A stretch of 64,000 nucleotides of DNA from a phage. Shown piece by piece: positions 1 through 64,000 of this stretch. The stretch lies in sequence record PZ445515.1; one strand, 5' to 3'. How positions within the stretch are numbered: position 1 is the first letter of the stretch; each line of letters starts with the position of its first letter. The translations under genes were made by a program, and so were the position numbers. The notes under the pieces are model-generated. The model had not been told where the DNA came from. It was given only the letters and a program-made list of their open reading frames with translations, and did no database searches.

Positions 1-747
1 CAGATTATTTGGTAAATTTACTTTAGAACCTTTAACAAATACCAGACGTGAAGCACCCTCCGCCTTAAACGGATCTACTATACCATCAGTAAATAACGGA
101 TCTGCAAAATAATGGAGCTGTACGGAAGAGTAATAAGCTAAGTCGGCAATATCAAAGCCGTACTTTTGTCTACTACTTTCATTGATAGATGTAAATAAGA
201 ATTTGATTTGACCCTGAGTTACTTTAACATTAGATTCTAGTATTAAGTGCATTCGGATACCTGGTTTTAGCCCAGCCGAAGACGATGCATGAGCGATAAA
301 CCCTGCATCAAGAGGAAACATATCCTCACTAATACTATTTAACATCCTAATAATATGTCGAGCCATGCCAACAAGATCAAACTTGTTACAACCACCTGTA
401 TCTACAATACCATCCACGTCCATTGCAATTATATGACTTGGATTAGATACATTAAAGTTGCCCTTCTTACGTCGCACATTATTTTTAGGTGCAAGACATC
501 GACCTCGTACCGCAACGATATGAGGGTCAGACGTTAAACGTCTCATAAGAGGAAGCATTTCTACTAGGGTTTGAGGATCAACTTCATCAATTACATCAAA
601 CTTGAAGGGCATTGAGGCTGGTTTACCTTCAGGATGCTTTGAGGAAAATCTTTTAGCAAAAAGATAGTCTTCTGCTTTAACTTCTCGCCAATTGCCTGTG
701 GCTAAATCGCGATGAAATCCTGCATGACCTTGTAGGATTGAGAACAC
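1..747 (-). CDS. hypothetical protein (partial; 3' end lies beyond window start)
   Basis: Minus-strand frame open across the whole interval; GTG at 747 preceded by AGGAG 7 nt upstream; no family recognised. Confidence 0.45.
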   Translation of the reverse strand, partial: MFSILQGHAGFHRDLATGNWREVKAEDYLFAKRFSSKHPEGKPASMPFKFDVIDEVDPQTLVEMLPLMRRLTSDPHIVAVRGRCLAPKNNVRRKKGNFNVSNPSHIIAMDVDGIVDTGGCNKFDLVGMARHIIRMLNSISEDMFPLDAGFIAHASSSAGLKPGIRMHLILESNVKVTQGQIKFLFTSINESSRQKYGFDIADLAYYSSVQLHYFADPLFTDGIVDPFKAEGASRLVFVKGSKVNLPNNL

Positions 748-1366
748 AACAATACTCCTGTGTTGGAAATAAAATAAGTTTTCTTTAGGACTATTCAGAA
801 AGAATAGAACAACTGTTACTGTCAATTTCTCAACAAATTAATCGCAAATACTGAAGGGGGGTGGCAACTTCCACTTTCACGCTGCGCTGCTGCTTTGCTA
901 TATCGCACAAATCCTTGAGGATGGCCGCTAAGCCAGATTTGCTCACCTAATGCTTCATATACTAGCTCATACTAGATGCAATATAACTTACAGAATCACG
1001 TCTCGGAGTTTTTCACTCCTCCCATCTCACTTCACAACCACCTCATACTAGGTTGCTTCGAGGCCTTACCAGGGTTCCTATGGGACGCAGATCGCTAAGT
1101 ATTCTATTAACTATTTGTTTAAAAACTAACACGTAACAGTTAAAACAACCCTTAATGGGGCAGCCTAACTGTTCCGTATCGCGGATTGTAAACAAGAAAA
1201 ATTAGCAAAATCAATTTTTACTAATGTCTCTCAATTCAATATAAATATTATATCAAGATTTTGGGCATCCTGCAAGTAAAATTTTCCGGATGGTGCTATC
1301 ATTGGTCTTGAGTACGGATAAAACCGAGCCAAAATGACTCGGTAATCAGAGTTCAGCTAATAAAAA

Positions 1367-1759
1367 TCATTCATCATTTAAGCCTGGAACATAAATCCCA
1401 ACACGGTTTAATTGTTCTTTAGCTTCTTTGAGAATATCTGGAGTGTACTCCCAAATATCATCTTCCACCTGTAAAAGATGGGGCGAACAACCATCATCCG
1501 ACACACGACATATGGCCAAACCACGTGGGTGGAACAAAGAGAAATTTAGGGCAACAATTAAACCCATAGCAGACAACTCATTCCAATCCAACTCCCATTC
1601 CCCCGCGTAGCCGGATAGGAAAACACCAACACAGGGATCATCTATTTGCTGCTCCGGAAAAGTGAAGGAGGCTTGTCTTACCCCCAACCAACGTTGTAGC
1701 AGCTTCTCCGCACGTTTCACCAAACTAGGATCAATCTGACGCCAATATACTTGTTCCAT
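1367..1759 (-). CDS. hypothetical protein, paralog of adjacent 1769-2197 gene
   Basis: 130 aa ORF; shares W-x-ELD-x-MGL-x-ALN-x-LF-x-P and C-terminal IPGL motifs with neighbour. Confidence 0.6.
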   Translation of the reverse strand: MEQVYWRQIDPSLVKRAEKLLQRWLGVRQASFTFPEQQIDDPCVGVFLSGYAGEWELDWNELSAMGLIVALNFSLFHPRGLAICRVSDDGCSPHLLQVEDDIWEYTPDILKEAKEQLNRVGIYVPGLNDE

Positions 1760-1768
1760 TCTGCCTCC

Positions 1769-2197
1769 TTAAGCAGTTAAACCTGGGATCATATACCCGA
1801 AACGTCGAAGTTTCTGAATCCCCTCATTTACTTCTTCCGGTGAGTAAGACCAACCATAACGTTCATTAACCTGAAAACCAGGAGATTCACTAGTTTTATA
1901 GTTAACAACAAGGCGATGCTTAGCAGGCATAAACAGCTTATAATTTAACGCAAAAACTAAGCCCATTTCGTCTAACTCTTTCCAGCCCACAATCTCTTCA
2001 AGACCATCCTCTACCTGCACAATTAAACCAATACAGGGGGCCTCATCAATATCATCTTTAAAAGCAAAGGAGATTTCGTTATTCTCACACCATATTTTCA
2101 AGGAGTTAATAGCCTCATTATACAGGCTAGCCGGTAGAGTACGCCAAAAGTTAACCAAAATTGGGTTAGCTTCTTTAGAGAATACATTATTGAACAT
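1769..2197 (-). CDS. hypothetical protein, paralog of adjacent 1367-1759 gene
   Basis: 142 aa ORF; tandem duplicate of upstream gene by shared motifs. Confidence 0.6.
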   Translation of the reverse strand: MFNNVFSKEANPILVNFWRTLPASLYNEAINSLKIWCENNEISFAFKDDIDEAPCIGLIVQVEDGLEEIVGWKELDEMGLVFALNYKLFMPAKHRLVVNYKTSESPGFQVNERYGWSYSPEEVNEGIQKLRRFGYMIPGLTA

Positions 2198-2199
2198 AT

Positions 2200-2706
2200 T
2201 TACACCTTAAATTGTTGTAGGGCTTTACACATTTCAAGATCTGGACTAAATTCTAGCATATAGCTAACAGCCATTAAATCTTGAAGATTTATTCCAGTTC
2301 TACCGTTGACTATAACCGTTGGATACTGGTACATCATAGCACCAGCGTCATCCAGAACACACCAATGTTTGAGCTTATGCTTTTCAACGAAGCGAAGAAC
2401 AGAATTACCCCTAGATAATCCACCCCCAGTAAAATCCGTTGTACCAAGAAAACGATCGATAAGACCTAATCCGGTCATAATCTGAACGTTCTCCATCTCA
2501 TTCCTGACAGAGAACCATGAGGATACTCCAACAATCATTATCGGAGAAGGACGAATAAAGTCCTGAAAAGCCTTGAGAAGCGGTTTGAAAACCCAATCAC
2601 TTCCAAAGAAAATCTTTTCGTCATCAGGTGCATGATGGTGGGAGATGCTCGAATTGAGCACCCCATCAATATCTAGAAAAATAATTGGAGTATTACTTAT
2701 TTCCAT
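2200..2706 (-). CDS. HAD-superfamily phosphatase-like protein
   Basis: 168 aa; HAD motif I FLDIDGVL near N-terminus and VLDDAG motif IV-like. Confidence 0.5.
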   Translation of the reverse strand: MEISNTPIIFLDIDGVLNSSISHHHAPDDEKIFFGSDWVFKPLLKAFQDFIRPSPIMIVGVSSWFSVRNEMENVQIMTGLGLIDRFLGTTDFTGGGLSRGNSVLRFVEKHKLKHWCVLDDAGAMMYQYPTVIVNGRTGINLQDLMAVSYMLEFSPDLEMCKALQQFKV

Positions 2707-2902
2707 TTTTGTTCCTTTCTAAGAACGTATCATACTCAACCGTATCAACATATATAACACCATAGTCATCGGATTTATAGTCCATCTCCCACAGCTCACA
2801 GCGATAGCACCAACTACCATCCGCCCATACAAATATATCATCGGGGTGTGTATATACAGATTTAACTATGGACATATCTGTTTCCCTTGCTTCTCGACAC
2901 AT
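2693..2902 (-). CDS. hypothetical small protein
   Basis: 69 aa ORF bridging HAD and Sir2 genes with short overlaps. Confidence 0.3.
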   Translation of the reverse strand: MCREARETDMSIVKSVYTHPDDIFVWADGSWCYRCELWEMDYKSDDYGVIYVDTVEYDTFLERNKNGNK

Positions 2903-3698
2903 AAGGTCTACCCTCTAAATGAGCTTCTACACGAGCAATAAAATCAGGGTCACTGAAAGCATCTACCGCACCTTTACTCCAGTAAGGGATACCGCGTTCC
3001 TCCAGCTGGTACATCTCACTACGAGTCATACCTTGATAGCCCGGTTCCGCTGCGAGGGCACTATCATAGTAGTTAACAACCATAAGTTTCGCAGCAGTCA
3101 AACTAAGAACAGGAAATAATTCCCAGTAGAAGTTAATTACTTGGTTAGAGCAACCAACCACAATGATCATATCTTGACTGGTAATACCATCAAAAACATT
3201 ATACATTTCTGCGTATGCAGGAGCATGCTCTCCAAAGAAGATTACATTAGGTTTAACCCATTTATAATCATCTGGATCAATAGAATTGTATCCTACATCA
3301 ATAATCCGTTTATTGCTACTATTGTAGCTATCAGCTACAACAACCTCTTTTAAATATCCGTGAATATGCAGAATGTCACTATGTGGAACGCCAGCACGCT
3401 CAATAAGGTCATCAACGTTGGTAGTCAAGTTTACTATTTGACCTGGATATTGTTTATACCATTCACCAATACGCAAATGCGCAAGATTGGGTTCAACAGT
3501 TTTTAGCTCTTCACGACGCTTGTTGTAAAACATATGGGTTTTATGATAAAAATTACCACGAAAGGCATGAATATTACATACTTCTTCTAGATCATAGTCA
3601 TCCCACAATGCTTTACCACTAGCAGTATCAGTACGGAAGGCTCGTACACCACTTTCAACACTCAAACCTGCACCACTAATAATAATTAATCTACGCAT
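2862..3698 (-). CDS. Sir2-family (sirtuin-like) NAD-binding protein
   Basis: 278 aa; N-terminal GAGLSVESGVRAFR matches sirtuin GAGIS-SGIP-FR motif, later HIHG; no Zn CxxC pairs seen. Confidence 0.6.
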   Translation of the reverse strand: MRRLIIISGAGLSVESGVRAFRTDTASGKALWDDYDLEEVCNIHAFRGNFYHKTHMFYNKRREELKTVEPNLAHLRIGEWYKQYPGQIVNLTTNVDDLIERAGVPHSDILHIHGYLKEVVVADSYNSSNKRIIDVGYNSIDPDDYKWVKPNVIFFGEHAPAYAEMYNVFDGITSQDMIIVVGCSNQVINFYWELFPVLSLTAAKLMVVNYYDSALAAEPGYQGMTRSEMYQLEERGIPYWSKGAVDAFSDPDFIARVEAHLEGRPYVSRSKGNRYVHS

Positions 3699-3912
3699 TT
3701 TTCACCTGTTCTCTGAAGTTTTGCCCAATACTGTCTAATAGCTCAGCTAATTCTTTATTGCCTTTCTCCATTAAGGTATTAGCAATAACTTCTAGCATAG
3801 TAGCGCAGGATTCAACACCATCCTTATAGCCAGTTTCCCAGTGCTGCATTAATGCGTTTTCCAAAGCAGCGTTTAAACCCTTATCTGGTAGCATCGGCTT
3901 CGAGAATGCCAT
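3691..3912 (-). CDS. hypothetical protein
   Basis: 73 aa ORF in operon-like array, start/stop overlap with neighbours. Confidence 0.45.
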   Translation of the reverse strand: MAFSKPMLPDKGLNAALENALMQHWETGYKDGVESCATMLEVIANTLMEKGNKELAELLDSIGQNFREQVKNA

Positions 3913-4105
3913 AAAGTTTCTCCTCTAGTTCCATGATACGATTTTCATAAGAGGCACGCAACTTTTCAATTGCCAGCGCACGCACTGTAACCTCATTAGA
4001 ATTAATAGCTAATTGGGCCAGATCTTCCGTTTCCATACGTCCGTTGTAAATTAAGCGATATTTAAGGTGTTTTACATTCTTAGTCATTATTAAACTCCAC
4101 TGCAA
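3881..4105 (-). CDS. hypothetical protein
   Basis: 74 aa ORF, coiled-coil-like, overlaps neighbours. Confidence 0.45.
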   Translation of the reverse strand: MQWSLIMTKNVKHLKYRLIYNGRMETEDLAQLAINSNEVTVRALAIEKLRASYENRIMELEEKLYGILEADATR

Positions 4106-4460
4106 CTGTTTCTAGGTCTTCGTCAGAAAAACTAGAGTATATATCTTTAAGATACTGTTTAATACTCCAAGTAATATCTTCGTACCCATTGGGGCTACGT
4201 TGGTATACTTTTAACACTCTATTATACACAAATTCAAGATTACATTTTACTTCATCTCTGTCTTCATCAAACAAGCAATATGGATTATAAGGTGATACAT
4301 CTAGATTTGTTCCCACCCAATCGCCAATAATGGTAGGGTATGCAACACCCTCTATATGCGAGTAATCACCTGTGGCAGCAAAGACAGCCTCAGCAATATC
4401 ATCCACACCCAGATGGAAACCACCACAAGTAGATTCAACTATATAGGGCTTTAATTCCAT
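4080..4460 (-). CDS. hypothetical protein
   Basis: 126 aa ORF downstream of nrdD; no radical-SAM CxxxCxxC so not NrdG. Confidence 0.5.
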   Translation of the reverse strand: MELKPYIVESTCGGFHLGVDDIAEAVFAATGDYSHIEGVAYPTIIGDWVGTNLDVSPYNPYCLFDEDRDEVKCNLEFVYNRVLKVYQRSPNGYEDITWSIKQYLKDIYSSFSDEDLETVAVEFNND

Positions 4461-4528
4461 ATCTTTCTCCTCTCAAATTTATAAATCTATTATATATAAA
4501 TTTTTGGCTGAAAGCAAATAAAATAAAA

Positions 4529-4553
4529 GCCAGGTCGACTAGCAACCCGGCTG
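4529..4553 (-). terminator. putative rho-independent terminator after nrdD
   Basis: Imperfect hairpin agccagg/cccggct followed on minus strand by T-run. Confidence 0.35.
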
Positions 4554-4559
4554 ATTAGC

Positions 4560-6434
4560 TTATTTAGCTCGAATATCCTGATGTTTCACCCTGCCCATAA
4601 CCTCATGCTGTTTGCCTGGGTTAAATGGACGAGCACCTGGATTTCCAAGATACCCACAAACTCGACGAGTTACTTCAAGAGTTTCGGGGTCGTGATTACC
4701 ACAGATAGGGCACTTAAACCCGTCTTCGGATGCTATTGTTTCACCTAAGAATCCACATTTACCACAAGAATCTACTGGAGTATTAATACCGAAGTAATGA
4801 ACCTTACTAGCAGCATAATTAATAACCCATTCCAGTGCATCTGGGAATCGTTTCATATCCGGTAGTTCTACATAGGAAATACATCCACCAGAAGCAATAG
4901 GAGTAAAGTTAGATTCATAATCAAATTTCACATTGGGAGCAACTTTACGTTCTACATCAAGGTGGTGCGAGTTAGTGTAGTATCCTTTAGACAGAATATC
5001 TTCATGCTCTGGGAAATATTCACGGTCTAGACGACAAAAACGGTCACATAGGGATTCTGATGGTGTAGCATACAGGCTATAACCTAACTTAGTTTCTTCC
5101 TTCTTCTGATCGACTCTATCCCGCATGTACTGCAATACACGCTGAACAAACTTGATGCAGGTCTCGGACATTGTGTCTACATCTTTGCCAAACATGAACT
5201 GTAGCATTTCATGGCAACCAATATACCCTAGAGATACAGAAGCACGGTTATAGAAATGATCGAATACATATTCATCAGGCTCCAAGCGCAGTCCAAAGGC
5301 TCCTGACATATAGAGGATGGGCGCAGCTTTAGCTTGAATGTATTTTAAGCGATCAACTCTCCACTCCAATGCTTTTAACGCTGTATCCACACGTAGCTCA
5401 AGTAAATCAAAGAATAGGTCAATATTTCCTTCAGCTTCGATAGCAATTCTAGGCAAGTTTACAGAAACAACACCTAAGTTATTACGACCGGCAGTTTCAC
5501 CATCTTCTGTAGCAGCTAAGAATGAACGGCAGCCCATAGAAACTTTATAGTCACCAGTAACTTCCACAACCTTATCATAGCTGATATAATCTGGATACAT
5601 ACGTTCAGCAGTACATTTCATAGCTAACTTCTTGATGTCATAATTAACATCTCCTGGTTTCATGTTAACGCCATCACGAAGTACAAATACCAGTTTCGGG
5701 AAGATAGCTGTACGTTTATTGATACCTAAGCCATCCATGCGTACTTTCAGTATTGCTTTCTGTACTAGACGTGCTTCCCAAGAAGTTCCTAGACCAAAAC
5801 CAAAGGTAATAAATGGACTCTGACCATTAGAGTTGAACATGGTATTGATTTCATATTCTAGACCCTGACAGGCATCATAAACTTCTTTTTCAGTCATCTC
5901 CGTAGCCATTACTGATGCTTTGGCCTCATCTTTAGTCCAACGTTTTGCAAACGCATGATTTTTGTCATAGGATTTACGAACATAAGGAGCTAATACTTCA
6001 TCAAGGCGATCCACGGAAGTACCACCATACTGATGGGAGCTAACCTGTGTGATAATCTGAGCTGTAATAGCTGCCGCAGTAGTGATAGAGTTTGGAGTGC
6101 TAATTTCAGCATTACCAACCTTCATACCATTCTTCAACATATCTTCCAGAGCTACCAGACAACAATTAGTCATGCCTAATGCAGCATAATCAGCATCATG
6201 GAAATGAATATCCCCAATCATATGAGCATTTCGAATCTGAATTGGCATTTCTTCTAGAATCAGATACTTACTCAATTCACCTGCAAGCATATCCCTCTGT
6301 GTAGGGAAACGTTCTGAGGGTTTATTGGCATTATTAAACAGCAGCTCTTCATCTGCTGACCCTTCGATAATCTCTTTGCAGTTTCTAATTAACGCCTGCA
6401 TTTCTTTATACTTTAGTTCTTCATTGCGATTCAT
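4560..6434 (-). CDS. nrdD: anaerobic ribonucleoside-triphosphate reductase (class III)
   Basis: 624 aa; C-terminal glycyl-radical motif RVCGYLG, Cys-rich C-terminus, overall NrdD-like. Confidence 0.9.
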   Translation of the reverse strand: MNRNEELKYKEMQALIRNCKEIIEGSADEELLFNNANKPSERFPTQRDMLAGELSKYLILEEMPIQIRNAHMIGDIHFHDADYAALGMTNCCLVALEDMLKNGMKVGNAEISTPNSITTAAAITAQIITQVSSHQYGGTSVDRLDEVLAPYVRKSYDKNHAFAKRWTKDEAKASVMATEMTEKEVYDACQGLEYEINTMFNSNGQSPFITFGFGLGTSWEARLVQKAILKVRMDGLGINKRTAIFPKLVFVLRDGVNMKPGDVNYDIKKLAMKCTAERMYPDYISYDKVVEVTGDYKVSMGCRSFLAATEDGETAGRNNLGVVSVNLPRIAIEAEGNIDLFFDLLELRVDTALKALEWRVDRLKYIQAKAAPILYMSGAFGLRLEPDEYVFDHFYNRASVSLGYIGCHEMLQFMFGKDVDTMSETCIKFVQRVLQYMRDRVDQKKEETKLGYSLYATPSESLCDRFCRLDREYFPEHEDILSKGYYTNSHHLDVERKVAPNVKFDYESNFTPIASGGCISYVELPDMKRFPDALEWVINYAASKVHYFGINTPVDSCGKCGFLGETIASEDGFKCPICGNHDPETLEVTRRVCGYLGNPGARPFNPGKQHEVMGRVKHQDIRAK

Positions 6435-6684
6435 TATACTCTCCTTCTCTAACTAAGACTACTATTATAACTCATTCGAGGGCGGATGTCAACAATATTT
6501 TACTATAAAGTTCTGTAACATGATCTGAGTCAAAAAATTTTATTTGCCAATCTCTATTAAAAATTGTATAATCACGCACTCGTGCACGCGATATAAAATG
6601 ATTATCTAGTATCACACATCTCACGTTAAAAGCAAGCAAATTTTTTATTTAAATGCAATATCATAGGCTTATTTAAAATTGTAG

Positions 6685-6713
6685 TTGCTTTTTACTGTAT
6701 ATATTGGTATAAT
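6685..6713 (+). promoter_or_regulatory. sigma70-type early promoter
   Basis: TTGCTT -35, 17 bp spacer, TATAAT -10. Confidence 0.55.
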
Positions 6714-6786
6714 ATATTTGTAAGTTGATAAACAAGATCTTTTTGTTGATCCTCTGTTAGCGAAGTACACTATAGGAGTGTTATTT

Positions 6787-7539
6787 ATGGGAAAAGCACG
6801 TCAAAAAAGAGAGAACCGCAATGGTTCAAGAAAGCGTGGCAACAAGTATGAGAATAACGTAATTCAGGCTGATTTTTCTAATGATTACGCTAACCCAGTT
6901 GCTAAATCCCTAGTAGGTAAAAACCGCGAGCAAAAATCATATATCAATATGATCAAGAACAACACAGTGACTGTGGGCATCGGTGAGCCAGGTACTGGTA
7001 AAACCTTTATTCCGTCCGTTCTTGCAGCTCAGGAACTCGTAGACATTCACTCAGATATTGAGCAAGTGATCCTCGTACGTCCTAATGAACCTCTAGGTAA
7101 GTCTCTTGGTATGCTTCCTGGTGATCTAGCAGAAAAGCTAGAGCCTTGGTTGGAGCCAATAGCTGATGGTATGAAATGGGCCATCGGCGATCATGCCTAT
7201 AAGGGATATGTCGAACGTCAGAAAATTAAATTTTTGGCTGTCGAACATGCTCGTGGCAGAACTTTCAACAACTCCTATGTAATTGTCGATGAAGCTCAGA
7301 ATATTTCCGTTGAGGCAATGATTTGTCTTCTAACTCGTGTAGGGCAAGACTGCCGTTTAATTATCTGCGGAGATATAGCTCAGAAAGACATTAAAGGTGA
7401 CTCAGGTCTAGCACTCCTTATGGAAGTCTATGAGAAATACGAAAATGCCCCATTCTCAATGATCGAATTGATTGATAACGTTCGTTCTGTTGAGTCTAAA
7501 GCATTCTATGACATCTTTAAAGACATGGGGAAGGTGTAA
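6787..7539 (+). CDS. phoH: PhoH-like ATPase
   Basis: Walker A GEPGTGKTF and DEAQN Walker B; ATG at 6787 after GGAG. Confidence 0.85.
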   Translation: MGKARQKRENRNGSRKRGNKYENNVIQADFSNDYANPVAKSLVGKNREQKSYINMIKNNTVTVGIGEPGTGKTFIPSVLAAQELVDIHSDIEQVILVRPNEPLGKSLGMLPGDLAEKLEPWLEPIADGMKWAIGDHAYKGYVERQKIKFLAVEHARGRTFNNSYVIVDEAQNISVEAMICLLTRVGQDCRLIICGDIAQKDIKGDSGLALLMEVYEKYENAPFSMIELIDNVRSVESKAFYDIFKDMGKV

Positions 7540-7540
7540 T

Positions 7541-7762
7541 ATGGGAAACGTCGTTCATCTGAGCCGTAAAACTAAAATACATCGTACTTCACTGAGTGCT
7601 GCTAATATGATTACACGTAAGGAAGGGGAAGAAAGTCCTAAGACAACCCTAGCGTGGAAAATTGTAACCTCAAATCCAAATAAACCATTCAATTATAACG
7701 AGTTGAGCACCTCCATAGATATTCTATTAAAAGAAGTAGCTAGAACTAAAGTAATTGAATAA
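7541..7762 (+). CDS. hypothetical protein
   Basis: 73 aa ORF, ATG immediately after phoH stop. Confidence 0.45.
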   Translation: MGNVVHLSRKTKIHRTSLSAANMITRKEGEESPKTTLAWKIVTSNPNKPFNYNELSTSIDILLKEVARTKVIE

Positions 7763-7904
7763 GCTAAAAAGCTAGACTGGTAATATACAGGGCCTGGGTA
7801 TGAAAATACTCGGGCCTTTTCTATCAGAAAATTTTATTTGCCTAATGACCGATAATAAAGTAGAATATTCCTTAAATCCTGATAACTATAAAAAGGAAAG
7901 CCAA

Positions 7905-10235
7905 ATGAGCCATCGCATTGAAAAAGTAATTAAACGTGACGGTACTGTAGAAGACTTTGCTCCTGAAAAAATCAATGGTTGGGCAGAGTATGGTTGCAAA
8001 ACAGTTGATGTAAGCTGGTCAGCCATTACTATGGCTGCTCAAAAAACTCTGCCTAAAGGGGTTGTAGATTCCGACACTCTGATGGATGCATTAATTAAAG
8101 CTGCTGAAAGTCTTATTAAAGATAATCCAGCATACGATGTGCCAGCAAAGGAATTACGTCTTGCGCAAATGCGTAAACGCCTTTATGACTCTTTCGAACC
8201 ACCTTCTTTACGCTTCTTCCATGACCACATGGTTAGCGTAGGTGCATGGGAAGACATGAGTGCATGGATTACCGATGAGCAATTTGAAGCTCTGAATCAG
8301 GTTATCGACCATGATCGTGACCGTCTTTTTACTAGTGGTGGGCTGAAGCAGTTCTTTGATAAGTATTCCCGTCGTAATATAGCCACTGGTGAAATTTATG
8401 AAACCCCGCAATTCGCCTACATGGGTATGGCAATGGCGATGTTATCTCAACCTAACTGGACAATTCTAGATGCAATCGACCTCTACAACGCAATGTCGCT
8501 CCACAAAATCAACGTTCCTACGCCGCCACTGGTTGGTCTGCGCTCTAGTGACCGTGGATTTGCTAGTTGCTGTCTCGTGGATTCCACTGACACGTTGGAT
8601 TCAATCGACACCGCCGAGCACATCGTCTTCAAAATGGTCGCAGCCAGAGCGGGAATCGGGTATCATCTTGAAAGCCGATCAATTGCTGATCCGGTGCGAA
8701 ATGGGGCATTCCCGCATTCCGGAAAACTGCCGTATTATCGACACATTGACCGCTCAGTAAAGGCCAATACTCAGCAAACTCGTGGTGGTTCTGCTACAGT
8801 GTCTTATCCATACTTCGACCCTGAAATCATTCAATTGATGCAGGTTAAGCAACAACGTGCTACAGATGAGAATAAAATCGATAAGATGGATTATTCTCTG
8901 AGCTTTAACAATCTTTTGTTAAAACGTTATCTTAAAAACGAAGATATTACGCTAATGTCATACTTCTATGCTCCAGAAGTTCATGAAGCGTTTTATAGTG
9001 ATGACGAGGCTAAATTTGAAGAAATCTACGTGGCAGCGGAGAAACGTGTGGCATCTCTTACAAAGATCGACCACGAAGGAAAAACAGTTCCTGCAGCTCC
9101 TAAAGTCTCTGCAAAAGAAATCCTAGATACTTGGCTACGTATCCGAATGGAAACAGGACGTATGTATGCTCACCACATTGGGGAATCTAATCGTCACGGT
9201 AACTTCCTTGATCCGATCCGTATGACAAACCTTTGTGTTGAAATTACTCAGCCTACACGCCCGTTCCATCACATTACAGAGCTGTACAAGACAAAAGAGC
9301 AGCTTGATCAAATGAAGCCGGAGGATATTGGTGAAGTATCTCTGTGTAACTTAGGTGGTGTTGTACTTGGACGCATGGAATCTCTGGCTGAGTGGGAAAA
9401 AACTTGCTACATCCTTCTGAAATTCGTTGATACAATTATTGAAATTCAGGATTATCCGTTCCCAACTATGGAATATACGGCTAAGAAACGTCGTAATGTC
9501 GGTATTGGCCTAATGAACGCAGCAGGTGCAATGGCAGCAGAAGGTCTGGCTTACGAAGGTATTGAAGCTCGTAACTGGATCCACCGTGAGGCTGAAAAAC
9601 TGTCTTACTTCCTGCATAAAGCCTCTGTACGCCTGGCTAAGGAACAGGGTGCATGTGAGTGGTTTGATCGTACTAAACCATCTAAAGGAATTCTGGTAAT
9701 CGACACGTACAAGAAAACTGTTGATGAGCTGGTATCCGTAGGTCTAGAAATGGACTGGGAGTCTCTGCGTGCAGATATTCTGAAATATGGTATGCGTAAC
9801 TCTGTTCTGACTGCTCAGATGCCGGGAGAAAGTTCTTCTGTTCTGTTAGGTGTTACTAACTCTATCGAACCACCTCGTAAGATTGTATCTATCAAGGGTA
9901 GTGCAGTAAATAAAGTAATTGCAATTGCTCCAGGTGCAACCGATTGGGAAACGTTAATGAGCTATAAATTGGCTTATGATGTAGATCGTATCGAGTGGAT
10001 CAAATGGGTAGCAACTATGCAGAAATTCTTCAGCCAGTCTGTTAGTACTAATATGTACTACGACTACACCAAGTTTGAGAATGAAATTATTCCTGGCCCA
10101 GTAGTAGTTCGTGATTTCATGACTGCTGTTAAATACGGGTGGAAAACTTGGTATTATGCTAACTTCAACACCGCAAATGGTGGTGGTGCTGGAGAAGAAG
10201 CAGCTGGTTGTGCATCAGGCGGTTGTACTATTTAA
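7905..10235 (+). CDS. nrdA: ribonucleotide reductase class I large subunit
   Basis: 776 aa from ATG 7905; N-terminal ATP-cone (VIKRDGTVEDF), C-terminal CxxGGC tail. Confidence 0.9.
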   Translation: MSHRIEKVIKRDGTVEDFAPEKINGWAEYGCKTVDVSWSAITMAAQKTLPKGVVDSDTLMDALIKAAESLIKDNPAYDVPAKELRLAQMRKRLYDSFEPPSLRFFHDHMVSVGAWEDMSAWITDEQFEALNQVIDHDRDRLFTSGGLKQFFDKYSRRNIATGEIYETPQFAYMGMAMAMLSQPNWTILDAIDLYNAMSLHKINVPTPPLVGLRSSDRGFASCCLVDSTDTLDSIDTAEHIVFKMVAARAGIGYHLESRSIADPVRNGAFPHSGKLPYYRHIDRSVKANTQQTRGGSATVSYPYFDPEIIQLMQVKQQRATDENKIDKMDYSLSFNNLLLKRYLKNEDITLMSYFYAPEVHEAFYSDDEAKFEEIYVAAEKRVASLTKIDHEGKTVPAAPKVSAKEILDTWLRIRMETGRMYAHHIGESNRHGNFLDPIRMTNLCVEITQPTRPFHHITELYKTKEQLDQMKPEDIGEVSLCNLGGVVLGRMESLAEWEKTCYILLKFVDTIIEIQDYPFPTMEYTAKKRRNVGIGLMNAAGAMAAEGLAYEGIEARNWIHREAEKLSYFLHKASVRLAKEQGACEWFDRTKPSKGILVIDTYKKTVDELVSVGLEMDWESLRADILKYGMRNSVLTAQMPGESSSVLLGVTNSIEPPRKIVSIKGSAVNKVIAIAPGATDWETLMSYKLAYDVDRIEWIKWVATMQKFFSQSVSTNMYYDYTKFENEIIPGPVVVRDFMTAVKYGWKTWYYANFNTANGGGAGEEAAGCASGGCTI

Positions 10236-10243
10236 TAAAAACA

Positions 10244-10268
10244 AGGAGATCTTCGGGTCTCCTTTTTC
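10244..10268 (+). terminator. rho-independent terminator
   Basis: Hairpin aggagatc-ttcg-ggtctcct then TTTTTC. Confidence 0.7.
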
Positions 10269-10281
10269 TTTGAAATTTTAC

Positions 10282-10310
10282 TTGCTAATCGCTACCAGAT
10301 TTGCTATAAT
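10282..10310 (+). promoter_or_regulatory. T5-type early promoter
   Basis: TTGCTA -35, 17 bp, TATAAT -10. Confidence 0.6.
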
Positions 10311-10341
10311 ATTCCTGAAATAGTGAGAAAGAGGAAAATCA

Positions 10342-11487
10342 ATGACTACTTTACTAAACCTGAATTGGGATCATACTAACGCCGACCTTTTCCTGGGAGA
10401 TTCTCTCGGTATCGCAGATTATGTACGTGTAGCACATCCAGAACTAGAACGTCTGGCACTTCTGCAGCGCTCTCAATTTTGGACTGAAACTGAAATCAGT
10501 CTGGAAGCAGATAAGAAACAATGGCCTAATCTCCCACGAGAAATTCAGGAAATTACACTCCTGAACTTAGCATGGCAAACTCAAACTGATTCCTTTATCA
10601 GTCGTGCCCCTGAAGCAGCTATTATGCCGCTTGTAAGTCGTCCAGAATTGGAAGGTATGCTCAAACAGTGGAGCTATTTTGAAGACCTGCATAGTCGTGC
10701 TTATAGCAATATTATTCGTAATGTGCTGACTGATCCAGCAGAATTTATTGATTCTGTAACCAAAAACCAAGAAGCATTCGCGCGCATCGCTGATTCTGTT
10801 GAACTATTCGATGAACTGTACCAGTTAGGTCAGTATTTCATCGCAGTACGCGATCATCGTGGCGACAATACATATCCAGAAACTGAGTTCCCTGAAGTTA
10901 AACGTGAAACTCAGGCTAAACTATTAGACGCTTACTTTGCGATCTATGGTCTGGAAGCAATGCAGTTTTACGCATCCTTTGCATGTACCTTTGCATTAGC
11001 AGAGAACGATATTCTGCAAGGTATTGCTAAAAATCTGCAATTAATCGCTAAAGATGAAGCTCTGCACACTCAGATGTCCAAAGCAATCATCCAGATTATG
11101 TTTCAGCAATTTGACAAAGATCTGGTAGATGAAGCAGTGGCTAAAGCACCAGCACAGCTCCTGAAAACTCTGAAAACTGAAATTGAATGGGGTCATTTCA
11201 TTTTCAAAGGTCGTAGTCTGATTGGCTTGAATGCAGAACTTCTAGAAGAATATCTGTATTTTGTGGGACGTAATGCATTTATGCACATCGGTGTAGAATG
11301 GCCTAGTCATTTACCAGTAATCACCAAAAACCCTATTCCGTGGATTATGAACTGGTTGGATACTACTTCTCTACAGCCTGCTCCACAAGAAATCCAGATT
11401 GGTGCAGCCTACCGTGTAGGTCAGGTAACTGAGACCTCTACTGATACTCTGAAAGATCTGGGTAATGAATTTGGAGATTTCTTATGA
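10342..11487 (+). CDS. nrdB: ribonucleotide reductase class I small subunit
   Basis: 381 aa; R2-like diiron motifs incl. EALHTQ; follows nrdA. Confidence 0.9.
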   Translation: MTTLLNLNWDHTNADLFLGDSLGIADYVRVAHPELERLALLQRSQFWTETEISLEADKKQWPNLPREIQEITLLNLAWQTQTDSFISRAPEAAIMPLVSRPELEGMLKQWSYFEDLHSRAYSNIIRNVLTDPAEFIDSVTKNQEAFARIADSVELFDELYQLGQYFIAVRDHRGDNTYPETEFPEVKRETQAKLLDAYFAIYGLEAMQFYASFACTFALAENDILQGIAKNLQLIAKDEALHTQMSKAIIQIMFQQFDKDLVDEAVAKAPAQLLKTLKTEIEWGHFIFKGRSLIGLNAELLEEYLYFVGRNAFMHIGVEWPSHLPVITKNPIPWIMNWLDTTSLQPAPQEIQIGAAYRVGQVTETSTDTLKDLGNEFGDFL

Positions 11488-12017
11488 TTACAGCAATGTA
11501 TGCAGTTGGGCCGAATGGGGAGTTCGGCCTCCGCGGTAAACTTCCATGGGGTTCCTTCAAAGAAGAACTAGATGCTTTCTATTCTCAACTGGACGTGTTG
11601 AATCCAGATAACATCATCATTGGTGCGGGTACTTATTTAGCTCTTCCATACGCCGTTAGAGAACGTATGATTGGAGCTTCTGACCTATTTATTCGTGCTG
11701 ATCGTCCACTGCCAGATGATATTACACATGATATTTACACCCCAATTTCTAAGATTGGGGATGCTTTACCTACATTTCTGAAAGATCAGCAGACAGTAGT
11801 TCTAGGTGGTGCTAACCTTCTTCTAGAAATGTATCAATATGGTCATATTGAAAGTGCTTTTGTATCCACAATCTTTAGTAATCAAAAACTAGAGGCAGAT
11901 GTATATCTGGATAATACGATTCTAGATTACAACTATGAATCTACTCGTTTAGTTTACGCAACTGGCGCAAACAGTGATAACAGCCTGCGATTTGTACAGG
12001 AATTGGTTACTTATTAA
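11484..12017 (+). CDS. frd: dihydrofolate reductase
   Basis: 177 aa; GLRGKLPWG...ALPYA resembles phage/bacterial DHFR; sits between nrdB and thyA. Confidence 0.75.
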
Positions 12018-12871
12018 TGGATCAGTATATAGAAGTTGGAAAACGTATTCTATCAGAAGGTCAGTGGGTAACGAATCCCAGAACAGGGGTTCGTTGCCTC
12101 ACCATTATTGATGCAGATTTTACTTTTAACGTAGGTGCAGGTGAATTCCCACTTATTACTACTCGTAAGGCGTTTGCAAAACAAGCAATAATGGAAATGA
12201 TTGGGTATCTACGTGGGTATGATTCAGCAGCACAATTCCGCGCTATTGGTGTTAACACATGGAATGCTAATGCAAATGAAAACTTAGCTTGGCTAGACAA
12301 TCCATACCGTAAAGGTGAGGATGATATGGGACGAGTCTATGGTGTTCAAGGACGTCAGTGGACTAATTCCGATGGTCTTATGTTTGACCAACTAGCCAAG
12401 ATTTATCATAATCTGAAAAAGGGCATTGATGATCGTGGGGAAATTCTAACCTTCTGGAATCCGGGGGAGTTCTCAAAGGGTTGCTTACGTCCATGTATGC
12501 ATACTCATCAGTTCTCTATTTTGGGAGATACATTATATCTGAACTCTTTCCAGAGATCTAATGACTTCCTGTTAGGCCAAGTATTTAACATGGTTCAGTG
12601 CTATACGCTTCTAGCATTAATGGCACAGATTACAGGCCTTAAACCAGGGATTGCACGCCAGAAGATTATCAATCTTCATATCTATGAGGATCAGTATAAT
12701 GTTTTGATGGAGCATAAGCAATTTGATCGTGAACCCTTTGCACCTCCTACTCTAGAAATCAATCCAAATATCCGAACTCTGGAGGATGTATTGACCTGGG
12801 TAAATAAGGATGATTTTACTGTTCGTGGTTACGAACACCATCCTGCTATTGCATATCCATTCACTGTGTAA
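12017..12871 (+). CDS. thyA: thymidylate synthase
   Basis: 284 aa; catalytic [10 protein letters not shown] (PCH motif) and conserved ThyA core. Confidence 0.9.
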
Positions 12872-12875
12872 TTTA

Positions 12876-12900
12876 AATAGCCCTTCGGGGCTATTATATT
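12876..12900 (+). terminator. rho-independent terminator
   Basis: Hairpin tagccc-ttcg-gggcta followed by T-rich run. Confidence 0.65.
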
Positions 12901-12910
12901 TAAATTTCAT

Positions 12911-12939
12911 TTGCTTATTTAGTGAAATTTAAATATAAT
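12911..12939 (+). promoter_or_regulatory. T5-type early promoter
   Basis: TTGCTT -35, 17 bp, TATAAT -10. Confidence 0.6.
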
Positions 12940-12965
12940 ATATTTTATAGATTGGAGATACACAT

Positions 12966-13169
12966 ATGGGACTCTTTAGAAAGAAAGTTTATTTAACAGA
13001 AAGCCAAGAGCACAAACTTCTTACTCTATCAGAACATTATCATTTACCCTATGACTACTTTGTAGATAGAGCAATAGAGGAACTCTTAGATAGGGAATTA
13101 GCGGCTATAAAACCTAACCCTCCCATCCCACCAAAAACCAGAAGTGTAGCAGAAGGTGAAAAGCCATGA
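12966..13169 (+). CDS. hypothetical protein
   Basis: 67 aa ORF behind promoter. Confidence 0.5.
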   Translation: MGLFRKKVYLTESQEHKLLTLSEHYHLPYDYFVDRAIEELLDRELAAIKPNPPIPPKTRSVAEGEKP

Positions 13170-13447
13170 TTTCAGCCAAAGAAGCCCAAGAACTTGCAGG
13201 ATTAACAGAAGTACCCGCTTTTCTAAAGTTTATAGAAGAAAAGATTGTAGAAGCTGCTAAGTCTGGAAATACAGAAGTAATTATTCGAGATAATCCTTAC
13301 GCTAGGTGGCTATATAATCCTAGAGAAATGCCAGGAGCCGCTAAATCGGTACTAAAAACCTTATCGGATAAGGGGTATCATCTCTCTCAATACTACCGAG
13401 AAGCCGCCTTTGTAGACATGGGTCTTAAAATTAGTTGGGAGGTATAA
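13166..13447 (+). CDS. hypothetical protein
   Basis: 93 aa ORF, ATGA overlap with upstream gene. Confidence 0.5.
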   Translation: MISAKEAQELAGLTEVPAFLKFIEEKIVEAAKSGNTEVIIRDNPYARWLYNPREMPGAAKSVLKTLSDKGYHLSQYYREAAFVDMGLKISWEV

Positions 13448-13923
13448 TGTCGGTTTTCCACATTTACACAGATGGTGCTTGTAAGTCTAATCCAGGTCCA
13501 GGTGCTTGGGGTTTTATTGTCTATGATGATAACGACGATCGTTTAGGTTCTAAATCTGGTTATAATCCTAAAACTACAAATAATGAGATGGAACTCACAG
13601 CTATCGTAGAAGCCCTACGTTGGTCTGTTAAAAAAGATAATAGACCAATTGCTATCTATACTGACTCTGCTTATTGCAAAAATGGCATGGAAAGTTGGAT
13701 GTTTTCTTGGCAAAGGAAAGGCTGGAAGAAAGCAGATGGTGAAGTTCCTCTTAATCTAGAACTTTGGCAGGAAGCATTTAAATTAACACAGCAGTATATC
13801 AACTTTCATAATACTAACCCTACCTTTATTAAGGTTAAAGGACATTCTGGTATTAGTGGTAATGAGGCTGTAGACGCCTTATGTAATACAGTTATTACTG
13901 AAGCTGAAATGGCTGAGATGTGA
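13447..13923 (+). CDS. rnh: ribonuclease H
   Basis: 158 aa from ATG 13447; IYTDGACKSNPGPGAWG and downstream E/D/H/D motifs of RNase HI. Confidence 0.85.
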   Translation: MSVFHIYTDGACKSNPGPGAWGFIVYDDNDDRLGSKSGYNPKTTNNEMELTAIVEALRWSVKKDNRPIAIYTDSAYCKNGMESWMFSWQRKGWKKADGEVPLNLELWQEAFKLTQQYINFHNTNPTFIKVKGHSGISGNEAVDALCNTVITEAEMAEM

Positions 13924-13944
13924 TAAATAAATTAAAAAATTCTC

Positions 13945-13973
13945 TTGCTTAAAGCCCTATAATTTAGTATAAT
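13945..13973 (+). promoter_or_regulatory. T5-type early promoter
   Basis: TTGCTT -35, 17 bp, TATAAT -10. Confidence 0.55.
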
Positions 13974-14000
13974 ATTCGTATTGAAAGTGAGGAGGGCTTT

Positions 14001-14285
14001 ATGCGGATCTATAACTCAAATTCATTAGGATTTAAACCATTGAGAAAACGTGCACAATCACCTCGTCAAATAAGAAAGGCTAATATTGGCGAGCCAGAAA
14101 CACGTCTTCCACCTCCTCCAGAACAACGTTTAGTTTATTTGGACGAAGAATTAGCGGAACGCGAAAGAAAAGCTCAAGAAGAGATTGAGCGTAAGAAAAT
14201 GTGTACTGCTCCAGCCTACTCCAAAGGGGCTTATCAGTATATCTATACAGCCGAGGAGGCTAAAGATGCGGGGCGTAAAAAATGA
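14001..14285 (+). CDS. hypothetical basic protein
   Basis: 94 aa ORF. Confidence 0.5.
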   Translation: MRIYNSNSLGFKPLRKRAQSPRQIRKANIGEPETRLPPPPEQRLVYLDEELAERERKAQEEIERKKMCTAPAYSKGAYQYIYTAEEAKDAGRKK

Positions 14286-14731
14286 AGATTACTGAATTTA
14301 AAGGTACTTATAGTTTCTTATCTAACTTTTATTTATCACCAATTACTTTCGAATATCTAAATGAGATATGGCATGCTGATACTGTAGAACATGCTTTTCA
14401 GGCTATGAAATCCGACCAAAAAGATGATGTAGCTCATGTACTCCGCTCCCTAAATGCAGGAGTTGCTAAACGTAGAGGACGTAAATTAACCCTACGCTCT
14501 GACTGGGATAAAGTAAAAGATGATGTAATGCTAGAGCTTTTACGATTAAAGTTTGCAATTCCTGATTTAAGAGATAAACTGTTAGCAACAGAAAATGCAA
14601 CTTTGATCGAAGGAAATACCTGGGGAGATACATATTGGGGTGTTTGCCGAGGCATCGGGGATAATACTTTAGGAGTCCTTTTGATGCAAGTAAGGTCTGA
14701 AATTAAAAGAAGCTTACAGTTAATAAATTAA
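14282..14731 (+). CDS. NADAR / YbiA-family protein (N-glycosidase-like, possible ADP-ribosyl hydrolase)
   Basis: 149 aa; motifs LSNFY, EHAFQAMK, EGNTWGDTYWG, GDNTLGVLLMQVR match YbiA/NADAR core. Confidence 0.8.
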   Translation: MKITEFKGTYSFLSNFYLSPITFEYLNEIWHADTVEHAFQAMKSDQKDDVAHVLRSLNAGVAKRRGRKLTLRSDWDKVKDDVMLELLRLKFAIPDLRDKLLATENATLIEGNTWGDTYWGVCRGIGDNTLGVLLMQVRSEIKRSLQLIN

Positions 14732-14738
14732 AAATTCA

Positions 14739-14768
14739 TTTGCTAAACGCTTCAAATTCTCGTATAAT
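14739..14768 (+). promoter_or_regulatory. T5-type early promoter
   Basis: TTGCTA -35, 18 bp, TATAAT -10. Confidence 0.6.
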
Positions 14769-14806
14769 ATACTTCATAAATTGATAAACAAAAAGGAAAA
14801 CAAATA

Positions 14807-15322
14807 ATGGCTAAGCAGAAAAACGCAAAAACTCAAGCAGCCCCGGCAGTTAAAACTTTCCCGCAGACCGAGGCTAATCGCAAAGCTCGTCTGGAACGTC
14901 ACCTGCGTAAGCATCCTACCGATGCTCAGGCTGCGCAAGCATTGAATAATCCGGCTCCGATTCGTAAGAAGCCTAAAGCTAAAAATGCCACCCGTAAATC
15001 CTACAAAATGGTTATGTATGTAGAAAATTACGGCCACAAATCTGTCCCAGTATCTTTGAGTTTCAACGCTGGGGCTGAATTGTTCTCTCGTAATGGTATG
15101 TCTATGAAAGACTACGAGAAGGCAGTTAACCAGAAGCGTAAACCAACAGCAGATGTATTGCGCGATACTCGTGGACAGTTTGGTTCTGTTAAGCCAAATA
15201 TCTTTGGCGTAGAGTATAGTAAAGATAATGTTCGCGCTCTGTGTTACGGTGTAGGCATTAAGTTCACTGGTGATTCTGCTCGTAAATCTGCTAAACCAGC
15301 TCGCAAGCGTAAAGCGAAGTAA
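14807..15322 (+). CDS. hypothetical highly basic protein (possible nucleic-acid binding)
   Basis: 171 aa, K/R-rich N- and C-termini. Confidence 0.55.
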   Translation: MAKQKNAKTQAAPAVKTFPQTEANRKARLERHLRKHPTDAQAAQALNNPAPIRKKPKAKNATRKSYKMVMYVENYGHKSVPVSLSFNAGAELFSRNGMSMKDYEKAVNQKRKPTADVLRDTRGQFGSVKPNIFGVEYSKDNVRALCYGVGIKFTGDSARKSAKPARKRKAK

Positions 15323-15387
15323 TAGATAAATAGGGGCAGAAGCCCCTACAATCCACTAATTCTCTAACTAATCAAGGATATTTTTTT

Positions 15388-15603
15388 ATGTTCTCTAAGA
15401 AACCACGTTCTGTTACTGAAATCGTTGCTTCCTTTACCACTATCACTGATGAGCTTCAAGCTCGTATTGAGGCTGATCAAAAAATCGCAGCTGATATTCA
15501 GAAACAGCAGGAAGAACTCGCTTTAAAGTTGGCTGAAACCAACAAGAGTGAAAAATCTGCCCAAACTATTATGGAAAATATCCTTAAACTGCTGGGCAAG
15601 TGA
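15388..15603 (+). CDS. hypothetical protein
   Basis: 71 aa coiled-coil-like ORF. Confidence 0.5.
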   Translation: MFSKKPRSVTEIVASFTTITDELQARIEADQKIAADIQKQQEELALKLAETNKSEKSAQTIMENILKLLGK

Positions 15604-15610
15604 TTTAAAT

Positions 15611-15634
15611 CAGGGGGCGAAAGCCCCTCTTATT
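15611..15634 (+). terminator. rho-independent terminator
   Basis: Hairpin gggggc-gaaa-gcccc then TCTTATTT. Confidence 0.6.
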
Positions 15635-15644
15635 TGGAGAAACT

Positions 15645-15881
15645 ATGCGTAATTTTGTGGCAAAGAATGATTTTAACCGTGCTACCACCCATAAGTCAGC
15701 TAGGGATTATACACGACTTTCTAGTCATGAGGTAATGGATACCTGTTATGAAGAGTTGGAAGGTAGTTGGGATGAATGGCCCGACTTCTCTATGGAAGAG
15801 AACTGGGATGTCAGTGAGGATATGCTCCCTGGTTTTAAAGACCCCAAGAAGTGGGAGTCTATTAAAGAGACAGCTCTTTAA
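15645..15881 (+). CDS. hypothetical acidic protein
   Basis: 78 aa ORF. Confidence 0.5.
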   Translation: MRNFVAKNDFNRATTHKSARDYTRLSSHEVMDTCYEELEGSWDEWPDFSMEENWDVSEDMLPGFKDPKKWESIKETAL

Positions 15882-15909
15882 TAGTTTTCTACACAATAAA
15901 GGATAACTT

Positions 15910-16611
15910 ATGAAAGTAAAACCATTTGGTATGCTAGATATTGAATCTCTGGGAACTCCAGGAGATTGTGGTACTACTCATATCGCAATGCCTTCTTTCG
16001 CTTTTGTGGCTATGCATGGAATTGATAAAGACCCTGATCTAGTATTTGTTACTTTGGATGTACAAGATCAGCTTAATTCTGGTGCTAAAGTTACAGCATC
16101 TACTCTAGCATTCTGGATGGATCAAGCTAAAAATAGCCCGTCTGCTATTCACATTATGGAAGCTATGAAGGAACGTAATCCAAAACTGATTGCCTTCCAA
16201 AATGGTAAACATCATTGCACTAATAAATTTGGCTCAAACTATGCTGCCTTCTCTATGGCTCAAAATATTATGGAGTTGGCTCTAGGCGAAAATGCTTTGT
16301 ATTATGGTAATGGCCCAGAGTTTGATATGACTATCTACTCTGCAAACACATTCCATGCTGGAACCAATGAAGAGGTAGTTCCGTGGAAATTCTGGAATTT
16401 GGGCAATGTTCGATCTCTTCGTAATCTCTGGATGCAAGCTGATTATAGTTACAAAGATCTAGAGGCTGAAGGTATTAGCTGGGCAAAAGCTAAAATGGAG
16501 AAGATGGACACCATTCGTTATGGGATCTATCCGGTTAAGCATGATCCTGCATTTGATGCCTTAGTTGAAAGCTATTGTGTTGCAGCTATGATCGAAAAAA
16601 TGAAAATTTGA
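15910..16611 (+). CDS. putative DEDD-type 3'-5' exonuclease-like protein
   Basis: 233 aa; MLDIESLG (exo I-like) and HDPAFDA (H-x4-D exo III-like); assignment tentative. Confidence 0.35.
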   Translation: MKVKPFGMLDIESLGTPGDCGTTHIAMPSFAFVAMHGIDKDPDLVFVTLDVQDQLNSGAKVTASTLAFWMDQAKNSPSAIHIMEAMKERNPKLIAFQNGKHHCTNKFGSNYAAFSMAQNIMELALGENALYYGNGPEFDMTIYSANTFHAGTNEEVVPWKFWNLGNVRSLRNLWMQADYSYKDLEAEGISWAKAKMEKMDTIRYGIYPVKHDPAFDALVESYCVAAMIEKMKI

Positions 16612-16612
16612 T

Positions 16613-16641
16613 TTGCTTCCGGCTCCAAAATTCTGTATAAT
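16613..16641 (+). promoter_or_regulatory. T5-type early promoter
   Basis: TTGCTT -35, 17 bp, TATAAT -10. Confidence 0.6.
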
Positions 16642-16681
16642 ATATTCATAAATTTGAGAAAACAATAAAAGGAAAACAAAT

Positions 16682-16864
16682 ATGCCAGTATCTAAAAATG
16701 TTCGTAAAAATGGTAAGAAAGCTACTCGTAATCTGGGTATCCGTCGTATGGCTGAACGTCAATCAGGTGTCCAGAAAATCTTTGATCTGCTAAATCGTGC
16801 TAATCCTAAAATTGATAACAGTAACGATACTGTTCTGCGCACTCTGCTGGCAATTGGTCTGTAA
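16682..16864 (+). CDS. hypothetical small basic protein
   Basis: 60 aa ORF. Confidence 0.45.
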   Translation: MPVSKNVRKNGKKATRNLGIRRMAERQSGVQKIFDLLNRANPKIDNSNDTVLRTLLAIGL

Positions 16865-16917
16865 TAGACCAACTTTAAACAAATTCAAATCTCAAACCTC
16901 ATATAAGGAAACAAATA

Positions 16918-17556
16918 ATGACTACTCGTATTTCTAAAACTCGCGCTCTAGCAACTATCAAATCTCTGGAAGCTAAAATCCGTAAAGCTACTGAACAGCA
17001 GCTTCTGATCGCTGTTGGTGAAGGTAAGGATAAAAACCAGGTTGTAGTTGGCGCTGCAATCGAAGTAGCTGATCTGTCTACTCGTATTAAGACTGATTTC
17101 CAGTCTCTGCTGGATATGATGTCTCAGCGTGATCGTATTAAATCTGCTCTGATTAAGAGCAATGCAGAAACAATCGTTGAGATCGGTTCTCGTAAAATGA
17201 CTGTTGCGGAAGCAATTGAAGCTAAGCGTTCTATGGAGCTTAAAGCTCAACTGCTGGCTAACATGCGTAAGCAGTTCCATGCCGCTACGGTTAAGTTTAA
17301 TACGCAGAAAGCACAGTTTGATGCTAAATATGAGCGTTTGCAGGATAGCATGGCTACCCGTGATAAGAAAACTTCCGAAGATGAAGTTAAAATGCAACTC
17401 AACCTGCTGGAACTCAAGAATACTCCATTCTTGATTGATCCGCTGGAACTGGAGAAGTTGATTAAGCAGCATGACGAGGAATACCAGGACTTTGCAACAA
17501 ATGTTGACTTTGTTCTGTCCGAGTCTAACGCCTCTACCTTCATTGAAGTAGAGTAA
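16918..17556 (+). CDS. hypothetical protein
   Basis: 212 aa ORF with RBS; antisense ORFs in same interval judged spurious. Confidence 0.6.
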   Translation: MTTRISKTRALATIKSLEAKIRKATEQQLLIAVGEGKDKNQVVVGAAIEVADLSTRIKTDFQSLLDMMSQRDRIKSALIKSNAETIVEIGSRKMTVAEAIEAKRSMELKAQLLANMRKQFHAATVKFNTQKAQFDAKYERLQDSMATRDKKTSEDEVKMQLNLLELKNTPFLIDPLELEKLIKQHDEEYQDFATNVDFVLSESNASTFIEVE

Positions 17557-17938
17557 TAATTTAAAAGCTAGTAAATCGGTAGACGAAAGCCCAAGCATCT
17601 TACCTCGCAGCAGCGGTTGAAATACGAGGTTAAATAAGACCGCTGACCATACTATAAAGTATAATCTATTGGAGATTATGTTTATTACACCAGCCTTTTA
17701 AGCTGACACGTAAGAACAAAGCGTCGTTGATATTACCGACACAACTTCAAAGATCAACATTTAAGTATGAAAGCTGAAAAGTTTAAAGAACTCAAACTTC
17801 TAAACTTCTAAAGCTAAAAGATGCAAAGTATTCGTTGATGATTCAAACCCTAGATCAAAGGTACATGGCTCATAAGATATGGCCTGTGGCGCCTCTAGGC
17901 TGTTTATCGGTTTACTAGTTTCACAATTTAAAAATGTA

Positions 17939-17968
17939 TTTGCTAATTTACTAAGTTATCTGTATAAT
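17939..17968 (+). promoter_or_regulatory. T5-type early promoter
   Basis: TTGCTA -35, 18 bp, TATAAT -10. Confidence 0.6.
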
Positions 17969-17998
17969 ATATTTTTAAATTGATGAAACGAGGCTATT

Positions 17999-18316
17999 AT
18001 GACTTTTCATATTTTGATTGATGATGTGCGTAATCTTCACGGAATGGACATTATCATTCGAACCCCAGAAGCCGCTGTAGAGTTTCTGAATAAAACTGAT
18101 ACCACCGGCCATTTCGTTTATATGGATAATGACTTGGCTGTAGATGGTATGGAAGGTTATCAAATTCTTCGTTTACTCTTAGAATTTGGGCAGAGACCAA
18201 AGAAAGTGGTACTAGTAACCTCGAACCCAGTAGCTAAGCAAAATATGCGTAATGATTTGCTTGACTTAGGGTATAAAGAAAATCCCAATCGTGTTGAATA
18301 TGATTGGCAGGAGTAA
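17999..18316 (+). CDS. hypothetical protein with receiver (CheY-like) domain resemblance
   Basis: 105 aa; ILIDDV...MDNDL...LVTSNP pattern resembles response-regulator receiver fold; tentative. Confidence 0.3.
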   Translation: MTFHILIDDVRNLHGMDIIIRTPEAAVEFLNKTDTTGHFVYMDNDLAVDGMEGYQILRLLLEFGQRPKKVVLVTSNPVAKQNMRNDLLDLGYKENPNRVEYDWQE

Positions 18317-18321
18317 AAAGA

Positions 18322-18771
18322 ATGAAGGCAGCTTTGCTTTTAGTAGCTGCCCTTACCTTCAGCTTTAGTAGTCAGGCATCGCACGATGCAAAAGAAATAG
18401 ATTGCATTGCTAAAAATATCTATTTCGAAAGTCGTGGTGAGGGCATAAAGGGAATGACGGCGATTGCACATGTTACTAAAAACCGTGTAAACTCCGGTAA
18501 ATTCCCAGATTCCTACTGTAAAGTAGTATATCAGTCTAACCAGTTCTCTTGGGTATCTAAGAGACCAAAAGTTGATAAAACTGATGAGGCTTGGCAAACC
18601 GCTAAGAATTTAGCTAGAGTGATATACTACGTTGATTTACCACAAGATCCTACATATGGAGCACTATACTTCCATAGTGGTAAAGATAAACCTTACTGGA
18701 CAAAGAAGTTTAAGAAAACAACTAAGATTAAGGGACATACATTCTATAAACCTGTTGTCACTAAAACTTAA
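18322..18771 (+). CDS. secreted cell-wall hydrolase (SleB/CwlJ-like)
   Basis: N-terminal signal peptide; IAKNIYFESRGEG...AIAHVTKNR...FP-SYCKVVYQSNQFSW matches hydrolase_2 family. Confidence 0.6.
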   Translation: MKAALLLVAALTFSFSSQASHDAKEIDCIAKNIYFESRGEGIKGMTAIAHVTKNRVNSGKFPDSYCKVVYQSNQFSWVSKRPKVDKTDEAWQTAKNLARVIYYVDLPQDPTYGALYFHSGKDKPYWTKKFKKTTKIKGHTFYKPVVTKT

Positions 18772-18778
18772 AAATTTA

Positions 18779-18808
18779 CTTGCTTAGCTACTTAAATTTC
18801 TGTATAAT
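18779..18808 (+). promoter_or_regulatory. T5-type early promoter
   Basis: TTGCTT -35, 18 bp, TATAAT -10. Confidence 0.6.
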
Positions 18809-18838
18809 ACTTTCATAAATTAATGAGAGGAAGCGAAA

Positions 18839-19010
18839 TATGAAATCAGTTGTAATTATTGGTGTTAACACTCGCGGTATTCGTACTACGAAAACTGTTA
18901 AAACTTCTAACGTTGCTGAAATAACTACGAACCCTAAAAAGTTTGATTTCGCCAAAGTCTCAGCAGTTATGACAGAACAATCTTTTAACCAAGCATTGGG
19001 GATGAAATAA
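18839..19010 (+). CDS. hypothetical small protein
   Basis: 56 aa ORF with RBS GAGAGGAAG; stop overlaps next ATG. Confidence 0.4.
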
Positions 19011-19444
19011 TGGGTGAAAATATTCTAATGACCCTTCGTGGACTACTTAGTCTAGCACGTACTCACGGTGATAAGGAACGGGCACTTAATCTTCAGACCA
19101 TGATTGGTGATCTGCAACGTATTGATAAAGACATTGTTACTCGAACCGAGTTCGTAGCCTATCTGAAAGCTCAGATTAAGGCTCTAGAAAATGCAAAACA
19201 ACGCGCTATTAAAGTTGGTATGGAAGTTCCTACTGATGTAGACTATGAGCAACTGCTTTATTCCATGCTGCAAGAGTATCAGCCAAGTCAACTGACTGAG
19301 GTTCAGATTCGTGAGTATTTTGCAGAACTGGTTAAATTAAACCCAGGTATTACCAAAGCTCTATTAATGAAAACTATTAAGGCAGAATTTCCCGGACGTT
19401 ATGACGGTAAAACAACTGCTTTGATTGCTAGTGAATTTTTCTAA
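19010..19444 (+). CDS. hypothetical protein
   Basis: 144 aa ORF. Confidence 0.55.
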   Translation: MGENILMTLRGLLSLARTHGDKERALNLQTMIGDLQRIDKDIVTRTEFVAYLKAQIKALENAKQRAIKVGMEVPTDVDYEQLLYSMLQEYQPSQLTEVQIREYFAELVKLNPGITKALLMKTIKAEFPGRYDGKTTALIASEFF

Positions 19445-19452
19445 AAATTCAT

Positions 19453-19481
19453 TTGCTAAATGCTTATAAATTCTGTATAAT
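19453..19481 (+). promoter_or_regulatory. T5-type early promoter (no ORF follows)
   Basis: TTGCTA -35, 17 bp, TATAAT -10; followed by about 800 nt without ORF. Confidence 0.6.
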
Positions 19482-19704
19482 ATATTCATAAATTAGGGAA
19501 CAGCGAGCCGATTACGCTGAGTGCAGAATCCCAACCGGAGCGCATTGAATAGAGTCGGTGGGTTAGTTGTAAAACTAGTACACAGGGGGCGGCAATCCCG
19601 GTTAGTGGCTAGAACGTGTAAAATGAGGCGTCTGAAACCTCTCCCCTAAACTCTTCTCTGATTTATAAATAGTGGGGTGTGGAAATCACTTATGTAGTAA
19701 CACT

Positions 19705-19776
19705 GCCGTCCTAGTATAATTGGTATTATCAAGCCGTAACTGGTGGAAGATGTAGGTTCGAATCCTACGGTCGGTA
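19705..19776 (+). ncRNA. tRNA-like element (no encoded CCA, poor D/anticodon arms)
   Basis: T-arm gtagg-TTCGAAT-cctac and 6/7 acceptor pairing, but no 3' CCA unlike all other tRNAs here. Confidence 0.3.
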
Positions 19777-20278
19777 AGAACTGGATAACTGATGCTTTTA
19801 ACATAAAAGCTTCCGAGGTTAGTTGCGCACTGCCTAAACCACGCGGTAGTTGGTTCCAGACTAACCAACCAGTCTGCTGAATAGTTTTATTACGATTTAA
19901 CTATGTCCAGGCTAAAGAAGAACTTTAGAAGGTATTCTAGGATAGTGAAGTTCTTTCTCCATATCGGAGTAGTTTTTCAAGCTATCCACAAAGTGGGAAA
20001 TGCTGACATGAGAGATGTCACTAATGGTGCACAATAGCACAGGTAATTCGCGATAACTCCTGTTGAGTAGCAGCAAAAGGTGGGAAGTCATGACCCCAAG
20101 CCTAACCGAGTCCTCAATATACCGCAGGACATAACCACTAAGTCACCCTGACTTAAACTGGAAAATAATAGACGTTACTGTATTTTGTCTTGAAATACTT
20201 AATGAGTGAGACTTATGACTCTCCCGGTATCGTCTGTATTTTTAAGAGTTTTTACGAGAGTTCTTAAAAATACTTAAA

Positions 20279-20350
20279 CGGGGTGTAGTCTAAGGGAGAG
20301 GCAGGAGTCTTCTAAATTCCTTTATGCAGGTTCGAATCCTGTCACCTCGG
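20279..20350 (+). tRNA. tRNA-Arg (anticodon TCT)
   Basis: Acceptor cggggtg/cacctcg, anticodon loop CTTCTAA, T-loop TTCGAAT, CCA encoded. Confidence 0.8.
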
Positions 20351-20387
20351 CCAATTTTATTAACTGTAACTAAAACAAAGGAAATAT

Positions 20388-21335
20388 ATGTTTGCTACTA
20401 AAAATATGAAAGAACTGACTTCTGAGCAGAAAGTAATTCGTACTATTAAACGTTGGGGTATTGGTGCTGTAGTTGGTTTAGCAGGTTTAATCCTAGCTTT
20501 TAATTCATATACTATTGTTTCTGATGGTACGGTTAAAACCCAAACATTCCTGGGTAAAGTAGACCCTAATCCAGTATTGCCGGGCTTCCATCTTGTAAAC
20601 CCGTTTGCATCTTTCGATACTTTTAGTACAAAAGATATTGCTGTAAAATTAGATAAACTTCAGGTTCCTAGCCAGGATAAGTTTAAATCCACTGTTGACC
20701 TGACTGTTATGTTGCAGTTTGATGGTTCTAAAGCACCGATTAACCGTATTAACGCAGGTACTCAGGATCAGGCACTAGACAAGTATGTAACTGAAAAATT
20801 ACTGTCTACTATTCGTGAGTTTGGTAAGTCTGTACCTAAAGCACAAGATTTATTTGATGCTAAAATTCAGGCTCAATTGCAAACTGCAATTCAACAGGAA
20901 GTTGAAGAGTATGCGCGCCCATATGGTTACACAGTTAAGCAGGTATTCCTTCAGGATATTACCTTGCCGCCAGTAATCATGGAACAGGTACAGAATACCA
21001 AAGTTCGTGAAGAGCAAGTTAATGCTGCGAAAGCTGAACTTGCTCGCGTTGAACAGGAAGCACAGCAAAAAGTTAAACAAGCAGAAGCAGATCGTGAAGC
21101 TCGTAACAACCAAGCTATTGCTAATGAACGTGACGCAGATGCTAAACTGTACGCAGCTAAGAAAGAAGCTGAAGCTAACGCCGCATTGCAACGTACCATT
21201 ACTCCTGAAATGATTCGTTGGAAACAACTGGAAGTTGAAATGATCCGTGCTCAGAAGTATCAAGGTGGTGTACCTCAGACTGTGGTAGGTACTGGCTACG
21301 ATGGTCAAATGATCATGGATATGCGTAACAAGTAA
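20388..21335 (+). CDS. SPFH/band-7 (prohibitin/HflC-like) membrane protein
   Basis: 315 aa; N-terminal TM helix, SPFH-like core, C-terminal A/E/Q-rich coiled coil. Confidence 0.55.
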   Translation: MFATKNMKELTSEQKVIRTIKRWGIGAVVGLAGLILAFNSYTIVSDGTVKTQTFLGKVDPNPVLPGFHLVNPFASFDTFSTKDIAVKLDKLQVPSQDKFKSTVDLTVMLQFDGSKAPINRINAGTQDQALDKYVTEKLLSTIREFGKSVPKAQDLFDAKIQAQLQTAIQQEVEEYARPYGYTVKQVFLQDITLPPVIMEQVQNTKVREEQVNAAKAELARVEQEAQQKVKQAEADREARNNQAIANERDADAKLYAAKKEAEANAALQRTITPEMIRWKQLEVEMIRAQKYQGGVPQTVVGTGYDGQMIMDMRNK

Positions 21336-21358
21336 TAGTTACACGTAATCTTCGAACC

Positions 21359-21394
21359 AAGCCCGCGTTTCCTACGAGAGCGCGGGCTTTTCTG
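21359..21394 (+). terminator. rho-independent terminator
   Basis: Hairpin gcccgcg...cgcgggc followed by TTTTCTG. Confidence 0.7.
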
Positions 21395-21411
21395 TATTTA
21401 AGGCAAAAGAA

Positions 21412-21447
21412 AAAGCCCCTTACCTTTCGGCAGGGGCTTTTGTTTTT
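21412..21447 (+). terminator. bidirectional rho-independent terminator
   Basis: Hairpin agcccct...aggggct flanked by A-run upstream and T-run downstream; between convergent genes. Confidence 0.65.
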
Positions 21448-21654
21448 GGTTTAGAACCATACTCTCGGTGTACAGCAACCACCCATACGGGAGGCCAATC
21501 TTGACTGAAAATCTACTCTAGGGGGCAGGATAAGAGTAGGCTTAAAGGCAAAGGGATTGAACGCCGGTATTTGCGTAAACATTGCTGGAGAGCAACAACG
21601 TGCTACAGGCACTGGGCAGCACGAAACAGATTTTCTGCAACACATATTTCCTCC

Positions 21655-22071
21655 TTAGGAGTTACTACCCCCATTTTGAGCTTTTGCAACTTGGCTTTGG
21701 CAGAAGCTATTAAACTTACCCATAAGTGATACAAGCTGTTTCCCATCCTCTGTCTTTGCGAAGTCTTCGAAAAGGGCTAGTACTGCCTGTCCTTCCGCAG
21801 AAACCTGCGGTTGTTGGGTTTGTTGCTGAACTTGCTGCTGAGGCACCTGTTGCTGCATTTGTTGAGGCATTTGCGACTGCCCGCTCATTTGCTGCATCAT
21901 TTGCATAGGACTCACACTTCCAGGGTTTTGCTGGAGTTGTTGCTGCATCTGTTGCGCTTCTGCTAAACGCTGTTGCAACTGTTGTAAGTAGGGGTTATCC
22001 AGACCCGGAATGGGCTGCTGGGAGCCCATACTTTGATTAAGTCCGTTATTTACAAAACCATATTTACTCAT
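21655..22071 (-). CDS. glutamine-rich low-complexity protein
   Basis: 138 aa; central Q-rich tract QQMQQQLQQ...QQVQQQTQQPQ; opposite strand to neighbours. Confidence 0.5.
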   Translation of the reverse strand: MSKYGFVNNGLNQSMGSQQPIPGLDNPYLQQLQQRLAEAQQMQQQLQQNPGSVSPMQMMQQMSGQSQMPQQMQQQVPQQQVQQQTQQPQVSAEGQAVLALFEDFAKTEDGKQLVSLMGKFNSFCQSQVAKAQNGGSNS

Positions 22072-22092
22072 AATGGGCTCCTCCCCTTAATA

Positions 22093-23082
22093 TTAAGCCG
22101 GCAGTTTAGCCTGCAGACCAGCCAGAGTCTGAGTGATAGCACCAAGACTTAAAGCGATTTGATTAATTACCTGACCGTTAGCACCGCTACCCGCAGCGAT
22201 TGCTTCACGTAGGCGACATGCGTCTAACTCATCCTGGATACGCGCAGTAGTTACACCAGCGATCGCAGTCTGAAGTTCACAGCAACATTCAGCGATCTGA
22301 CGTTCCAGAGAGTTCTGGTTAGCACACATCTGAGCCTGAACAGCGGCAAACTGGTTATTAGTTTGTAAAGTCTGCTGGAAAGCGATCTGTGCAGAATCAA
22401 ACTTATCTTGTGCACGAGCTATCTGGTTAGCTGCGAAAGATTGATCAATCTGGCGAGAAAGATCGAACTGACCCTGAATAACGTTGCGAGTTTCCTGGCA
22501 GATCTGATTAGACAGATTAGCACCTGTACCGTAGATCGTAGTTAGTACAGACTGAGTATCACGGCTCTGGTTTTGGGTTGTCTGGCTAAAACCATTGTTA
22601 ACTGCGCTTAAAACAGCTCCAGTACCCTGGTTAGCCTCTGTACGAGTAGTGTTGATAGCTGCTAGAATACTAGCGGTATCTTGGTTCTGAAGTACTGCAT
22701 CAACTGCGGTACCTTCACCAACTACACCACGTCCACCGAATCCACCGAAACCACCGAATCCGCCGGTTAATAGAGCACCGATTAGGATAGCTCCGAATAG
22801 TCCCATACCTTCACCACCGAAAGCACCTGCGTTTGCTGGGTAACCACCCAGTAGGCCAGGGAAGCCACTAGTGAATACGTTTACTGGTTCTTGCATTTTA
22901 TGTTTTCCATATTTATGACAATGTTCATCATCGTCATCTTCTTCTTCATCATCGTGTTCACGATGTTTTTCTTCGTAGGCTCTGACCTTCTCCCACTTTT
23001 TCTTATCTGATTCCTCGTGACGGTGCAGTTCTGCTGCAACGCTAGCGACGGTCTCAGGACTCTTAGCTACTTCTTCTGTCAT
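22093..23082 (-). CDS. low-complexity protein (acidic tract, Gly-rich repeat, Q/N/T/A-rich domain)
   Basis: Start at internal ATG 23082 with AGGAGG RBS; EEEDDDDEH, GGFGGFGGFGG, then long Q/N/A-rich region. Confidence 0.5.
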   Translation of the reverse strand: MTEEVAKSPETVASVAAELHRHEESDKKKWEKVRAYEEKHREHDDEEEDDDDEHCHKYGKHKMQEPVNVFTSGFPGLLGGYPANAGAFGGEGMGLFGAILIGALLTGGFGGFGGFGGRGVVGEGTAVDAVLQNQDTASILAAINTTRTEANQGTGAVLSAVNNGFSQTTQNQSRDTQSVLTTIYGTGANLSNQICQETRNVIQGQFDLSRQIDQSFAANQIARAQDKFDSAQIAFQQTLQTNNQFAAVQAQMCANQNSLERQIAECCCELQTAIAGVTTARIQDELDACRLREAIAAGSGANGQVINQIALSLGAITQTLAGLQAKLPA

Positions 23083-23289
23083 ATTTTGACACCTCCTAGT
23101 ATATAGAAAATGTGTGTCTCTTTGATCACTCATCCATAACATATACTTTACACTACCCCAGCGAAAATGTCAAGGGGTCTTTAAAAATTGCCCCCGGATT
23201 TTTAGTGGGGTCACAAATTTTGGTCCTCCCCACTTATCTGCTACCCTTAAGTGCCCTATGATTTTCCTCTAAAAAGTTAAAAAATTTGA

Positions 23290-23318
23290 TTGCTTGAATG
23301 CTAAATTCTCTGTATAAT
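23290..23318 (+). promoter_or_regulatory. T5-type early promoter
   Basis: TTGCTT -35, 17 bp, TATAAT -10. Confidence 0.6.
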
Positions 23319-23348
23319 ATATCTATAAATTTGAGAGAGGAACCAAAT

Positions 23349-23867
23349 ATGAATGTTGATGAGCTAACACAGCACCTCTTATCCAGAGGATTTGATACAG
23401 ATAAATATCATTGCTGGTTAAGTCCGGAAGGATGGCTAACAGTCCCGTTGTATGACTTCTCCGGGATGTTGCGAGGCTATCAGACGTATAATCCTTCTGC
23501 TCCAAAAGGTCATGGTAAGTGTCCCTTTGAAGCTAAATATTTTACTTATTCTACTACCCAGTGTGTATGGGGACTAGAAACTCTCAATGGAGATGAAAAA
23601 GTAGTATTGATCGCTGAATCTGTATTTAAGGCAGTTGCGCTACATAACGCTGGTTATCCAGCCCTGGCAATGTTAGGTTCTTCTCCAGGAAAAGCGTTAT
23701 TAAAGCAACTGAAATTATTACCTTTTAAATTGGTAGCTGTCGGAGACAACGATCCTGCGGGTGAAAAATTTGCTAGAAAATTAAACGGCTTTGTTTCTCC
23801 CGTAGATGTGGATGAGATGTCTACCGAAAACTTGAAAAATTTTCTTGCTATGAAGCTAAATTTCTAA
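23349..23867 (+). CDS. hypothetical protein with Toprim-like motif
   Basis: 172 aa from ATG 23349; VVLIAESVFKAV...VGDNDPAGEKFA resembles Toprim fold; tentative. Confidence 0.35.
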   Translation: MNVDELTQHLLSRGFDTDKYHCWLSPEGWLTVPLYDFSGMLRGYQTYNPSAPKGHGKCPFEAKYFTYSTTQCVWGLETLNGDEKVVLIAESVFKAVALHNAGYPALAMLGSSPGKALLKQLKLLPFKLVAVGDNDPAGEKFARKLNGFVSPVDVDEMSTENLKNFLAMKLNF

Positions 23868-23873
23868 TATAAT
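23845..23873 (+). promoter_or_regulatory. T5-type promoter overlapping CDS end, driving tRNA cluster
   Basis: TTGCTA -35, 17 bp, TATAAT -10. Confidence 0.5.
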
Positions 23874-23888
23874 ATATCTTATAAATTC

Positions 23889-23974
23889 GGAAGAATAGCA
23901 TAACGGTATTGCAGCAGATTGCTAATCTGTCGGTTTGAAATATAGCCTTGTGGGTTCGATTCCCACTTCTTCCG
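23889..23974 (+). tRNA. tRNA-Ser (anticodon GCT)
   Basis: Acceptor ggaagaa/ttcttcc, anticodon loop TTGCTAA, long variable arm, T-loop TTCGATT, CCA encoded. Confidence 0.8.
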
Positions 23975-23983
23975 CCAAATTCT

Positions 23984-24058
23984 GGTTCTCAAGCTCATAT
24001 GGTATGAGCACCCGGCTCATAACCGGAAGGTACGTAGGTTCGAATCCTCGGGGAGCCA
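23984..24058 (+). tRNA. tRNA-Met/Ile2 (anticodon CAT)
   Basis: Acceptor ggttctc/gggagcc, D-stem gctc/gagc, anticodon loop CTCATAA, CCA encoded; T-stem imperfect. Confidence 0.7.
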
Positions 24059-24081
24059 CCAACTTAATTAGGGGATTACAA

Positions 24082-24270
24082 GTGGAATTATACATAGTTT
24101 ATGTTGTATTTATTCAAGATAGAGAATACCCGGATGAATATAAAAAAGGATATAGGTTAGCCAGAGCTACCTCTGAGGCCCAAGCTATGGATAAAGTGGC
24201 AGATTATATGATTATGGTAGAAAACGTATACTATATCGACTCCCTTGAAGCCTCAAAAGTAATTGACTAA
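24082..24270 (+). CDS. hypothetical small protein
   Basis: GTG start after AGGGGA; longer ORF-track version would overlap two tRNAs. Confidence 0.35.
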   Translation: MELYIVYVVFIQDREYPDEYKKGYRLARATSEAQAMDKVADYMIMVENVYYIDSLEASKVID

Positions 24271-24279
24271 GGAGACTAT

Positions 24280-24465
24280 ATGTCCAAGTTTCAAGAACTC
24301 AAGCAAGAGCTAGAAGAATGTGCCTGCCCTGAGTGTAGGGGAATTGGTGAAAGTTCTGATGCAGAAGCAGGAGATACTTTTTGCAATATCTGGATTTGTT
24401 CAAATTGCAACGGTACAGGTATTAATCCTAACTGCGGTGTTTCCCTAGATATTGAACGAGGATAA
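24280..24465 (+). CDS. small Cys-rich (zinc-ribbon-like) protein
   Basis: 61 aa; CPEC...CSNC pairs. Confidence 0.5.
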   Translation: MSKFQELKQELEECACPECRGIGESSDAEAGDTFCNIWICSNCNGTGINPNCGVSLDIERG

Positions 24466-24566
24466 TACCTGTGAAACTAAAAGATTATTATATTGGTTGG
24501 TTTGTGGGACTAGTAGTAGGATTTTCACTAGGCTATAATATGTATCAACTAATAAACTGATTACAT

Positions 24567-24640
24567 GGGGGTGTAATCGAATTGGTATAGGTACTGGACT
24601 TAAAATTCAGGTTTTGTGGGTTCGAATCCCACCACCCCTA
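24567..24640 (+). tRNA. tRNA with anticodon TAA (Leu-type anticodon, short variable arm)
   Basis: Acceptor gggggtg/cacccct, anticodon stem ctgga/ttcag loop CTTAAAA, T-loop TTCGAAT, CCA encoded. Confidence 0.65.
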
Positions 24641-24658
24641 CCAACTTAAGGAAATAAG

Positions 24659-24826
24659 ATGTATAGACATCCACCTCCGCCAACACGTCGTTCTAGAGAA
24701 GTTATCCTCATGGAATTGACGAAAAACTTCAAGGCAACTCTTGAAGATAGAGATCTAGGCACAGATGAAGACATTGATTTTATTTGTAGACTATTAAACA
24801 TGAAACTGGAGAAACAACATGGCTAA
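24659..24826 (+). CDS. hypothetical small protein
   Basis: 55 aa ORF right after tRNA; stop overlaps next ATG. Confidence 0.4.
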   Translation: MYRHPPPPTRRSREVILMELTKNFKATLEDRDLGTDEDIDFICRLLNMKLEKQHG

Positions 24827-25025
24827 TCCCGAAATTACCGCACAACGTTTCATGCTTAAAGGCATGATTGCTGAGGCAGGTATGACTCAAGAGGTTGCAG
24901 ACTTTCATAAGCAATTTCTTGATATTATAACCCTAGCTAAAGAGACAGGAGAAAGAGAACACGGAGCAGCAATTATGGCTATATCTCTTATTAGCCTAGA
25001 CTTAGCTGAAGAATCTGGAGTTTAG
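24819..25025 (+). CDS. hypothetical protein
   Basis: 68 aa ORF. Confidence 0.5.
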   Translation: MANPEITAQRFMLKGMIAEAGMTQEVADFHKQFLDIITLAKETGEREHGAAIMAISLISLDLAEESGV

Positions 25026-25055
25026 CTCCTCCAAACAGAATTTTTAAAAATGTAC

Positions 25056-25085
25056 TTGCCTTTTGCTTTAAATTTCTGGTATAAT
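25056..25085 (+). promoter_or_regulatory. T5-type early promoter
   Basis: TTGCCT -35, 18 bp, TATAAT -10. Confidence 0.5.
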
Positions 25086-25115
25086 AGTTATATAAATTGA
25101 TGAAGGAGTTAACGA

Positions 25116-25391
25116 ATGCAAAATCGTGTTATAGCAACTGGTATTGAAAGTGCAATCTGTAAATCCTGGGAAGGCTGGGAAGGTGAGATTGAATGGCTTT
25201 ATTTCTACGATGTAGAACTTCTGCCGGAAGTTAAAGCTAAATGTATTGAAGCTGGCATGGCTCCAGATGCAAAAGCTGATATTGATATTTCAATGTCTGA
25301 ACTTAAAGGTCGTGTAATTACTGTTAGTGATGAGGGCGAAGAAGTTTTCGAACTTCCATTCTCCTTAACTGTCGCTCCTAAGTTCGACTAA
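25116..25391 (+). CDS. hypothetical acidic protein
   Basis: 91 aa ORF. Confidence 0.5.
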   Translation: MQNRVIATGIESAICKSWEGWEGEIEWLYFYDVELLPEVKAKCIEAGMAPDAKADIDISMSELKGRVITVSDEGEEVFELPFSLTVAPKFD

Positions 25392-25427
25392 CTAATACAG
25401 CACTGAGCAAGTTCTTTAAAATTTGAC

Positions 25428-25456
25428 TTGCTCAGTGCCATAAAACTTGATATAAT
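25428..25456 (+). promoter_or_regulatory. T5-type early promoter
   Basis: TTGACT/TTGCTC -35, 17 bp, TATAAT -10. Confidence 0.55.
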
Positions 25457-25519
25457 AGTTATCTAATTTGGAAACATATCTAAAAGTGTTTAAACTAGTA
25501 TTTGAATACTTTTAAATAT

Positions 25520-25607
25520 GTTGGATTAGTATCGTAGAGGTAGCGAAGCAGACTGTAAATCTGCCGACTCGGAAGGGTCTCGGGTGGTTCGACTCCATCA
25601 TCCAACA
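25520..25607 (+). tRNA. tRNA-Tyr (anticodon GTA)
   Basis: Acceptor gttggat/atccaac, anticodon stem gcaga/tctgc loop CTGTAAA, long variable arm, T-loop TTCGACT, CCA encoded. Confidence 0.8.
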
Positions 25608-25617
25608 CCAAATTTAA

Positions 25618-25691
25618 GTCCTGTTAGACAAACTGGTAAAGTCACTACCCTTTCAAGGTAGGATTTGCGGGTTCGATCCCCGCACAGGACG
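25618..25691 (+). tRNA. tRNA-Glu (anticodon TTC)
   Basis: Acceptor gtcctgt/acaggac, anticodon stem ctacc/ggtag loop CTTTCAA, T-loop TTCGATC, CCA encoded. Confidence 0.8.
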
Positions 25692-25699
25692 CCAATTCC

Positions 25700-25776
25700 T
25701 GCATTCCTAGAGTGTTACTGGACAGCATGTCGGTCTCCAAAACCGTACGGTCTAGGTTCGAGTCCTAGTAGGTTTG
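25700..25776 (+). tRNA. tRNA-like, probable tRNA-Trp (anticodon CCA); 5' boundary uncertain
   Basis: Anticodon arm cggtCTCCAAAaccg like E. coli tRNA-Trp, T-arm ctagg-TTCGAGT-cctag, CCA encoded; acceptor pairing not found. Confidence 0.4.
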
Positions 25777-25785
25777 CCAAAATTT

Positions 25786-25857
25786 GCACCTTTAGCTGAG
25801 ATGGATTAGCGCTTGCCTGAAGAGCTTGAGAGGTTCGTTCGATACGAACAGGGTGCA
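25786..25857 (+). tRNA. tRNA (anticodon probably GAA, Phe)
   Basis: Acceptor gcacctt/agggtgc, T-arm gttcg-TTCGATA-cgaac, CCA encoded; anticodon stem imperfect. Confidence 0.6.
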
Positions 25858-26142
25858 CCAAATTGAGGGAGCTGCTGATGCACCCTGAAAACTTCTTTAT
25901 TTACTGCGCGGATAAGTTGCTGAAACGTAGAATTAACAAAGTCTATCATTATCGTGCTAGTCAACAGCCTTATGTATACGCTTTTGACGGTGATCACATT
26001 CCATTAGAACAATTATCCTGTGATTACATGATATTGAAGAACTTTGACGAGACAAAGATCTCAAGCGTTCATAATCGACAGAATCCCTTAACGTGGAAAT
26101 ATAAGAAGAAAAAGAAAGGCATCAAATTTTTAAAAAATGTAG

Positions 26143-26171
26143 TTGCTTAGTTTCCAAAAGTTCTGTATAAT
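26143..26171 (+). promoter_or_regulatory. T5-type early promoter
   Basis: TTGCTT -35, 17 bp, TATAAT -10. Confidence 0.6.
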
Positions 26172-26219
26172 AATTACATAAATTGAACTGGAGAAGCAAC
26201 ATGACAGAACAAGATAAAT

Positions 26220-26292
26220 CGACCGTTGGCTGAATGGCTTAGGCGAAGGATTGCAAATCCTTTTTATGTGAGTTCAAATCTCATGCGGTCGT
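26220..26292 (+). tRNA. tRNA-Cys (anticodon GCA)
   Basis: Acceptor cgaccgt/gcggtcg, anticodon stem aagga/tcctt loop TTGCAAA, T-loop TTCAAAT, CCA encoded. Confidence 0.8.
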
Positions 26293-26297
26293 CCAAT

Positions 26298-26438
26298 TTG
26301 CTGAAAGAGTTGTTAAATCAATTCAGGCACGCGTAGGAACACTGTCTCCGTAATTGAAAGATGAGGCACGGTTTGGAGAGGTATGCCGCTACACGCTACG
26401 GTGCTAACTCCGTCTAGGTGAAAATCCTAGTCAGCAAT
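26298..26438 (+). ncRNA. tRNA-like / stable-RNA candidate (about 140 nt)
   Basis: 7-nt ends ttgctga/tcagcaa complementary, T-arm-like ctagg-TGAAAAT-cctag at 3' side; no CCA; too long for tRNA. Confidence 0.25.
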
Positions 26439-26447
26439 ATAAATTTA

Positions 26448-26527
26448 GGGTCGTTAGCCAAGCGGTTTGGCGGTGGACTGTTAATCCATGTCGAAAGACA
26501 ACGTAGGTTCGAATCCTACACGGCCCG
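26448..26527 (+). tRNA. tRNA with anticodon GTT (Asn-type) and unusually long variable arm
   Basis: Acceptor gggtcgt/acggccc, D-stem gcca/tggc, anticodon stem gtgga/tccat loop CTGTTAA, T-loop TTCGAAT, CCA encoded. Confidence 0.65.
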
Positions 26528-26632
26528 CCAAATTCTGTGTAGAGTTAAGTAAACCGGTAGCCAACCAGCTATCATTGCTGACATCGAATTCAGTCACAGA
26601 TACCATTTTCATTAATAACTGAGGAAACAAGC

Positions 26633-26818
26633 ATGTCCAAGAATGTAATTGCACAGCTAGAAGTTCATCGTGATAGCACTATCAACAATATTGAAGTTGA
26701 GAAGAAATACATCGAAGAACTTAAACATGATATACTAGTAAGTCTCAACCGTCTTAATGTACGAAAAAAGTTTCTTAAAGAACTTAATGCAGCTATTGAA
26801 AAACTCAAAGCTGAGTAA
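26633..26818 (+). CDS. hypothetical small coiled-coil protein
   Basis: 61 aa ORF. Confidence 0.5.
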   Translation: MSKNVIAQLEVHRDSTINNIEVEKKYIEELKHDILVSLNRLNVRKKFLKELNAAIEKLKAE

Positions 26819-26827
26819 ATGAATTAT

Positions 26828-26901
26828 GCGACCGGGGCTGGCTTGGTAATGGTACTCCCCTGTCACGGGAGGGAATGTGGGTTCAAATCCCATCGGTCGC
26901 G
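26828..26901 (+). tRNA. tRNA-Asp (anticodon GTC)
   Basis: Acceptor gcgaccg/cggtcgc, anticodon stem ctccc/gggag loop CTGTCAC, T-loop TTCAAAT, CCA encoded. Confidence 0.8.
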
Positions 26902-26930
26902 CCAAATTAAACTAGTACGAGAAATATGCT

Positions 26931-27278
26931 ATGATTAATGCTAAAGAAGAATTGTTACTTGCCTTAAAGAATATTAATTCTGAAGTTAAGTGTATTAAGA
27001 TAGAATTCGGTTATTATGGGGACAAAGAAGTTTGGGTGTTACCCGTAGGTTATACAGAAAAAGATATTGAAGATTTTCTAAATAATCTAGACTTTAAATA
27101 TGATTCTGGTTTCGGTGGGCAATTGCTTTATGGTAACGTGTGGTTTACTGATGGAACTTGGTTAGAACGTGGTGAATACGACGGTTCTGAATGGTGGGAA
27201 TATAAGGCTACACCAGCAATCCCAGAAGAATGCCGAACAATTAATGGTGAAGTAGATAATACTTTACGGTTAAACTAA
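26931..27278 (+). CDS. hypothetical protein
   Basis: 115 aa ORF. Confidence 0.55.
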   Translation: MINAKEELLLALKNINSEVKCIKIEFGYYGDKEVWVLPVGYTEKDIEDFLNNLDFKYDSGFGGQLLYGNVWFTDGTWLERGEYDGSEWWEYKATPAIPEECRTINGEVDNTLRLN

Positions 27279-27670
27279 TAAAATTTCAGTGCAGAACACG
27301 GAGCTAGCAATTCGGAAGTGCTGACTCATGATAAGCTGCCTATGTACTTGCGAAGCGGTCGTGTCCAAGACTCGGACTCTTGCACTGAAAACAATCAAAC
27401 ATTCTAGCGTGGTTGATGGGGAAACCAGCTTGGCGAGGGCAGAAGCTCGTTCGATTCGAGTGAAAGAATGGTTCTCGTAAGTCCGCACAAGTGATAACAG
27501 GTTCGAGTCCTGTCTAGAATGACACTATAAAGTTTACTTATTATGTAGGTTCCGATAGATCGGCGGGTCTATTCTGGCACTTAAGAGAGGTCTCGCAAAC
27601 TTCTTTGTCAGCCGTGGGGTTGGTAGCCTCCAGGTGGCCTACACAATAAGTAAATTTATTAAAAATTCAT

Positions 27671-27699
27671 TTGCTATTATGCTTAATTCTCTGTATAAT
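27671..27699 (+). promoter_or_regulatory. T5-type early promoter
   Basis: TTGCTA -35, 17 bp, TATAAT -10. Confidence 0.6.
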
Positions 27700-27731
27700 A
27701 TACCTTATAAAGTGTTGAGAAGGAAAGCAAA

Positions 27732-27929
27732 ATGAAAAAAGTTTTACTGCTGTCTGTATTCCTACTTACTGGTTGTTTTAAACTTGACTCAACCATTAAT
27801 AAAGAGTATGAATTTGCTAAAAATTTCTGTGGCGGAGAGAGTAATATAAAGAATTTCTACATATATAGTACAATTCCTAGTACCGTTTATTGTGTAGACG
27901 GACGAATTATTAATATTCCTCCACAATAA
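27732..27929 (+). CDS. small putative lipoprotein
   Basis: 65 aa; signal peptide with lipobox LLTGC. Confidence 0.5.
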   Translation: MKKVLLLSVFLLTGCFKLDSTINKEYEFAKNFCGGESNIKNFYIYSTIPSTVYCVDGRIINIPPQ

Positions 27930-27938
27930 AAGAATTAA

Positions 27939-28011
27939 CAGTGCGTAGCGCAGTTGGTAGCGTGGGAGCCTTGGATGCTTCGGGTCGCAGGTTCGAGTCC
28001 TGCCGCACTGA
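27939..28011 (+). tRNA. tRNA-Pro (anticodon TGG)
   Basis: Standard 73-nt cloverleaf: acceptor cagtgcg/cgcactg, D-stem gcgc/gcgt, anticodon loop CTTGGAT, T-loop TTCGAGT, CCA encoded. Confidence 0.85.
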
Positions 28012-28020
28012 CCAAACAAT

Positions 28021-28095
28021 TGCGGGTTAGATCTCTGGTAGAGATCGCTAGTCTCATAAGCTAGAAAGAGGTAGGTTCGATTCCTGCACCCGCTT
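28021..28095 (+). tRNA. tRNA-Met/Ile2 (anticodon CAT)
   Basis: D-stem gatc/gatc, anticodon stem ctagt/gctag loop CTCATAA, T-loop TTCGATT, CCA encoded. Confidence 0.75.
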
Positions 28096-28118
28096 CCATT
28101 TTAATAGAGGATTTCGAA

Positions 28119-28286
28119 ATGAAAGTATTTCGATTAGTAGTAAGTGACAAACGGTTAGGTAAGAATACATCAAAATCCTTACTCGCTCATTATGGTAAAA
28201 ATTGGGATGAAGTAATGGTAGAGTTTAGTACTAATCACCCTTACTTAAAAGTCCACTCTATTAAAGAAGTGTATAATGGTTACTAA
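28119..28286 (+). CDS. hypothetical small protein
   Basis: 55 aa ORF between two tRNAs. Confidence 0.4.
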   Translation: MKVFRLVVSDKRLGKNTSKSLLAHYGKNWDEVMVEFSTNHPYLKVHSIKEVYNGY

Positions 28287-28287
28287 T

Positions 28288-28363
28288 AGATCGCTAGCTC
28301 AATAGGTTTAGTAGCATCCGACTTTTAATCGGAAGGTTCTGGGTTCGAGTCCCAGGCGATCTA
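28288..28363 (+). tRNA. tRNA-Lys (anticodon TTT)
   Basis: Acceptor agatcgc/gcgatct, anticodon stem tccga/tcgga loop CTTTTAA, T-loop TTCGAGT, CCA encoded. Confidence 0.8.
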
Positions 28364-28384
28364 CCAATTTCAAGAAAAACGCAG

Positions 28385-28413
28385 TTGCTTAATGCTTAAT
28401 TTCTTGTTATAAT
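28385..28413 (+). promoter_or_regulatory. T5-type early promoter (drives non-coding block plus tRNAs)
   Basis: TTGCTT -35, 17 bp, TATAAT -10. Confidence 0.6.
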
Positions 28414-28430
28414 ATTTATATAAATTGATG

Positions 28431-28650
28431 AGGAGAAATCCTCATCATAGTTCACTAAGGTATTAGCTCGACCTAGGACTGGCTGCCAAAAAGCACGATC
28501 CCTACGATTCGGGAGAAGTTCTAGATTAGTCCACTAGATTCAGTGGCAACTGAATAGTGTATCGGGTTTGCGAGATGACGCGGTTCCTTCCGCTCGAAGC
28601 GAAGGTGCTGTAGTTACGCCGAGCTAATAGCCTTAGTAAACTAAATAATT
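28431..28650 (+). ncRNA. candidate structured non-coding RNA
   Basis: No ORF; hairpin gatgagga...tcctcatc at 5' end; 10-nt complementary pair tattagctcg/cgagctaata enclosing about 150 nt. Confidence 0.3.
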
Positions 28651-28651
28651 T

Positions 28652-28727
28652 GGGGAATGGGTCTGCATGGAGTGGACACCTCGCTTGCACCGAGGACATC
28701 AGAACGGTTCGATTCCGTTATTCTCCA
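28652..28727 (+). tRNA. tRNA-Ala (anticodon TGC)
   Basis: Acceptor ggggaat/attctcc, anticodon stem cctcg/cgagg loop CTTGCAC, T-loop TTCGATT, CCA encoded. Confidence 0.8.
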
Positions 28728-28735
28728 CCAAATAC

Positions 28736-28809
28736 GCGTGATTGATGGAATTGGCATACATACCGTCCTTAGAAGTCGGGTTTTGAGGGTTCGAATCCCT
28801 TGTCACGCA
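28736..28809 (+). tRNA. tRNA with anticodon TAG (Leu-type anticodon, short variable arm)
   Basis: Acceptor gcgtgat/gtcacgc, anticodon loop CTTAGAA, T-loop TTCGAAT, CCA encoded. Confidence 0.65.
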
Positions 28810-28924
28810 CCAAATTTGATGGTCAGAGTAAATTAAACCTACTATCTCGGTTGAGCTGTTTTAATGGGTTCGAATCCCAGCGAGGCGTAACTGCCTGGTG
28901 TGATAGAGGCATCATCTTGTTATT

Positions 28925-29012
28925 GGAAGAGCAAATCGAATTGGTGACGAAAACCGCTTGGAAAGTGGCTGACTGGTAAAACGGCTTGAGAGTTCAAATC
29001 TCTCCTCTTCCG
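28925..29012 (+). tRNA. tRNA-Ser (anticodon GGA)
   Basis: Acceptor ggaagag/ctcttcc, anticodon loop TTGGAAA, long variable arm, T-loop TTCAAAT, CCA encoded. Confidence 0.75.
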
Positions 29013-29027
29013 CCAAACAATTTATAT

Positions 29028-29119
29028 GGTAGGTCAATCCAATGGCTGGCGCTGGACTCCGACTTGAAATCGGTTGATCGTAGTGATACGGTGTAAGGGT
29101 TCGATCCCCTTACCTACCT
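29028..29119 (+). tRNA. tRNA-Ser (anticodon TGA)
   Basis: Acceptor ggtaggt/acctacc, anticodon loop CTTGAAA, long variable arm, T-loop TTCGATC, CCA encoded. Confidence 0.75.
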
Positions 29120-29488
29120 CCAAATCCTGAAGTATGCCGGAATCGGTAGACGGGGCTGCCTAAAAGGTTTATAGGGAACATCCACTCCCTGCAACATACC
29201 TCATAAAGCGGCTGAGATAAATGGTCTATCTCGTGAAGGTTCAAGTCCTTCTGCTTCTTGATACACCAATGGCTCAAAGTGTAACGGTGCTATTTGATGC
29301 GCTTAGTAAGACTTCCCCGACATGCGTTCGGGAGTAAGCTGCTAAGACTAGAGTAGAAGAGTTTCTGAGAGCCGCCACAATTGAAAATTCGTACTCGTCT
29401 TGAGCTGCGTGCAATAGGAGATAACTTGATTAGTATTCTAGAACATGCTAATTGAGGAAGGTTTCGCTAACCCTGCGAGTTTTCAATT

Positions 29489-29562
29489 GTGGCTATATCA
29501 TAATTGGTTAATGATCCTGATTGTGAATCAGGCCTATGTGGATTCGAATTCCACTAGCCACC
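29489..29562 (+). tRNA. tRNA-His (anticodon GTG)
   Basis: Acceptor gtggcta/tagccac, anticodon stem cctga/tcagg loop TTGTGAA, T-loop TTCGAAT, CCA encoded. Confidence 0.8.
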
Positions 29563-29590
29563 CCAAATTAACTTAAATAGGAAATAAAAT

Positions 29591-29785
29591 ATGGCTGATT
29601 TCTGCAAACAATGCTCCATTGATATGTGGGGTAAAGATACTGGTGATCTTTCTGGTTTGATTACAGAAGCTGAGGTCAAAGAAGGTTATGGTGCAGTTGT
29701 GATTTGCGAAGGATGCGGCGTTATTCGTGTTGATCATGAAGGCAAACGTTTGGAAGAATCTGAGCCAACAACAATTTTTCCGTAG
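29591..29785 (+). CDS. small Cys-rich (zinc-ribbon-like) protein
   Basis: 64 aa; CKQC...CEGC pairs. Confidence 0.5.
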   Translation: MADFCKQCSIDMWGKDTGDLSGLITEAEVKEGYGAVVICEGCGVIRVDHEGKRLEESEPTTIFP

Positions 29786-29797
29786 AATAAAAATTAT

Positions 29798-29870
29798 TGG
29801 GATGTAGATCAATTGGCAGATCGTCGGCCTCTGACTCCGAAGGTTCCACGTTCGATCCGTGGCATCCCAG
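29798..29870 (+). tRNA. tRNA-Gln (anticodon CTG)
   Basis: Acceptor tgggatg/catccca, anticodon loop CTCTGAC, T-loop TTCGATC, CCA encoded. Confidence 0.8.
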
Positions 29871-29879
29871 CCAAATAAT

Positions 29880-29952
29880 TGGAGAGTAGTGTAACGGTTA
29901 GCACAACGGCCTTTGACTCCGTTAATGGTAGGTTCGATTCCTCCTTCTCCAG
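29880..29952 (+). tRNA. tRNA-Gln (anticodon TTG)
   Basis: Acceptor tggagag/ttctcca, anticodon loop CTTTGAC, T-loop TTCGATT, CCA encoded. Confidence 0.8.
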
Positions 29953-29962
29953 CCAAACAATA

Positions 29963-30036
29963 AGCGGTTAAGCACACGGGTTGTGCCGCAGGCCTTCCAA
30001 GCCTCGCTGAGTAGGGTTCGATTCCCTCTAGCCGCT
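29963..30036 (+). tRNA. tRNA-Gly (anticodon TCC)
   Basis: Acceptor agcggtt/tagccgc, anticodon loop CTTCCAA, T-loop TTCGATT, CCA encoded. Confidence 0.8.
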
Positions 30037-30055
30037 CCAACTTTAAGGAAACATT

Positions 30056-30307
30056 ATGCACGTTTTTGAGTTTCGTAATAAAAGTACCGAAAAACGAGTT
30101 ATTGTTATTGGAGAAACATACCGAGCATACGAACAAACTGACGGCTCTGTTATCCTGAATGATGAGAAAGGAGGTTTTAGCTTTTATCCAGAAGAACCTT
30201 ATGAAGAGTTTCGAAAACAATTTAACCTAGACTGGAGAAAGCATTTAAACACTGTTGCTTCATCTGTAGTATTGCCAACTACCAGTACTGTACTCTCTAA
30301 TGGCTGA
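30056..30307 (+). CDS. hypothetical protein
   Basis: 83 aa ORF. Confidence 0.5.
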   Translation: MHVFEFRNKSTEKRVIVIGETYRAYEQTDGSVILNDEKGGFSFYPEEPYEEFRKQFNLDWRKHLNTVASSVVLPTTSTVLSNG

Positions 30308-30464
30308 TAACCTAAAAGTCAAGATCGATAAACAAAAGAAACGTGTAGAAGTAGAGATTGGTGAAGAACGTGTAGCCTTCACCTTTGAATTTCTACAACA
30401 AATGGCAATGGCGGTTATGACTGATAAGTCTCCTGTTATTGAAAAAGAAATCCCGTTGAAATAA
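30300..30464 (+). CDS. hypothetical small protein
   Basis: 54 aa ORF, ATG overlaps upstream stop. Confidence 0.4.
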   Translation: MADNLKVKIDKQKKRVEVEIGEERVAFTFEFLQQMAMAVMTDKSPVIEKEIPLK

Positions 30465-30472
30465 CGGGTTCT

Positions 30473-30556
30473 GCTGGGTTGGCAGAATGGTTGAATGCAC
30501 CTGATTTGTAATCAGGAGGAGTAATCCCGTTACAGGTTCGAATCCTGTGCCCAGCA
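30473..30556 (+). tRNA. tRNA with anticodon TGT (Thr-type) and 15-nt variable arm
   Basis: Acceptor gctgggt/gcccagc, anticodon stem cctga/tcagg loop TTTGTAA, T-loop TTCGAAT, CCA encoded. Confidence 0.7.
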
Positions 30557-30573
30557 CCAACTTAAGGACTATT

Positions 30574-30741
30574 ATGTTTAAATTATTAGTAGTTATCTGG
30601 TATAGTCAATCAAATAGAGCGAATACCTCCCACGTTATAGACTTTAATACTAAAAATGAAGCTGAAAAAGCATATTCTAATTTAATAGAACGTAATAAAG
30701 AATCTCGTAGTATAGTTTATGAAGTGACTAAACTTTATTAA
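30574..30741 (+). CDS. hypothetical small membrane protein
   Basis: 55 aa from ATG 30574; hydrophobic N-terminus. Confidence 0.45.
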   Translation: MFKLLVVIWYSQSNRANTSHVIDFNTKNEAEKAYSNLIERNKESRSIVYEVTKLY

Positions 30742-30748
30742 AAATTCA

Positions 30749-30778
30749 TTTGCTTTCTCTCTTATTTATTGTTATAAT
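30749..30778 (+). promoter_or_regulatory. T5-type early promoter
   Basis: TTGCTT -35, 18 bp, TATAAT -10. Confidence 0.6.
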
Positions 30779-30808
30779 ATTTATATAAATTAATGAGAGG
30801 GAAGCCAA

Positions 30809-31102
30809 ATGAAACGTTATCTTTCTGTTGTGTTCCAAACTGGTGGTCAACGCTATACCTATGAATTTCCTGGCTCTTGGAAGATCAAAGAAGGTGATCA
30901 AGTAGTAGTGTTAACACCGCGTGAGGGTTTTAAGGTAGTAACGGTTAAGCAAGTATTTCCAAAAGAGCATGAACCAGCTAAAGGCATTCGCTATAAGATG
31001 ATTCATGGTGTAGTTCGTCAAGTACCACGAGCGGAAGTCGAAATCAAAGTAGATAAAGATGGTAAACTTAAATATACCTCTTGCTTAGACGAGTTGCTAT
31101 AA
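30809..31102 (+). CDS. hypothetical protein
   Basis: 97 aa ORF. Confidence 0.55.
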   Translation: MKRYLSVVFQTGGQRYTYEFPGSWKIKEGDQVVVLTPREGFKVVTVKQVFPKEHEPAKGIRYKMIHGVVRQVPRAEVEIKVDKDGKLKYTSCLDELL

Positions 31103-31308
31103 TGAGGATTACTTTTACAGAAAAGATCATGAGTAATGGTGTTATGATCATTACCGCATGGGATGGTAATCAGTGGTGTAGTGTTTCAGGTATTAAGCCT
31201 GAAGAACAAACACTAGAAAATATCTCAAAGATTAAGCGAAGAATGGCAGAACGTGCACGACTTCCAGGTGCACCTAGAAATGGCAAACGTTCTGCTGCAA
31301 AATGTTAA
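31081..31308 (+). CDS. hypothetical protein (start 31081 or in-frame ATG 31102)
   Basis: 75 aa ORF overlapping upstream gene end. Confidence 0.45.
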   Translation: MLRRVAIMRITFTEKIMSNGVMIITAWDGNQWCSVSGIKPEEQTLENISKIKRRMAERARLPGAPRNGKRSAAKC

Positions 31309-31309
31309 T

Positions 31310-31383
31310 GCTTCGGTAGCTTAGCGATCTAAAGCACTCGGCTGATAACCGAGAGATCGGGGGTTTAAATCCCTCCCGGAGTA
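31310..31383 (+). tRNA. tRNA-Ile (anticodon GAT)
   Basis: Acceptor gcttcgg/ccggagt, anticodon stem ctcgg/ccgag loop CTGATAA, atypical T-loop TTTAAAT, CCA encoded. Confidence 0.75.
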
Positions 31384-31400
31384 CCAAATTAAGGTTATGT

Positions 31401-31559
31401 ATGGAAGATATTGATAAACTTGCAAAAATATTTGCTGAACTTTCTGATATAGAAGTCTCAGAGAACTCTAGAATAGATATGTTTATTGACCAATATAGAG
31501 AAGGACTTATCAGTAAGAAAGATCTTCTAGATCTAACCTATAAAGAATTAACTAGTTAG
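31401..31559 (+). CDS. hypothetical small protein
   Basis: 52 aa ORF; TAG stop overlaps 5' end of next tRNA. Confidence 0.4.
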   Translation: MEDIDKLAKIFAELSDIEVSENSRIDMFIDQYREGLISKKDLLDLTYKELTS

Positions 31560-31626
31560 TTGGCAGAGTGGTTATGCACCTCCTTCATACGGAGCGACTA
31601 CAGTGGTTCAAATCCACTACTAACTA
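31554..31626 (+). tRNA. tRNA-Met (anticodon CAT)
   Basis: Acceptor agttagt/actaact, anticodon loop TTCATAC, T-loop TTCAAAT, CCA encoded. Confidence 0.75.
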
Positions 31627-31666
31627 CCATTAAAAGAGCTAGAGATAGCTAACTTTAGGAGCAGCT

Positions 31667-31861
31667 ATGTTAACAATTAAAATAATGTCAGCCAAGAATG
31701 GGGAACAGATTCATACAGGCAAAAGTGTAAGCTTTAATCCTAGAAATAAAAGATTGGCTATAGTTGGAGTAGACCAAGCCATCTTTTTAAAAGAAGATGA
31801 AGTAGCATATGTCATGAACCAAACTGGTAAGACAGTTTCCGTATACTATGGAAAAGTATAA
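31667..31861 (+). CDS. hypothetical protein
   Basis: 64 aa ORF. Confidence 0.5.
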   Translation: MLTIKIMSAKNGEQIHTGKSVSFNPRNKRLAIVGVDQAIFLKEDEVAYVMNQTGKTVSVYYGKV

Positions 31862-31903
31862 AGAATAAATAGCTGAGCCAAATTCTAACATCGGGGAGAT
31901 CTA

Positions 31904-32272
31904 ATGAAAGCATATCAAAATCTTAAATCTGGCGTAATTAACCTTGTTCATGAAAATCAGATTATTCAGCTATACTCCGACAACGGTGAACTTAAACAGA
32001 AAGTTCTAGTTGAAGATCTAGAAGGTATCACACCACAATTCGATCCCGAAGCCTTCCGTGAAGTCAAAGTGGAAGTCGCCCCTCAAATCGAAGGTGGTCA
32101 GCACCTAAATGTCAATGTGTTAAGCTGTGATCAGCTTTTGGATGCGCAGAAACATCCTGAAAAATATCCTCAGTTGACCATCCGTGTCTCTGGTTACGCT
32201 GTTCGATTTAACGCACTGACTCGTGAACAACAGAACGACGTTATTAGTCGTACATTTACTCAGGCGATGTAA
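31904..32272 (+). CDS. grcA: autonomous glycyl radical cofactor (GrcA/YfiD-like)
   Basis: 122 aa; [10 protein letters not shown]...[23 protein letters not shown] matches YfiD/PFL C-terminal glycyl-radical domain. Confidence 0.8.
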
Positions 32273-32353
32273 TGGGGTTTGGGTACGATTTCTCCGAACT
32301 ACGTGAGGTAGTCGAGCAAACTCCGTTTATCTCCCAAGTTTTAGGAGAAATGT

Positions 32354-32668
32354 GTGGATCGAGCATTAAGACGCCATCACCGGCAACGTGTGAAGAACAA
32401 CCGCAAGAAGTATTGGACAGTCTTTCCACATGAAGAAAGCCCTAAGCGGTTAGGTATTATCACTACTACTCCTTGCATCTGTTCTTGTTGGATGTGCGGG
32501 AACCCTCGCAAATATTATAAGAATAGTAAAGCAGGCATGAAAATTTCGGAGATTAGGAAAATGGAAGCAATGATTATGGGCATCTCAAATGATGAATTTG
32601 ATGGCTTTGTAGGATTCGGAGAAGGAATCAGCTCAGGCTATTCCGAAGATGAACGCCCCGATCTGTAA
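32354..32668 (+). CDS. hypothetical Cys-rich protein
   Basis: 104 aa, GTG start after AGGAG; CICSCWMC cluster. Confidence 0.45.
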   Translation: MDRALRRHHRQRVKNNRKKYWTVFPHEESPKRLGIITTTPCICSCWMCGNPRKYYKNSKAGMKISEIRKMEAMIMGISNDEFDGFVGFGEGISSGYSEDERPDL

Positions 32669-32677
32669 TTAATAACA

Positions 32678-32713
32678 AACCCCAGCTATTGAATAAGTAG
32701 TCTGGGGTTTTTC
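32678..32713 (+). terminator. rho-independent terminator
   Basis: Hairpin aaccccag...ctggggtt followed by TTTCTG. Confidence 0.65.
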
Positions 32714-32789
32714 TGTATAAAGGTACATAATATATGTATAATAAAATTCATCCACATTAGGTTAATTTAAAAGACTTAATGGAGGTAAT

Positions 32790-33137
32790 ATGAGCCGTAC
32801 TTATCGTAAACAATCTGGTGATCAGTGGTGGAAGTCTAAAGAACACTTCTCTCAAGAATATTCTTTCTTCAAAGAAAATGGCTACTGGATTCGTGTTATT
32901 TATGCCAAATCCTGGGACGACATCAAAAAAGAAATGAAGGAAGCAACCATTCGTAATGAGAAAAAGGATGGTTATAACTGGAATTCCATTAGTAAGAATG
33001 TTAAGTGGCACTCTAATAAAATGGTTCGTCAAGGGAATCGTCAAGAACTTCACCGCGTGATGAAAGATCCAGAAAATTACGACTATAATCGCGATCATGA
33101 CATGCGTAAGCGTGGGTTATGGTGGTGCTATGACTAA
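32790..33137 (+). CDS. hypothetical protein
   Basis: 115 aa ORF with RBS GGAGG. Confidence 0.55.
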   Translation: MSRTYRKQSGDQWWKSKEHFSQEYSFFKENGYWIRVIYAKSWDDIKKEMKEATIRNEKKDGYNWNSISKNVKWHSNKMVRQGNRQELHRVMKDPENYDYNRDHDMRKRGLWWCYD

Positions 33138-33154
33138 ATTCTGAAATAATTCAT

Positions 33155-33183
33155 TTGCTAAACCTCTCTTTTCTTGCTATAAT
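33155..33183 (+). promoter_or_regulatory. T5-type early promoter
   Basis: TTGCTA -35, 17 bp, TATAAT -10. Confidence 0.6.
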
Positions 33184-33213
33184 ATGTTTATAAATTGATG
33201 AGAGAGGTTTGAA

Positions 33214-33495
33214 ATGAAAACTCGTCTAGACTGTGCTGTTCATGTTCTTGAGCATGATGTTGCTGGAACCTGTATGTCTTACCACGAAGCAGGTCGTTTA
33301 ATTAAAGAACGTGTGGCAGATGTGTGCGGATTGAAGATTACTGCTGAGGAAGCTGATGATCTTTTAGGTCAAGCACTGGAGAAAACCGAAATGTTCCTCT
33401 GCGATTCTTGTTCTTGGTGGTGTGAAGCTCACGAACGTTCTTTCAATGATTATGATGTATGTCGTGATTGTAGTGGGGAGGATGAAGATGAATAA
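33214..33495 (+). CDS. hypothetical Cys-rich acidic protein
   Basis: 93 aa; CDSCSWWC...CRDC; acidic C-terminus EDEDE. Confidence 0.5.
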   Translation: MKTRLDCAVHVLEHDVAGTCMSYHEAGRLIKERVADVCGLKITAEEADDLLGQALEKTEMFLCDSCSWWCEAHERSFNDYDVCRDCSGEDEDE

Positions 33496-33787
33496 GTTTA
33501 TTATTGCACTGATGATCTCCGCAGTTAGTTTCGGTTCTCTGGCGTCTACCAAAGTTTCTATGAAAAATGGTAATGTTAAAGTCCAACAGAACGGCATTAT
33601 TACCGAGTATGGTAAAGTTCGTGATGTTAAGGAACGTAATGGTAAAGTAGAAATCTATACTAATAAAAACTTCTCTACTCCAGCCATTACTATTAGCAAA
33701 CGCGGTGAAATAACCACCCAACGTACTAATAGCTCCAGTTCTTTTACTTGTCGTTATGATTGCGACTTTGAAGGTGAAGATGAATAA
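33488..33787 (+). CDS. hypothetical secreted protein
   Basis: 99 aa from ATG 33488; N-terminal signal-peptide-like segment; C-terminus EGEDE. Confidence 0.5.
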   Translation: MNKFIIALMISAVSFGSLASTKVSMKNGNVKVQQNGIITEYGKVRDVKERNGKVEIYTNKNFSTPAITISKRGEITTQRTNSSSSFTCRYDCDFEGEDE

Positions 33788-34175
33788 TTTAGACCCTAGA
33801 ATTAAATTTGCAATTACAGAAATCCAAGATCAAATTGATGAGGATTTCACTGTTTGGTCAAGGTCTGGTAATGGAGAATATTGCCAGCTTTATAGTATGA
33901 AAATGGGTATCTCAATTGAGCTTAATATCAACCCTGAAGGTAGAGTAGAAGCCCAACCCATGTTCAGTGTTCCAGGCTTCTCTGGATTTGTTGCAGGCAT
34001 AAAATTGTGTCTACCAAATAACCATCTTCATCGAGTTATTTGTCAGCTAGAGACTATTAAGCATTTCTTGCCAGAAGATAACATTAATGACTACTACCAC
34101 GAAGTTGTAGCAGCTCATATGATGAAAGAATCTAAACGTCGGAGAGAAGAACGTGAAAAGACTAAACATCAATAG
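33780..34175 (+). CDS. hypothetical protein
   Basis: 131 aa from ATG 33780. Confidence 0.5.
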   Translation: MNNLDPRIKFAITEIQDQIDEDFTVWSRSGNGEYCQLYSMKMGISIELNINPEGRVEAQPMFSVPGFSGFVAGIKLCLPNNHLHRVICQLETIKHFLPEDNINDYYHEVVAAHMMKESKRRREEREKTKHQ

Positions 34176-34449
34176 CACAGTGCAGATTCCAGCAACTAAG
34201 GATGTTTTAACATTCCTACGGAGTGAAAACGCTCAGTTTTGGCATGATCATGTTGTAAAGAACGGTAGTACTCCAGATGTAGTTGCCTTTGCTAAAAAAC
34301 GTATCGAAGAATATAAAGATCCAGAGATTAAAGATGGGATGATTACTATGCAATTGTGGGTAGCCATGAATACGTTTGGACCTACTATGAGTCTAGGAGT
34401 TACTCCACTGTTTACTAATATTCTAATTAATGAAAAGGATCTGAAATGA
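34153..34449 (+). CDS. hypothetical protein
   Basis: 98 aa ORF. Confidence 0.5.
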   Translation: MKRLNINSTVQIPATKDVLTFLRSENAQFWHDHVVKNGSTPDVVAFAKKRIEEYKDPEIKDGMITMQLWVAMNTFGPTMSLGVTPLFTNILINEKDLK

Positions 34450-34730
34450 TTATCTCTCCATTTGCCCTTTGGTTCGTCATTGGATCTATAGTAGCTATTT
34501 ACAGCTTGGTTGATGATCTGTATATTTCTAAGAATAAAGATGTAATATTATACGTTATACATAAAACTCGACCGTTAGATCTGCCTCCTCTTGATGATAA
34601 AACATTACTCAGATGTGCTAGATCTATGATATTTATTGTGGATATTCTTCTAGGCCCAACATCTGTGTTTTTCTTTTATAGAAAGACTCGTAATATGAAA
34701 AAATTTAAAGCTGAAATGCAGAATACCTAA
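34446..34730 (+). CDS. hypothetical membrane protein
   Basis: 94 aa, two hydrophobic segments. Confidence 0.5.
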   Translation: MIISPFALWFVIGSIVAIYSLVDDLYISKNKDVILYVIHKTRPLDLPPLDDKTLLRCARSMIFIVDILLGPTSVFFFYRKTRNMKKFKAEMQNT

Positions 34731-34840
34731 AGAACTCGCGTAGGACCGAGTTGCGTCACCTGCAACTGTTACGGATAAGGGAGTCGTGCCCCTTAGTGCG
34801 GTAAGTGGTGAGGTGGCTGCTAGCCATAACTGGAGATAAT

Positions 34841-35185
34841 ATGACTATATTACTAATTCTTGTTACAACTTGGTTTTTAATCGGTGCTGGATATGCGATA
34901 GCTATTATTAGACATTTGGATGAACATTCTGCTGAATGGTTTGTTAAGTATCTACGTATTGATGATCAAGAACAGAAGTTTAAAGATGAAAAGCAGAAAA
35001 AAGCAGTAAATAATATGACAGCCAAAGAATGCTTGTTCTACATGCGTATTGTAGGGTTCTTTGGACTATTAGTTGCTGGCCCAATTGGTTCTACCATTGC
35101 TCCATATAAAGAAACAGTTGCCGACATCAAATTGTGGAGAAACGCAGGGGTACTACGCAAAGCTAGAGAAACTAATATTACATAA
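34841..35185 (+). CDS. hypothetical membrane protein
   Basis: 114 aa from ATG 34841 after GGAGA; TM segments. Confidence 0.5.
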   Translation: MTILLILVTTWFLIGAGYAIAIIRHLDEHSAEWFVKYLRIDDQEQKFKDEKQKKAVNNMTAKECLFYMRIVGFFGLLVAGPIGSTIAPYKETVADIKLWRNAGVLRKARETNIT

Positions 35186-35228
35186 GATTGATACTAAATC
35201 AACTTACTAGCAAAAGCAAATAATGACA

Positions 35229-35265
35229 AAGCCCAGCCTGCACTTTTGCGACTGGGCTATTTTTA
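35229..35265 (+). terminator. rho-independent terminator
   Basis: Hairpin agcccag...ctgggct followed by ATTTTTAT. Confidence 0.6.
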
Positions 35266-35278
35266 TAATAAAATTTTA

Positions 35279-35307
35279 GTTGCTTAGATGCCCAAACTTT
35301 TGTATAA
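35279..35307 (+). promoter_or_regulatory. T5-type early promoter
   Basis: TTGCTT -35, 17 bp, TATAAT -10. Confidence 0.6.
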
Positions 35308-35339
35308 TATGTTTATAGATTGAGGCAAGAGGATTAAAT

Positions 35340-36038
35340 ATGAGGATTATTTCTAAGTTCGCCGATGTGTATGACTTGCAGAACAGTTTGTTCGACCCAG
35401 ATCGTGTTTGGGAACGTAAAACTGAAGAGTTGCTGGTCAAAGTAACCGATGATGCAGAAAAGAACATTGTGCATACTCGCCAGGTATTTCGTGATGGTTC
35501 GCTATCTTTCCGTGGTGATTTCGAATATTTTGTAAACCCACTATTTGTTGCAGGTGAAGTTTACTGGTTACACGAGCTGTACTGCTGGCATCCAGCATTT
35601 AGCTTCAAAACGTTCAACCTCGACACTATGTTCGATAAAATGGAAGAGATGGGATTGCATGCTCGCTCTTATTTAATGGATAAGAGTCGCGGAGATGTTC
35701 GTGAAACAATGCGTGATTTGCTCGCGGAAGCAAAACCTAAAGCAGAACGTATCTTATCCGAACTGCGTGTACCGATTGCATATGTGAAAGGTATTAAAAA
35801 GAACGATAACGATGATGTTCGTAACTTCGTGATTCAGACTAACATTCGTTTCCATCAATCAGGTATTCCGTGGCAGGAAATTGAAAGTAACTTATACCGT
35901 TTACACCAAGTTCTCGAACAGTATATCTTTGGAGTACTAGGAACTGGTGAGCCTGATATGATTAAAGTATCAGATAAAGACAGGTTAGCAGCGCATGGAT
36001 TTGATACAAAAACTTCTTTCAGGAATATGGCACGGTAA
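35340..36038 (+). CDS. hypothetical protein
   Basis: 232 aa ORF. Confidence 0.6.
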   Translation: MRIISKFADVYDLQNSLFDPDRVWERKTEELLVKVTDDAEKNIVHTRQVFRDGSLSFRGDFEYFVNPLFVAGEVYWLHELYCWHPAFSFKTFNLDTMFDKMEEMGLHARSYLMDKSRGDVRETMRDLLAEAKPKAERILSELRVPIAYVKGIKKNDNDDVRNFVIQTNIRFHQSGIPWQEIESNLYRLHQVLEQYIFGVLGTGEPDMIKVSDKDRLAAHGFDTKTSFRNMAR

Positions 36039-36444
36039 GTGGTATATCCTGGGAGCAGGTCTAGCGATAGGCATCGGATTCGGTGCTTATCACTTAGTAG
36101 ATAAAGTGGAGACTTTAGCGGGAGATCTTGCAGTAGCTACTAAAAAGATCTCTTCTCTAGAGACTTCCCTTAATAAGGTGAAAGCTGAAAGTGAACTTCG
36201 TGAGACTAGAATGAATCAGTATTTCACGATGAATAATATTTCTCAAGCAGATCTAGACAAAAAGATTAAGCAGCTAGATAAAGCTCTTAGTCGTCAAGAT
36301 GTTATCGCTGCAAAACCTGGATTGGTAACATTGATTGCTAAAAAGCAGAATAAAGAGTTCGAGGAAAGATTAGCGTGTTTAACTGGAAACTTGGAGTACT
36401 GCTCGCAGCCACAATCACAATCACAGGCTGTGCAGAAGAAATAA
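35995..36444 (+). CDS. putative i-spanin-like protein (N-terminal TM plus coiled coil)
   Basis: 149 aa; single N-terminal TM helix, periplasmic coiled-coil region; next gene is an overlapping lipoprotein. Confidence 0.4.
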   Translation: MDLIQKLLSGIWHGKWYILGAGLAIGIGFGAYHLVDKVETLAGDLAVATKKISSLETSLNKVKAESELRETRMNQYFTMNNISQADLDKKIKQLDKALSRQDVIAAKPGLVTLIAKKQNKEFEERLACLTGNLEYCSQPQSQSQAVQKK

Positions 36445-36728
36445 AACCAGAGCCATCTCATGAGTTAAAGCAAGCTCATGTAGACTGGCCTAAAGGACTT
36501 CAACCTTGTAGCTTTGACTTTAAGTTTGAAAAGAAATTAGCTACAAATGGAGAAGATGGCGTAGTAGTTGTTATACCATACAAAGATTGGAATGCAAAAG
36601 CAAAATGTGAGGAAGCAGTTTACTCTTACATTTCACGACTGACTGGTATGGTCTGCTTCTATCGTCAAGATTTACAAGAAAAACGTTGCTTAGTTTACTA
36701 TCCACCAATTAACAATAGGAAAGATTAA
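36375..36728 (+). CDS. putative o-spanin-like outer-membrane lipoprotein
   Basis: 117 aa, GTG start; signal peptide with lipobox ITGC; 5' end overlaps upstream gene in another frame. Confidence 0.4.
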   Translation: MFNWKLGVLLAATITITGCAEEIKPEPSHELKQAHVDWPKGLQPCSFDFKFEKKLATNGEDGVVVVIPYKDWNAKAKCEEAVYSYISRLTGMVCFYRQDLQEKRCLVYYPPINNRKD

Positions 36729-37480
36729 TGTCAGTATTAGTCGGTTTACATGGTGAAGCTGGTTCGGGAAAAGATACCGTTGCAAAATTAATTATCGATT
36801 GGTGTAATGACACGTATCCAACGTGTTTATCTCGTCGTTATAGTTTTGCTAAGCCCGTTTATGAACTTGCATCCGTAATCCTCGGTGTAACTCCAGAGTT
36901 TCTAGGAGAGCGCAGGGGAAAAGAGATTGACCAATGGTTTACGGTCACACAATCTCAGTTGGAACGAGCCAGGGATGTGTGGTTTAAGTACGGTATCGAT
37001 AAGTTTGAAGACTTCTCGTACGTTTGGCCTATTTTTGAGGAAAAATATCTTAATCCTCAACAACTTATATCAGAGAATAAAGAAGACGGTCTTTATAGCT
37101 TATTTATTTCTCCGAGAAAAATGTTACAGCTCGTAGGGACAGAGCTAGGAAGGCAGCTGGTGCATGAACGCATTTGGCTCATAATTCTGGAGCAATCCAT
37201 CGCTAAAGACGACCCAGATGTCGCCGTAATAACAGATGTTAGATTCCCCAATGAAGGAGAGTTACTCAGAGAAACAAACCATTTAGATATGGATTCTTTG
37301 ATAGTAAATGTAGTACCCGCTGAGCAGAAGTTCACTATTAAATCAGATCATCCATCTGAAAGTGGTATTCCTGCAAAATATATTACTCACGAATTAGTTA
37401 ATAAATTCGATGGTATCAATAACCTTAAACTAGAAGTTTATAACTTCTGTGACTTAGAGCTAGAACCACTAGTTGGATAA
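36728..37480 (+). CDS. dnk: deoxynucleoside monophosphate kinase
   Basis: 250 aa; P-loop GEAGSGKDT; size and position as in T5-like phages. Confidence 0.7.
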   Translation: MSVLVGLHGEAGSGKDTVAKLIIDWCNDTYPTCLSRRYSFAKPVYELASVILGVTPEFLGERRGKEIDQWFTVTQSQLERARDVWFKYGIDKFEDFSYVWPIFEEKYLNPQQLISENKEDGLYSLFISPRKMLQLVGTELGRQLVHERIWLIILEQSIAKDDPDVAVITDVRFPNEGELLRETNHLDMDSLIVNVVPAEQKFTIKSDHPSESGIPAKYITHELVNKFDGINNLKLEVYNFCDLELEPLVG

Positions 37481-37492
37481 TCAAGGATCACT

Positions 37493-38092
37493 ATGACTAA
37501 TAAAAAAGAAGAAAAGACTAACCTGTTTCACTCCATTCGCCAATCTAATGAGTATACCTTTTTCTTTGATGAAGAATTAGGCCCGCCGGATGAATACCGT
37601 GATTTATCAATGGTACTTATGCAAGCAAATGAGGACGACGAAATTAATCTGATGATTAATGGCCCTGGTGGTTATGTTGATACTGCTGCACAGTTATCTA
37701 ACTTAATTGCTAATTGCCGTGGAACAGTTATAGGACATCTGGTTGGTCCTAGTGCTTCTGCTTACTGCACAATTTTCCTATCCTGTCATGGGTGGGTAGT
37801 ACATCCACATGCTACGCTAATGGGACACACGTTCTCTGGCGGATTCTGTGAGAAGGGTCAAGAAATCAAGAAAGCCTATGAATCTTACAACAAGTTCGTA
37901 GAAGATATGATGCTAGATGTCTACTATCCGTTTTTCTCAATAGACGAAATCGATGAGATGGTAAAAGACAACAAAAATATCTATCTAGATAGCAAAGAAA
38001 TCCATAAGCGTATTGAAATCTTGGCAAAATATCGATCTGAGCAGTATAATAAAGCCCAGTTACCTCAATCAGAGGAGCATAAAGAAGAGTAA
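37493..38092 (+). CDS. ClpP-like serine protease
   Basis: 199 aa; INGPGGYV, GPSASA (Ser) and VVHPH (His) resemble ClpP catalytic motifs. Confidence 0.6.
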   Translation: MTNKKEEKTNLFHSIRQSNEYTFFFDEELGPPDEYRDLSMVLMQANEDDEINLMINGPGGYVDTAAQLSNLIANCRGTVIGHLVGPSASAYCTIFLSCHGWVVHPHATLMGHTFSGGFCEKGQEIKKAYESYNKFVEDMMLDVYYPFFSIDEIDEMVKDNKNIYLDSKEIHKRIEILAKYRSEQYNKAQLPQSEEHKEE

Positions 38093-38100
38093 GTAGTTTT

Positions 38101-38133
38101 AAGCCAGGGTTTAACGACCCTGGCTTTTCTTTT
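38101..38133 (+). terminator. rho-independent terminator
   Basis: Hairpin aagccagggt...accctggctt followed by TTCTTTTAT. Confidence 0.7.
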
Positions 38134-38196
38134 ATCTAAAATTCTTCTTGACAACGACAAAATTTTGTGCTCCAAAGAAAATCTTTAAAAACACAT

Positions 38197-38224
38197 TGTA
38201 ATTTTCCTCCAAAATTAGTATAAT
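38197..38224 (+). promoter_or_regulatory. sigma70-type promoter upstream of lysis genes
   Basis: TTGTAA -35, 17 bp, TATAAT -10; also TTGACA at 38148. Confidence 0.4.
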
Positions 38225-38248
38225 GGTACTGGTTAGAGGAGGTTACAA

Positions 38249-38905
38249 TTGGAAAAGTTCTTACAATTATTAACGGTACTGCTCCAAGAAGCGAAAGATC
38301 CAGCATCGCTTCTTAAACGTCTGCTAACTATCTTAGTTGCTGTCATTATTTTCTTATTTGTTAGTAATACTAGCGAGGTGATGTCATTCTTAAAGACTTT
38401 CTCCACGTCTGCGGTTCTACAGGATGTTCAAACTCAAAGGATAGATAACTTTCCTAATGTAGCTAGAGAAAAGAGCATGGTACTCTTTTCTCAAACGGGT
38501 GCGGATGCTGTTTTTGTAGTCAAGTATAAACCCGATGCCATTAATGATTATTCTAACATTATTGCATGGGAAAGCAATGCGCAATTAGATAGGGCTGACT
38601 TGGCCGATAAAGCAGTAAATAAAACGTCTGAGCTATACAGACGTCACTTAGAGGGCTTTAACTACGCATCGGATTTAAGTGTAAGAGTAAATAAATATAC
38701 GGGGTTAAATATACCTGCGTTTAAGAACGTTACTTTTAATTACATATACACTTGTCCATATTTCAATCTAAACAATATCTATGCTGGATATATTGGTATT
38801 GCTTGGAAAGATAATCCTGTAGATGCAGCCGATTCTGAGAAATTTAAGGAATATTTAACAAAGCTCTGTTCCCCACAACAGAGATCTTTAGGTAGATCAA
38901 TATGA
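38249..38905 (+). CDS. holin (T4 T-type, single TM with large periplasmic domain)
   Basis: 218 aa; one N-terminal TM helix; immediately upstream of endolysin with 4-nt overlap; TTG start after GAGGAGG. Confidence 0.7.
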   Translation: MEKFLQLLTVLLQEAKDPASLLKRLLTILVAVIIFLFVSNTSEVMSFLKTFSTSAVLQDVQTQRIDNFPNVAREKSMVLFSQTGADAVFVVKYKPDAINDYSNIIAWESNAQLDRADLADKAVNKTSELYRRHLEGFNYASDLSVRVNKYTGLNIPAFKNVTFNYIYTCPYFNLNNIYAGYIGIAWKDNPVDAADSEKFKEYLTKLCSPQQRSLGRSI

Positions 38906-39315
38906 GTTTTAAATTTGGTAAAAATAGCGAAAAACAATTAGCTACCGTTAAGCCAGAGCTACAAAAAGTAGCTCGTAGAGCTTTAGAATTATCTCCATAT
39001 GATTTCACGATCGTACAGGGTATTCGTACAGTAGCACAAAGTGCCCAGAATATTGCTAATGGTACTTCATTTTTAAAAGATCCTAGTAAAAGCAAGCATA
39101 TTACTGGGGATGCCCTTGATTTTGCTCCATACATTAATGGCAAAATTGATTGGAATGATTTAGAAGCATTTTGGGCAGTTAAAAAGGCTTTTGAACAAGC
39201 GGGTAAAGAACTAGGCATTAAACTTCGTTTTGGTGCTGATTGGAATGCTTCGGGAGATTATCACGACGAAATAAAACGTGGTACCTATGATGGCGGTCAT
39301 GTCGAACTAGTTTAA
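38902..39315 (+). CDS. endolysin, L-alanyl-D-glutamate peptidase (M15 family)
   Basis: 137 aa; SKHITGDALD matches S-x-H-x-x-G-x-A-x-D zinc-binding motif; size as T5 endolysin. Confidence 0.85.
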   Translation: MSFKFGKNSEKQLATVKPELQKVARRALELSPYDFTIVQGIRTVAQSAQNIANGTSFLKDPSKSKHITGDALDFAPYINGKIDWNDLEAFWAVKKAFEQAGKELGIKLRFGADWNASGDYHDEIKRGTYDGGHVELV

Positions 39316-39326
39316 TTAATAACTGA

Positions 39327-39349
39327 GGCGGGAATATTCCCGCCTTTTT
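39327..39349 (+). terminator. rho-independent terminator
   Basis: Hairpin ggcggga-atat-tcccgcc followed by TTTTTA. Confidence 0.75.
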
Positions 39350-39392
39350 AGGCAAAGGGGGCTTTAATAATTTTTGAAGATAGGAGAAAGCC

Positions 39393-39809
39393 ATGTTTGC
39401 AGAACTATTCACTATGATGCTGCTAGGTATCTGGAAAATAAGTCTAGTAGTATTCGTTTTAATGATAGTCTTTACTATCATTGCATTAACTACCCGAAAT
39501 AGCTTATTAATAAAGGTTATTCACGGACTAGAGTATATAATTATGGGTTCATTCGGCGTTTGTAAATGCAATTGCCATAGAGATACGAAATATTGTTGGT
39601 TATGGATGGAACTAGAGAATCCTATATCCATAGCTTTGGCTGTTTCATTCGGTATGATTCTTATGGCCCTTACTCTAGCATTAATACCTTTGATGTTAGC
39701 TGGGGGAGTTACAGCGTATTTCACCCTTTTCTCCCCGATACTTATGTACTCAATTTACCCAATAACTATGTATCTAGTTAGGAAAAAATTTATACATGCA
39801 GTAGATTAA
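39393..39809 (+). CDS. hypothetical membrane protein
   Basis: 138 aa, several hydrophobic segments. Confidence 0.5.
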   Translation: MFAELFTMMLLGIWKISLVVFVLMIVFTIIALTTRNSLLIKVIHGLEYIIMGSFGVCKCNCHRDTKYCWLWMELENPISIALAVSFGMILMALTLALIPLMLAGGVTAYFTLFSPILMYSIYPITMYLVRKKFIHAVD

Positions 39810-39822
39810 GATAAAAAAGTAG

Positions 39823-39851
39823 TTGACTTTTAGCCCTAGTTATTATATAAT
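39823..39851 (+). promoter_or_regulatory. T5-type early promoter
   Basis: TTGACT -35, 17 bp, TATAAT -10. Confidence 0.6.
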
Positions 39852-39884
39852 ATATACATAAATTAGTTAAGAGAGGTATATATT

Positions 39885-40316
39885 ATGTCTGATCGTTTCT
39901 ATACTCAAATGGCGGAACATTTTCGTATACCACATTACGAGCTAAACATTGTACTCCGTGATCATGACTCTCCTGAGTACAAAAAGCTCGAAAAGAAAGC
40001 GGAAAAATCTATTGATACAAAGGTAGGTGCATCTATGTCTAAGGGCAAAAAGTTAACTCGTCTTGATCTTAATAAAATTTTAACTGAACTTTTGGGTACT
40101 GATATTGAAGGTGCTAAATTACCGCTTCTTGTACTAGAGACTATGATTAAAAAGGTCAAAAATAAAGAATATAAGAAGGTAGAAGTCCCGGAAGGCAGAT
40201 TAAAAGCTCCTTATCAGGAAGCATTAACCGAGTGTTTGGGTGTAAATCTTGATCTGAGCACCGCAACCGTAAAAACTATGAAAAACTTCTTAGAGGCCAT
40301 TAATAACTATGAGTAA
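39885..40316 (+). CDS. hypothetical protein
   Basis: 143 aa ORF. Confidence 0.55.
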   Translation: MSDRFYTQMAEHFRIPHYELNIVLRDHDSPEYKKLEKKAEKSIDTKVGASMSKGKKLTRLDLNKILTELLGTDIEGAKLPLLVLETMIKKVKNKEYKKVEVPEGRLKAPYQEALTECLGVNLDLSTATVKTMKNFLEAINNYE

Positions 40317-40599
40317 ATTAGTATACCTATTAAAAGGTTCCACTTGCAATCCTTGCAAAATGTTTGAGCCAGTATTTGATAAAGTAGTCAATGACTATAA
40401 TTTGGAAATCCATAAAGAGACTGATAATACAGAATTAATGCAGAAATTTGGTGTGCGCCAAGTTCCTGTAGTAGTTCTGGCAGATCGCTTACCTAATGGT
40501 CGAGTAGAAGCTAACCATATTTTGATTGGACGTCAGCTTCGTAAAGAAACTATGCACGAAGCTATTAAAAATTTCCTGGATGATAATCCAGAGGACTAA
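40309..40599 (+). CDS. thioredoxin/glutaredoxin-like redoxin
   Basis: 96 aa; CNPC active-site motif near N-terminus. Confidence 0.6.
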   Translation: MSKLVYLLKGSTCNPCKMFEPVFDKVVNDYNLEIHKETDNTELMQKFGVRQVPVVVLADRLPNGRVEANHILIGRQLRKETMHEAIKNFLDDNPED

Positions 40600-40605
40600 T
40601 AAACA

Positions 40606-40636
40606 AAGCCTGATCTTAGCAGATCAGGCTTTTATT
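40606..40636 (+). terminator. rho-independent terminator
   Basis: Hairpin agcctgatct-tagc-agatcaggct followed by TTTATTTT. Confidence 0.75.
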
Positions 40637-40640
40637 TTAC

Positions 40641-40668
40641 TTGCTTTTTGCTAAAATTTTGGTATAAT
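40641..40668 (+). promoter_or_regulatory. T5-type early promoter
   Basis: TTGCTT -35, 16 bp, TATAAT -10. Confidence 0.55.
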
Positions 40669-40779
40669 ACTTATATAAATTGATAAGAGAGCCATTAATA
40701 TGCTTACGCCACCTATCTTTGCAGGGATTTTAGCCATATTAATGGACATCTTTGCCACTCAAGAAATAGGAGTATTACG

Positions 40780-41157
40780 ATGAACTATGCATATCTAATT
40801 ATTAATAACAATGTAGTTTGTGGTACTCGCGCCGTTGAGATGGGTATTACAGAAGAAAAGTATAAGTCACTTCCAGAAAAGGAACAACAATATTATGTTG
40901 AAGAAGCTGCTTGGGAATATGCTGATGTTTATCCCGAACAGCGTGAAGATCGCGTTACTATTGTTGTCTCTTTGGGGCTGGTTGGCTGTGATACCGAAGT
41001 TGATACAGACCTAGAGACTTTAGAAGAGTGGGGAGAATTAGACATTTCAGCTAAAAACTCTTTAATCCGTGAGGCTTTTTGGGAAGCAGTTGACTGCCAT
41101 GTTGTCTTTGAGCCTAACGATGAGGAAGCTGAGAAGCATACTAACCACTGGAGATAA
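40780..41157 (+). CDS. hypothetical acidic protein
   Basis: 125 aa ORF. Confidence 0.5.
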   Translation: MNYAYLIINNNVVCGTRAVEMGITEEKYKSLPEKEQQYYVEEAAWEYADVYPEQREDRVTIVVSLGLVGCDTEVDTDLETLEEWGELDISAKNSLIREAFWEAVDCHVVFEPNDEEAEKHTNHWR

Positions 41158-41408
41158 TTAAATGTTAGCGGAACAAGCAAAACGTTTAGCTAGGATAAAT
41201 AGAGCTGCAATTCTTAAGAGCAGAAAGAAACCATATAAGTATGTTAAAAAGAGAATAGTTTCTTCTGTGGAGATTGGGGTTCTTTTGTACAGTTTAATCG
41301 TGATGAAATTAGTTATGAAGCTATAAAAGCCCTCTATAAAGAGGGTTATACTCTCCAACTATCTAATGAGTATGGCACAACTATTTTAACTGTTATTTGG
41401 GAATAATT

Positions 41409-42272
41409 ATGAAAAAAGAATTTAATGTACATAAAACTCTAGTAGTGCCAGATGATGCCAACTTGTTTTTCGTTGGTGATATTCATGGATGCAATGATTT
41501 GCTGGAAGATGCGTTGAAATTAGCTGGGTATAATAGCAAGAAAGATTGCTTAGTATGTGTTGGTGACTTAATTGACCGAGGCACACAAAACCTACAAGTT
41601 TTAGCCAAATTCCTGTATAATCCACATTTTATCAGTGTCCGTGGTAATCACGACCAATTTATGATTGCAGGAGATTGGGCTAATTGGATGTATAACGGTG
41701 GTATATGGGCTATGGAAGAGCTGGATGCAGACACCATTAAAAATATCGCCGAAGATATGGCTGAAAAAATGCCAGTATTCCTAACTGTTAGGCATCGTGG
41801 TAAGAAGTATGGTGTTGTTCATGGTGGTGTACCTTTTACGTACAAAGAATGTGGTAATGAAGTAGAAACCCCAGTATGGGATAATCTTATTGCACAAGTA
41901 GAAGCAGCTAAGGAAGACCCACATGACCATCCTGGATACCATATTGAACCATATTTATGGGATCGAGATGTAATCCAAGAAATAGGCTTCTACTTGTCCA
42001 AAAATGGTGAGGAACACCCGTATTTCCAGCGTTATTCAGGATTTAAAGAAAAATATATGGTAGAAGTGCCAGAAGTTAAAGGGGTAGATTTCGTGTTTCA
42101 TGGGCATACTGGAGTACCTTACCCACTTCTTTATAAAAACCGTGTTTACCTTGATACTGGCGGTGTTTTCAACGGGCAGTTGACGGTTGCGCAAGTTAAT
42201 GATGAAACGGGCAAAATCACCACATTTACTACACTCCGGGAAGATAGCTGTGGTGTACAGAGGATTCTTTAA
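41409..42272 (+). CDS. Ser/Thr protein phosphatase (calcineurin-like metallophosphatase)
   Basis: GDIHG, GDLIDRG, GNHD metallophosphatase motifs; ATG 41409. Confidence 0.75.
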   Translation: MKKEFNVHKTLVVPDDANLFFVGDIHGCNDLLEDALKLAGYNSKKDCLVCVGDLIDRGTQNLQVLAKFLYNPHFISVRGNHDQFMIAGDWANWMYNGGIWAMEELDADTIKNIAEDMAEKMPVFLTVRHRGKKYGVVHGGVPFTYKECGNEVETPVWDNLIAQVEAAKEDPHDHPGYHIEPYLWDRDVIQEIGFYLSKNGEEHPYFQRYSGFKEKYMVEVPEVKGVDFVFHGHTGVPYPLLYKNRVYLDTGGVFNGQLTVAQVNDETGKITTFTTLREDSCGVQRIL

Positions 42273-42571
42273 TGAATGATAGAATGAAAGAAGTACGAGA
42301 AGAATTACGAGCAATGCGTATTGATGCCCTTCGTTGGAGGGCATTAGTTAATGCTTTCGTCAAAGGAGATACGGGGGTAATATATTCTGGGATAGCAGTC
42401 AATTTTTGTTTTAATTCTCCTACTGAAATAGAGGTAGAAACAAGGCTTACTACCTATCTTAATGAGGTAGACCTTAAGGAAGGAGAGACTTCCGAGGAGT
42501 TTAAAACCAAAGTGTTAACCTCTTGGGTTGATAGTTTAATACAGAATAAGGAAAAGAGTAATGAAAGTTAA
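42272..42571 (+). CDS. hypothetical protein
   Basis: 99 aa ORF. Confidence 0.5.
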   Translation: MNDRMKEVREELRAMRIDALRWRALVNAFVKGDTGVIYSGIAVNFCFNSPTEIEVETRLTTYLNEVDLKEGETSEEFKTKVLTSWVDSLIQNKEKSNES

Positions 42572-43151
42572 ATTCTGGTCAGACTTGCACCTAGACCACC
42601 CTGGAGCGTTACGTTTCCGTCCGTGGTTTAAGAACATGAAAGAGCACGATGAGTATATTCTAGATACTTTGTCCAAGCATATTGGTAAACGAACAAAACT
42701 TATTTTGCTAGGAGATATTGCAGTAGGTCGTGAAGGTCTAGCTAAATTAAAGTCGGTTATCCACAATGTTCCTAATCAACTGATTATGGGTAATCATGAT
42801 GCAGAACGTCAGGGACTGAGCATTAGGGACTTGGCGGAAGTTTATGACGATATTCAGGCTCTAGGTAAACAGACTGGAGGTGGCAAAAAGTTTTGGCTAT
42901 CTCACTGCCCTTTGCACCCTAATGAACTTCGTGGCAAACTAAATATTCACGGACACGTACATACTACTTCTCTACGTGATCCACGTTATATCAATGTCTC
43001 ATTTGAAATGAGTAAAACTCCAATTCCACTAGAAGATATTGTGTCTGGTAAGTTTACTAGTTACGATAGAGTAGTTAATTGTACTACCGGCGAGGTATTA
43101 CAAATAGGGGAAGACGTAGCTGCTGTATTGCGTGGTGATATAAATGTCTGA
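42561..43151 (+). CDS. metallophosphoesterase (calcineurin-like)
   Basis: 196 aa; SDLHLD, GDIAVG, GNHD, GHVH motifs. Confidence 0.7.
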   Translation: MKVKFWSDLHLDHPGALRFRPWFKNMKEHDEYILDTLSKHIGKRTKLILLGDIAVGREGLAKLKSVIHNVPNQLIMGNHDAERQGLSIRDLAEVYDDIQALGKQTGGGKKFWLSHCPLHPNELRGKLNIHGHVHTTSLRDPRYINVSFEMSKTPIPLEDIVSGKFTSYDRVVNCTTGEVLQIGEDVAAVLRGDINV

Positions 43152-43258
43152 GTATATAGCTGAGGCTATTATTAAACGAATTATACAAGCGATAGCAATA
43201 CTTATAATCATTTGTATTGCTATTGGTACAGGATTAGGCATTTTAATTAAAAGTTTTA

Positions 43259-43288
43259 TTTGCTAAAATGCCTAAGTTTCTGTATAAT
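43259..43288 (+). promoter_or_regulatory. T5-type early promoter
   Basis: TTGCTA -35, 18 bp, TATAAT -10. Confidence 0.6.
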
Positions 43289-43318
43289 TACTTTATAAAT
43301 TGATGAGAAGGAATCAAA

Positions 43319-43750
43319 ATGAACAAAGTTGATAAAGCTCTAGTTTTCGCAGCAGCAGATAAGTTTGAACAAGTTAAGGCAACTTTCCGAACCTTGTTCC
43401 AGTCTTACGTTCAAGATAAGTCTAATCCTATCTCTGAACGTTTGATGGTCTGGGAATGCCGTGCTTGCAATGCCCTATTAATTGCGGATTATCGTAGCGA
43501 TATAGATAAAGATCTGTGCGAAATTCTTATCGCTGAGGAAGCAGAACGTTATCAGTTAATCTCTTTCCAAGATTTGGCGGAGCATATCATCCCTGATGAT
43601 CTTTGGGACAAATACTACGGTGATCCTGAAGATGAAGGAATGACTCCAGAAGCATGTATTGAGCTGATCTGCAAAGATCATCCTGAAATTGCAGAGAAAT
43701 TTGAAAAGGTTTTTGCTTCTGAGTTCTCCGGCGTTGTTAACGATTGGTAA
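43319..43750 (+). CDS. hypothetical protein
   Basis: 143 aa ORF. Confidence 0.55.
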   Translation: MNKVDKALVFAAADKFEQVKATFRTLFQSYVQDKSNPISERLMVWECRACNALLIADYRSDIDKDLCEILIAEEAERYQLISFQDLAEHIIPDDLWDKYYGDPEDEGMTPEACIELICKDHPEIAEKFEKVFASEFSGVVNDW

Positions 43751-43767
43751 GTAATTAAAAAATTCAG

Positions 43768-43796
43768 TTGCTTTAAGCCTTAAAATTCTGTATAAT
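43768..43796 (+). promoter_or_regulatory. T5-type early promoter
   Basis: TTGCTT -35, 17 bp, TATAAT -10. Confidence 0.6.
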
Positions 43797-43828
43797 AAGT
43801 TCATAAATTAATGAGAGAGGAAATTCTA

Positions 43829-44080
43829 ATGGAAAACATGACTAAAAATGAAATGGCTAACGTTCTGGCAATTCTCCTCGACATGCAGGGTTTTGAGGGT
43901 CAGCTCATGAAGATGTCTATTCCGGCAATGAAAAAGATGTATGATTCTCTGAATAAGAATGCTATGGCGTTCAACCTCGCAAAACAGGAAGCACGTTTTG
44001 CGAAAGAGCATCAGGCAACTGCCGAACGTCGTGCAGCATCTTTTGAGCGTGAAGTTAAGCAACTGAAAGGTAAGAAATAA
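43829..44080 (+). CDS. hypothetical protein
   Basis: 83 aa from ATG 43829 after GAGAGAGG. Confidence 0.5.
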   Translation: MENMTKNEMANVLAILLDMQGFEGQLMKMSIPAMKKMYDSLNKNAMAFNLAKQEARFAKEHQATAERRAASFEREVKQLKGKK

Positions 44081-44505
44081 TGACTAATGGCCAATTTTTC
44101 TATACTATAGCAGTTAACTCGCTGCTTTCTTTAGCAATATCGATTGGTGTTACCGACTATATACTTAATCAACGTGACGAAGTGAAGGAAGTTGTAATAG
44201 AGGAACATATCAGTCCAGAAATTAAAGCTAGGGCAGAAAGCAATAAGTTACTATCAAAACATAAAATAATGCTTGCAGAAGCAGACCTTGTGCTCAGGCA
44301 AATAAAACTAGATGAAGCCTTATCTAAAGATTCTGGGGTTGAAGTAGTAGATGCCTACAAAATGGAAGATTCAATTGAGGCCAAACTTCAAATTGAAGAG
44401 GGTAAGAGATTTTGTAGAGCAGTTAACGGATCTTTAGTCAAGATTAAATTCTACGAAACTGTAAGCCCCTACATTAAATGTAGTAATGGAGTAACGGACA
44501 AATGA
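44080..44505 (+). CDS. hypothetical membrane-anchored protein
   Basis: 141 aa, N-terminal TM. Confidence 0.5.
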   Translation: MTNGQFFYTIAVNSLLSLAISIGVTDYILNQRDEVKEVVIEEHISPEIKARAESNKLLSKHKIMLAEADLVLRQIKLDEALSKDSGVEVVDAYKMEDSIEAKLQIEEGKRFCRAVNGSLVKIKFYETVSPYIKCSNGVTDK

Positions 44506-44783
44506 TTATAGAAATTCTTATTGGACTGCTAGTGCTTATGACACTAGCAGCGATTGGTGGGGTTATTGGTATTGTAAGCATACGAAAAAATATGGAGAGT
44601 ATGCGTATTACTAATAGTGGACTCCACTGTCGCTTAATAGAACAAGAACAAGATATTGAGCTAACGCAAAGACGCTCAGATATTCTAAAAGAAAAACTAA
44701 ACAATATTGAAGCAATAGCTGGGAATACAAAACTACCTAATAAAGTAATGCGTGCACAGATAATTACGGAGATTAAAAAATGA
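44502..44783 (+). CDS. hypothetical membrane protein
   Basis: 93 aa, N-terminal TM. Confidence 0.5.
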   Translation: MIIEILIGLLVLMTLAAIGGVIGIVSIRKNMESMRITNSGLHCRLIEQEQDIELTQRRSDILKEKLNNIEAIAGNTKLPNKVMRAQIITEIKK

Positions 44784-45025
44784 TGATGTTTATTCTCGCA
44801 TTTTATTTAGTTGTGGTTGGTGTACTAGTTACTAAGTACCATACATGGACACCAAAGAATGTAGCTAAGGTAGCATTATTTGTTATTCCAGTACCTTTTA
44901 TTATCTTTTCTATGTTACTGGTAATGCTAATCGGTAAAGTAACAAAAACCGATGTTAAACGTATTGCTGATGAATTGCAACAGTCTTGTGATATGGTAGA
45001 GGATATTATTAAAGATGAAGCTTAA
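44780..45025 (+). CDS. hypothetical membrane protein
   Basis: 81 aa, two TM segments. Confidence 0.5.
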   Translation: MMMFILAFYLVVVGVLVTKYHTWTPKNVAKVALFVIPVPFIIFSMLLVMLIGKVTKTDVKRIADELQQSCDMVEDIIKDEA

Positions 45026-45341
45026 TTTTAATGAATTAAATACCTTACATGAGATATTACAGTTTGTGAATAATAATATTAGTATTCCAGATGATACATT
45101 GGAAGTTCTCATGATAATTGAGAAAAAGGTAGGAATTGAGATTGAGGACTCTTGGAAACCACTTTCTGTATTAACACCACTTAATATGAAAGTGATAGTT
45201 AAAAATATTGATACTGGTGAAGAGTGTGAAATGATTCGTAAAGAACTAGCTGATAGTTATTCACCAAAGTCTGTAGTAATGTATCATGATGACACACCTA
45301 AGATCCTACAGACAGCTAATTACGTATGGCGTCTCCCATGA
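45015..45341 (+). CDS. hypothetical protein
   Basis: 108 aa ORF. Confidence 0.5.
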   Translation: MKLNFNELNTLHEILQFVNNNISIPDDTLEVLMIIEKKVGIEIEDSWKPLSVLTPLNMKVIVKNIDTGEECEMIRKELADSYSPKSVVMYHDDTPKILQTANYVWRLP

Positions 45342-45440
45342 TTGATTTAGTACCAATTACTGCGGGGCTACTAGCACTATTAGTGCTCGCAGTTTTTATT
45401 ATTGTGGAGCAGGCCAAAGTAATAAGGAGACTTAAAAACA

Positions 45441-45641
45441 ATGATAAAACGTCTTGTTTATCAGGCACCAAAGATTGTAACTGAGTATTTTGTATTACTG
45501 CCTCAGATTGTATTTCTAACAGCATTATTTAATATACTTTTTCGACATCTAGGAATAACGGAAAATATCTTCTACACTTCTAAACTACTTCCTTTTATGT
45601 ACGAAGGCATCATCGTGGCAATTAACGGAGTTCGTAAATGA
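45441..45641 (+). CDS. hypothetical membrane protein
   Basis: 66 aa ORF. Confidence 0.45.
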   Translation: MIKRLVYQAPKIVTEYFVLLPQIVFLTALFNILFRHLGITENIFYTSKLLPFMYEGIIVAINGVRK

Positions 45642-46099
45642 CAGCACTACAACAACTACAGAATTACTGGTTTGATAACCAATTTAACGATCTCTTTATC
45701 CAGTTATTTGTCGAAACGAACGGACGTTTCAACTACCGATTCTTTAATAAGTTTCACGAAACAAAATTCTCCCATACAGAAATTAATGCAGCTATCCAAG
45801 ATTTAACTGGTTCTAAAGTAATTCAATATCGTGAAGTAGATTTTACACCAGATTGTTTTGGGTTTGAATTGTTTAAGAAAGCGTATAAATTTGGTAAGTT
45901 TGAGGATGCTCGTCAATGGGTTCATGATTTCTGGTATAATACCGATATTGTTCCTAGTCGTGTACTGATTCTTAACTGGATTGCTAAACAACATCCACCT
46001 AAAGCTCAATCGGCTTTCTTACCAACTGACACAGGAAACCTCTACCATGACAGAAAAGAAAAATCCATTGCTGGAGCAGATGAAGGAATGGGAGAGTAA
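45638..46099 (+). CDS. hypothetical protein
   Basis: 153 aa ORF. Confidence 0.55.
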   Translation: MTALQQLQNYWFDNQFNDLFIQLFVETNGRFNYRFFNKFHETKFSHTEINAAIQDLTGSKVIQYREVDFTPDCFGFELFKKAYKFGKFEDARQWVHDFWYNTDIVPSRVLILNWIAKQHPPKAQSAFLPTDTGNLYHDRKEKSIAGADEGMGE

Positions 46100-46418
46100 T
46101 ATTGAATCTGGTCTAGTAGACGGAGAAGATATTGTTAACTCTATGTTGGAAGTAACAATAGATAATATTAACCCTATTTTGGCCAGTGAAACCTCAGATC
46201 TTATAGGACTTTCTAGTACTTTCGATTCTTTAGCTAAATTAGCTTTAGATAATGAAGAGATAACCAAAGAAGATCTCGCCTCAGCTATGAATATGGCTAT
46301 TAACGCTTACATTGGCAAACGTACCGATGAACTGGACAAACAAATCAAAAAGCGTGATATAACGTTAAATCTTATGGAAACGGCCACTATTTTAAGAAGT
46401 GGTAAACAACTCCACTAA
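46047..46418 (+). CDS. hypothetical protein
   Basis: 123 aa from ATG 46047; overlaps upstream gene end. Confidence 0.45.
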   Translation: MTEKKNPLLEQMKEWESNIESGLVDGEDIVNSMLEVTIDNINPILASETSDLIGLSSTFDSLAKLALDNEEITKEDLASAMNMAINAYIGKRTDELDKQIKKRDITLNLMETATILRSGKQLH

Positions 46419-46423
46419 TTCTA

Positions 46424-46456
46424 GAGGCCAGGACTTAATTGTTCTGGCCTTTTGTG
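46424..46456 (+). terminator. rho-independent terminator
   Basis: Hairpin aggccagga...tctggcct followed by TTTGTGTTT. Confidence 0.65.
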
Positions 46457-46472
46457 TTTCAAGGAACTTAGT

Positions 46473-46670
46473 ATGAAAACATTAGATAACTACCTAAAGG
46501 CTAGATATAGCCCTACGGAAGATCAATCTGCTGTAACCTGTGAAATAAGCAAAAATAAAACAGTACGATTAGCTCAAAAAGGTGGAGGAACATCCCCCAA
46601 TATTATTTGGCTATCCGAAGAACAAGCAAAAGACTTATACTGCAAACTAAATAAGTTATTTAATAAGTAA
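46473..46670 (+). CDS. hypothetical protein
   Basis: 65 aa from ATG 46473. Confidence 0.45.
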   Translation: MKTLDNYLKARYSPTEDQSAVTCEISKNKTVRLAQKGGGTSPNIIWLSEEQAKDLYCKLNKLFNK

Positions 46671-46671
46671 C

Positions 46672-47118
46672 ATGCGTGATAAAATAAATGAATTATTAAT
46701 CGAGGAAGCTAACAACTTCCCAATAAATAGGTTTATCAAATCGGATGGGTCTATTAATAGAACCAAGATTAAGCAGCTACATCCCGACTTTCAACAAGAA
46801 GCACTAAATATTATATTTATCAAGAAAGCTGTTGCAGTTCATGGAGCTTTCTTTGGATATGAGCATGTAAATTATAAAACAATGCAACAGCAAGTCGAGA
46901 TCTATTGTCCAGATCATGATGGTTATTACTGGCAAACTGCTAGATCTCATTTAGAAGGGCATGGTTGTCGACTGTGCGCACACAAGGTTGTGCAGCGTGT
47001 CACGGATTATGGAACTTATACCGTACCAGCATGTTATCATAAATTTGTAATTGACGATAATCATATAGTTTGGTATAATAAGTTTTCAAAGTTAAGAATG
47101 GAGATAAATAGTGAGTAG
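46672..47118 (+). CDS. hypothetical protein with Cys/His metal-binding cluster
   Basis: 148 aa; CPDHDG...HGCRLCAH cluster; HNH-like possibility not established. Confidence 0.4.
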   Translation: MRDKINELLIEEANNFPINRFIKSDGSINRTKIKQLHPDFQQEALNIIFIKKAVAVHGAFFGYEHVNYKTMQQQVEIYCPDHDGYYWQTARSHLEGHGCRLCAHKVVQRVTDYGTYTVPACYHKFVIDDNHIVWYNKFSKLRMEINSE

Positions 47119-47401
47119 CTATATTATATGGTCAAATCCATTAGCAGCACTTAGTAACAAACTATTTAAAACAACATGGGGCTATAATGAAATAGAATTA
47201 AGCAGCCGCCCCATACCAAATACATGCTCTCTAGTCCCAGATCTGTATAAAGTAGTAATAAATAACGTAGAATATTTGGTTGACGAATTTGACAGAAGGT
47301 ATATACTAGAGTGCATTTATGATAACAATACATCAATGAATGAATTGATAGATCATGCCCAAATGTGTGATAAAAGCTGGATGTTAGTATGGAAATCATA
47401 G
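47111..47401 (+). CDS. hypothetical protein
   Basis: 96 aa ORF, GTG start. Confidence 0.4.
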   Translation: MSSYIIWSNPLAALSNKLFKTTWGYNEIELSSRPIPNTCSLVPDLYKVVINNVEYLVDEFDRRYILECIYDNNTSMNELIDHAQMCDKSWMLVWKS

Positions 47402-47622
47402 CAATTATTTTAGTAGTTATGTTATTCATCGTAGTACTTGTATCTTTTGCTATTATGCGTAGAGCCAGAGAATTAGCAGAAGATGTAGTAAAATTACGTG
47501 GTGAGGTAGCGGGGCTCAAACTACAACGTGAAGCTCTCAAGCTATTCGTAGCTCAAGGTAGTGTAGAGCATACAGCAGAAGACTTCATCGTATATCTTAA
47601 ACGTTACATGGGAATCAAATAA
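47389..47622 (+). CDS. hypothetical membrane protein
   Basis: 77 aa, N-terminal TM. Confidence 0.5.
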   Translation: MEIIAIILVVMLFIVVLVSFAIMRRARELAEDVVKLRGEVAGLKLQREALKLFVAQGSVEHTAEDFIVYLKRYMGIK

Positions 47623-47807
47623 TGGAAACTCTTTTTCTTTTAATGCTCGTAGGTTCTCTGTTACTAATACTAGCACTTCTACTAATCTGCAACATTCTTA
47701 ACAACAAGAATCTAGAGTTAAAGTGTGAGAACCAAATCCTTAACCGTGAACTTAAACAATATAATCTAGCAGCCCATAAACTGTTAGACAAACTGGAGAA
47801 TAAATAA
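47622..47807 (+). CDS. hypothetical membrane protein
   Basis: 61 aa, N-terminal TM. Confidence 0.45.
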   Translation: METLFLLMLVGSLLLILALLLICNILNNKNLELKCENQILNRELKQYNLAAHKLLDKLENK

Positions 47808-48421
47808 TGTTTACACAACAGCCTATTCAAGTAGTACCAGACCATGAACTGAACACATGGGATTACAGCTTTAAAGATTTAACTGCTACTGTACAATTCA
47901 AATCTATGAAGCTAACATTTGCACACACCGACCTTAAAGCCTGTAAAGATCTTGAGAGTAAGCTCGAAGATGCTCGTAAGATTTTTGGCACGGCTCGCAT
48001 CCCGGCTGATAACCTGATTAATGCACTAATAGACGCTGGTTATAAACTCGTGAAGACTGAGGTGAACCGTCCTAGTGCTCCAGTAACTATTCGAGATTCA
48101 TGGCCGTCCGGACCAATCGCAATGCTGAATAACTCCGATAAAAGATTAATGTCGGATATGCACAATATTCCTTGTGGGGGTGTGGTAAGTAGTACGCAGT
48201 CATATAAGTTTGTGGAAGATTACGGCCCATCTGTACAGCTAAAACATACTCAAGAAGCTTTTGAATCTGATATGCGAAGCGTAGCACCTGCGGATGCTGG
48301 AGTTTCTAGGAGTTCTGTTTGTACTATTCATTTTAATAATCCTGGTAAACATGGAAGTTTAGAGGATGCTATTATGGAGGCGTTGGGAGCTGCTATTAAT
48401 GAAGATAAGAGAGGTAGCTAA
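47807..48421 (+). CDS. hypothetical protein
   Basis: 204 aa ORF. Confidence 0.55.
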   Translation: MFTQQPIQVVPDHELNTWDYSFKDLTATVQFKSMKLTFAHTDLKACKDLESKLEDARKIFGTARIPADNLINALIDAGYKLVKTEVNRPSAPVTIRDSWPSGPIAMLNNSDKRLMSDMHNIPCGGVVSSTQSYKFVEDYGPSVQLKHTQEAFESDMRSVAPADAGVSRSSVCTIHFNNPGKHGSLEDAIMEALGAAINEDKRGS

Positions 48422-48498
48422 TCCTCTAATACATGAGCCTCTACGGAGGCTCTAAAATAAAAAGAAGGTCATCCAGACCTTAAAAATGGGAGATAATA

Positions 48499-49383
48499 AT
48501 GTATAACTTTAAAGATAAACTAAGACAAAACGCTGGTAAAACAAAACCTAAGGAAAATAATAGTGTTCCTGATGCTAAAGTACTTCCATTTCCTGAACTA
48601 ACCCAGGAAGAAAAAGATAAACTAGCATTTATGTTCGATGCACTTATAGGATTAAGTGGACGACTGTACTCCACCCTTAGTATTAATGAGAAACGTCTAG
48701 TAGAGATGTTTTGTAAACGTTACCAAGTTACTTCAAAAGGCAACGCCCATAAAGAAGGTGAAAAAGCATTCACAGTCTTAAAAATCAGTGCATATGCACA
48801 TCGTTTCTTAGTTTATGGGTTACAGATGGAATACTTCACCATTCCACCATTTAAGTCATTTCACATCTTTGAAGATGAACGAATGAATATTGATGATCTC
48901 TATGGAGATACATACAAGTACTCAGGAAGTCCATTCCATGATGCATTAAGAAGCTATCCTACTAGTTATTTACCAGTTAGGGCATCACAGGGTAAAGCTA
49001 GCATCTTTGCGGTATACTCAGGATCTAAAGCATCGGATCTAGAAACTTATATATTTAAAGAGCGTAAATCTGTGCTTCCAGATGAAGCATTATATAATAA
49101 TCCATTGCTTCCAGAAAAAGAACCCGAGAAAATTGATGTAACCCCACCAACCCCATCTGATTCTCAATATTTAATCTACGAAAAACAAGTTAAGCTATCT
49201 CTAGAGATTGGTTTAGTCACACCGCTTGCTGCAGCATTCATCAATAGATACCTAGAAATTCCTAACGAGTTCCACACACGTTATAATACGAACATTCAGA
49301 TAACAGATGAACTAATTGCACTAGCAAAAGATACACCTACTGACACTGAGGCGTACCAAAAAGCATACCAAGAGTTACTGTAA
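48499..49383 (+). CDS. hypothetical protein
   Basis: 294 aa ORF; last early-region gene before repeat block. Confidence 0.6.
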   Translation: MYNFKDKLRQNAGKTKPKENNSVPDAKVLPFPELTQEEKDKLAFMFDALIGLSGRLYSTLSINEKRLVEMFCKRYQVTSKGNAHKEGEKAFTVLKISAYAHRFLVYGLQMEYFTIPPFKSFHIFEDERMNIDDLYGDTYKYSGSPFHDALRSYPTSYLPVRASQGKASIFAVYSGSKASDLETYIFKERKSVLPDEALYNNPLLPEKEPEKIDVTPPTPSDSQYLIYEKQVKLSLEIGLVTPLAAAFINRYLEIPNEFHTRYNTNIQITDELIALAKDTPTDTEAYQKAYQELL

Positions 49384-49919
49384 GATCCTGCATGTCTCGG
49401 TGCACAATACCTGTACCGAGACTCAAATACAAACTCTCGTTGACAGATAGCTAAATGTATGTTATCATAACTCTATGAGTTAATAGAATTAACCATTTAG
49501 AGTTGCCACACAGAAGGTGTGGTGGTTCAGTAATTTAAAATTACTAACTTGTAGCGGAGGATACGGAGCGACAGGACAAGTTAATAAGTAATTTAATATA
49601 AATTGCTAGAAACATCACGAGACCTTCTGGCGGGGGCAAAGCTCTATATGAGAACCCTGGGGGATCTTATATTTAAAATAAAAGTAAAACTTTTGACCAC
49701 ATAATTTACATTCAAGATGATACACCTGTTGCCGCTCATCTGCTAGGATGGCACAACACTTTCCTAGAAACTCCAGAGTTCTCACGAAATACTCACTCTT
49801 TCTAGGGCGGTTCTCCTAAGTTTCTAGGAACATATACTAGGCGGTTTAATACAGGGCGGTTATGGGGAGGGCGGTTATTTCTAGGAGACATTTTTTGAAA
49901 ACACATTTCCAGAAATTAC

Positions 49920-50520
49920 TGTCGGATTTGCACATTGTGTTTCTAGAAATTTATGGTCGGATTTGCACAATTGCCTAAGTTTTTAGGAACATATAATCTC
50001 TTGAAAATGGCAGCATTATTTCGGGCCGAAGGCCCATGATTGCCTGAGTTTTTAGAGCCACAGAAACTTTCACTTGTCAAGCTATTTTGCCCCATTTAGC
50101 TAATAAGATTTTACTTTATCTGCACTAATCTCAAATTAACCCAAATCTTCTCAACTCTTCCCCAAAATCCCCGCAAATCAGGTGCTACGCACCAAACATG
50201 CGCCCCTCTCGCAGTTCCCTCAAATTTTTCTCGATCTCTCAACTTCTCCCCAAACTCTTACAATCACACACTCTCCAATCGAAGTCACAAAAATCTTGTC
50301 GGATTCGCACAAATAAACCCATGTCGGATTTGCATATATTCTAGTTAATTCCACAGGATTGATGCGCAGCATCGGATTGCTGGAGTTTTTAGGAAAATTC
50401 ATTGTCGGATCCGCACATTATAAAAATTTTTCGGGTCGGATTTGCACACTACCAAAAATTGTCGGATTCGCACATACACGCCCACGCGTAATCCATGGGG
50501 GCAAATGTCGGATTTGCACA
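49920..50520. repeat. array of 8 direct copies of 15-bp motif TGTCGGATTTGCACA (injection-stop-signal-like repeats)
   Basis: Copies at 49920, 49955, 50297, 50322, 50403, 50434, 50460, 50506 with 1-2 substitutions; no ORF. Confidence 0.8.
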
Positions 50521-50559
50521 AAAGCGCAGGGCAATTGCCCTGCTTGCCTGAATACGAAT

Positions 50560-50750
50560 GATAATGAGAATCATTCTCATTTAAAAAGCGGAATGTGAAT
50601 GATAATAATTCGCATTTAAGAATGGAAGTGAGAATTATTCAGGAAGTGAAACGATTCTCATTTAAAAAGTGGAATGATTATTAGTTAGATAGTGAAATGC
50701 GAATGATACTGATTCGTATTTAAGAATGGAAGTGAGAAACACTATTATTT
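50560..50750. repeat. tandem approx. 90-bp repeat pair with palindromic cores
   Basis: Units alternate gagaatcattctcatttaaaaagYggaatg and gaatgata...ttcgYatttaagaatggaagtgagaa; extra copy near 51059. Confidence 0.7.
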
Positions 50751-50753
50751 AAG

Positions 50754-50846
50754 TTATCCACAGACTTATCAACAGCACGATTTGACTTGACAAAATCCTA
50801 GCCATTTTGAGGCGTTATCAACAGACTTATCAACAGCTTATCCTAC
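50754..50846. promoter_or_regulatory. DnaA-box cluster I
   Basis: Perfect TTATCCACA at 50754 plus TTATCAACA x3 and TTATCCTAC within 90 bp. Confidence 0.6.
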
Positions 50847-51414
50847 TGTATAAATATACAGTATTCCTATGCAGTGAATAATTCTAATATACAGCTAAAA
50901 CGCTCTCAAACGCATTCTAACGCGTTTAATTTTGTTGGGGATACTAAAACACGGGTAAAATTGGAGGAGGCTTAGAAATTAGTTAGCGAGCTAACGATCA
51001 CACAAGGCGACACGTAACACCCTAATCATTAGCAGGCTAACCATCGCGGGCGCGGTTAAATGAGAATCATTCTCATTTGAAAATTGGGGGCACTCCCTGA
51101 TAGTTGCGCCCCGTGATTATTAGTCTGGTAGTCGATGCGTGATTTTTTCCTCCTCCCCGTAGGAATCCACCAAATACTGATAATAACCATCGTGATCATA
51201 AATCACTTTATCATATTCGCCACGCTCGACCGCTTGCCGATTCTCCGGCGTATCTGGCACGTAAAAACATCAACCATTGTACTGATCTTGGTTACAACTA
51301 TTTTATTACTCATAATAACTCCCTAGTAAATATATTTTTGCCAATAGTGGCGAATGTTATCGCCACCAGCGGAATCATTAGCGGCCTTACTATTACCAAC
51401 GAAAATATATAATC

Positions 51415-51774
51415 TCATTGCGCCACCTTTCGAAACGCTGTTTCAATACTATCCGCAGTGGATTGAATATATGCGCCTTTCATTATCAGGCGCTCGGTAC
51501 ATACCTTGCGGAAAATATTAATAAAATCATCTTCATTTTCTGCAATTAATGCTTCACCCATAACCTGAACGTCACAAGATGCAAAGGTCAAAAATTGAAA
51601 CGCTAGTTCACGGGCAACGACCGCATTAATTTTATAATGTGCCTTGCCCTCATAAATATTAATAACGCCCTTATAAGCTGGGGAAAGCTGATTTAAATAG
51701 TTTGCTAATAATGCTGGGCGGCAATTAGCAACAAAACGATTGCCTTCATAAATTATCATTTGCATAGCTCCCAA
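51415..51774 (-). CDS. hypothetical pre-early-region protein
   Basis: 119 aa ORF, last gene of leftward operon. Confidence 0.55.
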   Translation of the reverse strand: MGAMQMIIYEGNRFVANCRPALLANYLNQLSPAYKGVINIYEGKAHYKINAVVARELAFQFLTFASCDVQVMGEALIAENEDDFINIFRKVCTERLIMKGAYIQSTADSIETAFRKVAQ

Positions 51775-51878
51775 ATAGTTCCGCCGATGATCATTAGCTG
51801 ACTAATAATTATCAGAATAAAACCAATTGAAGGCAGGACGCCCCAAAAACGAAAAGCCGTTTTAATTTGCTGAATCAT
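51759..51878 (-). CDS. hypothetical small membrane peptide
   Basis: 39 aa hydrophobic ORF overlapping neighbours. Confidence 0.3.
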
Positions 51879-52005
51879 TTGTTAGCCTCCCGATTAGATA
51901 GCCAGATAAAAGCATAAAGATCCCCAATGAAATGGGGTCATTTTTAAATAAGGTGGCGATAAAACCGCCAGCCATTGCAAGGATAATAACAATAACGCTT
52001 TTCAT
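51862..52005 (-). CDS. hypothetical small membrane peptide
   Basis: 47 aa hydrophobic ORF. Confidence 0.3.
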   Translation of the reverse strand: MKSVIVIILAMAGGFIATLFKNDPISLGIFMLLSGYLIGRLTNDSAN

Positions 52006-52214
52006 AGTACCCCACGAAACGCAGCGTAAAAGGTGGCAAAGTGTTTAACTGTTTCAGCTATCACGTTGCCGCGCTTATCAAATTTTTTCTCGGTAACACG
52101 AAAGGCATTTTTGTTACGTGCTACATATTCGATTTTACAATCTTCCCGCTCGAACGTGTTAACATCCACCAGCTTAAAGCCTTTCGAACGTGCAAGGGAA
52201 ACGTTGCGGATCAT
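52002..52214 (-). CDS. hypothetical protein
   Basis: 70 aa ORF with AGGAGA RBS. Confidence 0.5.
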   Translation of the reverse strand: MIRNVSLARSKGFKLVDVNTFEREDCKIEYVARNKNAFRVTEKKFDKRGNVIAETVKHFATFYAAFRGVL

Positions 52215-52216
52215 TT

Positions 52217-52366
52217 TTATTCTCCTTTACTAGTCATGCAGCCCAGCAGATAAGAAAACGCAGCAATGCCAGCGCCAATAATAACGGCGTGAACGCCAAA
52301 AGCTATTGCAAACAACGATAAAATAGCGCCCAAGATACCCGCCAGAATAGCTCGAAAAATAACCAT
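52217..52366 (-). CDS. hypothetical small membrane peptide
   Basis: 49 aa hydrophobic ORF with AGGAGA RBS. Confidence 0.35.
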   Translation of the reverse strand: MVIFRAILAGILGAILSLFAIAFGVHAVIIGAGIAAFSYLLGCMTSKGE

Positions 52367-52413
52367 TTTTTATTCTCCTAGTCAGTGGGGGATATAATAT
52401 CCCCCGTTACTAA

Positions 52414-52644
52414 TTACATTAAAACAATTTTTGCAGCTTGTTTTTTAGTACAGTGTTCCGCTTTCAGCGTGTCCAGCAAAAAGCCCGCCGTTTGCTGATC
52501 GATTTTATCGGCGTTGTATAGTTCTTGGATGGTGTTATAAGTTTTAGCAATGCCGAACTCCTGCACCATTTCATGAATAATGGCGCGGTTAGATACCCAG
52601 CCTTGAGCGGTGAACAGATGAGTAGCAGAAGAGTAAGCAACCAT
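52414..52644 (-). CDS. hypothetical protein
   Basis: 76 aa ORF. Confidence 0.5.
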   Translation of the reverse strand: MVAYSSATHLFTAQGWVSNRAIIHEMVQEFGIAKTYNTIQELYNADKIDQQTAGFLLDTLKAEHCTKKQAAKIVLM

Positions 52645-52747
52645 TTTAAGCCTCCAAATTTTTGGGAAATTTTTAATCCACCGTTTTGGTGTAAAGGCAT
52701 TATAACAAAAAAGCCACCATAAAAGGCGACCTTTACAAAACTTTACA

Positions 52748-53242
52748 TTAAACTACTTGTAAGGACTCAACATTGAAACATCGTTTCAATTCGTCATGCA
52801 AAACAGCGTATTCCTCCCATCGGGTATTATCAGGAATATAAACAAGCTGTTTTAATCGATTTGCGTATATTACCGCTTTGTTACCAACTATCTCGACGCC
52901 GCCATATTTAATAATTAATTTCATGACGGAATTAATAGGATCGCCGCCGTTTACATATGTGCCGGATTTACTTAGCTGATAATGATAAAGGCTTGCGTAT
53001 ACGTTTTCATTTTCATACCATTCGCCAGTATCCTCGTCTTCATAGCCATCGCTACCAAAACGAGAAGCATTATCAATAGCCATTTCATGAGCGAAAGCGT
53101 CCAGATCCGTACCAGCAGGAACAAAATATTCCTCGGTGTTCCCTTCCCCGCAATAGCCAGTATGGCAATCGACTAAAATGATCATATCGTGTTTAGCCGT
53201 GCTTACTTCCCCTAGCGAGAAGCCGTATTTTTCATCAGCCAT
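52748..53242 (-). CDS. hypothetical protein
   Basis: 164 aa ORF with RBS. Confidence 0.55.
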   Translation of the reverse strand: MADEKYGFSLGEVSTAKHDMIILVDCHTGYCGEGNTEEYFVPAGTDLDAFAHEMAIDNASRFGSDGYEDEDTGEWYENENVYASLYHYQLSKSGTYVNGGDPINSVMKLIIKYGGVEIVGNKAVIYANRLKQLVYIPDNTRWEEYAVLHDELKRCFNVESLQVV

Positions 53243-53307
53243 TAGTTAGCCTCCTATTAATTAACAAGGGAATAGTAAAGCGGGGTAACAATCCCCGCTA
53301 AATATTA

Positions 53308-54318
53308 TTACTCGCTTTCGGTGTTAGTGGTAAAAGTAGAAATATCGATACCTTTTACCATTTCATCAATCATTTCAGCGATGTTAAAACTTTGCACCAT
53401 TTCTAACATTGCCGCTTCCATAGCCGCCCCTGCTACCGCTTTCGCTTTCTGGTTAGTCGGTGCGTACTGGTCAACCGCTACACTCAGCAGGTTAGCAATC
53501 ACTACTCGACCAATAGGCGTATCGATATAACCTTTGATCATGAACGGTGCTTTTTTAGCCGCTACTTTCGTGATTTGAGTTAATGCAATCTTACCCGCTT
53601 CCAGTTTTGCAGCGTTTACAGCAGCGGATTTATTAGCGGCAACGATGTTAGCAATCTTGGTCATGGTATTTTTTCCTTTGTTTTCAGTAGTTTGAGTATT
53701 AACGTTTTGAGTGTTAGAATTTACAGCATGGTTTTCTACGCTGTCAATAATCTGATCTTCATCTTTCCAGAAAGAAAAACCAGCGCTTTCTATATCCCCA
53801 TCATAAATATATGGGTATAGCTCCCGTGGTAACAAAAAATTACCATCGCCATCAAAAGCCATTATAGCGGTATATTGAGATCCGTCGTTATCCGGCTTAT
53901 GCCATCCAGCAGGTAAATACTTCCAGATAACATCTAAAAATCCCTCAATGCTAGAAAGTCCATTTATCAGATCAAGCCCAATAAGCTCGAAACCATTTAT
54001 ATTAAATGATTGACGGCCTGAATTGCTATGATACGCAACAATATTATTGCCCTGCGCAATAATAAAATCGGCATCCGGCCCCGCTCCCCTGCCTGTAAAG
54101 ATATGGCAATCCCGATTATATAAAACAAGCGTTGCCCCTTGTTTATATAACGGCAAAAAACCATCCATATCATAAGCGTCATAATCATCAAAAAAGTTTT
54201 GATGAATAGTTTCAGCCTTGTTAATAAAATGTTTAATGCTGGTTGACTTGCTACCATCCAGCAGGTTGCGCAATGCACCTTTTAAAACGGTGGCATTATC
54301 AGGTTTATACAGCCTCAT
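53308..54318 (-). CDS. hypothetical protein
   Basis: 336 aa from ATG 54318 preceded by GAGGGAGG; first gene of leftward operon. Confidence 0.55.
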   Translation of the reverse strand: MRLYKPDNATVLKGALRNLLDGSKSTSIKHFINKAETIHQNFFDDYDAYDMDGFLPLYKQGATLVLYNRDCHIFTGRGAGPDADFIIAQGNNIVAYHSNSGRQSFNINGFELIGLDLINGLSSIEGFLDVIWKYLPAGWHKPDNDGSQYTAIMAFDGDGNFLLPRELYPYIYDGDIESAGFSFWKDEDQIIDSVENHAVNSNTQNVNTQTTENKGKNTMTKIANIVAANKSAAVNAAKLEAGKIALTQITKVAAKKAPFMIKGYIDTPIGRVVIANLLSVAVDQYAPTNQKAKAVAGAAMEAAMLEMVQSFNIAEMIDEMVKGIDISTFTTNTESE

Positions 54319-54600
54319 TTGTTCGGCCTCCCTCGTTAATCGGTGAGTGAATGATATAGATATTTGTTCACTAGGGGCAAGAAAAAAGAAAATGTTTTTT
54401 ATTCCTTGCCTAGCGCCTAGTTTTATGCTAACCGCGCAGCGGTGCAATAAAGAGCAAAACACGGCGAAGCCACCAGGGCGACGGGTGAAGGCTTTACTTT
54501 AATATTACCCCACCGCATTTAGTTCGTTAGAAAGCGTTTTAGGCCGCTTGAAATTGATTGCAGTTGTTAACACTACCTTTTTACCCTGTATATTTATACA

Positions 54601-55020
54601 GTAGGATAACCTGTGGATAAGTCTGTGTAAAAGTCCTTATATCGCCGCCTATCGTGTCAAATTATTTTGTGCTGTGGAAAACATTGTGGATAACTTAAAT
54701 GATAGTGGTTCTCACTTAGACCGATGATTTCTTATAGTTATTATTTCTCATTAATTTATATGTATATTATATATCATGAAATAGTTAGTTAGCTAATGAG
54801 ATTTTCCGTGATTAATAGTCTGCTAATAATTTAAGCCGTTACAATCCACCAGCATGATTATCATCCTAGCAATTATTAGCCTGCTATCTTTCTGATGCAT
54901 ACTAACAAATAAAAGTCAATTAATTTATTTTATAAAATAAGTAGTTATCCACTGGAAAATAAAAGTCAAGTGGATAACTAGGAAAATTTCATTTTTGCTT
55001 TTGGGGATAAGTTATCAACA
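54601..55020. promoter_or_regulatory. DnaA-box cluster II in divergent intergenic region
   Basis: TGTGGATAA at 54612 and 54685, TTATCCAC 54945, GTGGATAAC 54970, TTATCAACA 55012; very AT-rich. Confidence 0.55.
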
Positions 55021-55423
55021 AGGCTAGAATGCGTCTAAAACGCCCTAGAACGCGATGAAGTTTTTAGCCATCCCATCATAAGGGGGCACGCCGTTTATCG
55101 CTGCCACGAGCTTTTTAGATTTTGTCAAGTAGGGCAAAGCAAATATAAATGAAAAAATTACTTGCCTATTTGCTTTATTTTGTGGTATTCGCGCGCCCGT
55201 TTCTTTTAATTTTAGGCCGTCGCCGCACGCCATTCGGTGGATCATGTCTTTACGTTTCTTTACAAAAATAAGGTTGCGCCATTTTTGGTATTTGCTATTA
55301 TTTATCTCGTAGGGCGGCAATGACGAACTACACGGCGGGAAGTTTACCGCCACGCTCTTTAAAAATTGGGTATATCTTAAAGCCTATCGGCGGTAAACTT
55401 ATCTATTATAAGGAATCGACGAT

Positions 55424-55627
55424 ATGAAACAAACTTTATTGATCACTGGTAAACCTAGCAAGGCACTGGATAGCGAAACTAAAAAATTGTTGACAGTAGC
55501 GCAAAGATCGGTAAAATACCGATTCACGCAGTACAAGAAAGGCCGCCAGCAAGGTTTAGAAATGATCTGGCGAAACATTATGATTGACTTGAAAGAAAAT
55601 CATAAAAAACTGCAAAAAATTGTTTGA
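55424..55627 (+). CDS. hypothetical protein
   Basis: 67 aa ORF. Confidence 0.45.
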   Translation: MKQTLLITGKPSKALDSETKKLLTVAQRSVKYRFTQYKKGRQQGLEMIWRNIMIDLKENHKKLQKIV

Positions 55628-55853
55628 CAACCTAGCCGATAGGTTTTAAGATGTACCCAGTTCGATAAGAGCGATAACTTGATAAAATTTGACGGTCGGT
55701 GCTTACCATAATGCGCCCCGCCCCCTAACGGGATATAGCGGCCTACATGGAGTTCTTTAAATTGATTAAACTGGCGAGCGGATTGTTACTTATTACCTGC
55801 TACCTTCTAGCAGGTAATGCGGAACAATCCCCTAAATAACTGGAGTTTATATT

Positions 55854-56105
55854 ATGCAAAACGTTATTACCGCGCCTAAAATTGGTCAATCCGTCTTTAT
55901 TCCTTTCGTTACTAAAACGGATGAATTAACCGGAAAAGCCGAACGTATTAAAGGTGCGGCGCTTATGCCGTTCGATACAATCGACGCGGTATATGCTGAA
56001 AATGAACGCAGTAACAACGGCAAGCCGATTTATAACGTTCGCGTTAAATCCGGCGACGCTGTAAAAGTTATCCAGCGTAACGAAAAATGGGAAGCGGTGG
56101 CATAA
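55854..56105 (+). CDS. hypothetical protein
   Basis: 83 aa ORF with RBS. Confidence 0.5.
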   Translation: MQNVITAPKIGQSVFIPFVTKTDELTGKAERIKGAALMPFDTIDAVYAENERSNNGKPIYNVRVKSGDAVKVIQRNEKWEAVA

Positions 56106-56377
56106 AAATAACCTTCTTTAACTGGTATAAGCACCGCCACAGGTGAACATATCAAGCTACCGTGGCAATTGTGAGCGGCAAATAAAGCGGCTTAAATAGC
56201 GGCTAATATATTCTAAATAGAATAGCTTTAAAGTGTTAACCGAATATACTTGAACTTGCGCGGCGGGTAGTTATTTCTAGAATAACTGAACTCAAGACAA
56301 TATTAGTTGAAAGTATATTCTGATTAACATTTAGTTAATCATTAAATCCCTTAAATTAAACAAATAGGAGTTACATC

Positions 56378-56785
56378 ATGACTAACGCAAAAACCGCAAA
56401 ATTCGCATGGAATGAAGAAAACACTCAGAAAGCTGTTACCATGTACCAGCAGTTAATCAACGAAAACGGTTTAGATTTTGCAAATAGCGACGGCCTGAAA
56501 GAGATTGCAAAAGCAGTAGGCGCGGCCTCCCCCGTATCCGTTCGGTCAAAATTGACCAGTGCAAAAGCCTATCAAAAAAGCGATAAGCCGCGTAAAGTTG
56601 GCGGCGGTAGCTCTGTGCGTAAAGCTCACTATGTGCGAGTAATTGCAAAACACGCTATCGATTCCGGTATTATCAAAGACGCCGATGATCTGGCAAGCCT
56701 TGAAAGTGCTAAACTGGAAACGCTGGACGCGGTGGCGCAACTGTTAGGCGTTGCCGATGAAGTAAAACAAGCCGCAGGCGAATAA
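56378..56785 (+). CDS. hypothetical protein
   Basis: 135 aa ORF with RBS AGGAG. Confidence 0.55.
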   Translation: MTNAKTAKFAWNEENTQKAVTMYQQLINENGLDFANSDGLKEIAKAVGAASPVSVRSKLTSAKAYQKSDKPRKVGGGSSVRKAHYVRVIAKHAIDSGIIKDADDLASLESAKLETLDAVAQLLGVADEVKQAAGE

Positions 56786-56875
56786 TAGTTATACCTTGCC
56801 CCCTCACTAGAAGGGGGCAATAATATAACTGTTTAGCGATAGTTATTTTCTTCCCTTAAATCAGGAGTTTTAAAA

Positions 56876-57073
56876 ATGGTTTTCTTTCCTACTGAATCTT
56901 TAATTCTAGGCTTATTTATTATGGCGGCCTCGTTATTGTTCGCTTATTTTCAAAATGATTTAGATTCGTATTATTTTAAACGTAAATCTAAATTAGCAAA
57001 GCGTTTAGGTCTGATTTGTTTTATTGCCGCCGTTGCTTGTGGTGTTAGTTCTAGCCTAGTGCCTTTAAATTAA
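56876..57073 (+). CDS. hypothetical small membrane protein
   Basis: 65 aa, two TM segments. Confidence 0.45.
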   Translation: MVFFPTESLILGLFIMAASLLFAYFQNDLDSYYFKRKSKLAKRLGLICFIAAVACGVSSSLVPLN

Positions 57074-57163
57074 TGTTGCAAATTATAACGCCTATTATTC
57101 AAGGCGTTATATTTGGCAATATTGCCATTATTAATCTAATCCCTTTAATGGAGTTTTATTACT

Positions 57164-58834
57164 ATGATTATTTCCGCAGAAAAACAAACCGTTATCCTGA
57201 AAATGGCCGCTGACTTTAATTTCTATGGTAAACGTCTGCGCGCTACTAAACTGGAAGTCTGCGACGATATATCAAAAGCGGTCTACGATACAACGAAACA
57301 TTCAACCGCTATCTGCGACTGGCTGGAAGCAAATAAACCAGTTAAACCAAAAGCGGCAAAAGTAGCAAAAGCCATTAAAAACGATGAGCGCCCCGAAGCG
57401 GCGGGGATTGTTTCTAGTACCGTGGAACAGTGGGAAGTAAAACAAGGTAAACGCTTTATTATTACGTCGATTCAGAATAATACTTTCCCGCATAAAAACT
57501 TTTTAGCATCACTGGAGCAATTTGCTAAATATATCGGTGCTGATTTGCTTGTTTCTAAGTATATTTATAATAAAAACGGATTCCAAAATGGAGAAGGTGC
57601 GGATGGAATCAAATATGATTCCGCTTTTGATAAATATATTTGCAGCAAAAACGTGTTTTTAAATAACCGCCGTTTTGCTTTCATGGCTGAAATTAATGTT
57701 TTGCCAACCGCAGATTATCCGCTTTCAGGATTCGCAGAAACTGCAACCGCGCTCAATATTGAGGGGCTTGCGATTGGTCACGCTAAAATTACCGCTGAAA
57801 GTGTGCCAGCTTTAAAAGGTGAAGTAGTGCGCCGCATGTATTCAACCGGAACGGCAACCCTCAAAAACTACATTCAGCAGAAAGCAGGACAAAAAGCGGA
57901 AGCACTGCATAACTTCGGCGCGCTGATTGTTGAGTTCGACGAGGACGGGGAATTTTTTGTACGCCAGCTTGAAACAATGGACGAAAGCGGGGTGTTTTAT
58001 GATCTGAACGTTTGCGCTACTCCTGCCGGATGCTATGAAACATCGGGGCATGTTTTAGGCTTGCAATATGGCGATATTCATGCGGAAAAATTAGATGAGG
58101 AGTGCGCCGCCGCATCTTGGGGGCATGGCGATACTTATGGGCTTGTGGATATTCTTAAACCAAAATATCAGTTTGTACATGACGTGCATGATTTTACATC
58201 CCGCAACCATCATAACCGCGCATCCGGTGTATTCCTAGCAAAACAGTACGCCGCAGGACGTGATAAAGTTCTGGATGATCTTATCGACACGGGGCGCGTG
58301 CTGGAATCAATGGAACGCGATTTTAGTCAAACGATTATCGTAGAATCTAACCATGATCTAGCGTTATCCCGTTGGCTTGATGATCGTAATGCTAACATCA
58401 AGGACGATCCCGCGAACGCGGAACTATATCACCGCCTGAATGCTGCAATTTACGCGGCAATCGGTGAACACGACGAAACGTTCAACGTGCTAGATTATGC
58501 CTTGCGTAACGTCGCAGGTTGCGAGTTTAACGCCATTTTCCTGACCACTGACCAATCTTTCAAGATTGCAGGCATTGAATGCGGCGTACACGGTCACAAC
58601 GGCATTAACGGGAGCCGTGGCAATCCTAAACAATTTAAGAAATTGGGCAAGTTAAACACGGGGCATACGCATACCGCCAGTATTTACGGCGGCGTATACA
58701 CCGCTGGCGTAGCGGGTAGTCTGGATATGGGTTACAACGTTGGCGCGTCAAGCTGGACGCAAACGCATTTAATTACCTATGCAAACGGCCAGCGCACTTT
58801 GATTGACTTTAAGAATGGTAAATTCTTTGCGTAA
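57164..58834 (+). CDS. A1: pre-early protein A1-like (metallophosphatase-fold, host takeover)
   Basis: 556 aa, same length as T5 A1; GDIH, GHGD, SNHD, GHTH metallophosphatase-like motifs; followed by A2- and dmp-like genes. Confidence 0.7.
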   Translation: MIISAEKQTVILKMAADFNFYGKRLRATKLEVCDDISKAVYDTTKHSTAICDWLEANKPVKPKAAKVAKAIKNDERPEAAGIVSSTVEQWEVKQGKRFIITSIQNNTFPHKNFLASLEQFAKYIGADLLVSKYIYNKNGFQNGEGADGIKYDSAFDKYICSKNVFLNNRRFAFMAEINVLPTADYPLSGFAETATALNIEGLAIGHAKITAESVPALKGEVVRRMYSTGTATLKNYIQQKAGQKAEALHNFGALIVEFDEDGEFFVRQLETMDESGVFYDLNVCATPAGCYETSGHVLGLQYGDIHAEKLDEECAAASWGHGDTYGLVDILKPKYQFVHDVHDFTSRNHHNRASGVFLAKQYAAGRDKVLDDLIDTGRVLESMERDFSQTIIVESNHDLALSRWLDDRNANIKDDPANAELYHRLNAAIYAAIGEHDETFNVLDYALRNVAGCEFNAIFLTTDQSFKIAGIECGVHGHNGINGSRGNPKQFKKLGKLNTGHTHTASIYGGVYTAGVAGSLDMGYNVGASSWTQTHLITYANGQRTLIDFKNGKFFA

Positions 58835-58888
58835 TTAAATTATTCCCCTAGCGGCTTGAAATATAGCCGCCATTACAGGAGTCAAAAA

Positions 58889-59146
58889 ATGAAAGTTACA
58901 TTACCCAAAACATTGGACGAAAAAGCATTCATTTCACCGGATGAAATGGAATCCGATAAAGTTTACAGCTTCGGGCCTATCCTAGCCGCCAAAACTAATA
59001 CGGATGGCATTATTTCCATCGATTATCGTGATAATGATGTTGTTCCTTTTGATGACGATGGCGCTTTTTATGAGTGGCTAAGCGATAATAATTTACCCGT
59101 AAACGGTGAATTAACGCCGTACCAGATGCAAATTATTATCAAATAA
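58889..59146 (+). CDS. hypothetical protein
   Basis: 85 aa from ATG 58889 after ACAGGAG. Confidence 0.5.
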   Translation: MKVTLPKTLDEKAFISPDEMESDKVYSFGPILAAKTNTDGIISIDYRDNDVVPFDDDGAFYEWLSDNNLPVNGELTPYQMQIIIK

Positions 59147-59185
59147 ATTAAACCCCCTTATTAAACTAATTGGAGTTTTATAAAT

Positions 59186-59578
59186 ATGAAAAAGCAAAAT
59201 ATTCCATTCGATCGCGCTCAATCCTCAATTGTTCTGGTTTATTCTAATGGCGAACGTTACCACGTCGAGGCGGGGCACGTTATTGATGAATTGTTAGATT
59301 TCAATGACGCCTTGCAGGTTACAACATTTGCATATATGCAGGGCAAACTAACCAGCCATATTAAAGCAAAAGGCGTTTATGTTGACACGATGAAACAAGA
59401 AACAATCATTATTGACGCGGTAAAATCTGGTCTAGCCTTTGCAGTTGTCGCGCCTTGCCCCGCTTGCCTTGATGATCAATTGATCAGTGCAAAAGTATAT
59501 ACTTGTGCGGGGATTCGTTCCAGCGTATCAGGTGAAGATGTTAGTTTTATCGCTGATGCGTTGGCTTATGGTCTTTAA
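59186..59578 (+). CDS. A2: pre-early protein A2-like
   Basis: 130 aa ORF immediately downstream of A1-like gene, as in T5. Confidence 0.5.
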   Translation: MKKQNIPFDRAQSSIVLVYSNGERYHVEAGHVIDELLDFNDALQVTTFAYMQGKLTSHIKAKGVYVDTMKQETIIIDAVKSGLAFAVVAPCPACLDDQLISAKVYTCAGIRSSVSGEDVSFIADALAYGL

Positions 59579-59657
59579 TAGTTGATTTATTATTACCCGC
59601 TTATAAATAGCGGGTAATGCTGAATTAATCTAATCCCTTAAATGGAGAACGTAACAA

Positions 59658-60392
59658 ATGAATAAAGCTATTATGAATATTTCCCGCAGCTTCCCGCATA
59701 TTTCCCGCGTCATGATTTGGGATTTAGACGGCACTATCGTTAATTCTTTCCATCGTGTAGCGCCTTGCTTTGATAATGAGGGCAATTTAGATTTAAATAA
59801 GTATAAGAATGAAGCGTGTAAACATCATTTAATAATGCAGGATACTTTATTACCATTGGTTGAATACATGCGCCAGTGCATGAATGACGCAAATACTTTA
59901 AACATTATTTGCACCGCTCGACTAATGAGCAAGTCGGACTATTATTATTTGCGCAAACAAGGCTTGCGCGGTCGTGGTAATAGTAATATCCGCGTGTTTT
60001 CCCGTGATACACTGCATAAATATTTTGAGGCTGATAAAGTTAGCGAAATATACCACAGCAAGGACGCAGTATATAAATCTTATTATTTTGAATTATTTAA
60101 ACAACTATATCCGAACGCTGATTTTACAATGATTGATGATCATAAAGGCGTGCTATCGGCGGCGGCATCATACGGATTTAAAACGCTGGACGCGCAAGCC
60201 GTTAACGATATTCTATCAATCGGCGTGGCATTAATAGGTGAAACCTTTATTGATGAATCCCTCGATGATGATAATGATTATCAATTCCTAGCTGACCGTT
60301 TGAAATTATGTTGGGAAGGTATGACCGAGGAAGAACGCGCAGAATATAGTTGCAGCCCGCAACAATATATTGAGAAATTAAAAGTTGCGTAA
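59658..60392 (+). CDS. dmp: 5'-deoxyribonucleotidase (HAD family)
   Basis: 244 aa; HAD motif I IWDLDGT and later DD motif; position next to A1/A2. Confidence 0.65.
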   Translation: MNKAIMNISRSFPHISRVMIWDLDGTIVNSFHRVAPCFDNEGNLDLNKYKNEACKHHLIMQDTLLPLVEYMRQCMNDANTLNIICTARLMSKSDYYYLRKQGLRGRGNSNIRVFSRDTLHKYFEADKVSEIYHSKDAVYKSYYFELFKQLYPNADFTMIDDHKGVLSAAASYGFKTLDAQAVNDILSIGVALIGETFIDESLDDDNDYQFLADRLKLCWEGMTEEERAEYSCSPQQYIEKLKVA

Positions 60393-60409
60393 TAATTAAA
60401 GTTAAAATA

Positions 60410-60446
60410 GTTTCATCCTGCAATTAAAATGGTTGCAGGATGAAAC
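60410..60446. terminator. bidirectional hairpin terminator
   Basis: 14-bp stem gtttcatcctgcaa/ttgcaggatgaaac between convergent dmp and minus-strand operon; T-run on minus side. Confidence 0.6.
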
Positions 60447-60556
60447 AGTTACCCTGCTAATAGTAACGGGGGTGGCGGTTAGCAGACTAAGTATTCTCCC
60501 CCAACCCACTGGACACACCTCCATGTGTAATCTTATGAAATTTGGCAAAAGTCAAA

Positions 60557-60802
60557 TTAGCGCATAGAATGGTCATCAAACCTGTGTTCTGGTCTGAACT
60601 CACGGAATCTCTTCCGCGACGCCCGAGATCCGTCCGACCACTCCCGCTCAAACTCCGCACGTTTCTCGTCAAACTTCCGCTCCCTTTCCGCAATCTCCCG
60701 CGATACTTCCGCAATATATTTACGATGCTTGTTGATTGCCGCAGTTGTCCCGAAAACTCCCGCAAGTATCCCGATAATAAAAGCAATTACAATACTAAAC
60801 AT
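60557..60802 (-). CDS. hypothetical membrane-anchored protein
   Basis: 81 aa, N-terminal TM then charged tail. Confidence 0.5.
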   Translation of the reverse strand: MFSIVIAFIIGILAGVFGTTAAINKHRKYIAEVSREIAERERKFDEKRAEFEREWSDGSRASRKRFREFRPEHRFDDHSMR

Positions 60803-60989
60803 CTAATTCCCTCTCAATTTGCAGAATACGGGTGCTATCACAACGTTGCAGTAGTACTAACTTTTCTAGAATAACTTGTTGTTGTTTCACCTGAGCTTCT
60901 AGAGTTTTTAGGCGGAGATACACGATACGAGAGACAATGAGGATTACCCAGACTAATATTACTATTAGTGTAATTCCCACTTCCATCAT
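60795..60989 (-). CDS. hypothetical membrane protein
   Basis: 64 aa, N-terminal TM. Confidence 0.45.
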   Translation of the reverse strand: MMEVGITLIVILVWVILIVSRIVYLRLKTLEAQVKQQQVILEKLVLLQRCDSTRILQIERELDV

Positions 60990-61093
60990 TTACGTTTCTC
61001 CGATAGTAAGGTTTCGATTCTAGCTAAGTGATTATCTAAAATACATTGTCCAATAATCACAATCCCCAGTAATGCAATAATTACCCATTCCAT
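60986..61093 (-). CDS. hypothetical small membrane peptide
   Basis: 35 aa hydrophobic ORF, ATGA-type overlaps both sides. Confidence 0.3.
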   Translation of the reverse strand: MEWVIIALLGIVIIGQCILDNHLARIETLLSEKRK

Positions 61094-61221
61094 TAAATCC
61101 ACCCCGCCATAGCTGCTAACCAAAAACCTACGAAAATAAAGAATAAGATAGTTCCGAATCCAAAACTATTTATCCAGCTATCATATACCTCTCCACGTCT
61201 GGTCTTTCTTTTATTTGACAT
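61093..61221 (-). CDS. hypothetical small membrane peptide
   Basis: 42 aa ORF, basic N-terminus then TM. Confidence 0.3.
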   Translation of the reverse strand: MSNKRKTRRGEVYDSWINSFGFGTILFFIFVGFWLAAMAGWI

Positions 61222-61398
61222 ATCTTTCTTGCTCCAATAAATATGATATTTTAAATTATTTTATAATTTGTGCATAACCAACCATGCTTGTGACTTCCTA
61301 GAAGGACTTCTACTTTTCTTACATAGTGGTTTCTGCCAATATACCATCCAAAAAATAAAAAATTTAGTTTACTTGGATGTCTTTTTGCTTTATACTAA

Positions 61399-61665
61399 TT
61401 ACAGGTAGTTAGATTGCTCTAGTTTAAATTTACAATCACCATATTTAAGGTCAAACTGACTGAGATCCCACCATCCAAACTTAGTACGGAGCTGTACTAC
61501 TGGGAAGCGATCTCCCTTAATACGAACTTTTTGAACCTTGAGGCCGTAATGTTCTTCTCCCGCACCACCAAAAGATTTTACAAATCCAGTACAAAATGGT
61601 TTGGGAGCAGGTGCACAACCAGATAACATAACTGCGGCAACTAGTGCAATCACAAACTTTTTCAT
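61399..61665 (-). CDS. llp: Llp-like lipoprotein (receptor-blocking superinfection-exclusion candidate)
   Basis: 88 aa; signal peptide with lipobox LSGC; divergently adjacent to pb5-like gene as in T5 llp/oad. Confidence 0.6.
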   Translation of the reverse strand: MKKFVIALVAAVMLSGCAPAPKPFCTGFVKSFGGAGEEHYGLKVQKVRIKGDRFPVVQLRTKFGWWDLSQFDLKYGDCKFKLEQSNYL

Positions 61666-61750
61666 ATTTATCTCTCCATTTCTAATTTATGAGTATATTA
61701 TAGCAAAATAGAGAGATGAAAGCAAATACATTTTTATAATAGGAGATTAT

Positions 61751-63508
61751 ATGGGTTTTTTCGCTGGAAAATATAGCGATGGTAAGACCGTACTATCTTT
61801 AAATACTGAATCTGGTGGTGACATTAACCGTCACTATAGTCCAAATAATAATAGTATTTTTCATAGTGATATGCCATTTGTCCTAGTTGATGGTACCTAT
61901 GAGGCGGGACTAGGTAATGCTGGCAACGGCTTTTTTGTATGTCAAATGCCCGCTGACATAATAAATATTAAATCTAATGATCCTGGTAGAGTTATACTAA
62001 CTGCTATTGAGATAAATGGTACTCACAGAGCTTTTCTTAATGGTACTCAGAGTAAGGTAGGTCAAACTATAGTTGCTACTCAGGCAGATCCTTTTAGATC
62101 TTTTGCTAGCGTTTCCCAGACTAGTGGATTTGCATTTGGTAATAGCCTGGCATCCGGGACTTATAATTATAACCCATCTATAGGACATGAAGAATCTATC
62201 TCTAGAAATGGTACTGGTGGAACTACCCTACATAGTACTTATCATGGTATAGTTAGGCCAGGTGCAGGAGCTCCAGTAGGTATTACTGTTGCAGAGGCCT
62301 TTGCACAGTTAGGATTCCCTACTAATAGTAGTACAGTACCTATAGATGGTAATAACCAATATTACTGGGACCCGGGATGGATGTCTCCTTTAGGGTCAGC
62401 ACACAGAGGGCACGATTGGTTTTATGTTTGTAACTCTAACATACGTGGGTATGGTGGGGTAAGACAAGGTCTTCCTGGTAGTGTAAATACTATGTACCAC
62501 GATGGGGGTAACAGATTTGTTTGCAGGGGTTCTACAACTAATTTAGCTAACCAATCTGGTAACGCTACAATATTACAGGATTGGTATAACATAACTCCTA
62601 CTAAAGTTATTTGGTACGTTTTGAATTTAAGATACTCAAATGGTGGTATGAGTATCTCTGGTAATCCTTTTACGGGTTCAGATATTCTTATATCTCCTTC
62701 TAATTTCATAATTAAAGGGGTTAGTCTTCCCAATACGGGTTATAAGTTTATTAATCAGAACGCTTTCGGTAACTTAGGTTATAGACCAGATATGGAATAC
62801 ATTGGAAATAACGCAGCATACACTGGGGCCTTTGGGGATACCACTGCAAGATGTGAACTTGTAGGTTCTAGTAATGGGAGTTTATGGTCTCCTGTGGACT
62901 ACGGAGGGGCTAAGTCTCAAATTAGTATTTACAAATTCGGAGCTGGTAAGCAATGGTACGTAAACTCTAATGATAATACTATCGGTAATGAACACGGGGT
63001 TGTTTGGGGGCCTTCAGCAGTTCCACTACGACTTTTTAGCGGAAATGTTGGTAGTTCTTACATGGGGGATGATATTACTCCCAGCTATCCAGGAACTGGA
63101 GATAGATACGTTGGTTTATCAACTATTGGGCTAGGTATACCGAGTGGCAATGCTACAGTAATTCTTACCACTGAAGTTATATCAGGTAACCTTAACTGTG
63201 CAGGTGTTCCTGCTAATACATGGAATAACGGTGTGTTTCAAGTGCAAGGAAGAAGAGCATATAGTTATAGTAATGGAGACGCGATATTCCACCAGATTTT
63301 AACATTACCAGTAGGGTATTTAGTACCTTTTCATACTACATCTGCTTTTAGATACACACCTAACAATGCCCTAAGTAGAAATAGTTTTATATATACTGCT
63401 AAAAATCTAGGAAATGGAAATGTAGAGTTAGGGGTAGTTATGCACGTAAGTTTAGGTAGCGCAGTTTTCCTACCTAGACTAAGAGTAACAGTTCAACGCC
63501 TTACCTAA
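61751..63508 (+). CDS. oad: receptor-binding tail protein pb5-like
   Basis: 585 aa, G/N/S/T-rich; AGGAG RBS; paired with llp-like lipoprotein gene. Confidence 0.55.
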
Positions 63509-63518
63509 AGGAGGAAAT

Positions 63519-64000
63519 ATGGCAAATGATGTATTAGTACCAGATCTTATGTCCCCTGAAGGGATGGATGTAATTGAAGCTTATTTACAGTGTGGGAGTG
63601 ATGTGCCTTCTGCCGCACGTAGTCTTGGAATGTCAGAAACTGCTTTTCGAGATATTATGAATCGTAGTGAAGTTAAGAATTACTTGAACGATATTTTTAT
63701 GGAGAGTGGATTCCGTAACAGAGATCGTTTGTTTGGTGTTCTAGATGAAGTTATTAAACGTAAGCTGGAGGAACTGGAAGAAACTGGCATGGGTTCTGAC
63801 CAGGATATTATGGATATTCTCTGGAAAGCACATAAAATGAAAATGGAAGAAATGAAAATGATGGTAGAACTGGAAAAAGTAAAGGCAGCAGCCCGTACTC
63901 CCGCTAACCAGACCAATATCCAGAATAACATTATTGCTGGAGCTGGGGATCAAAACTACATGGACTTAATTACTTCCCTGGCTACTGGAGGTAAGAAGTA
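63519..64000 (+). CDS. HTH DNA-binding protein, possible terminase small subunit (partial, runs off window)
   Basis: N-terminal HTH-like segment [16 protein letters not shown]; RBS AGGAGG; no stop in window. Confidence 0.35.

What the first reader, a model, noticed from the sequence alone, without database searches (positions are those of the whole stretch)
50754..55020. Two DnaA-box clusters flanking the leftward pre-early operon
Cluster I (50754-50846) has a perfect TTATCCACA plus several TTATCAACA variants in direct orientation. Cluster II (54601-55020) has TGTGGATAA twice, TTATCCAC, GTGGATAAC and TTATCAACA in an AT-rich 400-bp region between divergent operons. Multiple consensus DnaA boxes in a lytic phage suggest recruitment or titration of host DnaA, an origin-like element, or DnaA-dependent control of pre-early promoters or injection arrest.
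Basis: partly seen in the sequence, partly recalled or inferred. Interest (0 to 1): 0.6.

Follow-up and report, generated by a model that had tools for sequence, protein, structure and literature searches.

The report
T5 injection-stop DnaA-box inverted repeat
The two DnaA-box clusters are real, but they are the two arms of an already published inverted repeat in the first DNA that phage T5 injects, which is proposed but never shown to bind host DnaA and pause injection.

Summary
The window is a T5-like phage, 100% identical to Escherichia phage T5_ev212. The finding lies in the first-step-transfer (pre-early) part of the terminal repeat.

DnaA boxes are not enriched across the window, but they are strongly clustered locally.

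These are Davison's IRD'spacerIRC' (at the injection stop signal) and IRCspacerIRD. Each arm carries two tandem box pairs in 12-bp register, 61 bp apart.

This was published in 1987, 2015 and 2020, together with the idea that DnaA arrests injection. Papers from 2023 and 2026 say it is still untested.

The right part of Cluster II (54945-55020) is a separate, lineage-specific element.

New here:
- The box core survives in Klebsiella, Pectobacterium, Providencia, Proteus and Vibrio T5-like phages.
- Each arm ends in a near-consensus LexA-type palindrome (CTGT-N8-ACAG) that is conserved as well as the boxes.
- The segment between the arms is inverted in Klebsiella-type relatives.
- Chi sites cluster there in one orientation.

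An origin role or promoter control is poorly supported. Verdict: real, functional-looking, already known.

The parts
50730..50861 (+). Arm I of the 132-nt inverted repeat. [quoted passage not shown]
   Evidence: I1. Present in all 41 related loci, 89-97% identical in close relatives. Matches Davison's description.
50731..50743 (+). Conserved imperfect palindrome AGTGAGAAACACT at the outer end of arm I.
   Evidence: Also present in the Proteus phage; a GAGTGAGAAGCAT variant occurs in the Vibrio phage.
50754..50774 (+). Arm I box pair 1-2: TTATCCACA (perfect consensus), gac, TTATCAACA (off consensus at position 6). Starts are 12 bp apart.
   Evidence: Box 1 fits the strict consensus in 25 of 31 relatives, box 2 in 0 of 31, where it is TTATYAACA in 28, TTATTAACC in 1 and TTATACAAAA in 2.
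50815..50835 (+). Arm I box pair 3-4: TTATCAACA, gac, TTATCAACA. It starts 61 bp after pair 1-2, which leaves a 52-bp spacer.
   Evidence: Box 4 is TTATCCACA in 18 of 31 relatives. This pair is the core conserved across genera.
50838..50846 (+). Fifth half-box, TTATCCTAC. It overlaps the left half of the palindrome.
   Evidence: TTATCCTAC or TTATTCTAC in nearly all arms.
50844..50863 (.). LexA-operator-like palindrome TACTGTATAAATATACAGTA at the inner end of arm I.
   Evidence: One mismatch to TACTGTATATATATACAGTA, with 0.01 matches expected by chance. CTGT-N8-ACAG is kept in 29 of 31 arm I copies and in the Klebsiella, Pectobacterium, Providencia, Proteus and Vibrio relatives.
54586..54717 (-). 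Arm II of the inverted repeat. It is the homologue of T5 IRCspacerIRD in Repeat Region 2, upstream of the - strand operon.
   Evidence: I1. Present in all 41 loci. Davison.
54584..54603 (.). LexA-like palindrome of arm II. The core CTGTATATTTATACAG is at 54586-54601.
   Evidence: The core is intact in 26 of 31 arm II copies.
54612..54632 (-). Arm II box pair 4-3: TTATCCACA (54612-54620) and TTTTACACA (54624-54632). Both fit the strict consensus.
   Evidence: Arm II box 3 is TTTTACACA, TTATCCACA or TTTTGCACA in 29 of 31 relatives, so it varies only at the degenerate consensus positions.
54673..54693 (-). Arm II box pair 2-1: TTTTCCACA (54673-54681) and TTATCCACA (54685-54693). Both fit the strict consensus.
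54945..55020 (.). Separate, lineage-specific element: inverted GTTATCCACT...AGTGGATAAC, then TTATCCCCA (-) and TTATCAACA (+). None of these fits the strict consensus.
   Evidence: Present in about 12 of 31 close relatives and partly in four more distant ones. T5 and many others carry an unrelated allele at this position.
51056..54321 (-). Pre-early operon enclosed by the arms. It includes the homologue of the Ung-dependent nickase T5.015 at 52002-52214.
   Evidence: Gene content is variable: the distance between arms is 1577-4058 nt. The segment is inverted in L039-L041.
49915..50730 (.). Non-coding repeat field on the un-injected side of arm I. It holds 7 or more copies of TGTCGGATTTGCACA and AATGAGAATCATTCTCATT-type palindromes. 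The estimated first-step-transfer shear point and the terminal-repeat boundary both fall here.
   Evidence: D1-D5. Davison's Repeat Region 3. The terminal-repeat boundary is inferred by homology to the LTR annotation of phage MM-1.
56378..56785 (+). Gene A2, a DNA-binding protein needed for second-step transfer. It is the likely trans-acting partner and is listed as context.
   Evidence: (phrog_1725, DNA binding protein).
57164..58834 (+). Gene A1, essential for second-step transfer and host DNA degradation. Listed as context.

Best explanation
The two clusters are two copies, in inverted orientation, of a conserved non-coding module of about 130 bp. T5-like phages carry it in the first DNA they inject.

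Arm I sits next to the injection stop signal, near the inner end of the terminal repeat. Arm II sits between the divergent pre-early operons.

Each module is an ordered array of sites that match host proteins:
- two tandem pairs of DnaA boxes, all in one orientation;
- box starts 12 bp apart within a pair, and pairs 61 bp apart;
- a further half-box;
- a LexA-type CTGT-N8-ACAG palindrome.

In arm I the outer boxes are mostly strong consensus boxes and the inner ones weak. In arm II most boxes fit the consensus.

The most likely function is a loading pad for host DnaA that is already in the cell, and probably also for LexA. The resulting protein-DNA complex would hold or mark the phage DNA at the point where transfer pauses, until phage proteins A1 and A2 let transfer resume.

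Shown here: the sequence, the architecture, the position and the family-wide conservation.

Inferred: that DnaA binds (my estimate about 0.65), that LexA binds (about 0.5), and that this binding causes or stabilises the injection pause (about 0.3).
For: - **Identity.** The region is 100% identical to Escherichia phage T5_ev212 and lies in the left-terminal-repeat region of T5-like phages. The 132-nt inverted repeat, the 12-bp box register and the 52-bp spacer match the published description exactly.
- **Clustering.** The local clustering of boxes is far beyond simulation.
- **Close relatives.** All 41 related loci (31 distinct) carry both arms.
- **Substitution pattern.** Changes respect the DnaA consensus where it matters. 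Arm II box 3 switches among TTTTACACA, TTATCCACA and TTTTGCACA in 29 of 31 relatives.
- **Cross-genus conservation.** In the cross-genus alignment, 22 of 30 invariant columns fall in boxes 3 and 4 and in CTGT..ACAG. Within box 3 the invariant positions are 1, 2, 4, 7, 8 and 9.
- **Distant phages.** In Providencia, Proteus and Vibrio phages (A1 is 43-46% identical in the Providencia and Proteus loci), every exact TTATCCACA in 12-22 kb lies in the module or on the opposite strand 3-6 kb away, where an inverted partner would lie.
- **Spacers.** Spacer sequence within a pair varies, but spacer length is kept at 3 bp in close relatives and 2-4 bp in distant ones.
- **Timing.** Transfer stops without phage protein synthesis, so any stop factor must already be present in the cell or the virion. 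Complete ejection occurs in vitro with FhuA alone (Davison).
- **A second stop.** A minor first-step-transfer band near 5.8 kb was reported close to arm II.
- **Not borrowed DNA.** The arm has no homologue in E. coli genomes or plasmids.
Against: - No DnaA or LexA binding experiment exists for this DNA.
- In arm I, boxes 2 and 3 are held at TTATYAACA, which is outside the TTWTNCACA consensus at position 6.
- A viable T5 mutant deleted from hegG to gene 017 should lack arm II, because hegG lies on the far side of that arm. So the pair of arms is not essential. This is an inference; the deletion endpoints are not given.
- Physical objection (my inference): a protein bound to DNA that is already inside the cell would be expected to favour further entry, not block it, unless the complex is anchored at the entry channel.
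- Metagenomic viruses with distant A1 homologues show no such clusters, although their hosts are unknown and many contigs are short.
Confidence: 0.4

Rival explanations
1. The repeats are binding sites for a phage protein: the DNA-binding protein A2, or an A1-A2 complex, which release the paused DNA. On this reading the likeness to host DnaA and LexA sites is incidental, or reflects competition with those host proteins.
For: - A2 is a DNA-binding protein that is essential for second-step transfer, and its target is unknown.
- Conservation extends beyond the 9-mers: the flanking G..G, the half-box and the AGTGAGAAnCACT element are also conserved.
- Arm I holds non-consensus TTATYAACA boxes under apparent selection.
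Against: - The stop itself happens before any phage protein is made.
- An exact match to two unrelated host consensus sites, kept from Escherichia phages to Vibrio phages, is hard to explain as coincidence.
- In relatives, box variation tracks the degenerate positions of the DnaA consensus.
Confidence: 0.15
2. The modules are transcription boundaries. DnaA and LexA bound at both ends of the enclosed operon would block read-through from the strong pre-early promoters, for instance into the stop region. Alternatively they would repress a promoter that overlaps the palindrome.
For: - Arm I lies just downstream of the last gene of the - strand operon, and arm II lies upstream of its promoter-like site.
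- A promoter-like match (TTAACA, 16 nt, TATATT at 54567-54594) has its -10 element inside the arm II palindrome.
- DnaA-box complexes are known to block transcribing RNA polymerase (established knowledge, from memory).
Against: - The boxes are more than 200 bp from the best promoter-like sites of either operon.
- The arm I palindrome has no comparable promoter-like match (sequence read).
- The enclosed segment is inverted in Klebsiella-type relatives while the arms keep their orientation. Arm function is therefore not tied to operon direction.
- Terminator-like hairpins already exist nearby.
Confidence: 0.15
3. The module is part of an origin-like element at the inner edge of the terminal repeat. 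Tandem DnaA boxes next to a field of about 20-bp direct repeats resemble iteron plasmid origins. Such an element could prime replication or the duplication of the terminal repeat.
For: - Tandem DnaA boxes adjoin 7 or more copies of TGTCGGATTTGCACA, and AT-rich patches are present.
- The module lies about 0.7 kb from the terminal-repeat boundary.
Against: - There are no 13-mer unwinding repeats anywhere in the window.
- T5 origins were mapped near the genome centre, and the replication genes are not expressed during the first-step stage (Davison).
- Arm II has no adjacent iteron field.
Confidence: 0.08
4. The arms are only a relic duplication or a recombination substrate. They would matter solely because they let the enclosed gene cassette invert or be exchanged, and the box matches would have no binding role.
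For: - Gene content between the arms is highly variable.
- The segment is inverted in L039-L041.
Against: - The arms are only about 77% identical to each other, yet each is 89-97% conserved between phages. Each is therefore under its own constraint and is not simply homogenised.
- Conservation is concentrated on the box and palindrome columns rather than spread evenly.
Confidence: 0.04

Closest known systems
T5 first-step-transfer inverted repeats IRD'spacerIRC' and IRCspacerIRD with DnaA boxes (Heusterspreute et al. 1987, cited in Davison; Davison 2020, bioRxiv 10.1101/866236)
   Same: It is the same element. It has the same genome position, a 131-132-nt inverted repeat, eight boxes in four pairs with 3-bp gaps, and a 52-bp spacer.
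   Different: Only allelic detail differs. This phage keeps four strict-consensus boxes in arm II, where T5 has lost one. Arm I box 4 is TTATCAACA here, TTATCCCCA in T5 and TTATCCACA in most relatives.
E. coli oriC arrays of DnaA boxes (strong R1/R4 boxes nucleating weak sites in helical register)
   Same: Boxes are tandem, in one orientation, and about one helical turn apart. In arm I the strong boxes are on the outside and the weak ones on the inside.
   Different: - There are no 13-mer unwinding repeats.
- Box gaps are 3 bp rather than 2 bp.
- There is no conserved IHF site.
- There is no evidence of initiation here.
datA and DARS DnaA-regulatory loci of E. coli (box clusters that titrate or recycle DnaA)
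   Same: It is a non-origin cluster of high-affinity DnaA boxes.
   Different: - The only IHF consensus match (50828-50840) exists because this phage has TTATCAACA at box 4. It is not conserved.
- Titrating DnaA would serve little purpose in a host whose DNA is being degraded (inference).
Iteron-type plasmid and phage origins with tandem DnaA boxes (for example P1 oriR, pSC101), recalled from established knowledge
   Same: Tandem DnaA boxes lie beside a field of short direct repeats.
   Different: No Rep-like initiator has been identified, no replication evidence exists, and arm II lacks iterons.
LexA SOS operators (consensus TACTG(TA)5CAGTA)
   Same: Arm I matches 19 of 20 positions. The CTGT and ACAG half-sites are almost invariant and the centre is A/T-rich but variable, which is the conservation profile of a LexA operator.
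   Different: The palindrome is not clearly placed over a promoter. No binding data exist, and no paper found in the searchable library reports it for T5.

Membership tests
T5-type IRD'spacerIRC' / IRCspacerIRD module | Lies in the first-step-transfer part of the terminal repeat of a T5-like phage, with one copy next to the non-coding repeat field that holds the injection stop signal. | tested here: met
T5-type IRD'spacerIRC' / IRCspacerIRD module | Two copies of about 131 nt in inverted orientation. | tested here: met
   I1: 132 nt, 77% complementary, 3724 nt between the arms.
T5-type IRD'spacerIRC' / IRCspacerIRD module | Eight DnaA or DnaA-like boxes in pairs separated by 3 bp, with a 52-bp spacer between the pairs. 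| tested here: met
   starts are 12 bp apart within pairs and 61 bp apart between pairs, in both arms.
Functional DnaA binding sites | Match to the 9-bp consensus TT(A/T)TNCACA. | tested here: met
   Five of the eight arm boxes fit: one in arm I and four in arm II. The other three are TTATCAACA.
Functional DnaA binding sites | Evolutionary conservation of the consensus positions beyond that of the flanking sequence. | tested here: met
Functional DnaA binding sites | Demonstrated binding of DnaA in vitro or in vivo. | not testable with these tools
   Papers from 2023 and 2026 state that no experimental study exists.
Injection stop signal (cis-acting) | Removing or mutating the site abolishes the stop at about 8% of the genome. 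| not testable with these tools
   Only positional evidence is available: arm I lies about 150 bp inside the estimated shear point. Arm II is probably dispensable for plaque formation (inference).
Replication origin (oriC-like) | An AT-rich unwinding element with 13-mer repeats next to the DnaA boxes. | tested here: not met
   GATCTNTTNTTTT gives 0 matches at up to 1 mismatch in the whole window.
Replication origin (oriC-like) | Replication initiates at the site. | not testable with these tools
   Published mapping places T5 origins near the genome centre.
datA/DARS-like DnaA regulatory locus | A conserved IHF site within the box cluster. | tested here: not met
   There is one match, at 50828-50840. 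The consensus is not enriched in the window, and the match is lost where box 4 is TTATCCACA, as in most relatives.
LexA operator | CTGT-N8-ACAG with an A/T-rich centre, close to TACTG(TA)5CAGTA. | tested here: met
   One mismatch in arm I and three in arm II, with 0.01 matches expected. Conserved across genera.
LexA operator | Overlaps a promoter that it represses. | tested here: inconclusive
   There is a 10-of-12 promoter-like match over the arm II palindrome only. Arm I has no counterpart.
LexA operator | Demonstrated LexA binding. | not testable with these tools
   No data found.

The most novel reading that the evidence does not exclude
The module is not a DnaA site alone. It is a composite landing pad for at least two host DNA-binding proteins that are already present in the cell, DnaA and LexA. 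It is conserved across T5-like phages of Escherichia, Salmonella, Klebsiella, Pectobacterium, Providencia, Proteus and Vibrio.

On this reading the LexA-type operator is a required part of the device that halts or holds the first-injected DNA. I did not find this operator described in the searchable literature.

Chi sites in a single orientation lie in the enclosed segment, and the segment can be inverted. Together these would make the inner part of the terminal repeat a dedicated host-factor control region for staged genome entry.
Probability: 0.2. Interest if true: 0.7.

Novelty: already known. Interest (0 to 1): 0.3.

Why it matters
How T5 stops injecting after 8% of its genome, and then restarts, has been an open question for about sixty years. 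This element is the leading sequence candidate for the stop.

The comparative work here gives sharper targets for experiments:
- The minimal conserved core is box 3, box 4, the half-box and a LexA-type palindrome. It survives from Escherichia phages to Vibrio phages.
- Arm I and arm II have different box strengths.
- Arm II is probably dispensable.

These points say which bases to mutate. They also add a second host protein, LexA, to test alongside DnaA.

Tried and rejected
- **IHF sites.** The consensus WATCAANNNNTTR is not enriched (7 matches against 6.05 expected). The one match in arm I is not conserved.
- **Fur boxes.** One good non-coding match lies at 50560-50578. The other matches fall inside the dmp coding sequence and probably reflect an acidic peptide. 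I kept this only as a side note.
- **Unwinding 13-mers.** None in the window.
- **Known RNA families.** No Rfam match in 49000-57000.
- **Host or plasmid origin of the arm.** No match in E. coli genomes or in plasmids.
- **TTGACA in the 52-bp spacer as a promoter.** The only -10-like hexamer is 13 nt away in arm II and absent from arm I. The motif is also missing in the Proteus and Providencia phages.
- **A long hairpin or cruciform as the reason for the palindrome.** In distant phages only the CTGT and ACAG ends stay symmetric. That fits a dimeric protein site better.
- **Concerted evolution of the arms.** Rejected, because the two arms are about 77% alike while each is 89-97% alike between phages.
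- **Davison's 2015 review.** It could not be fetched.

Full report
**What the window is**

The region 50400-55400 is 100% identical to Escherichia phage T5_ev212, and 90-97% identical to many Tequintavirus genomes. The window's + strand is the reverse of the standard T5 map.

Annotation of the related phage MM-1 places the region inside the left terminal repeat. That is the DNA T5 injects first, the 'first-step transfer' (FST) DNA.
- The + strand genes at 56378-56785 and 57164-58834 are A2 and A1.
- The - strand ORFs between 51056 and 54321 form the second pre-early operon, which includes the homologue of the Ung-dependent nickase T5.015.
- Near 60.5-60.7 kb the left genome terminus is joined to the right end of the unique region. 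The terminal repeat is therefore collapsed in this assembly.

**Checking the observation**

Across the whole window the strict consensus TT(A/T)TNCACA is not over-represented. There are 11 matches, against 5.7-8.0 in simulations. The local clustering is a different matter.
- Four strict boxes fall within 82 bp, where simulations gave at most 2-3 per 150 bp.
- Nine boxes fall within 4.3 kb, where simulations gave at most 5.
- All four TTATCAACA in the 64 kb are in the finding.
- The boxes are not independent events, because they are copies of one repeated unit (D18 and I1).

Cluster I (50730-50861) and the left part of Cluster II (54586-54717) are the two arms of a 132-nt inverted repeat. The arms are 77% complementary and 3724 nt apart.

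Read in the same orientation, each arm has this order:
- AGTGAGAAnCACT, then ATTTAAG;
- box 1, 3 bp, box 2;
- a 52-bp spacer;
- box 3, 3 bp, box 4;
- 2 bp, then the half-box TTATCCTAC, which overlaps a palindrome CTGT-N8-ACAG.

Box starts are 12 bp apart within a pair and 61 bp apart between pairs, in both arms.

The right part of Cluster II (54945-55020) is a different element. It occurs in about 12 of 31 close relatives and partly in four more distant ones. T5 itself has an unrelated allele there, and none of its four boxes fits the strict consensus.

**Already published**

Davison's 2020 preprint describes exactly this structure.
- It names IRD'spacerIRC' (Repeat Region 3, at the injection stop signal) and IRCspacerIRD (Repeat Region 2).
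- It reports eight DnaA or DnaA-like boxes in pairs 3 bp apart, and a constant 52-bp spacer.
- It notes that the first boxes were reported in 1987.
- It proposes that membrane-bound DnaA holds the boxes and stops injection.
- It argues against an origin role.

A 2023 paper on phage BF23 and a 2026 PNAS paper both repeat that the boxes exist and that their role has not been tested.

**Comparative evidence gathered here**

Loci anchored on A2 gave 41 T5-like loci, 31 of them distinct. All carry both arms.

| Box | Arm I: fits strict consensus | Arm II: fits strict consensus |
|---|---|---|
| 1 | 25 of 31 | 27 of 31 |
| 2 | 0 of 31 (TTATYAACA in 28 of 31) | 17 of 31 |
| 3 | 6 of 31 | 29 of 31 |
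| 4 | 18 of 31 | 27 of 31 |

- Arm I therefore has strong outer boxes and weak inner ones, while arm II is mostly strong throughout.
- Arm II box 3 switches among TTTTACACA, TTATCCACA and TTTTGCACA. It changes only at the two degenerate positions of the consensus.
- Within-pair spacer sequence varies, but its length does not.
- The two arms of one genome are about 77% alike, whereas the same arm in different phages is 89-97% alike. Each arm is thus under its own constraint.

Loci anchored on A1 reached much more distant relatives.
- Providencia phages PSTCR5 and PR1 and Proteus phages Stubb and PM135 have A1 only 43-46% identical. A Vibrio Pogseptimavirus was also examined. All keep the core: box 3, 2-4 bp, box 4, about 9-11 nt, CTGT-N8-ACAG.
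- In these loci every exact TTATCCACA in 12-22 kb lies in the module, or on the opposite strand 3-6 kb away, where an inverted partner would lie.
- In a nine-sequence cross-genus alignment, 22 of 30 invariant columns lie in boxes 3 and 4 and in CTGT/ACAG. Within box 3 the invariant positions are 1, 2, 4, 7, 8 and 9.
- The arm is found in 542 phage records, at two or four places each. It is absent from E. coli genomes and from plasmids.
- Metagenomic viruses with distant A1 homologues showed no such clusters. Their hosts are unknown and many contigs are short.

**The palindrome**

- Arm I carries TACTGTATAAATATACAGTA. This is one mismatch from the LexA operator consensus TACTG(TA)5CAGTA (established knowledge), with 0.01 matches expected by chance.
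- Only three CTGT-N8-ACAG exist in the window, and two of them are in the arms.
- CTGT and ACAG are almost invariant across all phages. The centre varies but stays A/T-rich, and beyond the four outer bases symmetry is lost in distant phages. That profile fits a dimeric LexA-type site and not a long hairpin.
- Davison's text does not mention LexA or SOS, and no paper in the searchable library links T5 to a LexA box. Older subscription papers could not be checked.

**Bearing on function**

The stop occurs without phage protein synthesis, while complete ejection occurs in vitro with the receptor alone. A host factor already present in the cell is therefore a reasonable candidate for the stop.

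Arm I lies about 150 bp inside the estimated shear point, and a minor FST band was reported near arm II.

Evidence against a strict need for both arms:
- A viable T5 mutant deleted from hegG to gene 017 makes small plaques.
- In T5, hegG lies on the A2 side of arm II, so a contiguous deletion should remove arm II. This is an inference, because the deletion endpoints are not in the text.

Evidence against promoter control:
- The boxes are more than 200 bp from the best promoter-like sites.
- In Klebsiella-type relatives (L039-L041) the homologues of the two largest enclosed genes lie between the arms on the opposite strand and in reversed order. The enclosed segment has been inverted while the arms kept their orientation.

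Evidence against an origin:
- There are no 13-mer unwinding repeats.
- The published origin mapping places T5 origins elsewhere.

One physical caveat is my own inference. Protein bound to DNA already inside the cell should favour entry rather than block it, unless the complex is fixed at the entry channel.

**Verdict**

It is the known DnaA-box inverted repeat of the T5 first-step-transfer region, and the injection-arrest idea is already published and untested.

My estimates:
- about 0.65 that DnaA binds;
- about 0.5 that LexA binds;
- about 0.3 that this binding causes or stabilises the pause.

**Side observations**

- All three Chi sites of the window lie at 51363, 52166 and 54846 on the - strand.
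- In 34 related loci Chi occurs almost only in this segment and on this strand.
- That orientation is active for RecBCD moving from the stop-signal side toward the left end of the genome (established knowledge of Chi polarity).
- A Fur-box-like palindrome lies at 50560-50578.

Noticed in passing
window 50844-50863 and 54584-54603: Each inverted-repeat arm ends in a near-consensus LexA-type palindrome (TACTGTATAAATATACAGTA; core CTGT-N8-ACAG). It is conserved as well as the DnaA boxes, out to Providencia, Proteus and Vibrio T5-like phages. It is not mentioned in Davison's 2020 text or in any T5 paper found in the searchable library.
   Followed up: yes
window 51363-51370, 52166-52173, 54846-54853 (- strand): The only three Chi sites (GCTGGTGG) in the 64 kb lie in or just beyond the segment between the arms, all on one strand. 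In 34 related loci Chi is almost confined to this segment and strand. That orientation is active for RecBCD travelling from the stop-signal side, or from the right genome terminus in the right-repeat copy, toward the left end.
   Followed up: partly
L039-L041 (Klebsiella IME260/Sugarland-type phages), between their arms, compared with window 52748-54321: Homologues (35-37% identity) of the two largest enclosed genes lie between the arms on the opposite strand and in reversed order. The enclosed pre-early segment has therefore been inverted across the inverted repeat during evolution. Gene content between the arms also varies widely (1.6-4.1 kb).
   Followed up: partly
window 50560-50578 (and related copies at 50598, 50644, 50702, 51059): The palindromic repeats AATGAGAATCATTCTCATT resemble the Fur box: GATAATGAGAATCATTCTC has 2 mismatches to GATAATGATAATCATTATC. 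They lie where the first-step-transfer shear point is estimated. T5 uses the Fur-regulated receptor FhuA. The other Fur-like matches, at 60264-60288, are inside the dmp coding sequence and are probably coincidental.
   Followed up: partly
window 49915-50520: Seven or more irregularly spaced copies of TGTCGGATTTGCACA (the published DRD repeats) fill the non-coding DNA between arm I and the terminal-repeat boundary. Their binding partner is unknown.
   Followed up: no
window 54945-55020: There are two alternative alleles at this position among close relatives. The window type has inverted GTTATCCACT...AGTGGATAAC plus GGGGATAAGTTATCAACA. The type found in T5 itself has a different inverted repeat and no DnaA-like boxes. 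Distant phages keep part of the window type, so it may be the ancestral form.
   Followed up: partly
window about 60500-60700: The left genome terminus is joined directly to the right end of the unique region (receptor-binding and terminase genes). The window therefore comes from an assembly in which the terminal repeat is collapsed or the genome is circularly permuted.
   Followed up: partly
A1 homologues from the protein search, for example P0071, P0075, P0078, P0107: Some distant A1 homologues of about 530 aa cover only about 87% of A1 and carry helix-turn-helix Pfam domains (PF13384, PF13936, PF04218, PF02796). This hints that a sequence-specific DNA-binding function is fused to A1 in other viruses, whereas in T5 it may be supplied by A2.
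   Followed up: no

Follow-up and report, generated by a model that had tools for sequence, protein, structure and literature searches.

A leftward gene block in the terminal repeat of a T5-like phage is probably its second pre-early unit, with three accessory cassettes

What is the run of eight minus-strand ORFs at positions 51,415 to 54,318 of phage record PZ445515.1, and does it encode new early functions? The window, by which we mean the whole 64,000-nucleotide stretch that was analyzed, is 100% identical to Escherichia phage T5_ev212, in which the eight-ORF block occupies 6.1-9.4 kb. The block falls within the annotated LTR of MM-1 (1-10407) and of T5 (1-10219). It is flanked on one side by a unit on the opposite strand with homologues of hdi, A2, A1, and dmp (window 55.4-60.4 kb), which adjoins it directly, and on the other side by the injection-stop repeats. 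Enclosure by the terminal repeat of T5 and its close relatives, together with a conserved 011 promoter upstream, bears out the premise of the original prediction that this is first-step-transfer (FST) DNA. We conclude that the block is very likely the second of two divergent pre-early units of a T5-like phage (Tequintavirus), made up of T5 genes 011-017 and three accessory cassettes (Table 1). Pre-early expression, toxicity, the nickase mechanism, and dispensability are taken from the literature; location, orthology, selection, and architecture were computed here.

Table 1. Genes, modules, and regulatory features of the leftward unit, in window coordinates
Feature	Position	Strand	Ribosome-binding motif	Junction with next gene	Remarks
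Putative sigma-70 promoter of the unit	54351..54380	-			-35 TTGCCC, 18-nt spacer, -10 TATCAT; consensus scan
Gene 011 orthologue, 336 aa	53308..54318	-	GAGGGAGG	65-nt gap with stable hairpin	DUF7566, phrog_4263; 90% identity to T5.011
011 C-module, 118 aa	53308..53664	-			Starts at Met219; possible nested in-frame cistron
G+C-rich hairpin AGCGGGGATTGTTACCCCGCT after 011	53279..53299	-			-12.9 kcal/mol, z = -2.7
Accessory gene, 164 aa	52748..53242	-	AGGAGG	103-nt gap with stable hairpin	phrog_6741; missing from T5
Terminator-like hairpin and U-run after 164-aa gene	52709..52734	-			Homologue of T5 annotated rho-independent terminator (7534-7559)
Gene 012 orthologue, 76 aa	52414..52644	-	GGAGG	47-nt gap with perfect palindrome	phrog_5145; 84% identity to T5.012
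Perfect palindrome GGGGGATATTATATCCCCC in 012/013 gap	52387..52405	-			-16 kcal/mol, z = -3.2; no U-tail
Gene 013 orthologue, 49 aa	52217..52366	-	AGGAG	2-nt gap	Two TM, phrog_5607; 67% identity to T5.013
Gene 014 orthologue, 70 aa	52002..52214	-	AAGGAG	ATGA overlap	Basic (+7), phrog_4227; 100% identity to T5.014
Accessory peptide, 47 aa	51862..52005	-	GGGG only (weak)	17-nt overlap	phrog_19184, two predicted TM; start overlaps 014 stop
Accessory peptide, 40 aa	51756..51878	-	GGGAGG	ATGA overlap	One TM; stop overlaps 015 start
Gene 015 orthologue, 114 aa	51415..51759	-	GGGAGC	ATGA overlap	phrog_4379; 93% identity to T5.015
31-aa ORF	51323..51418	-			phrog_22819; coupled to 015 stop; T5.016 position
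T5.017 homologue, split	51120..51313	-			ORFs 51203-51313 and 51120-51260
Hairpin after last ORF, then AAUUUU	51087..51112	-			-16.5 kcal/mol, z = -2.8

Orthologues of T5.011-015 and 017 were found in matching order and on the matching strand at 67-100% identity, and a T5.016 orthologue is not present at the locus (tblastn matrix and PHROG in both cases). The unit shares with its rightward counterpart in the left terminal repeat of T5 (NC_005859) its position in the repeat, its promoter, and the order 011-012-013-014-015-(016)-017. The two phages differ in gene content. T5 lacks the 164-aa gene, which in the window phage lies between 011 and the terminator known from T5, and it also lacks the two genes for small transmembrane (TM) peptides found in the 014/015 interval of the window phage. 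Conversely, hegG, the homing endonuclease gene of T5, is missing upstream in the window phage, where a 31-aa ORF takes the place of T5.016 and T5.017 is frameshifted. All eight minus-strand ORFs originally called do exist, with coordinates that are exact or a few bases off; two needed correction, one being the end of the 40-aa ORF (51756, not 51759). Purifying selection acts on every ORF, the small ones included, with pN/pS values of 0.09-0.30 among T5-like phages.

The description of the block as eight unknown genes was overstated, and the absence of recognisable families was incorrect. Seven of the eight ORFs match PHROG families at E <= 1e-30, and 011 belongs to Pfam DUF7566. Five are orthologues of T5.011, 012, 013, 014, and 015, which have been cloned, toxicity-tested, and block-deleted, and one of these five (the T5.015 orthologue) has a published biochemical mechanism. 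Searches of the ORFs against NCBIfam gave no match, and Pfam gave no meaningful match to any ORF other than 011. When all PDB chains were compared by sequence with 011, the 164-aa protein, 012, 014, 015, and a profile of the 011 C-module, none matched at E <= 0.5, and an Rfam scan of 50500-55500 returned two sub-threshold chance matches and nothing else. By published work on T5 (PMC10644984), genes of such a unit would be expressed within minutes of infection, ahead of second-step transfer, and then be shut off by A1. Pre-early genes are transcribed in the related Tequintavirus Bas33, and proteomics detected 10 of its 17 pre-early products (PMC13250531). CRISPRi-ART found only A1 and A2 to be highly important within the FST region, and T5 lacking hegG to 017 grows on E. 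coli F with smaller plaques. Given that three host-toxic products and one characterized DNA nickase have been published, the block is real but mostly ordinary. The region has already been described in a classic model phage, so that its confirmation adds little. T5-like phages are absent from the HIDEN-SEQ preprint. Rad, the T5-family anti-retron protein, was dropped as a candidate member of the block because it is located outside the region.

An A/T-rich tract lies upstream of the putative promoter, which is conserved across genera: its -10 hexamer is nearly invariant in T5, AKFV33, EPS7, and phiR2-01, as is the leader that follows, TTTATCATTCACTCACCGATTAACGAGGGAGG. Its T5 counterpart, annotated at 6411-6489 in NC_005859, has been experimentally characterized, and the site would function as a promoter in the window phage as well. 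Downstream, the unit is less uniform than the tightly packed, ATGA-joined operon first proposed. ATGA overlaps occur at two of the seven junctions within the block (014/47-aa and 40-aa/015) and not at the other five, and a third joins 015 to the 31-aa ORF beyond the block. Tight packing holds from 013 to 015 only, as hairpins part 011, the 164-aa gene, and 012. Folding against shuffles gave z-scores of -2.7 to -3.2 for the hairpins in the 011/164-aa, 164-aa/012, and 012/013 gaps. The hairpin after 011 has a poor U-tail and bounds the 164-aa cassette on its upstream side; T5 lacks this hairpin, and T5 011 runs straight into the next hairpin. Directly after that terminator-like hairpin, at 52699-52707, lies an extended -10-like motif, TGTTATAAT. 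Because hairpins follow both 011 and the 164-aa gene, there may be more than one transcript, and a single operon is therefore not established. Our guess is that the palindrome between 012 and 013 stabilizes the transcript or serves in its processing. The unit probably ends at the hairpin that follows the last ORF, ahead of the injection-stop repeats, and the transcript boundaries are predicted ones.

The gene with the best-defined product is 015. From its sequence, the 114-aa ORF is the orthologue of the Ung-dependent AP-site nickase T5.015: the primers 15ATG and 15Stop, with which Annor et al. cloned the toxic '015' in a second laboratory, match the 114-aa gene, and in UniProt naming its UniRef cluster is called DNA-(apurinic or apyrimidinic site) endonuclease. 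The two genes have equal length, a shared PHROG, and shared flanking genes; unlike in T5, 015 is preceded in the window phage by two extra peptide genes. The most likely start is the ATG at 51759, which gives 114 aa as in T5 and in the T5_ev212 annotation, and not the TTG at 51774 chosen originally. T5.015 is an Ung-dependent AP-site endonuclease that nicks host DNA where Ung has created abasic sites (Mahata et al. 2021, PMC8201957), and its window-phage orthologue presumably has the same activity. A PDB sequence search found no solved structure for comparison. In RefSeq and PHROGs, the label "Ung-dependent endonuclease" sits on the 70-aa T5.014 / ORF015, and the UniRef name for the 014 protein is ORF015 or uncharacterised. 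Placing the label on 014 instead of the 114-aa T5.015 is apparently a mistake, one that spreads through annotation pipelines to many T5-like genomes and would be cheap to correct. Both 014 (pN/pS 0.09) and 012 (pN/pS 0.23) have T5 counterparts that were non-toxic in two studies (PMC8201957; bioRxiv 10.64898/2026.04.02.716235), and 012 has no match in Pfam or PDB.

Three tiny hydrophobic peptides had been noted in the block, and their GRAVY values of 1.69 (49 aa, gene 013), 1.03 (47 aa), and 1.17 (40 aa) agree with this. Gene 013 has a pN/pS of 0.12; T5.013, annotated with two TM domains, was toxic in one of two studies, and its expression alone leads to lysis-like damage (bioRxiv 10.64898/2026.04.02.716235). 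The 47-aa peptide, likewise annotated with two TM domains in AKFV33, occurs in 160 phage records, with identities of 51-100%. No PHROG family matched the 40-aa peptide, which is present in 8 of the 18 fetched loci on which its distribution is based, at 78-100% identity, where it stands by itself or has the 47-aa type on one side or the other. Small membrane peptides are swapped at the 014/015 junction: three unrelated TM types are interchangeable there, T5 lacks both the 47-aa and the 40-aa gene, and in T5 and phiR2-01 the slot is without a peptide. Holins and the T4 Imm/Sp-type exclusion proteins are small phage membrane proteins, and the three peptides are like them in size (40-50 aa) and in having one or two TM segments. 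Unlike holins, they would be expressed pre-early instead of late and have no adjoining endolysin, and no holin or exclusion-type family in Pfam, PHROG, or NCBIfam matched them. The holin assignment, which size and TM content would fit, was rejected because the genes lie in the pre-early repeat among non-lysis genes and match no holin family.

Could the 47-aa and 40-aa ORFs be chance ORFs in the 014/015 spacer rather than genes? All carriers preserve the frames, starts, and stops, both ORFs have a pN/pS of 0.24 (from few sequences for the 40-aa type), and the 47-aa type is retained across its 160 records down to 51% amino-acid identity. Each cassette has an ATGA coupling with 014 or with 015, a locus may carry just one of them or both in either order, and independent annotators also called both genes. 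These observations make a chance origin highly improbable, even though both ORFs are short and missing from T5, the 40-aa ORF has no PHROG family, the 47-aa ORF has a weak Shine-Dalgarno motif, and the selection estimates come from few distinct sequences. As genes, they might together with 013 serve phage entry or exclusion at the inner membrane, and not host killing or anti-defence. Examples would be stabilizing or gating the paused DNA-transfer channel, depolarizing the membrane, or excluding a superinfecting phage. The peptides would be produced during the pause in transfer, when phage DNA spans the envelope; T5.005, from the other pre-early unit, likewise has two TM segments, and A1 is membrane-associated (bioRxiv 10.1101/866236); swappable TM peptides of three unrelated types would fit a function exerted through general membrane insertion. 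However, T5 and phiR2-01 manage with an empty 014/015 slot, deletion of the block does not abolish second-step transfer, and the lysis-like damage on 013 over-expression fits a plain membrane toxin equally well. We consider a role in entry or exclusion distinctly unlikely.

A broader alternative is that the block is mainly anti-defence, and that one or more of its products account for the long-known shielding of T5-type DNA from restriction enzymes, CRISPR, or RecBCD by FST genes. The candidates would be 012, 014, the acidic 164-aa protein, and, in 011, the variable N-domain. Reports credit FST genes with protection from RecBCD and from nuclease-based defences (PMC10644984; bioRxiv 10.1101/866236), and the block is both a hot-spot of gene gain and loss and dispensable on laboratory hosts, as is usual for accessory counter-defence genes. 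Nevertheless, experiments link none of these genes to a defence system, and T5 without hegG-017 grows on RecBCD-proficient E. coli F, so that protection from RecBCD is probably encoded elsewhere. T5 has none of the 164-aa, 47-aa, and 40-aa genes and yet is restriction-insensitive, and Davison's candidate for restriction insensitivity, T5p007, belongs to the other unit (bioRxiv 10.1101/866236). The fast N-domain of 011 (pN/pS 0.37-0.53) does split Tequintavirus from Epseptimavirus, which reportedly differ in their insensitivity to restriction (PMC10644984), but this correlation is one among many differences between them. Similarly, the net charge of -16 calculated from the sequence of the 164-aa protein would suit an anti-defence function, but its predicted model is unlike known DNA mimics or any solved fold. 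An Ocr/ArdA-type DNA mimic was rejected for this protein: its acidity fits, but it has no likeness in fold or sequence to a known mimic. Overall, a mainly anti-defence block appears unlikely. The original view of small membrane peptides as typical anti-defence effectors likewise drew no support from these results or from the cited papers.

Gene 011 matches DUF7566 over its full length (380.9 bits; gathering threshold 27). The Pfam model treats DUF7566 as a single family, whereas here it splits into a fast-evolving N-domain (approximately residues 1-200), an N/Q/T-rich linker, and an autonomous C-module that is near-invariant (pN 0.010 vs pS 0.35, pN/pS 0.028 in 15 phages). The module recurs in 677 clusters (50% identity) and is C-terminal in every one; its start is a Met in 138 of 149, and an N-terminal HIRAN domain is present in 24 of 149. 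Many modules are stand-alone proteins of 115-135 aa, and the contigs examined from other large phages carry the module alone or behind HIRAN or other N-domains. HIRAN, a DNA-end-binding domain, is one of several unrelated N-domains that precede the module. An invariant, Shine-Dalgarno-like AAAGGA lies 6-9 nt before the Met219 ATG, consistent with separate translation of the C-module from an internal start. T7 gene 4A/4B and phiX174 A/A* are in-frame nested genes with a common C-terminus; like them, 011 has a conserved internal Met and Shine-Dalgarno-like purines at a domain boundary. Its downstream part is also a stand-alone gene elsewhere, and the nested-gene likeness to T7 and phiX174 is analogy alone. 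The AF2 model of 011 has low confidence (pLDDT 58), and fold comparison with it gave no informative match.

T5.011 is toxic and disorganizes the nucleoid (PMC8201957 for toxicity; bioRxiv 10.64898/2026.04.02.716235), and specialists say that its product defies functional prediction. We tentatively suggest that 011 may be a two-in-one modular early effector, whose C-module is also made alone, docks on a conserved nucleoid or replisome partner, and delivers swappable N-terminal warheads; on balance this is a speculative possibility. The partner could be of host or phage origin, and the warheads could be under diversifying pressure. If true, this reading would define a widespread, undescribed class of phage early proteins. 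The modularity also offers a handle on a toxic pre-early protein and ties 011 to a far larger set of phage proteins.

The toxic T5 products from the block are those of 011, 013, and 015, and a host-takeover role, as originally proposed, is upheld by published T5 work for this part of it, through the 015 nickase, the 011 nucleoid effect, and the lysis-like effect of 013. Toxicity of block products on over-expression is not proof of a role during infection. In the course that we envisage for the pre-early unit, adsorption would be followed by entry of the terminal-repeat end of the genome alone. Host sigma-70 RNA polymerase would start at the conserved 011 promoter and read leftward in window coordinates, through 011 and the 164-aa gene, to the terminator-like hairpin. 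The coupled run 012-013-014-47aa-40aa-015-31aa-017 would then be transcribed by read-through or, possibly, from an internal extended -10 promoter. The products would act as accessory host-takeover proteins and not in essential replication or transfer functions. Gp015 would bind host Ung and nick its abasic sites, arresting host replication and division. Gp011 would disturb the nucleoid, probably through docking of its near-invariant C-module onto a conserved partner, with an N-domain that is variable. Gp013, and possibly the 47-aa and 40-aa peptides, would insert into the inner membrane.

Natural losses occur in the block: 011-012 are gone in DT57C, and 011-013 are gone in S124. Accessory genes are swapped at two defined sites, the 014/015 junction and the 011/012 gap, which thus provide natural presence/absence panels for pre-early genes on defence-carrying hosts, panels that bear on how T5-type phages resist restriction. 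At the downstream end, alignment with EC148 and T5 shows that the T5.017 homologue has lost 1 nt from a T-run and is split as a result; the loss may be a genuine mutation or an error in sequencing the homopolymer. The phrog_6973 match covers positions 19-64 only. The neighboring 31-aa ORF is present in 11 of the 18 loci, with a pN/pS of 0.30.

The block at 51.1–54.4 kb, an unbroken series of same-strand ORFs on the minus strand, is very probably a T5-type second pre-early unit that encodes accessory host-takeover proteins. Its DNA matches Escherichia phage T5_ev212 (LR597659.1, 6092-9392, reverse complement) at 100% identity and many other Tequintavirus genomes at 88–97%. The T5_ev212 record is handled as a circle in the window, and since the window from 60692 onward is the record's other end, the assembly has a single collapsed copy of the terminal repeat. 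In MM-1 and T5, whose repeats are annotated, the block falls inside the left terminal repeat, that is, in first-step-transfer (FST) DNA; homologues of hdi (T5.008), T5.007, A2, T5.005, A1, and dmp lie on the other strand. The original prediction had made its reading conditional on this location, and these observations bear out that premise.

The divergent promoter region lacks hegG (T5.010), the HNH homing endonuclease gene of T5, consistent with homing endonucleases being sporadically distributed across T5-like phages. The -35 hexamer of the 011 promoter is preceded on its 5' side by a sequence block, GCGCGG.TA.CATAAAA..A.GC..TAGGCAAGGAA, that is kept from T5 to EPS7 and Yersinia phage phiR2-01 while its flanks diverge. 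This block may act as a regulatory site, for instance in A1-dependent shut-off.

Features of the pre-early block and its surroundings (window coordinates)
Feature	Position	Strand	T5 counterpart (identity)	Junction on the 3' side or content
hdi, T5.007, A2, T5.005, A1, dmp homologues	55.4-60.4 kb	opposite to block		
Divergent promoter region	54500-55420			only a 102-aa ORF (GTG start; record: 276 nt, hypothetical protein) and short ORFs
Conserved block upstream of 011	~54385-54440	minus		
011, 336 aa	53308-54318	minus	T5.011 (90%)	65-nt gap
C-terminal 118 codons of 011	53308-53664	minus		
Stable hairpin	53279-53299			in gap 3' of 011
164-aa gene	52748-53242	minus	none	103-nt gap
Stable hairpin	52709-52734			in gap 3' of 164-aa gene
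Extended -10-like motif, TGTTATAAT	52699-52707			
012, 76 aa	52414-52644	minus	T5.012 (84%)	47-nt gap
Stable hairpin, GGGGGATATTATATCCCCC	52387-52405			in gap 3' of 012
013, 49 aa	52217-52366	minus	T5.013 (67%)	2-nt gap
014, 70 aa	52002-52214	minus	T5.014 (100%)	ATGA overlap
014/015 slot	51756-52005			47-aa and 40-aa ORFs
47-aa ORF	51862-52005	minus	none	17-nt overlap
40-aa ORF	51756-51878	minus	none	ATGA overlap
015, 114 aa	51415-51759	minus	T5.015 (93%)	ATGA overlap
31-aa ORF	51323-51418	minus		
Break in T5.017 homologue	51240-51270			

All eight predicted ORFs are present, but two boundaries had been misplaced: the 40-aa ORF ends at 51756, and the ATG at 51759 is the most likely start of the last gene, in agreement with T5 and with the record's own annotation. 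Seven of the eight starts follow good Shine-Dalgarno motifs, while the 47-aa ORF has only GGGG. The description of the genes as tightly packed holds from 013 to 015 and beyond but not upstream, where three gaps contain hairpins. One of these, 3' of the 164-aa gene, is the counterpart of a rho-independent terminator annotated in T5, and the -10-like motif follows it directly. Given the gaps with their hairpins, the terminator counterpart, and this motif, a single uninterrupted operon is not established. The hairpin between 012 and 013 is a perfect 19-nt palindrome without a U-tail (-16 kcal/mol as RNA).

The genes had also been described as uniformly unknown, which is incorrect: five of the eight are orthologues of named T5 pre-early genes, seven have PHROG family matches, and 011 has a match to Pfam DUF7566. 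When T5.002–T5.017 were cloned, 008, 011, and 015 were toxic, and Gp015 was found to bind host Ung and nick the abasic sites that Ung makes (Mahata et al., 2021, PMC8201957). In a repeated toxicity screen, 011 caused a disorganized nucleoid, 013 lysis-like damage, and 015 elongated cells with condensed nucleoids; the same authors state that 011 'resists functional predictions' (Annor et al., 2026, bioRxiv 10.64898/2026.04.02.716235). A T5 mutant lacking hegG–017 is viable and forms smaller plaques (Annor et al., 2026), and CRISPRi-ART identified A1 and A2 as the only highly important genes in the FST region. In the Tequintavirus Bas33, pre-early transcripts and 10 of 17 pre-early proteins were detected (PMC13250531).

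T5 counterparts are missing for the 164-aa, 47-aa, and 40-aa ORFs. The 164-aa gene (phrog_6741) is inserted precisely between the stop codon of 011 and T5's terminator, carries its own hairpin and RBS, and occurs in about half of the compared loci, in Tequintavirus and Epseptimavirus alike. Its AlphaFold model is confident (pLDDT 86, pTM 0.80), and its structural relatives in BFVD are solely uncharacterized proteins from other large phages. These include My1 and Shivani proteins, and the family fits the My1_018-type ORF described by Davison (bioRxiv 866236) as common to My1, EPS7, Shivani, and others and missing from T5; that study also found this half of the FST DNA highly divergent, with many insertions and deletions. 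The protein is strongly acidic (net charge -16), yet it does not resemble known DNA mimics, and we rejected that assignment.

The 014/015 junction serves as a slot for variable cassettes in this phage and in the relatives compared (L002–L018). It is empty in T5 and phiR2-01; elsewhere it holds a 41–47-aa peptide with two transmembrane (TM) segments (47-aa type) alone, a 40–41-aa one-TM peptide (40-aa type) alone, or both types in either order. TrudiRoth has an unrelated 35-aa TM peptide at this position and Shivani a non-hydrophobic ORF. In the 12 loci with a 47-aa or 40-aa type, an ATGA overlap couples the first cassette to the 014 stop codon.

Alignment of 011 from 15 phages of the two genera revealed two regions under different constraint. 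The N-terminal ~200 residues are strongly divergent (pN 0.43–0.48, pN/pS 0.37–0.53), while the last ~106 residues are near-invariant despite diverged synonymous sites (pN 0.010, pS 0.35, ratio 0.028). When the 118-aa C-terminal part, which begins at Met219, was searched by phmmer against 1.84 billion representatives, this module was found in 677 clusters at 50% identity, at the C-terminus in every match. The N-terminal parts ahead of it span 0 to ~430 residues and are mostly unrelated to each other; among 149 proteins, a HIRAN domain is present in 24 and an ExoX-like domain in one. Structure and sequence searches returned no fold match and no solved relative for 011 or its C-terminal module. 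We infer that 011 is a conserved docking or oligomerizing module fused to a variable effector domain.

Stand-alone forms of the module (115–135 aa) are numerous. On one 104-kb contig, such a copy adjoins an A1-sized gene and a T5-type dNMPase and is ~6.5 kb away from the contig end; other copies sit in runs of small genes, read here as early-type regions, on other large phage-like contigs. A methionine begins the module in 138 of 149 proteins, preceded by Lys, Glu, and Gly codons that form a purine-rich, Shine-Dalgarno-like run; in all 15 T5-like loci, AAAGGA lies 6–9 nt 5' of this ATG. These sequence features suggest that the module may also be made alone from an internal start, as a nested in-frame gene.

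The Ung nickase name is probably misplaced in two databases. In RefSeq NC_005859 and PHROG (phrog_4227), the 70-aa T5.014 is called 'endonuclease nicking abasic sites generated by host uracil glycosylase Ung', a name that annotation pipelines have spread to many T5-like genomes. However, the gene list and numbering of Mahata et al. agree with those of NC_005859, and in the Annor et al. study the primers for '015', which was toxic with a matching phenotype, bind the 114-aa gene, whereas those for '014' bind the non-toxic 70-aa gene. UniRef agrees, with 'DNA-(apurinic or apyrimidinic site) endonuclease' as the name of the 114-aa cluster and 'ORF015 / uncharacterized' for the 70-aa cluster. The characterized nickase is therefore probably the 114-aa T5.015, and the T5.014 label a database error. 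The slip probably arose from synonyms such as those in the DT57C record (T5.014 = T5p013 = ORF015; T5.015 = T5p014 = ORF016).

In the host-takeover reading, host RNA polymerase would transcribe the unit from the conserved 011 promoter once the repeat enters. Among the products would be a nickase that uses Ung against host DNA, a two-domain protein that disturbs the nucleoid, small peptides that insert into the membrane, and several further proteins, all dispensable on laboratory hosts. That the block is instead an anti-defence cluster appears unlikely. FST-encoded protection from nucleases is real and has no assigned gene (PMC10644984; bioRxiv 866236), the block behaves as an accessory hot-spot, and the 011 N-terminal domain follows a genus split said to correlate with restriction insensitivity. 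However, T5 does without the 164-aa, 47-aa, and 40-aa genes, and the block deletion mutant still grows on RecBCD-proficient cells.

Two further explanations rank below pre-early host takeover. That the peptides act in DNA transfer or exclusion is somewhat less probable still than an anti-defence cluster, and the two smallest ORFs are very unlikely to be spurious. Purifying selection acts on all ORFs (pN/pS 0.09–0.30 across 18 T5-like loci), the 47-aa peptide is present in 160 phage records, and the block ORFs are genes rather than chance ORFs. Overall, the original prediction described a real but partly mischaracterized feature in the right setting, and its suggestion of host takeover was partly right, that of anti-defence unsupported. 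The region itself is already known; by-products of value are the accessory-gene slots now defined, the probable database mislabel, and an architecture of DUF7566 that is modular and may be nested.

Two reading frames are interrupted. In MM-1 (7874-8883), a frame break within the conserved C-terminal module has led to the annotation of 011 as two CDS of 780 and 234 nt; the break may reflect either natural truncation or a sequencing error. In the window, the T5.017 homologue is disrupted by a 1-nt deletion in a T-run (5 T versus 6 in EC148 and T5), which could reflect either a sequencing error at the homopolymer or a true frameshift that this evolved strain carries.

What the first reader, a model, noticed from the sequence alone, without database searches (positions are those of the whole stretch)
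60557..61221. Four consecutive tiny membrane proteins co-transcribed downstream of llp
Minus-strand ORFs of 42, 35, 64 and 81 aa each have one predicted TM helix and are linked by TAATG/ATGA overlaps, ending at the bidirectional terminator. Being in the same transcription unit as the superinfection-exclusion lipoprotein, they are candidates for additional envelope-level exclusion, lysis timing or lysis inhibition.
Basis: inference. Interest (0 to 1): 0.4.

Follow-up and report, generated by a model that had tools for sequence, protein, structure and literature searches.

The report
Known T5 small membrane-protein gene string
The four tiny genes are real, conserved single-helix membrane proteins already annotated in phage T5 (T5.159–T5.162). 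Their function is still unknown, and they probably face the cell interior rather than the outer envelope.

Summary
Four minus-strand ORFs of 42, 35, 64 and 81 aa (61221→60557) each carry one strongly hydrophobic helix and a Shine-Dalgarno-like motif. They are joined by 1-, 4- and 8-nt stop/start overlaps.

The window is a T5-like phage (Tequintavirus). The ORFs are orthologues of T5.159–T5.162, annotated in T5 as "contains single transmembrane domain". They evolve under purifying selection (dN/dS 0.13–0.37).

- **Distribution:** o42, o35 and o81 occur in all 28 compared loci. By tblastn, o42 (448 records) and o81 (444) are in about as many records as close A1 homologues (442). o64 is a cassette found in under half (194), and some relatives add a 51-aa paralogue of o35.
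- **Homology:** none outside T5-like phages.
- **Transcription:** co-transcription with llp is plausible here (no terminator, no good internal promoter) but unproven. T5 itself has a promoter-like site before T5.159.
- **Terminator:** it looks unidirectional.
- **Topology:** charge distribution predicts cytoplasm-facing tails, which argues against Llp-like action in the outer envelope.
- **Lysis genes:** holin, endolysin and both spanins lie 21 kb away.
- **Knock-down:** in T5 it gave no fitness effect.

Ordinary and already annotated, with function open. My best guess is an accessory inner-membrane module, possibly blocking superinfecting DNA entry.

The parts
61093..61221 (-). o42 = orthologue of T5.159. 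42 aa: basic N-terminal 20 residues (5 K/R), then a C-terminal TM helix that ends the protein (tail-anchored; predicted N-in).
   Evidence: PHROG 8596, E 9e-32; dN/dS 0.13; 448 phage records
60986..61093 (-). o35 = orthologue of T5.160. 35 aa: TM helix at the extreme N-terminus, then a short amphipathic basic tail (..LARIETLLSEKRK). Starts within the TAATG overlap with o42.
   Evidence: PHROG 6369, E 4e-26; dN/dS 0.20
60795..60989 (-). o64 = orthologue of T5.161. 64 aa: N-terminal TM helix plus a heptad-like helical tail. A facultative cassette, absent in 7 of 28 loci by precise ATG-to-ATG excision.
   Evidence: PHROG 5851, E 7.5e-31; 194 records
60557..60802 (-). o81 = orthologue of T5.162. 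81 aa: N-terminal TM helix plus a highly charged helix (18 K/R in 62 residues). The last ~14 residues are variable or disordered.
   Evidence: PHROG 6447, E 6e-48; 444 records; AF2: one helix, residues 2-69
61399..61665 (-). llp-type receptor-blocking lipoprotein (88 aa, lipobox LSGC). Not homologous to the 77-aa T5 Llp. Diverges from the 585-aa receptor-binding protein gene at 61751-63508 (+).
   Evidence: PHROG 1119; LPAM_1 above cut-off
61697..61725 (-). Probable llp promoter: TTGCTT, 17 nt, TATAAT, with a TG extension. It is the only strong candidate start for a transcript covering llp and the four genes in this clade.
   Evidence: read directly from the sequence; the T5 record annotates a promoter at the equivalent place; inference
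61222..61398 (-). 177-nt llp-o42 spacer. No intrinsic-terminator-like hairpin, only weak promoter-like matches. It contains the 9-codon remnant (61256-61285) of a further small ORF that is 37-66 aa in Epseptimavirus-type relatives.
60394..60446 (-). Probable intrinsic terminator of the string: 14-bp perfect stem (60410-60446) followed by UAUUUUAACUUUAAUU. Structure is kept in relatives through two different hairpin sequences and compensatory changes. It lies inside the terminal repeat.
60515..60515 (.). Boundary of the long terminal repeat by homology to T5. The T5 right repeat starts 42 nt after the T5.162 stop. The repeat extends to lower window coordinates.

Best explanation
The four ORFs are the window's copies of T5.159-T5.162. 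They form a translationally coupled, modular string of very small bitopic inner-membrane proteins, and they are accessory genes of the Markadamsvirinae backbone.

Shown:
- They are genuine genes under purifying selection.
- o42, o35 and o81 are present in all 28 compared loci. By tblastn, o42 and o81 occur in about as many phage records as close A1 homologues. o64 and a 51-aa paralogue of o35 come and go as exact cassettes that always restore the overlapping stop/start junction.
- The family has no relatives outside T5-like phages.

Inferred:
- In this clade they are most likely made from the llp transcript (extended -10 promoter at 61697-61725), which ends at the hairpin at 60410-60446. This would give roughly fixed ratios of the four products.
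- o42 is tail-anchored with a basic N-terminus in the cytoplasm. o35, o64 and o81 insert N-out/C-in, with their basic helical tails in the cytoplasm. They therefore act at the inner membrane or its cytoplasmic face, probably as a hetero-oligomer.

Committed guess, about 25-30% on its own: together with Llp they form a second, receptor-independent layer of superinfection exclusion or membrane protection. They would interfere with DNA translocation or pore formation by an incoming phage at the inner membrane, as the small inner-membrane exclusion proteins of other phages do.

Confidence by sub-claim: real orthologues of T5.159-162 about 0.97; co-transcribed with llp in this phage about 0.6; cytoplasm-facing topology about 0.7; exclusion at the inner membrane about 0.25-0.3. 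The overall figure given (0.35) is for the whole chain including the functional guess.
For: Identity and synteny with T5.159-162.

Coding signal: dN/dS 0.13-0.37 and third-position excess.

Distribution: 444 records for o81, 448 for o42 and 194 for o64, against 442 records with A1 at 80% identity or more.

Coupled junctions: 80 of 81 overlap, and cassette indels are precise.

Hydrophobic helices and charge asymmetry: 0 K/R on the short side against 4-18 on the tail side. AF2 models o81 as one long helix.

Transcription: no terminator and no promoter of at least 9/12 in the llp-o42 gap of this clade. A structurally conserved hairpin with a U-tail follows o81. In Bas33 RNA-seq at 20 min, llp has TPM 219/127, the o51 homologue 162/137 and the o64 homologue 462/408. 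Nothing is seen when only first-step-transfer DNA is expressed.

The string is shared by phages with unrelated llp/RBP modules, so any function is receptor-independent.

Architectural analogues (N-terminal TM plus coiled coil) sit at the same position in Sugarlandvirus and Myunavirus.

From my own knowledge, not tested here: T4 Imm, P22 SieA and HK97 gp15 are small inner-membrane proteins that block DNA entry.
Against: - No functional datum links these genes to exclusion.
- CRISPRi-ART knock-down of T5.159-162 scored 'Not Fit', meaning no measurable effect on T5 (PMC11879866, supplementary file 16). llp and several structural genes also scored 'Not Fit', so that screen is insensitive for such genes.
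- T5-type loci carry their own promoter-like site, so linkage to llp expression may not be general.
- The Bas33 RNA-seq analysis was not strand-specific. The 108- and 129-bp genes got about 1 TPM and o81 only 22/13, so the counts are unreliable at this scale.
- Topology is predicted only from the positive-inside rule. Lambda Rz is an example, from my own knowledge, where a basic post-TM segment is nevertheless periplasmic.
- Similar small TM plus coiled-coil ORFs occur in the early region of the same genome (47389-47807), so the architecture is not specific to the llp neighbourhood.
Confidence: 0.35

Rival explanations
1. Host-takeover or anti-defence microproteins. The cytoplasm-facing tails bind a host inner-membrane machine (divisome FtsL/FtsB/FtsQ, YhcB/LapA-FtsH, Sec/YidC) or a membrane-bound defence effector, and neutralise or redirect it during infection. 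There is no role in exclusion.
For: - Architecture resembles bitopic coiled-coil regulators. o81 gives sub-threshold matches to LapA_dom (E 1.3e-4, 22.2 bits against cut-off 28), ZapG-like and FtsL.
- Gene content turns over quickly and the family is lineage-restricted, as expected for arms-race genes.
- PHROG 6447 is filed under 'moron, auxiliary metabolic gene and host takeover'.
- Related small TM plus coiled-coil ORFs lie in the early host-takeover region.
Against: All matches are below the curated cut-offs and reflect composition (a TM helix plus a charged helix). There is no hit in PADLOC or PDB. No partner has been identified. The core genes are highly conserved (o42 dN/dS 0.13), not diversifying.
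Confidence: 0.25
2. Lysis-timing regulators. One or more of the proteins bind the class III (T4 T-like) holin in the membrane, or its cytoplasmic N-terminus, and delay or tune triggering.
For: The holin of this phage (38249-38905, PHROG 860) is of the single-TM T-like class. From my own knowledge, T4 regulates that class with small partners (RI, RIII). The proteins here are small, membrane-embedded and made in fixed ratios.
Against: The string lies 21 kb from the lysis genes, which form their own units with endolysin and the spanins. There is no similarity to any holin or antiholin family. No lysis-inhibition phenomenon is linked to these genes, and knock-down had no effect.
Confidence: 0.12
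3. An independent transcription unit. The string has its own promoter just upstream of o42 and is regulated separately from llp, so the neighbourhood says nothing about function.
For: T5, L019 and L009 have TTTACA/GTTACA-17-TAGAGT/TAGAAT with TG 36 nt before the start. The block conserved across different llp modules begins about 50 nt before the o42 ATG and includes this -10 region. In Bas33 the o64 homologue has a higher TPM than llp. In L021 an HNH-type ORF sits between llp and o42.
Against: In the window's own clade the -35 and the TG are lost, and several relatives have no promoter-like match at all. The conserved block can also be explained as the remnant of a decayed upstream ORF. No terminator follows llp.
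Confidence: 0.35
4. Spurious or decaying ORFs, made hydrophobic only by the AT-rich composition.
For: About 10% of random small ORFs in this genome reach the same hydrophobicity. Occasional truncations occur: o64 in L014, and an internal deletion of o81 in L027.
Against: Purifying selection, conserved frames, conserved coupled junctions, and presence of o42 and o81 in about 445 genomes each.
Confidence: 0.02

Closest known systems
T5.159, T5.160, T5.161, T5.162 of bacteriophage T5 (NC_005859/AY543070); PHROGs 8596, 6369, 5851, 6447
   Same: Orthologues. Same order, same lengths (42 [45 from an upstream ATG in T5]/35/64/81 aa), same overlaps and same position between llp and the right terminal repeat; 75-95% amino-acid identity. 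Annotated in T5 as 'contains single transmembrane domain'.
   Different: The upstream llp/receptor-binding module here is a different, non-homologous type. The T5 promoter-like site before T5.159 is degraded here.
Llp / Cor-type receptor-blocking lipoproteins of T5-like phages
   Same: Adjacent gene on the same strand. Small, envelope-targeted and accessory, with no knock-down effect in the laboratory.
   Different: None of the four has a lipoprotein signal peptide. They are predicted to sit in the inner membrane facing the cytoplasm. They do not co-vary with the receptor-binding protein.
Small inner-membrane superinfection-exclusion proteins (T4 Imm, P22 SieA, HK97 gp15); comparison from my own knowledge
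   Same: Small, phage-encoded, inner-membrane, non-essential, and encoded next to other exclusion functions.
   Different: No sequence relationship was detected. Here there are three to five separate one-helix proteins rather than one. No exclusion phenotype is known.
Bitopic TM plus coiled-coil proteins (FtsL/FtsB, LapA, YhcB/ZapG, i-spanin Rz)
   Same: An N-terminal TM helix followed directly by a long charged or heptad helix. Weak profile matches.
   Different: All scores are below the curated cut-offs. The proteins are much shorter. The tails are predicted cytoplasmic, not periplasmic. The genome's true spanin pair is at 35995-36728.

Membership tests
T5.159-T5.162 orthologous groups (PHROG 8596/6369/5851/6447) | Full-length match to the family profile | tested here: met
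   E 9e-32, 4e-26, 7.5e-31 and 6e-48, each covering the whole profile
T5.159-T5.162 orthologous groups (PHROG 8596/6369/5851/6447) | Synteny: same strand as and downstream of llp, immediately before the terminal repeat, with overlapping junctions | tested here: met
Llp/Cor receptor-blocking lipoproteins | Signal peptide with a lipobox cysteine | tested here: not met
   No lipobox in any of the four sequences. LPAM_1 matches only the llp ORF
Llp/Cor receptor-blocking lipoproteins | Inherited together with the cognate receptor-binding protein | tested here: not met
   The string is 75-95% identical in T5, whose llp/RBP module is non-homologous. The homology break lies about 50 nt upstream of o42
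Two-component spanins (Rz/Rz1 type) | i-spanin with a large periplasmic coiled-coil domain, paired with an outer-membrane lipoprotein o-spanin | tested here: not met
   No lipoprotein in the string. Tails are 16-62 aa and predicted cytoplasmic. The genome's spanin pair is at 35995-36444 and 36375-36728 (PHROG 739/812)
Holins / antiholins | Similarity to a holin or antiholin family, or placement in the lysis cassette | tested here: not met
   No such PHROG, Pfam or NCBIfam match. Holin and endolysin are at 38249-39315
Holins / antiholins | Effect on lysis timing | not testable with these tools
   Needs lysis curves of deletion mutants
Inner-membrane superinfection-exclusion proteins (Imm, SieA, gp15 type) | Sequence or profile relationship to a known member | tested here: not met
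   Only T5-like phage proteins were found in 5.8e9 and 1.84e9 sequence libraries. No PHROG of that function
Inner-membrane superinfection-exclusion proteins (Imm, SieA, gp15 type) | Inner-membrane location and a block of incoming DNA | not testable with these tools
   Location is predicted from hydrophobicity only. The phenotype needs experiment
LapA / ZapG(YhcB) / FtsL bitopic proteins | Profile score above the curated cut-off | tested here: not met
   LapA_dom 22.2 bits against 28; ZapG-like 13.8 against 33.5; FtsL 15 against 50
Known anti-phage defence components (PADLOC) | Match to any defence-system model | tested here: not met
   0 families at E up to 0.1

The most novel reading that the evidence does not exclude
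The string encodes a hetero-oligomeric micro-complex of one-helix proteins made in fixed ratios. The complex closes the inner membrane to DNA translocation, sealing the phage's own entry channel and excluding later phages regardless of receptor. Its position together with llp as the last unique genes to enter the cell during T5's left-to-right second-step transfer would then act as a built-in timer, so that the door is shut only after the phage's own genome is in. Architectural analogues at the same position in Sugarlandvirus and Myunavirus would make this a general Demerecviridae device.
Probability: 0.12. Interest if true: 0.55.

Novelty: already known. Interest (0 to 1): 0.22.

Why it matters
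As it stands this is a re-discovery of four annotated hypothetical genes of a classical model phage.

It would matter if a function were found. o42 and o81 are each found in about 445 sequenced T5-like genomes, and o35 in all 28 loci compared. They have no homologues elsewhere and are among the smallest conserved membrane proteins of a well-studied phage. A receptor-independent exclusion or membrane-sealing role would add a second layer to the textbook Llp story. It would also be relevant to the design of T5-like phage cocktails.

The useful results here are negative constraints:
- They are not lipoproteins, spanins or holins.
- They are not part of the receptor module.
- They are probably cytoplasm-facing.
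- They are dispensable in a laboratory knock-down screen.

Tried and rejected
1. **Spanin reading** (TM plus coiled coil next to a lipoprotein). Rejected: the i-/o-spanin pair, holin and endolysin are at 35995-39315.
2. **Remote homology.** The word-indexed search and the full profile search of 1.84e9 representatives found only T5-like phage proteins. Pfam, NCBIfam, PADLOC and PDB sequence searches gave nothing above cut-off.
3. **Structure.** AF2 of o81 gives a single helix (pLDDT 71). I did not run a fold search, because a lone helix gives meaningless matches.
4. **Paralogy.** o64 as a paralogue of o35, and My1_149 as a homologue of o64, were not supported by BLASTP. Only the 51-aa ORF of relatives is clearly a paralogue of o35 (37% identity, identical ends).
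5. **Recombination origin of o64-less genomes.** The idea that they arose by recombination between the 'RIE' motifs of o35 and o64 was rejected. The excision is exact from ATG to ATG, and the 34-aa o35 variant also occurs with o64 present.
6. **The conserved block upstream of o42 as a promoter.** This holds only for T5-type loci. In the window's clade it is better explained as the remnant of an upstream ORF.
7. **Rfam scan of 60300-61800.** Nothing found.
8. **Literature.** No open-access paper mentions T5.159-162 in its text. The phiR2-01 proteomics supplement is not held. HIDEN-SEQ has no T5-like data.

Full report
**What the window is.** The region matches T5-like phages (Demerecviridae, Markadamsvirinae, Tequintavirus) at 92-97% DNA identity. 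The A1 protein and o42 are 100% identical to Escherichia phage T5_ev212. The local gene order runs as follows:
- plus strand: A1 (57164-58834), two small ORFs, then dmp (59658-60392);
- minus strand, converging on dmp: the four small ORFs and an 88-aa lipoprotein;
- plus strand, diverging from the lipoprotein: the 585-aa receptor-binding protein, 61751-63508.

This is the T5 layout oad / llp / T5.159-T5.162 / right terminal repeat read in reverse. By homology the terminal repeat starts at window position 60515, which is 42 nt after the o81 stop.

**Check of the observation.**
- Each has one very hydrophobic 19-residue stretch, with Kyte-Doolittle scores of 2.13-2.80. Only 9.6% of all six-frame ORFs of 30-120 aa in this AT-rich window reach 2.0.
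- Each start codon is preceded by a GGAG/GAGG-like motif. The junctions are TAATG, ATGA and ATGTTTAG.
- I compared 28 loci: the window, three GenBank records and 24 IMG/VR contigs.
- Variable sites are concentrated at third codon positions. Pooled dN/dS is 0.13, 0.20, 0.37 and 0.35 for o42, o35, o64 and o81, against 0.18 for llp.
- 80 of 81 gene junctions overlap by 1, 4 or 8 nt.

The ORFs are therefore real genes, and the tight coupling is itself conserved.

**Identity.** The four proteins match PHROGs 8596, 6369, 5851 and 6447 over their full lengths. They are the orthologues of T5.159-T5.162, which the T5 records annotate as 'hypothetical protein, contains single transmembrane domain'. The finding is thus already present in public annotation. 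No open-access paper mentions these locus tags in its text.

**How conserved the string is.**
- tblastn finds o81 in 444 phage records, o42 in 448 and o64 in 194. A1 at 80% identity or more is found in 442.
- In the 28 loci the architectures are o42-o35-o64-o81 (17 loci), o42-o35-o81 (7) and o42-o51-o35-o64-o81 (4). Here o51 is a 51-aa paralogue of o35 with identical ends.
- Loss of o64 is an exact ATG-to-ATG excision that recreates a TAATG junction.
- The last ~14 residues of o81 switch among at least four unrelated sequences. Several of these variants go with HNH-endonuclease-like ORFs inserted just downstream.
- Upstream of o42 the window carries a 9-codon remnant (61256-61285) of a further ORF. 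That ORF is 37-66 aa in Epseptimavirus-type relatives, and it is fused in frame to o42 in three loci.

The unit is best described as a modular string of three to six micro-genes with a constant core of o42, o35 and o81.

**No relatives elsewhere.** A word-indexed search of 5.8e9 proteins returned 82 hits for o81, all from T5-like phages at 62% identity or more. A profile search of 1.84e9 cluster representatives returned only five, all from the same family. Pfam, NCBIfam, PADLOC and PDB sequence searches gave nothing above threshold. The best were LapA_dom at 22.2 bits against a cut-off of 28, and FtsL at 15 against 50. These reflect the shared 'TM helix plus charged helix' composition. AlphaFold2 models o81 as one continuous helix (residues 2-69) with a disordered tail, at pLDDT 71.

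**Transcription.**
- *Upstream of llp.* Reading the sequence gives TTGCTT-17-TATAAT with a TG extension at 61697-61725. T5 annotates a promoter at the same place.
- *The 177-nt llp-o42 spacer.* It has no terminator-like hairpin and, in this clade, no promoter reaching 9 of 12 consensus positions. Several relatives have no match at all.
- *T5 and other FhuA-type loci.* These have TTTACA-17-TAGAGT with TG 36 nt before T5.159.
- *After o81.* The 14-bp hairpin at 60410-60446 (dG -19.6 kcal/mol) is followed by a U-rich tail on the minus-strand transcript only. On the dmp side the hairpin is followed by AGTTACCC, so it does not look bidirectional. Relatives carry two unrelated hairpin sequences at this spot, with compensatory changes, so the structure itself is selected.
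- *Expression data from Bas33.* Published RNA-seq at 20 min after infection gives these TPM values (two replicates): llp 219/127, o51 homologue 162/137, o64 homologue 462/408, o81 homologue 22/13, and about 1 for the 108- and 129-bp genes. I mapped genes by order and length. All were about 0 when only first-step-transfer DNA is expressed (PMC13250531). That analysis was unstranded and gene-based with 150-nt reads, so these numbers show only that the region is transcribed after second-step transfer.

I rate co-transcription with llp in this phage at about 0.6.

**Topology and what it excludes.**
- o42 has five K/R before a helix that ends the protein.
- o35, o64 and o81 start with the helix, with no positive charge before it, and are followed by 4, 8 and 18 K/R.
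- By the positive-inside rule all four should leave at most a few residues in the periplasm and keep their tails in the cytoplasm.
- None has a lipobox.
- The string is 75-95% identical between phages whose llp/receptor-binding modules are unrelated. It is therefore not part of the receptor-specific module.
- The genome's holin (38249-38905), endolysin (38902-39315) and overlapping i-/o-spanin pair (35995-36728) are 21 kb away. Curators of the relative Sepoy annotated the same arrangement and left the small genes as hypothetical.

Llp-like action in the outer envelope and a core lysis role are therefore unlikely. A regulatory effect on the holin cannot be excluded.

**Functional data.** In the CRISPRi-ART screen of T5, T5.159-162 and llp all scored 'Not Fit' (PMC11879866, supplementary file 16). 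Knock-down did not measurably impair the phage under laboratory conditions. Several structural genes scored the same, so this is weak evidence for dispensability.

**Most likely mechanism.** I propose an accessory, translationally coupled set of one-helix inner-membrane proteins with cytoplasmic helical tails. They probably assemble with each other and are expressed with llp. My committed guess is a receptor-independent second layer of superinfection exclusion or membrane protection at the inner membrane, at about 25-30%. The rivals are modulation of a host inner-membrane machine or defence effector (about 25%) and tuning of the T-like holin (about 12%).

Proteins of the same architecture occupy the same position in a Sugarlandvirus (74 and 153 aa) and in Myunavirus My1 (103 aa), without detectable sequence similarity. 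Similar small ORFs also occur in the early region of this window. This favours a generic membrane role over an llp-specific one.

**Verdict.** Interest is low. The open point is the unknown function of a core set (o42, o35, o81) that is conserved throughout the compared T5-like phages yet restricted to that lineage.

Noticed in passing
window 60394-60446 (and L001-L026 equivalents): The hairpin after o81 exists in relatives as two unrelated sequences (GTTTCAYCCTGCAA... and AGTCACGGCATGT...) plus compensatory single changes. All fold to -16 to -30 kcal/mol and all are followed by the same T-rich tract. It lies about 70-105 nt inside the terminal repeat, so a copy also sits at the extreme left end of the virion DNA.
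   Followed up: partly
window ~60470-60556: The 41 nt between the o81 stop and the T5-defined repeat boundary (60515) are mostly conserved, especially AAATTTCATAAGATTACACATGGAGGTGT next to the boundary. The first ~45 nt inside the repeat occur as two divergent alleles (GGGTTGGGGGAG.../CCGCCACCCCCG versus GGCCCCCCAGATG...). This may be the genome-end recognition region.
   Followed up: no
L013, L016, L018-L021, L023-L025, L027 (downstream of o81); L021 2434-2781: Homing-endonuclease-like ORFs (HNH motifs) are inserted right after o81 in many relatives, and between llp and o42 in L021. Several of the alternative C-terminal tails of o81 go with the insertions after o81.
   Followed up: partly
window 61256-61285 (-): A 9-codon remnant (MVGYAQIIK) of an ORF. 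The ORF is 18 aa in T5 and 37-66 aa in Epseptimavirus-type loci (MGTSFLLEESGFDEVMDLI...), and it is fused in frame to o42 (63 aa) in L011, L016 and L018.
   Followed up: partly
window 47389-47622 (+) and 47622-47807 (+): Another overlapping pair of small ORFs (77 and 61 aa; PHROGs 6021 and 5799, unknown function) with the same architecture: ME-, an N-terminal TM helix, then a coiled coil. The o64 profile hits the first weakly (E 0.0018 among 657 ORFs).
   Followed up: partly
window 61399-61665 (-) and 61751-63508 (+): The llp here is an 88-aa type that blastp (E up to 0.01) does not match in the T5 loci, where Llp is 77 aa. It is paired with a 585-aa receptor-binding protein, against 640 aa in T5. 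The receptor was not determined.
   Followed up: no
window 61268-61408 (+): A 46-aa plus-strand ORF in the llp-o42 spacer is annotated as a CDS in phage MM-1 (PV577657). It overlaps the llp stop and has no support from other records. It is probably an annotation artefact.
   Followed up: no
L031 11990-12818 (Klebsiella phage GlastoCabaret); L030 2201-2512 (Pectobacterium phage My1): More distant Demerecviridae have, at the same position next to the terminal repeat, unrelated small proteins of the same build: an N-terminal TM helix plus a coiled coil. In GlastoCabaret, which also has the adjacent receptor-binding gene, the first gene after the divergent promoter is such a protein (MEVVIGALVLL...) rather than a lipoprotein.
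   Followed up: partly
window 35995-39809 (+): The lysis genes of this phage: an overlapping i-/o-spanin pair (35995-36444 and 36375-36728), then dnk and a Clp-like protease, then a T-like holin (38249-38905), endolysin (38902-39315) and a 4-TM protein (39393-39809).
   Followed up: yes
Bas33 RNA-seq table (PMC13250531, supplementary file 2): Adjacent overlapping genes of the string get TPM values from about 1 to about 460. The 108- and 129-bp genes get almost no reads, probably because 150-nt reads cannot be assigned uniquely. Per-gene values for micro-genes in that data set should not be used as they stand.
   Followed up: no
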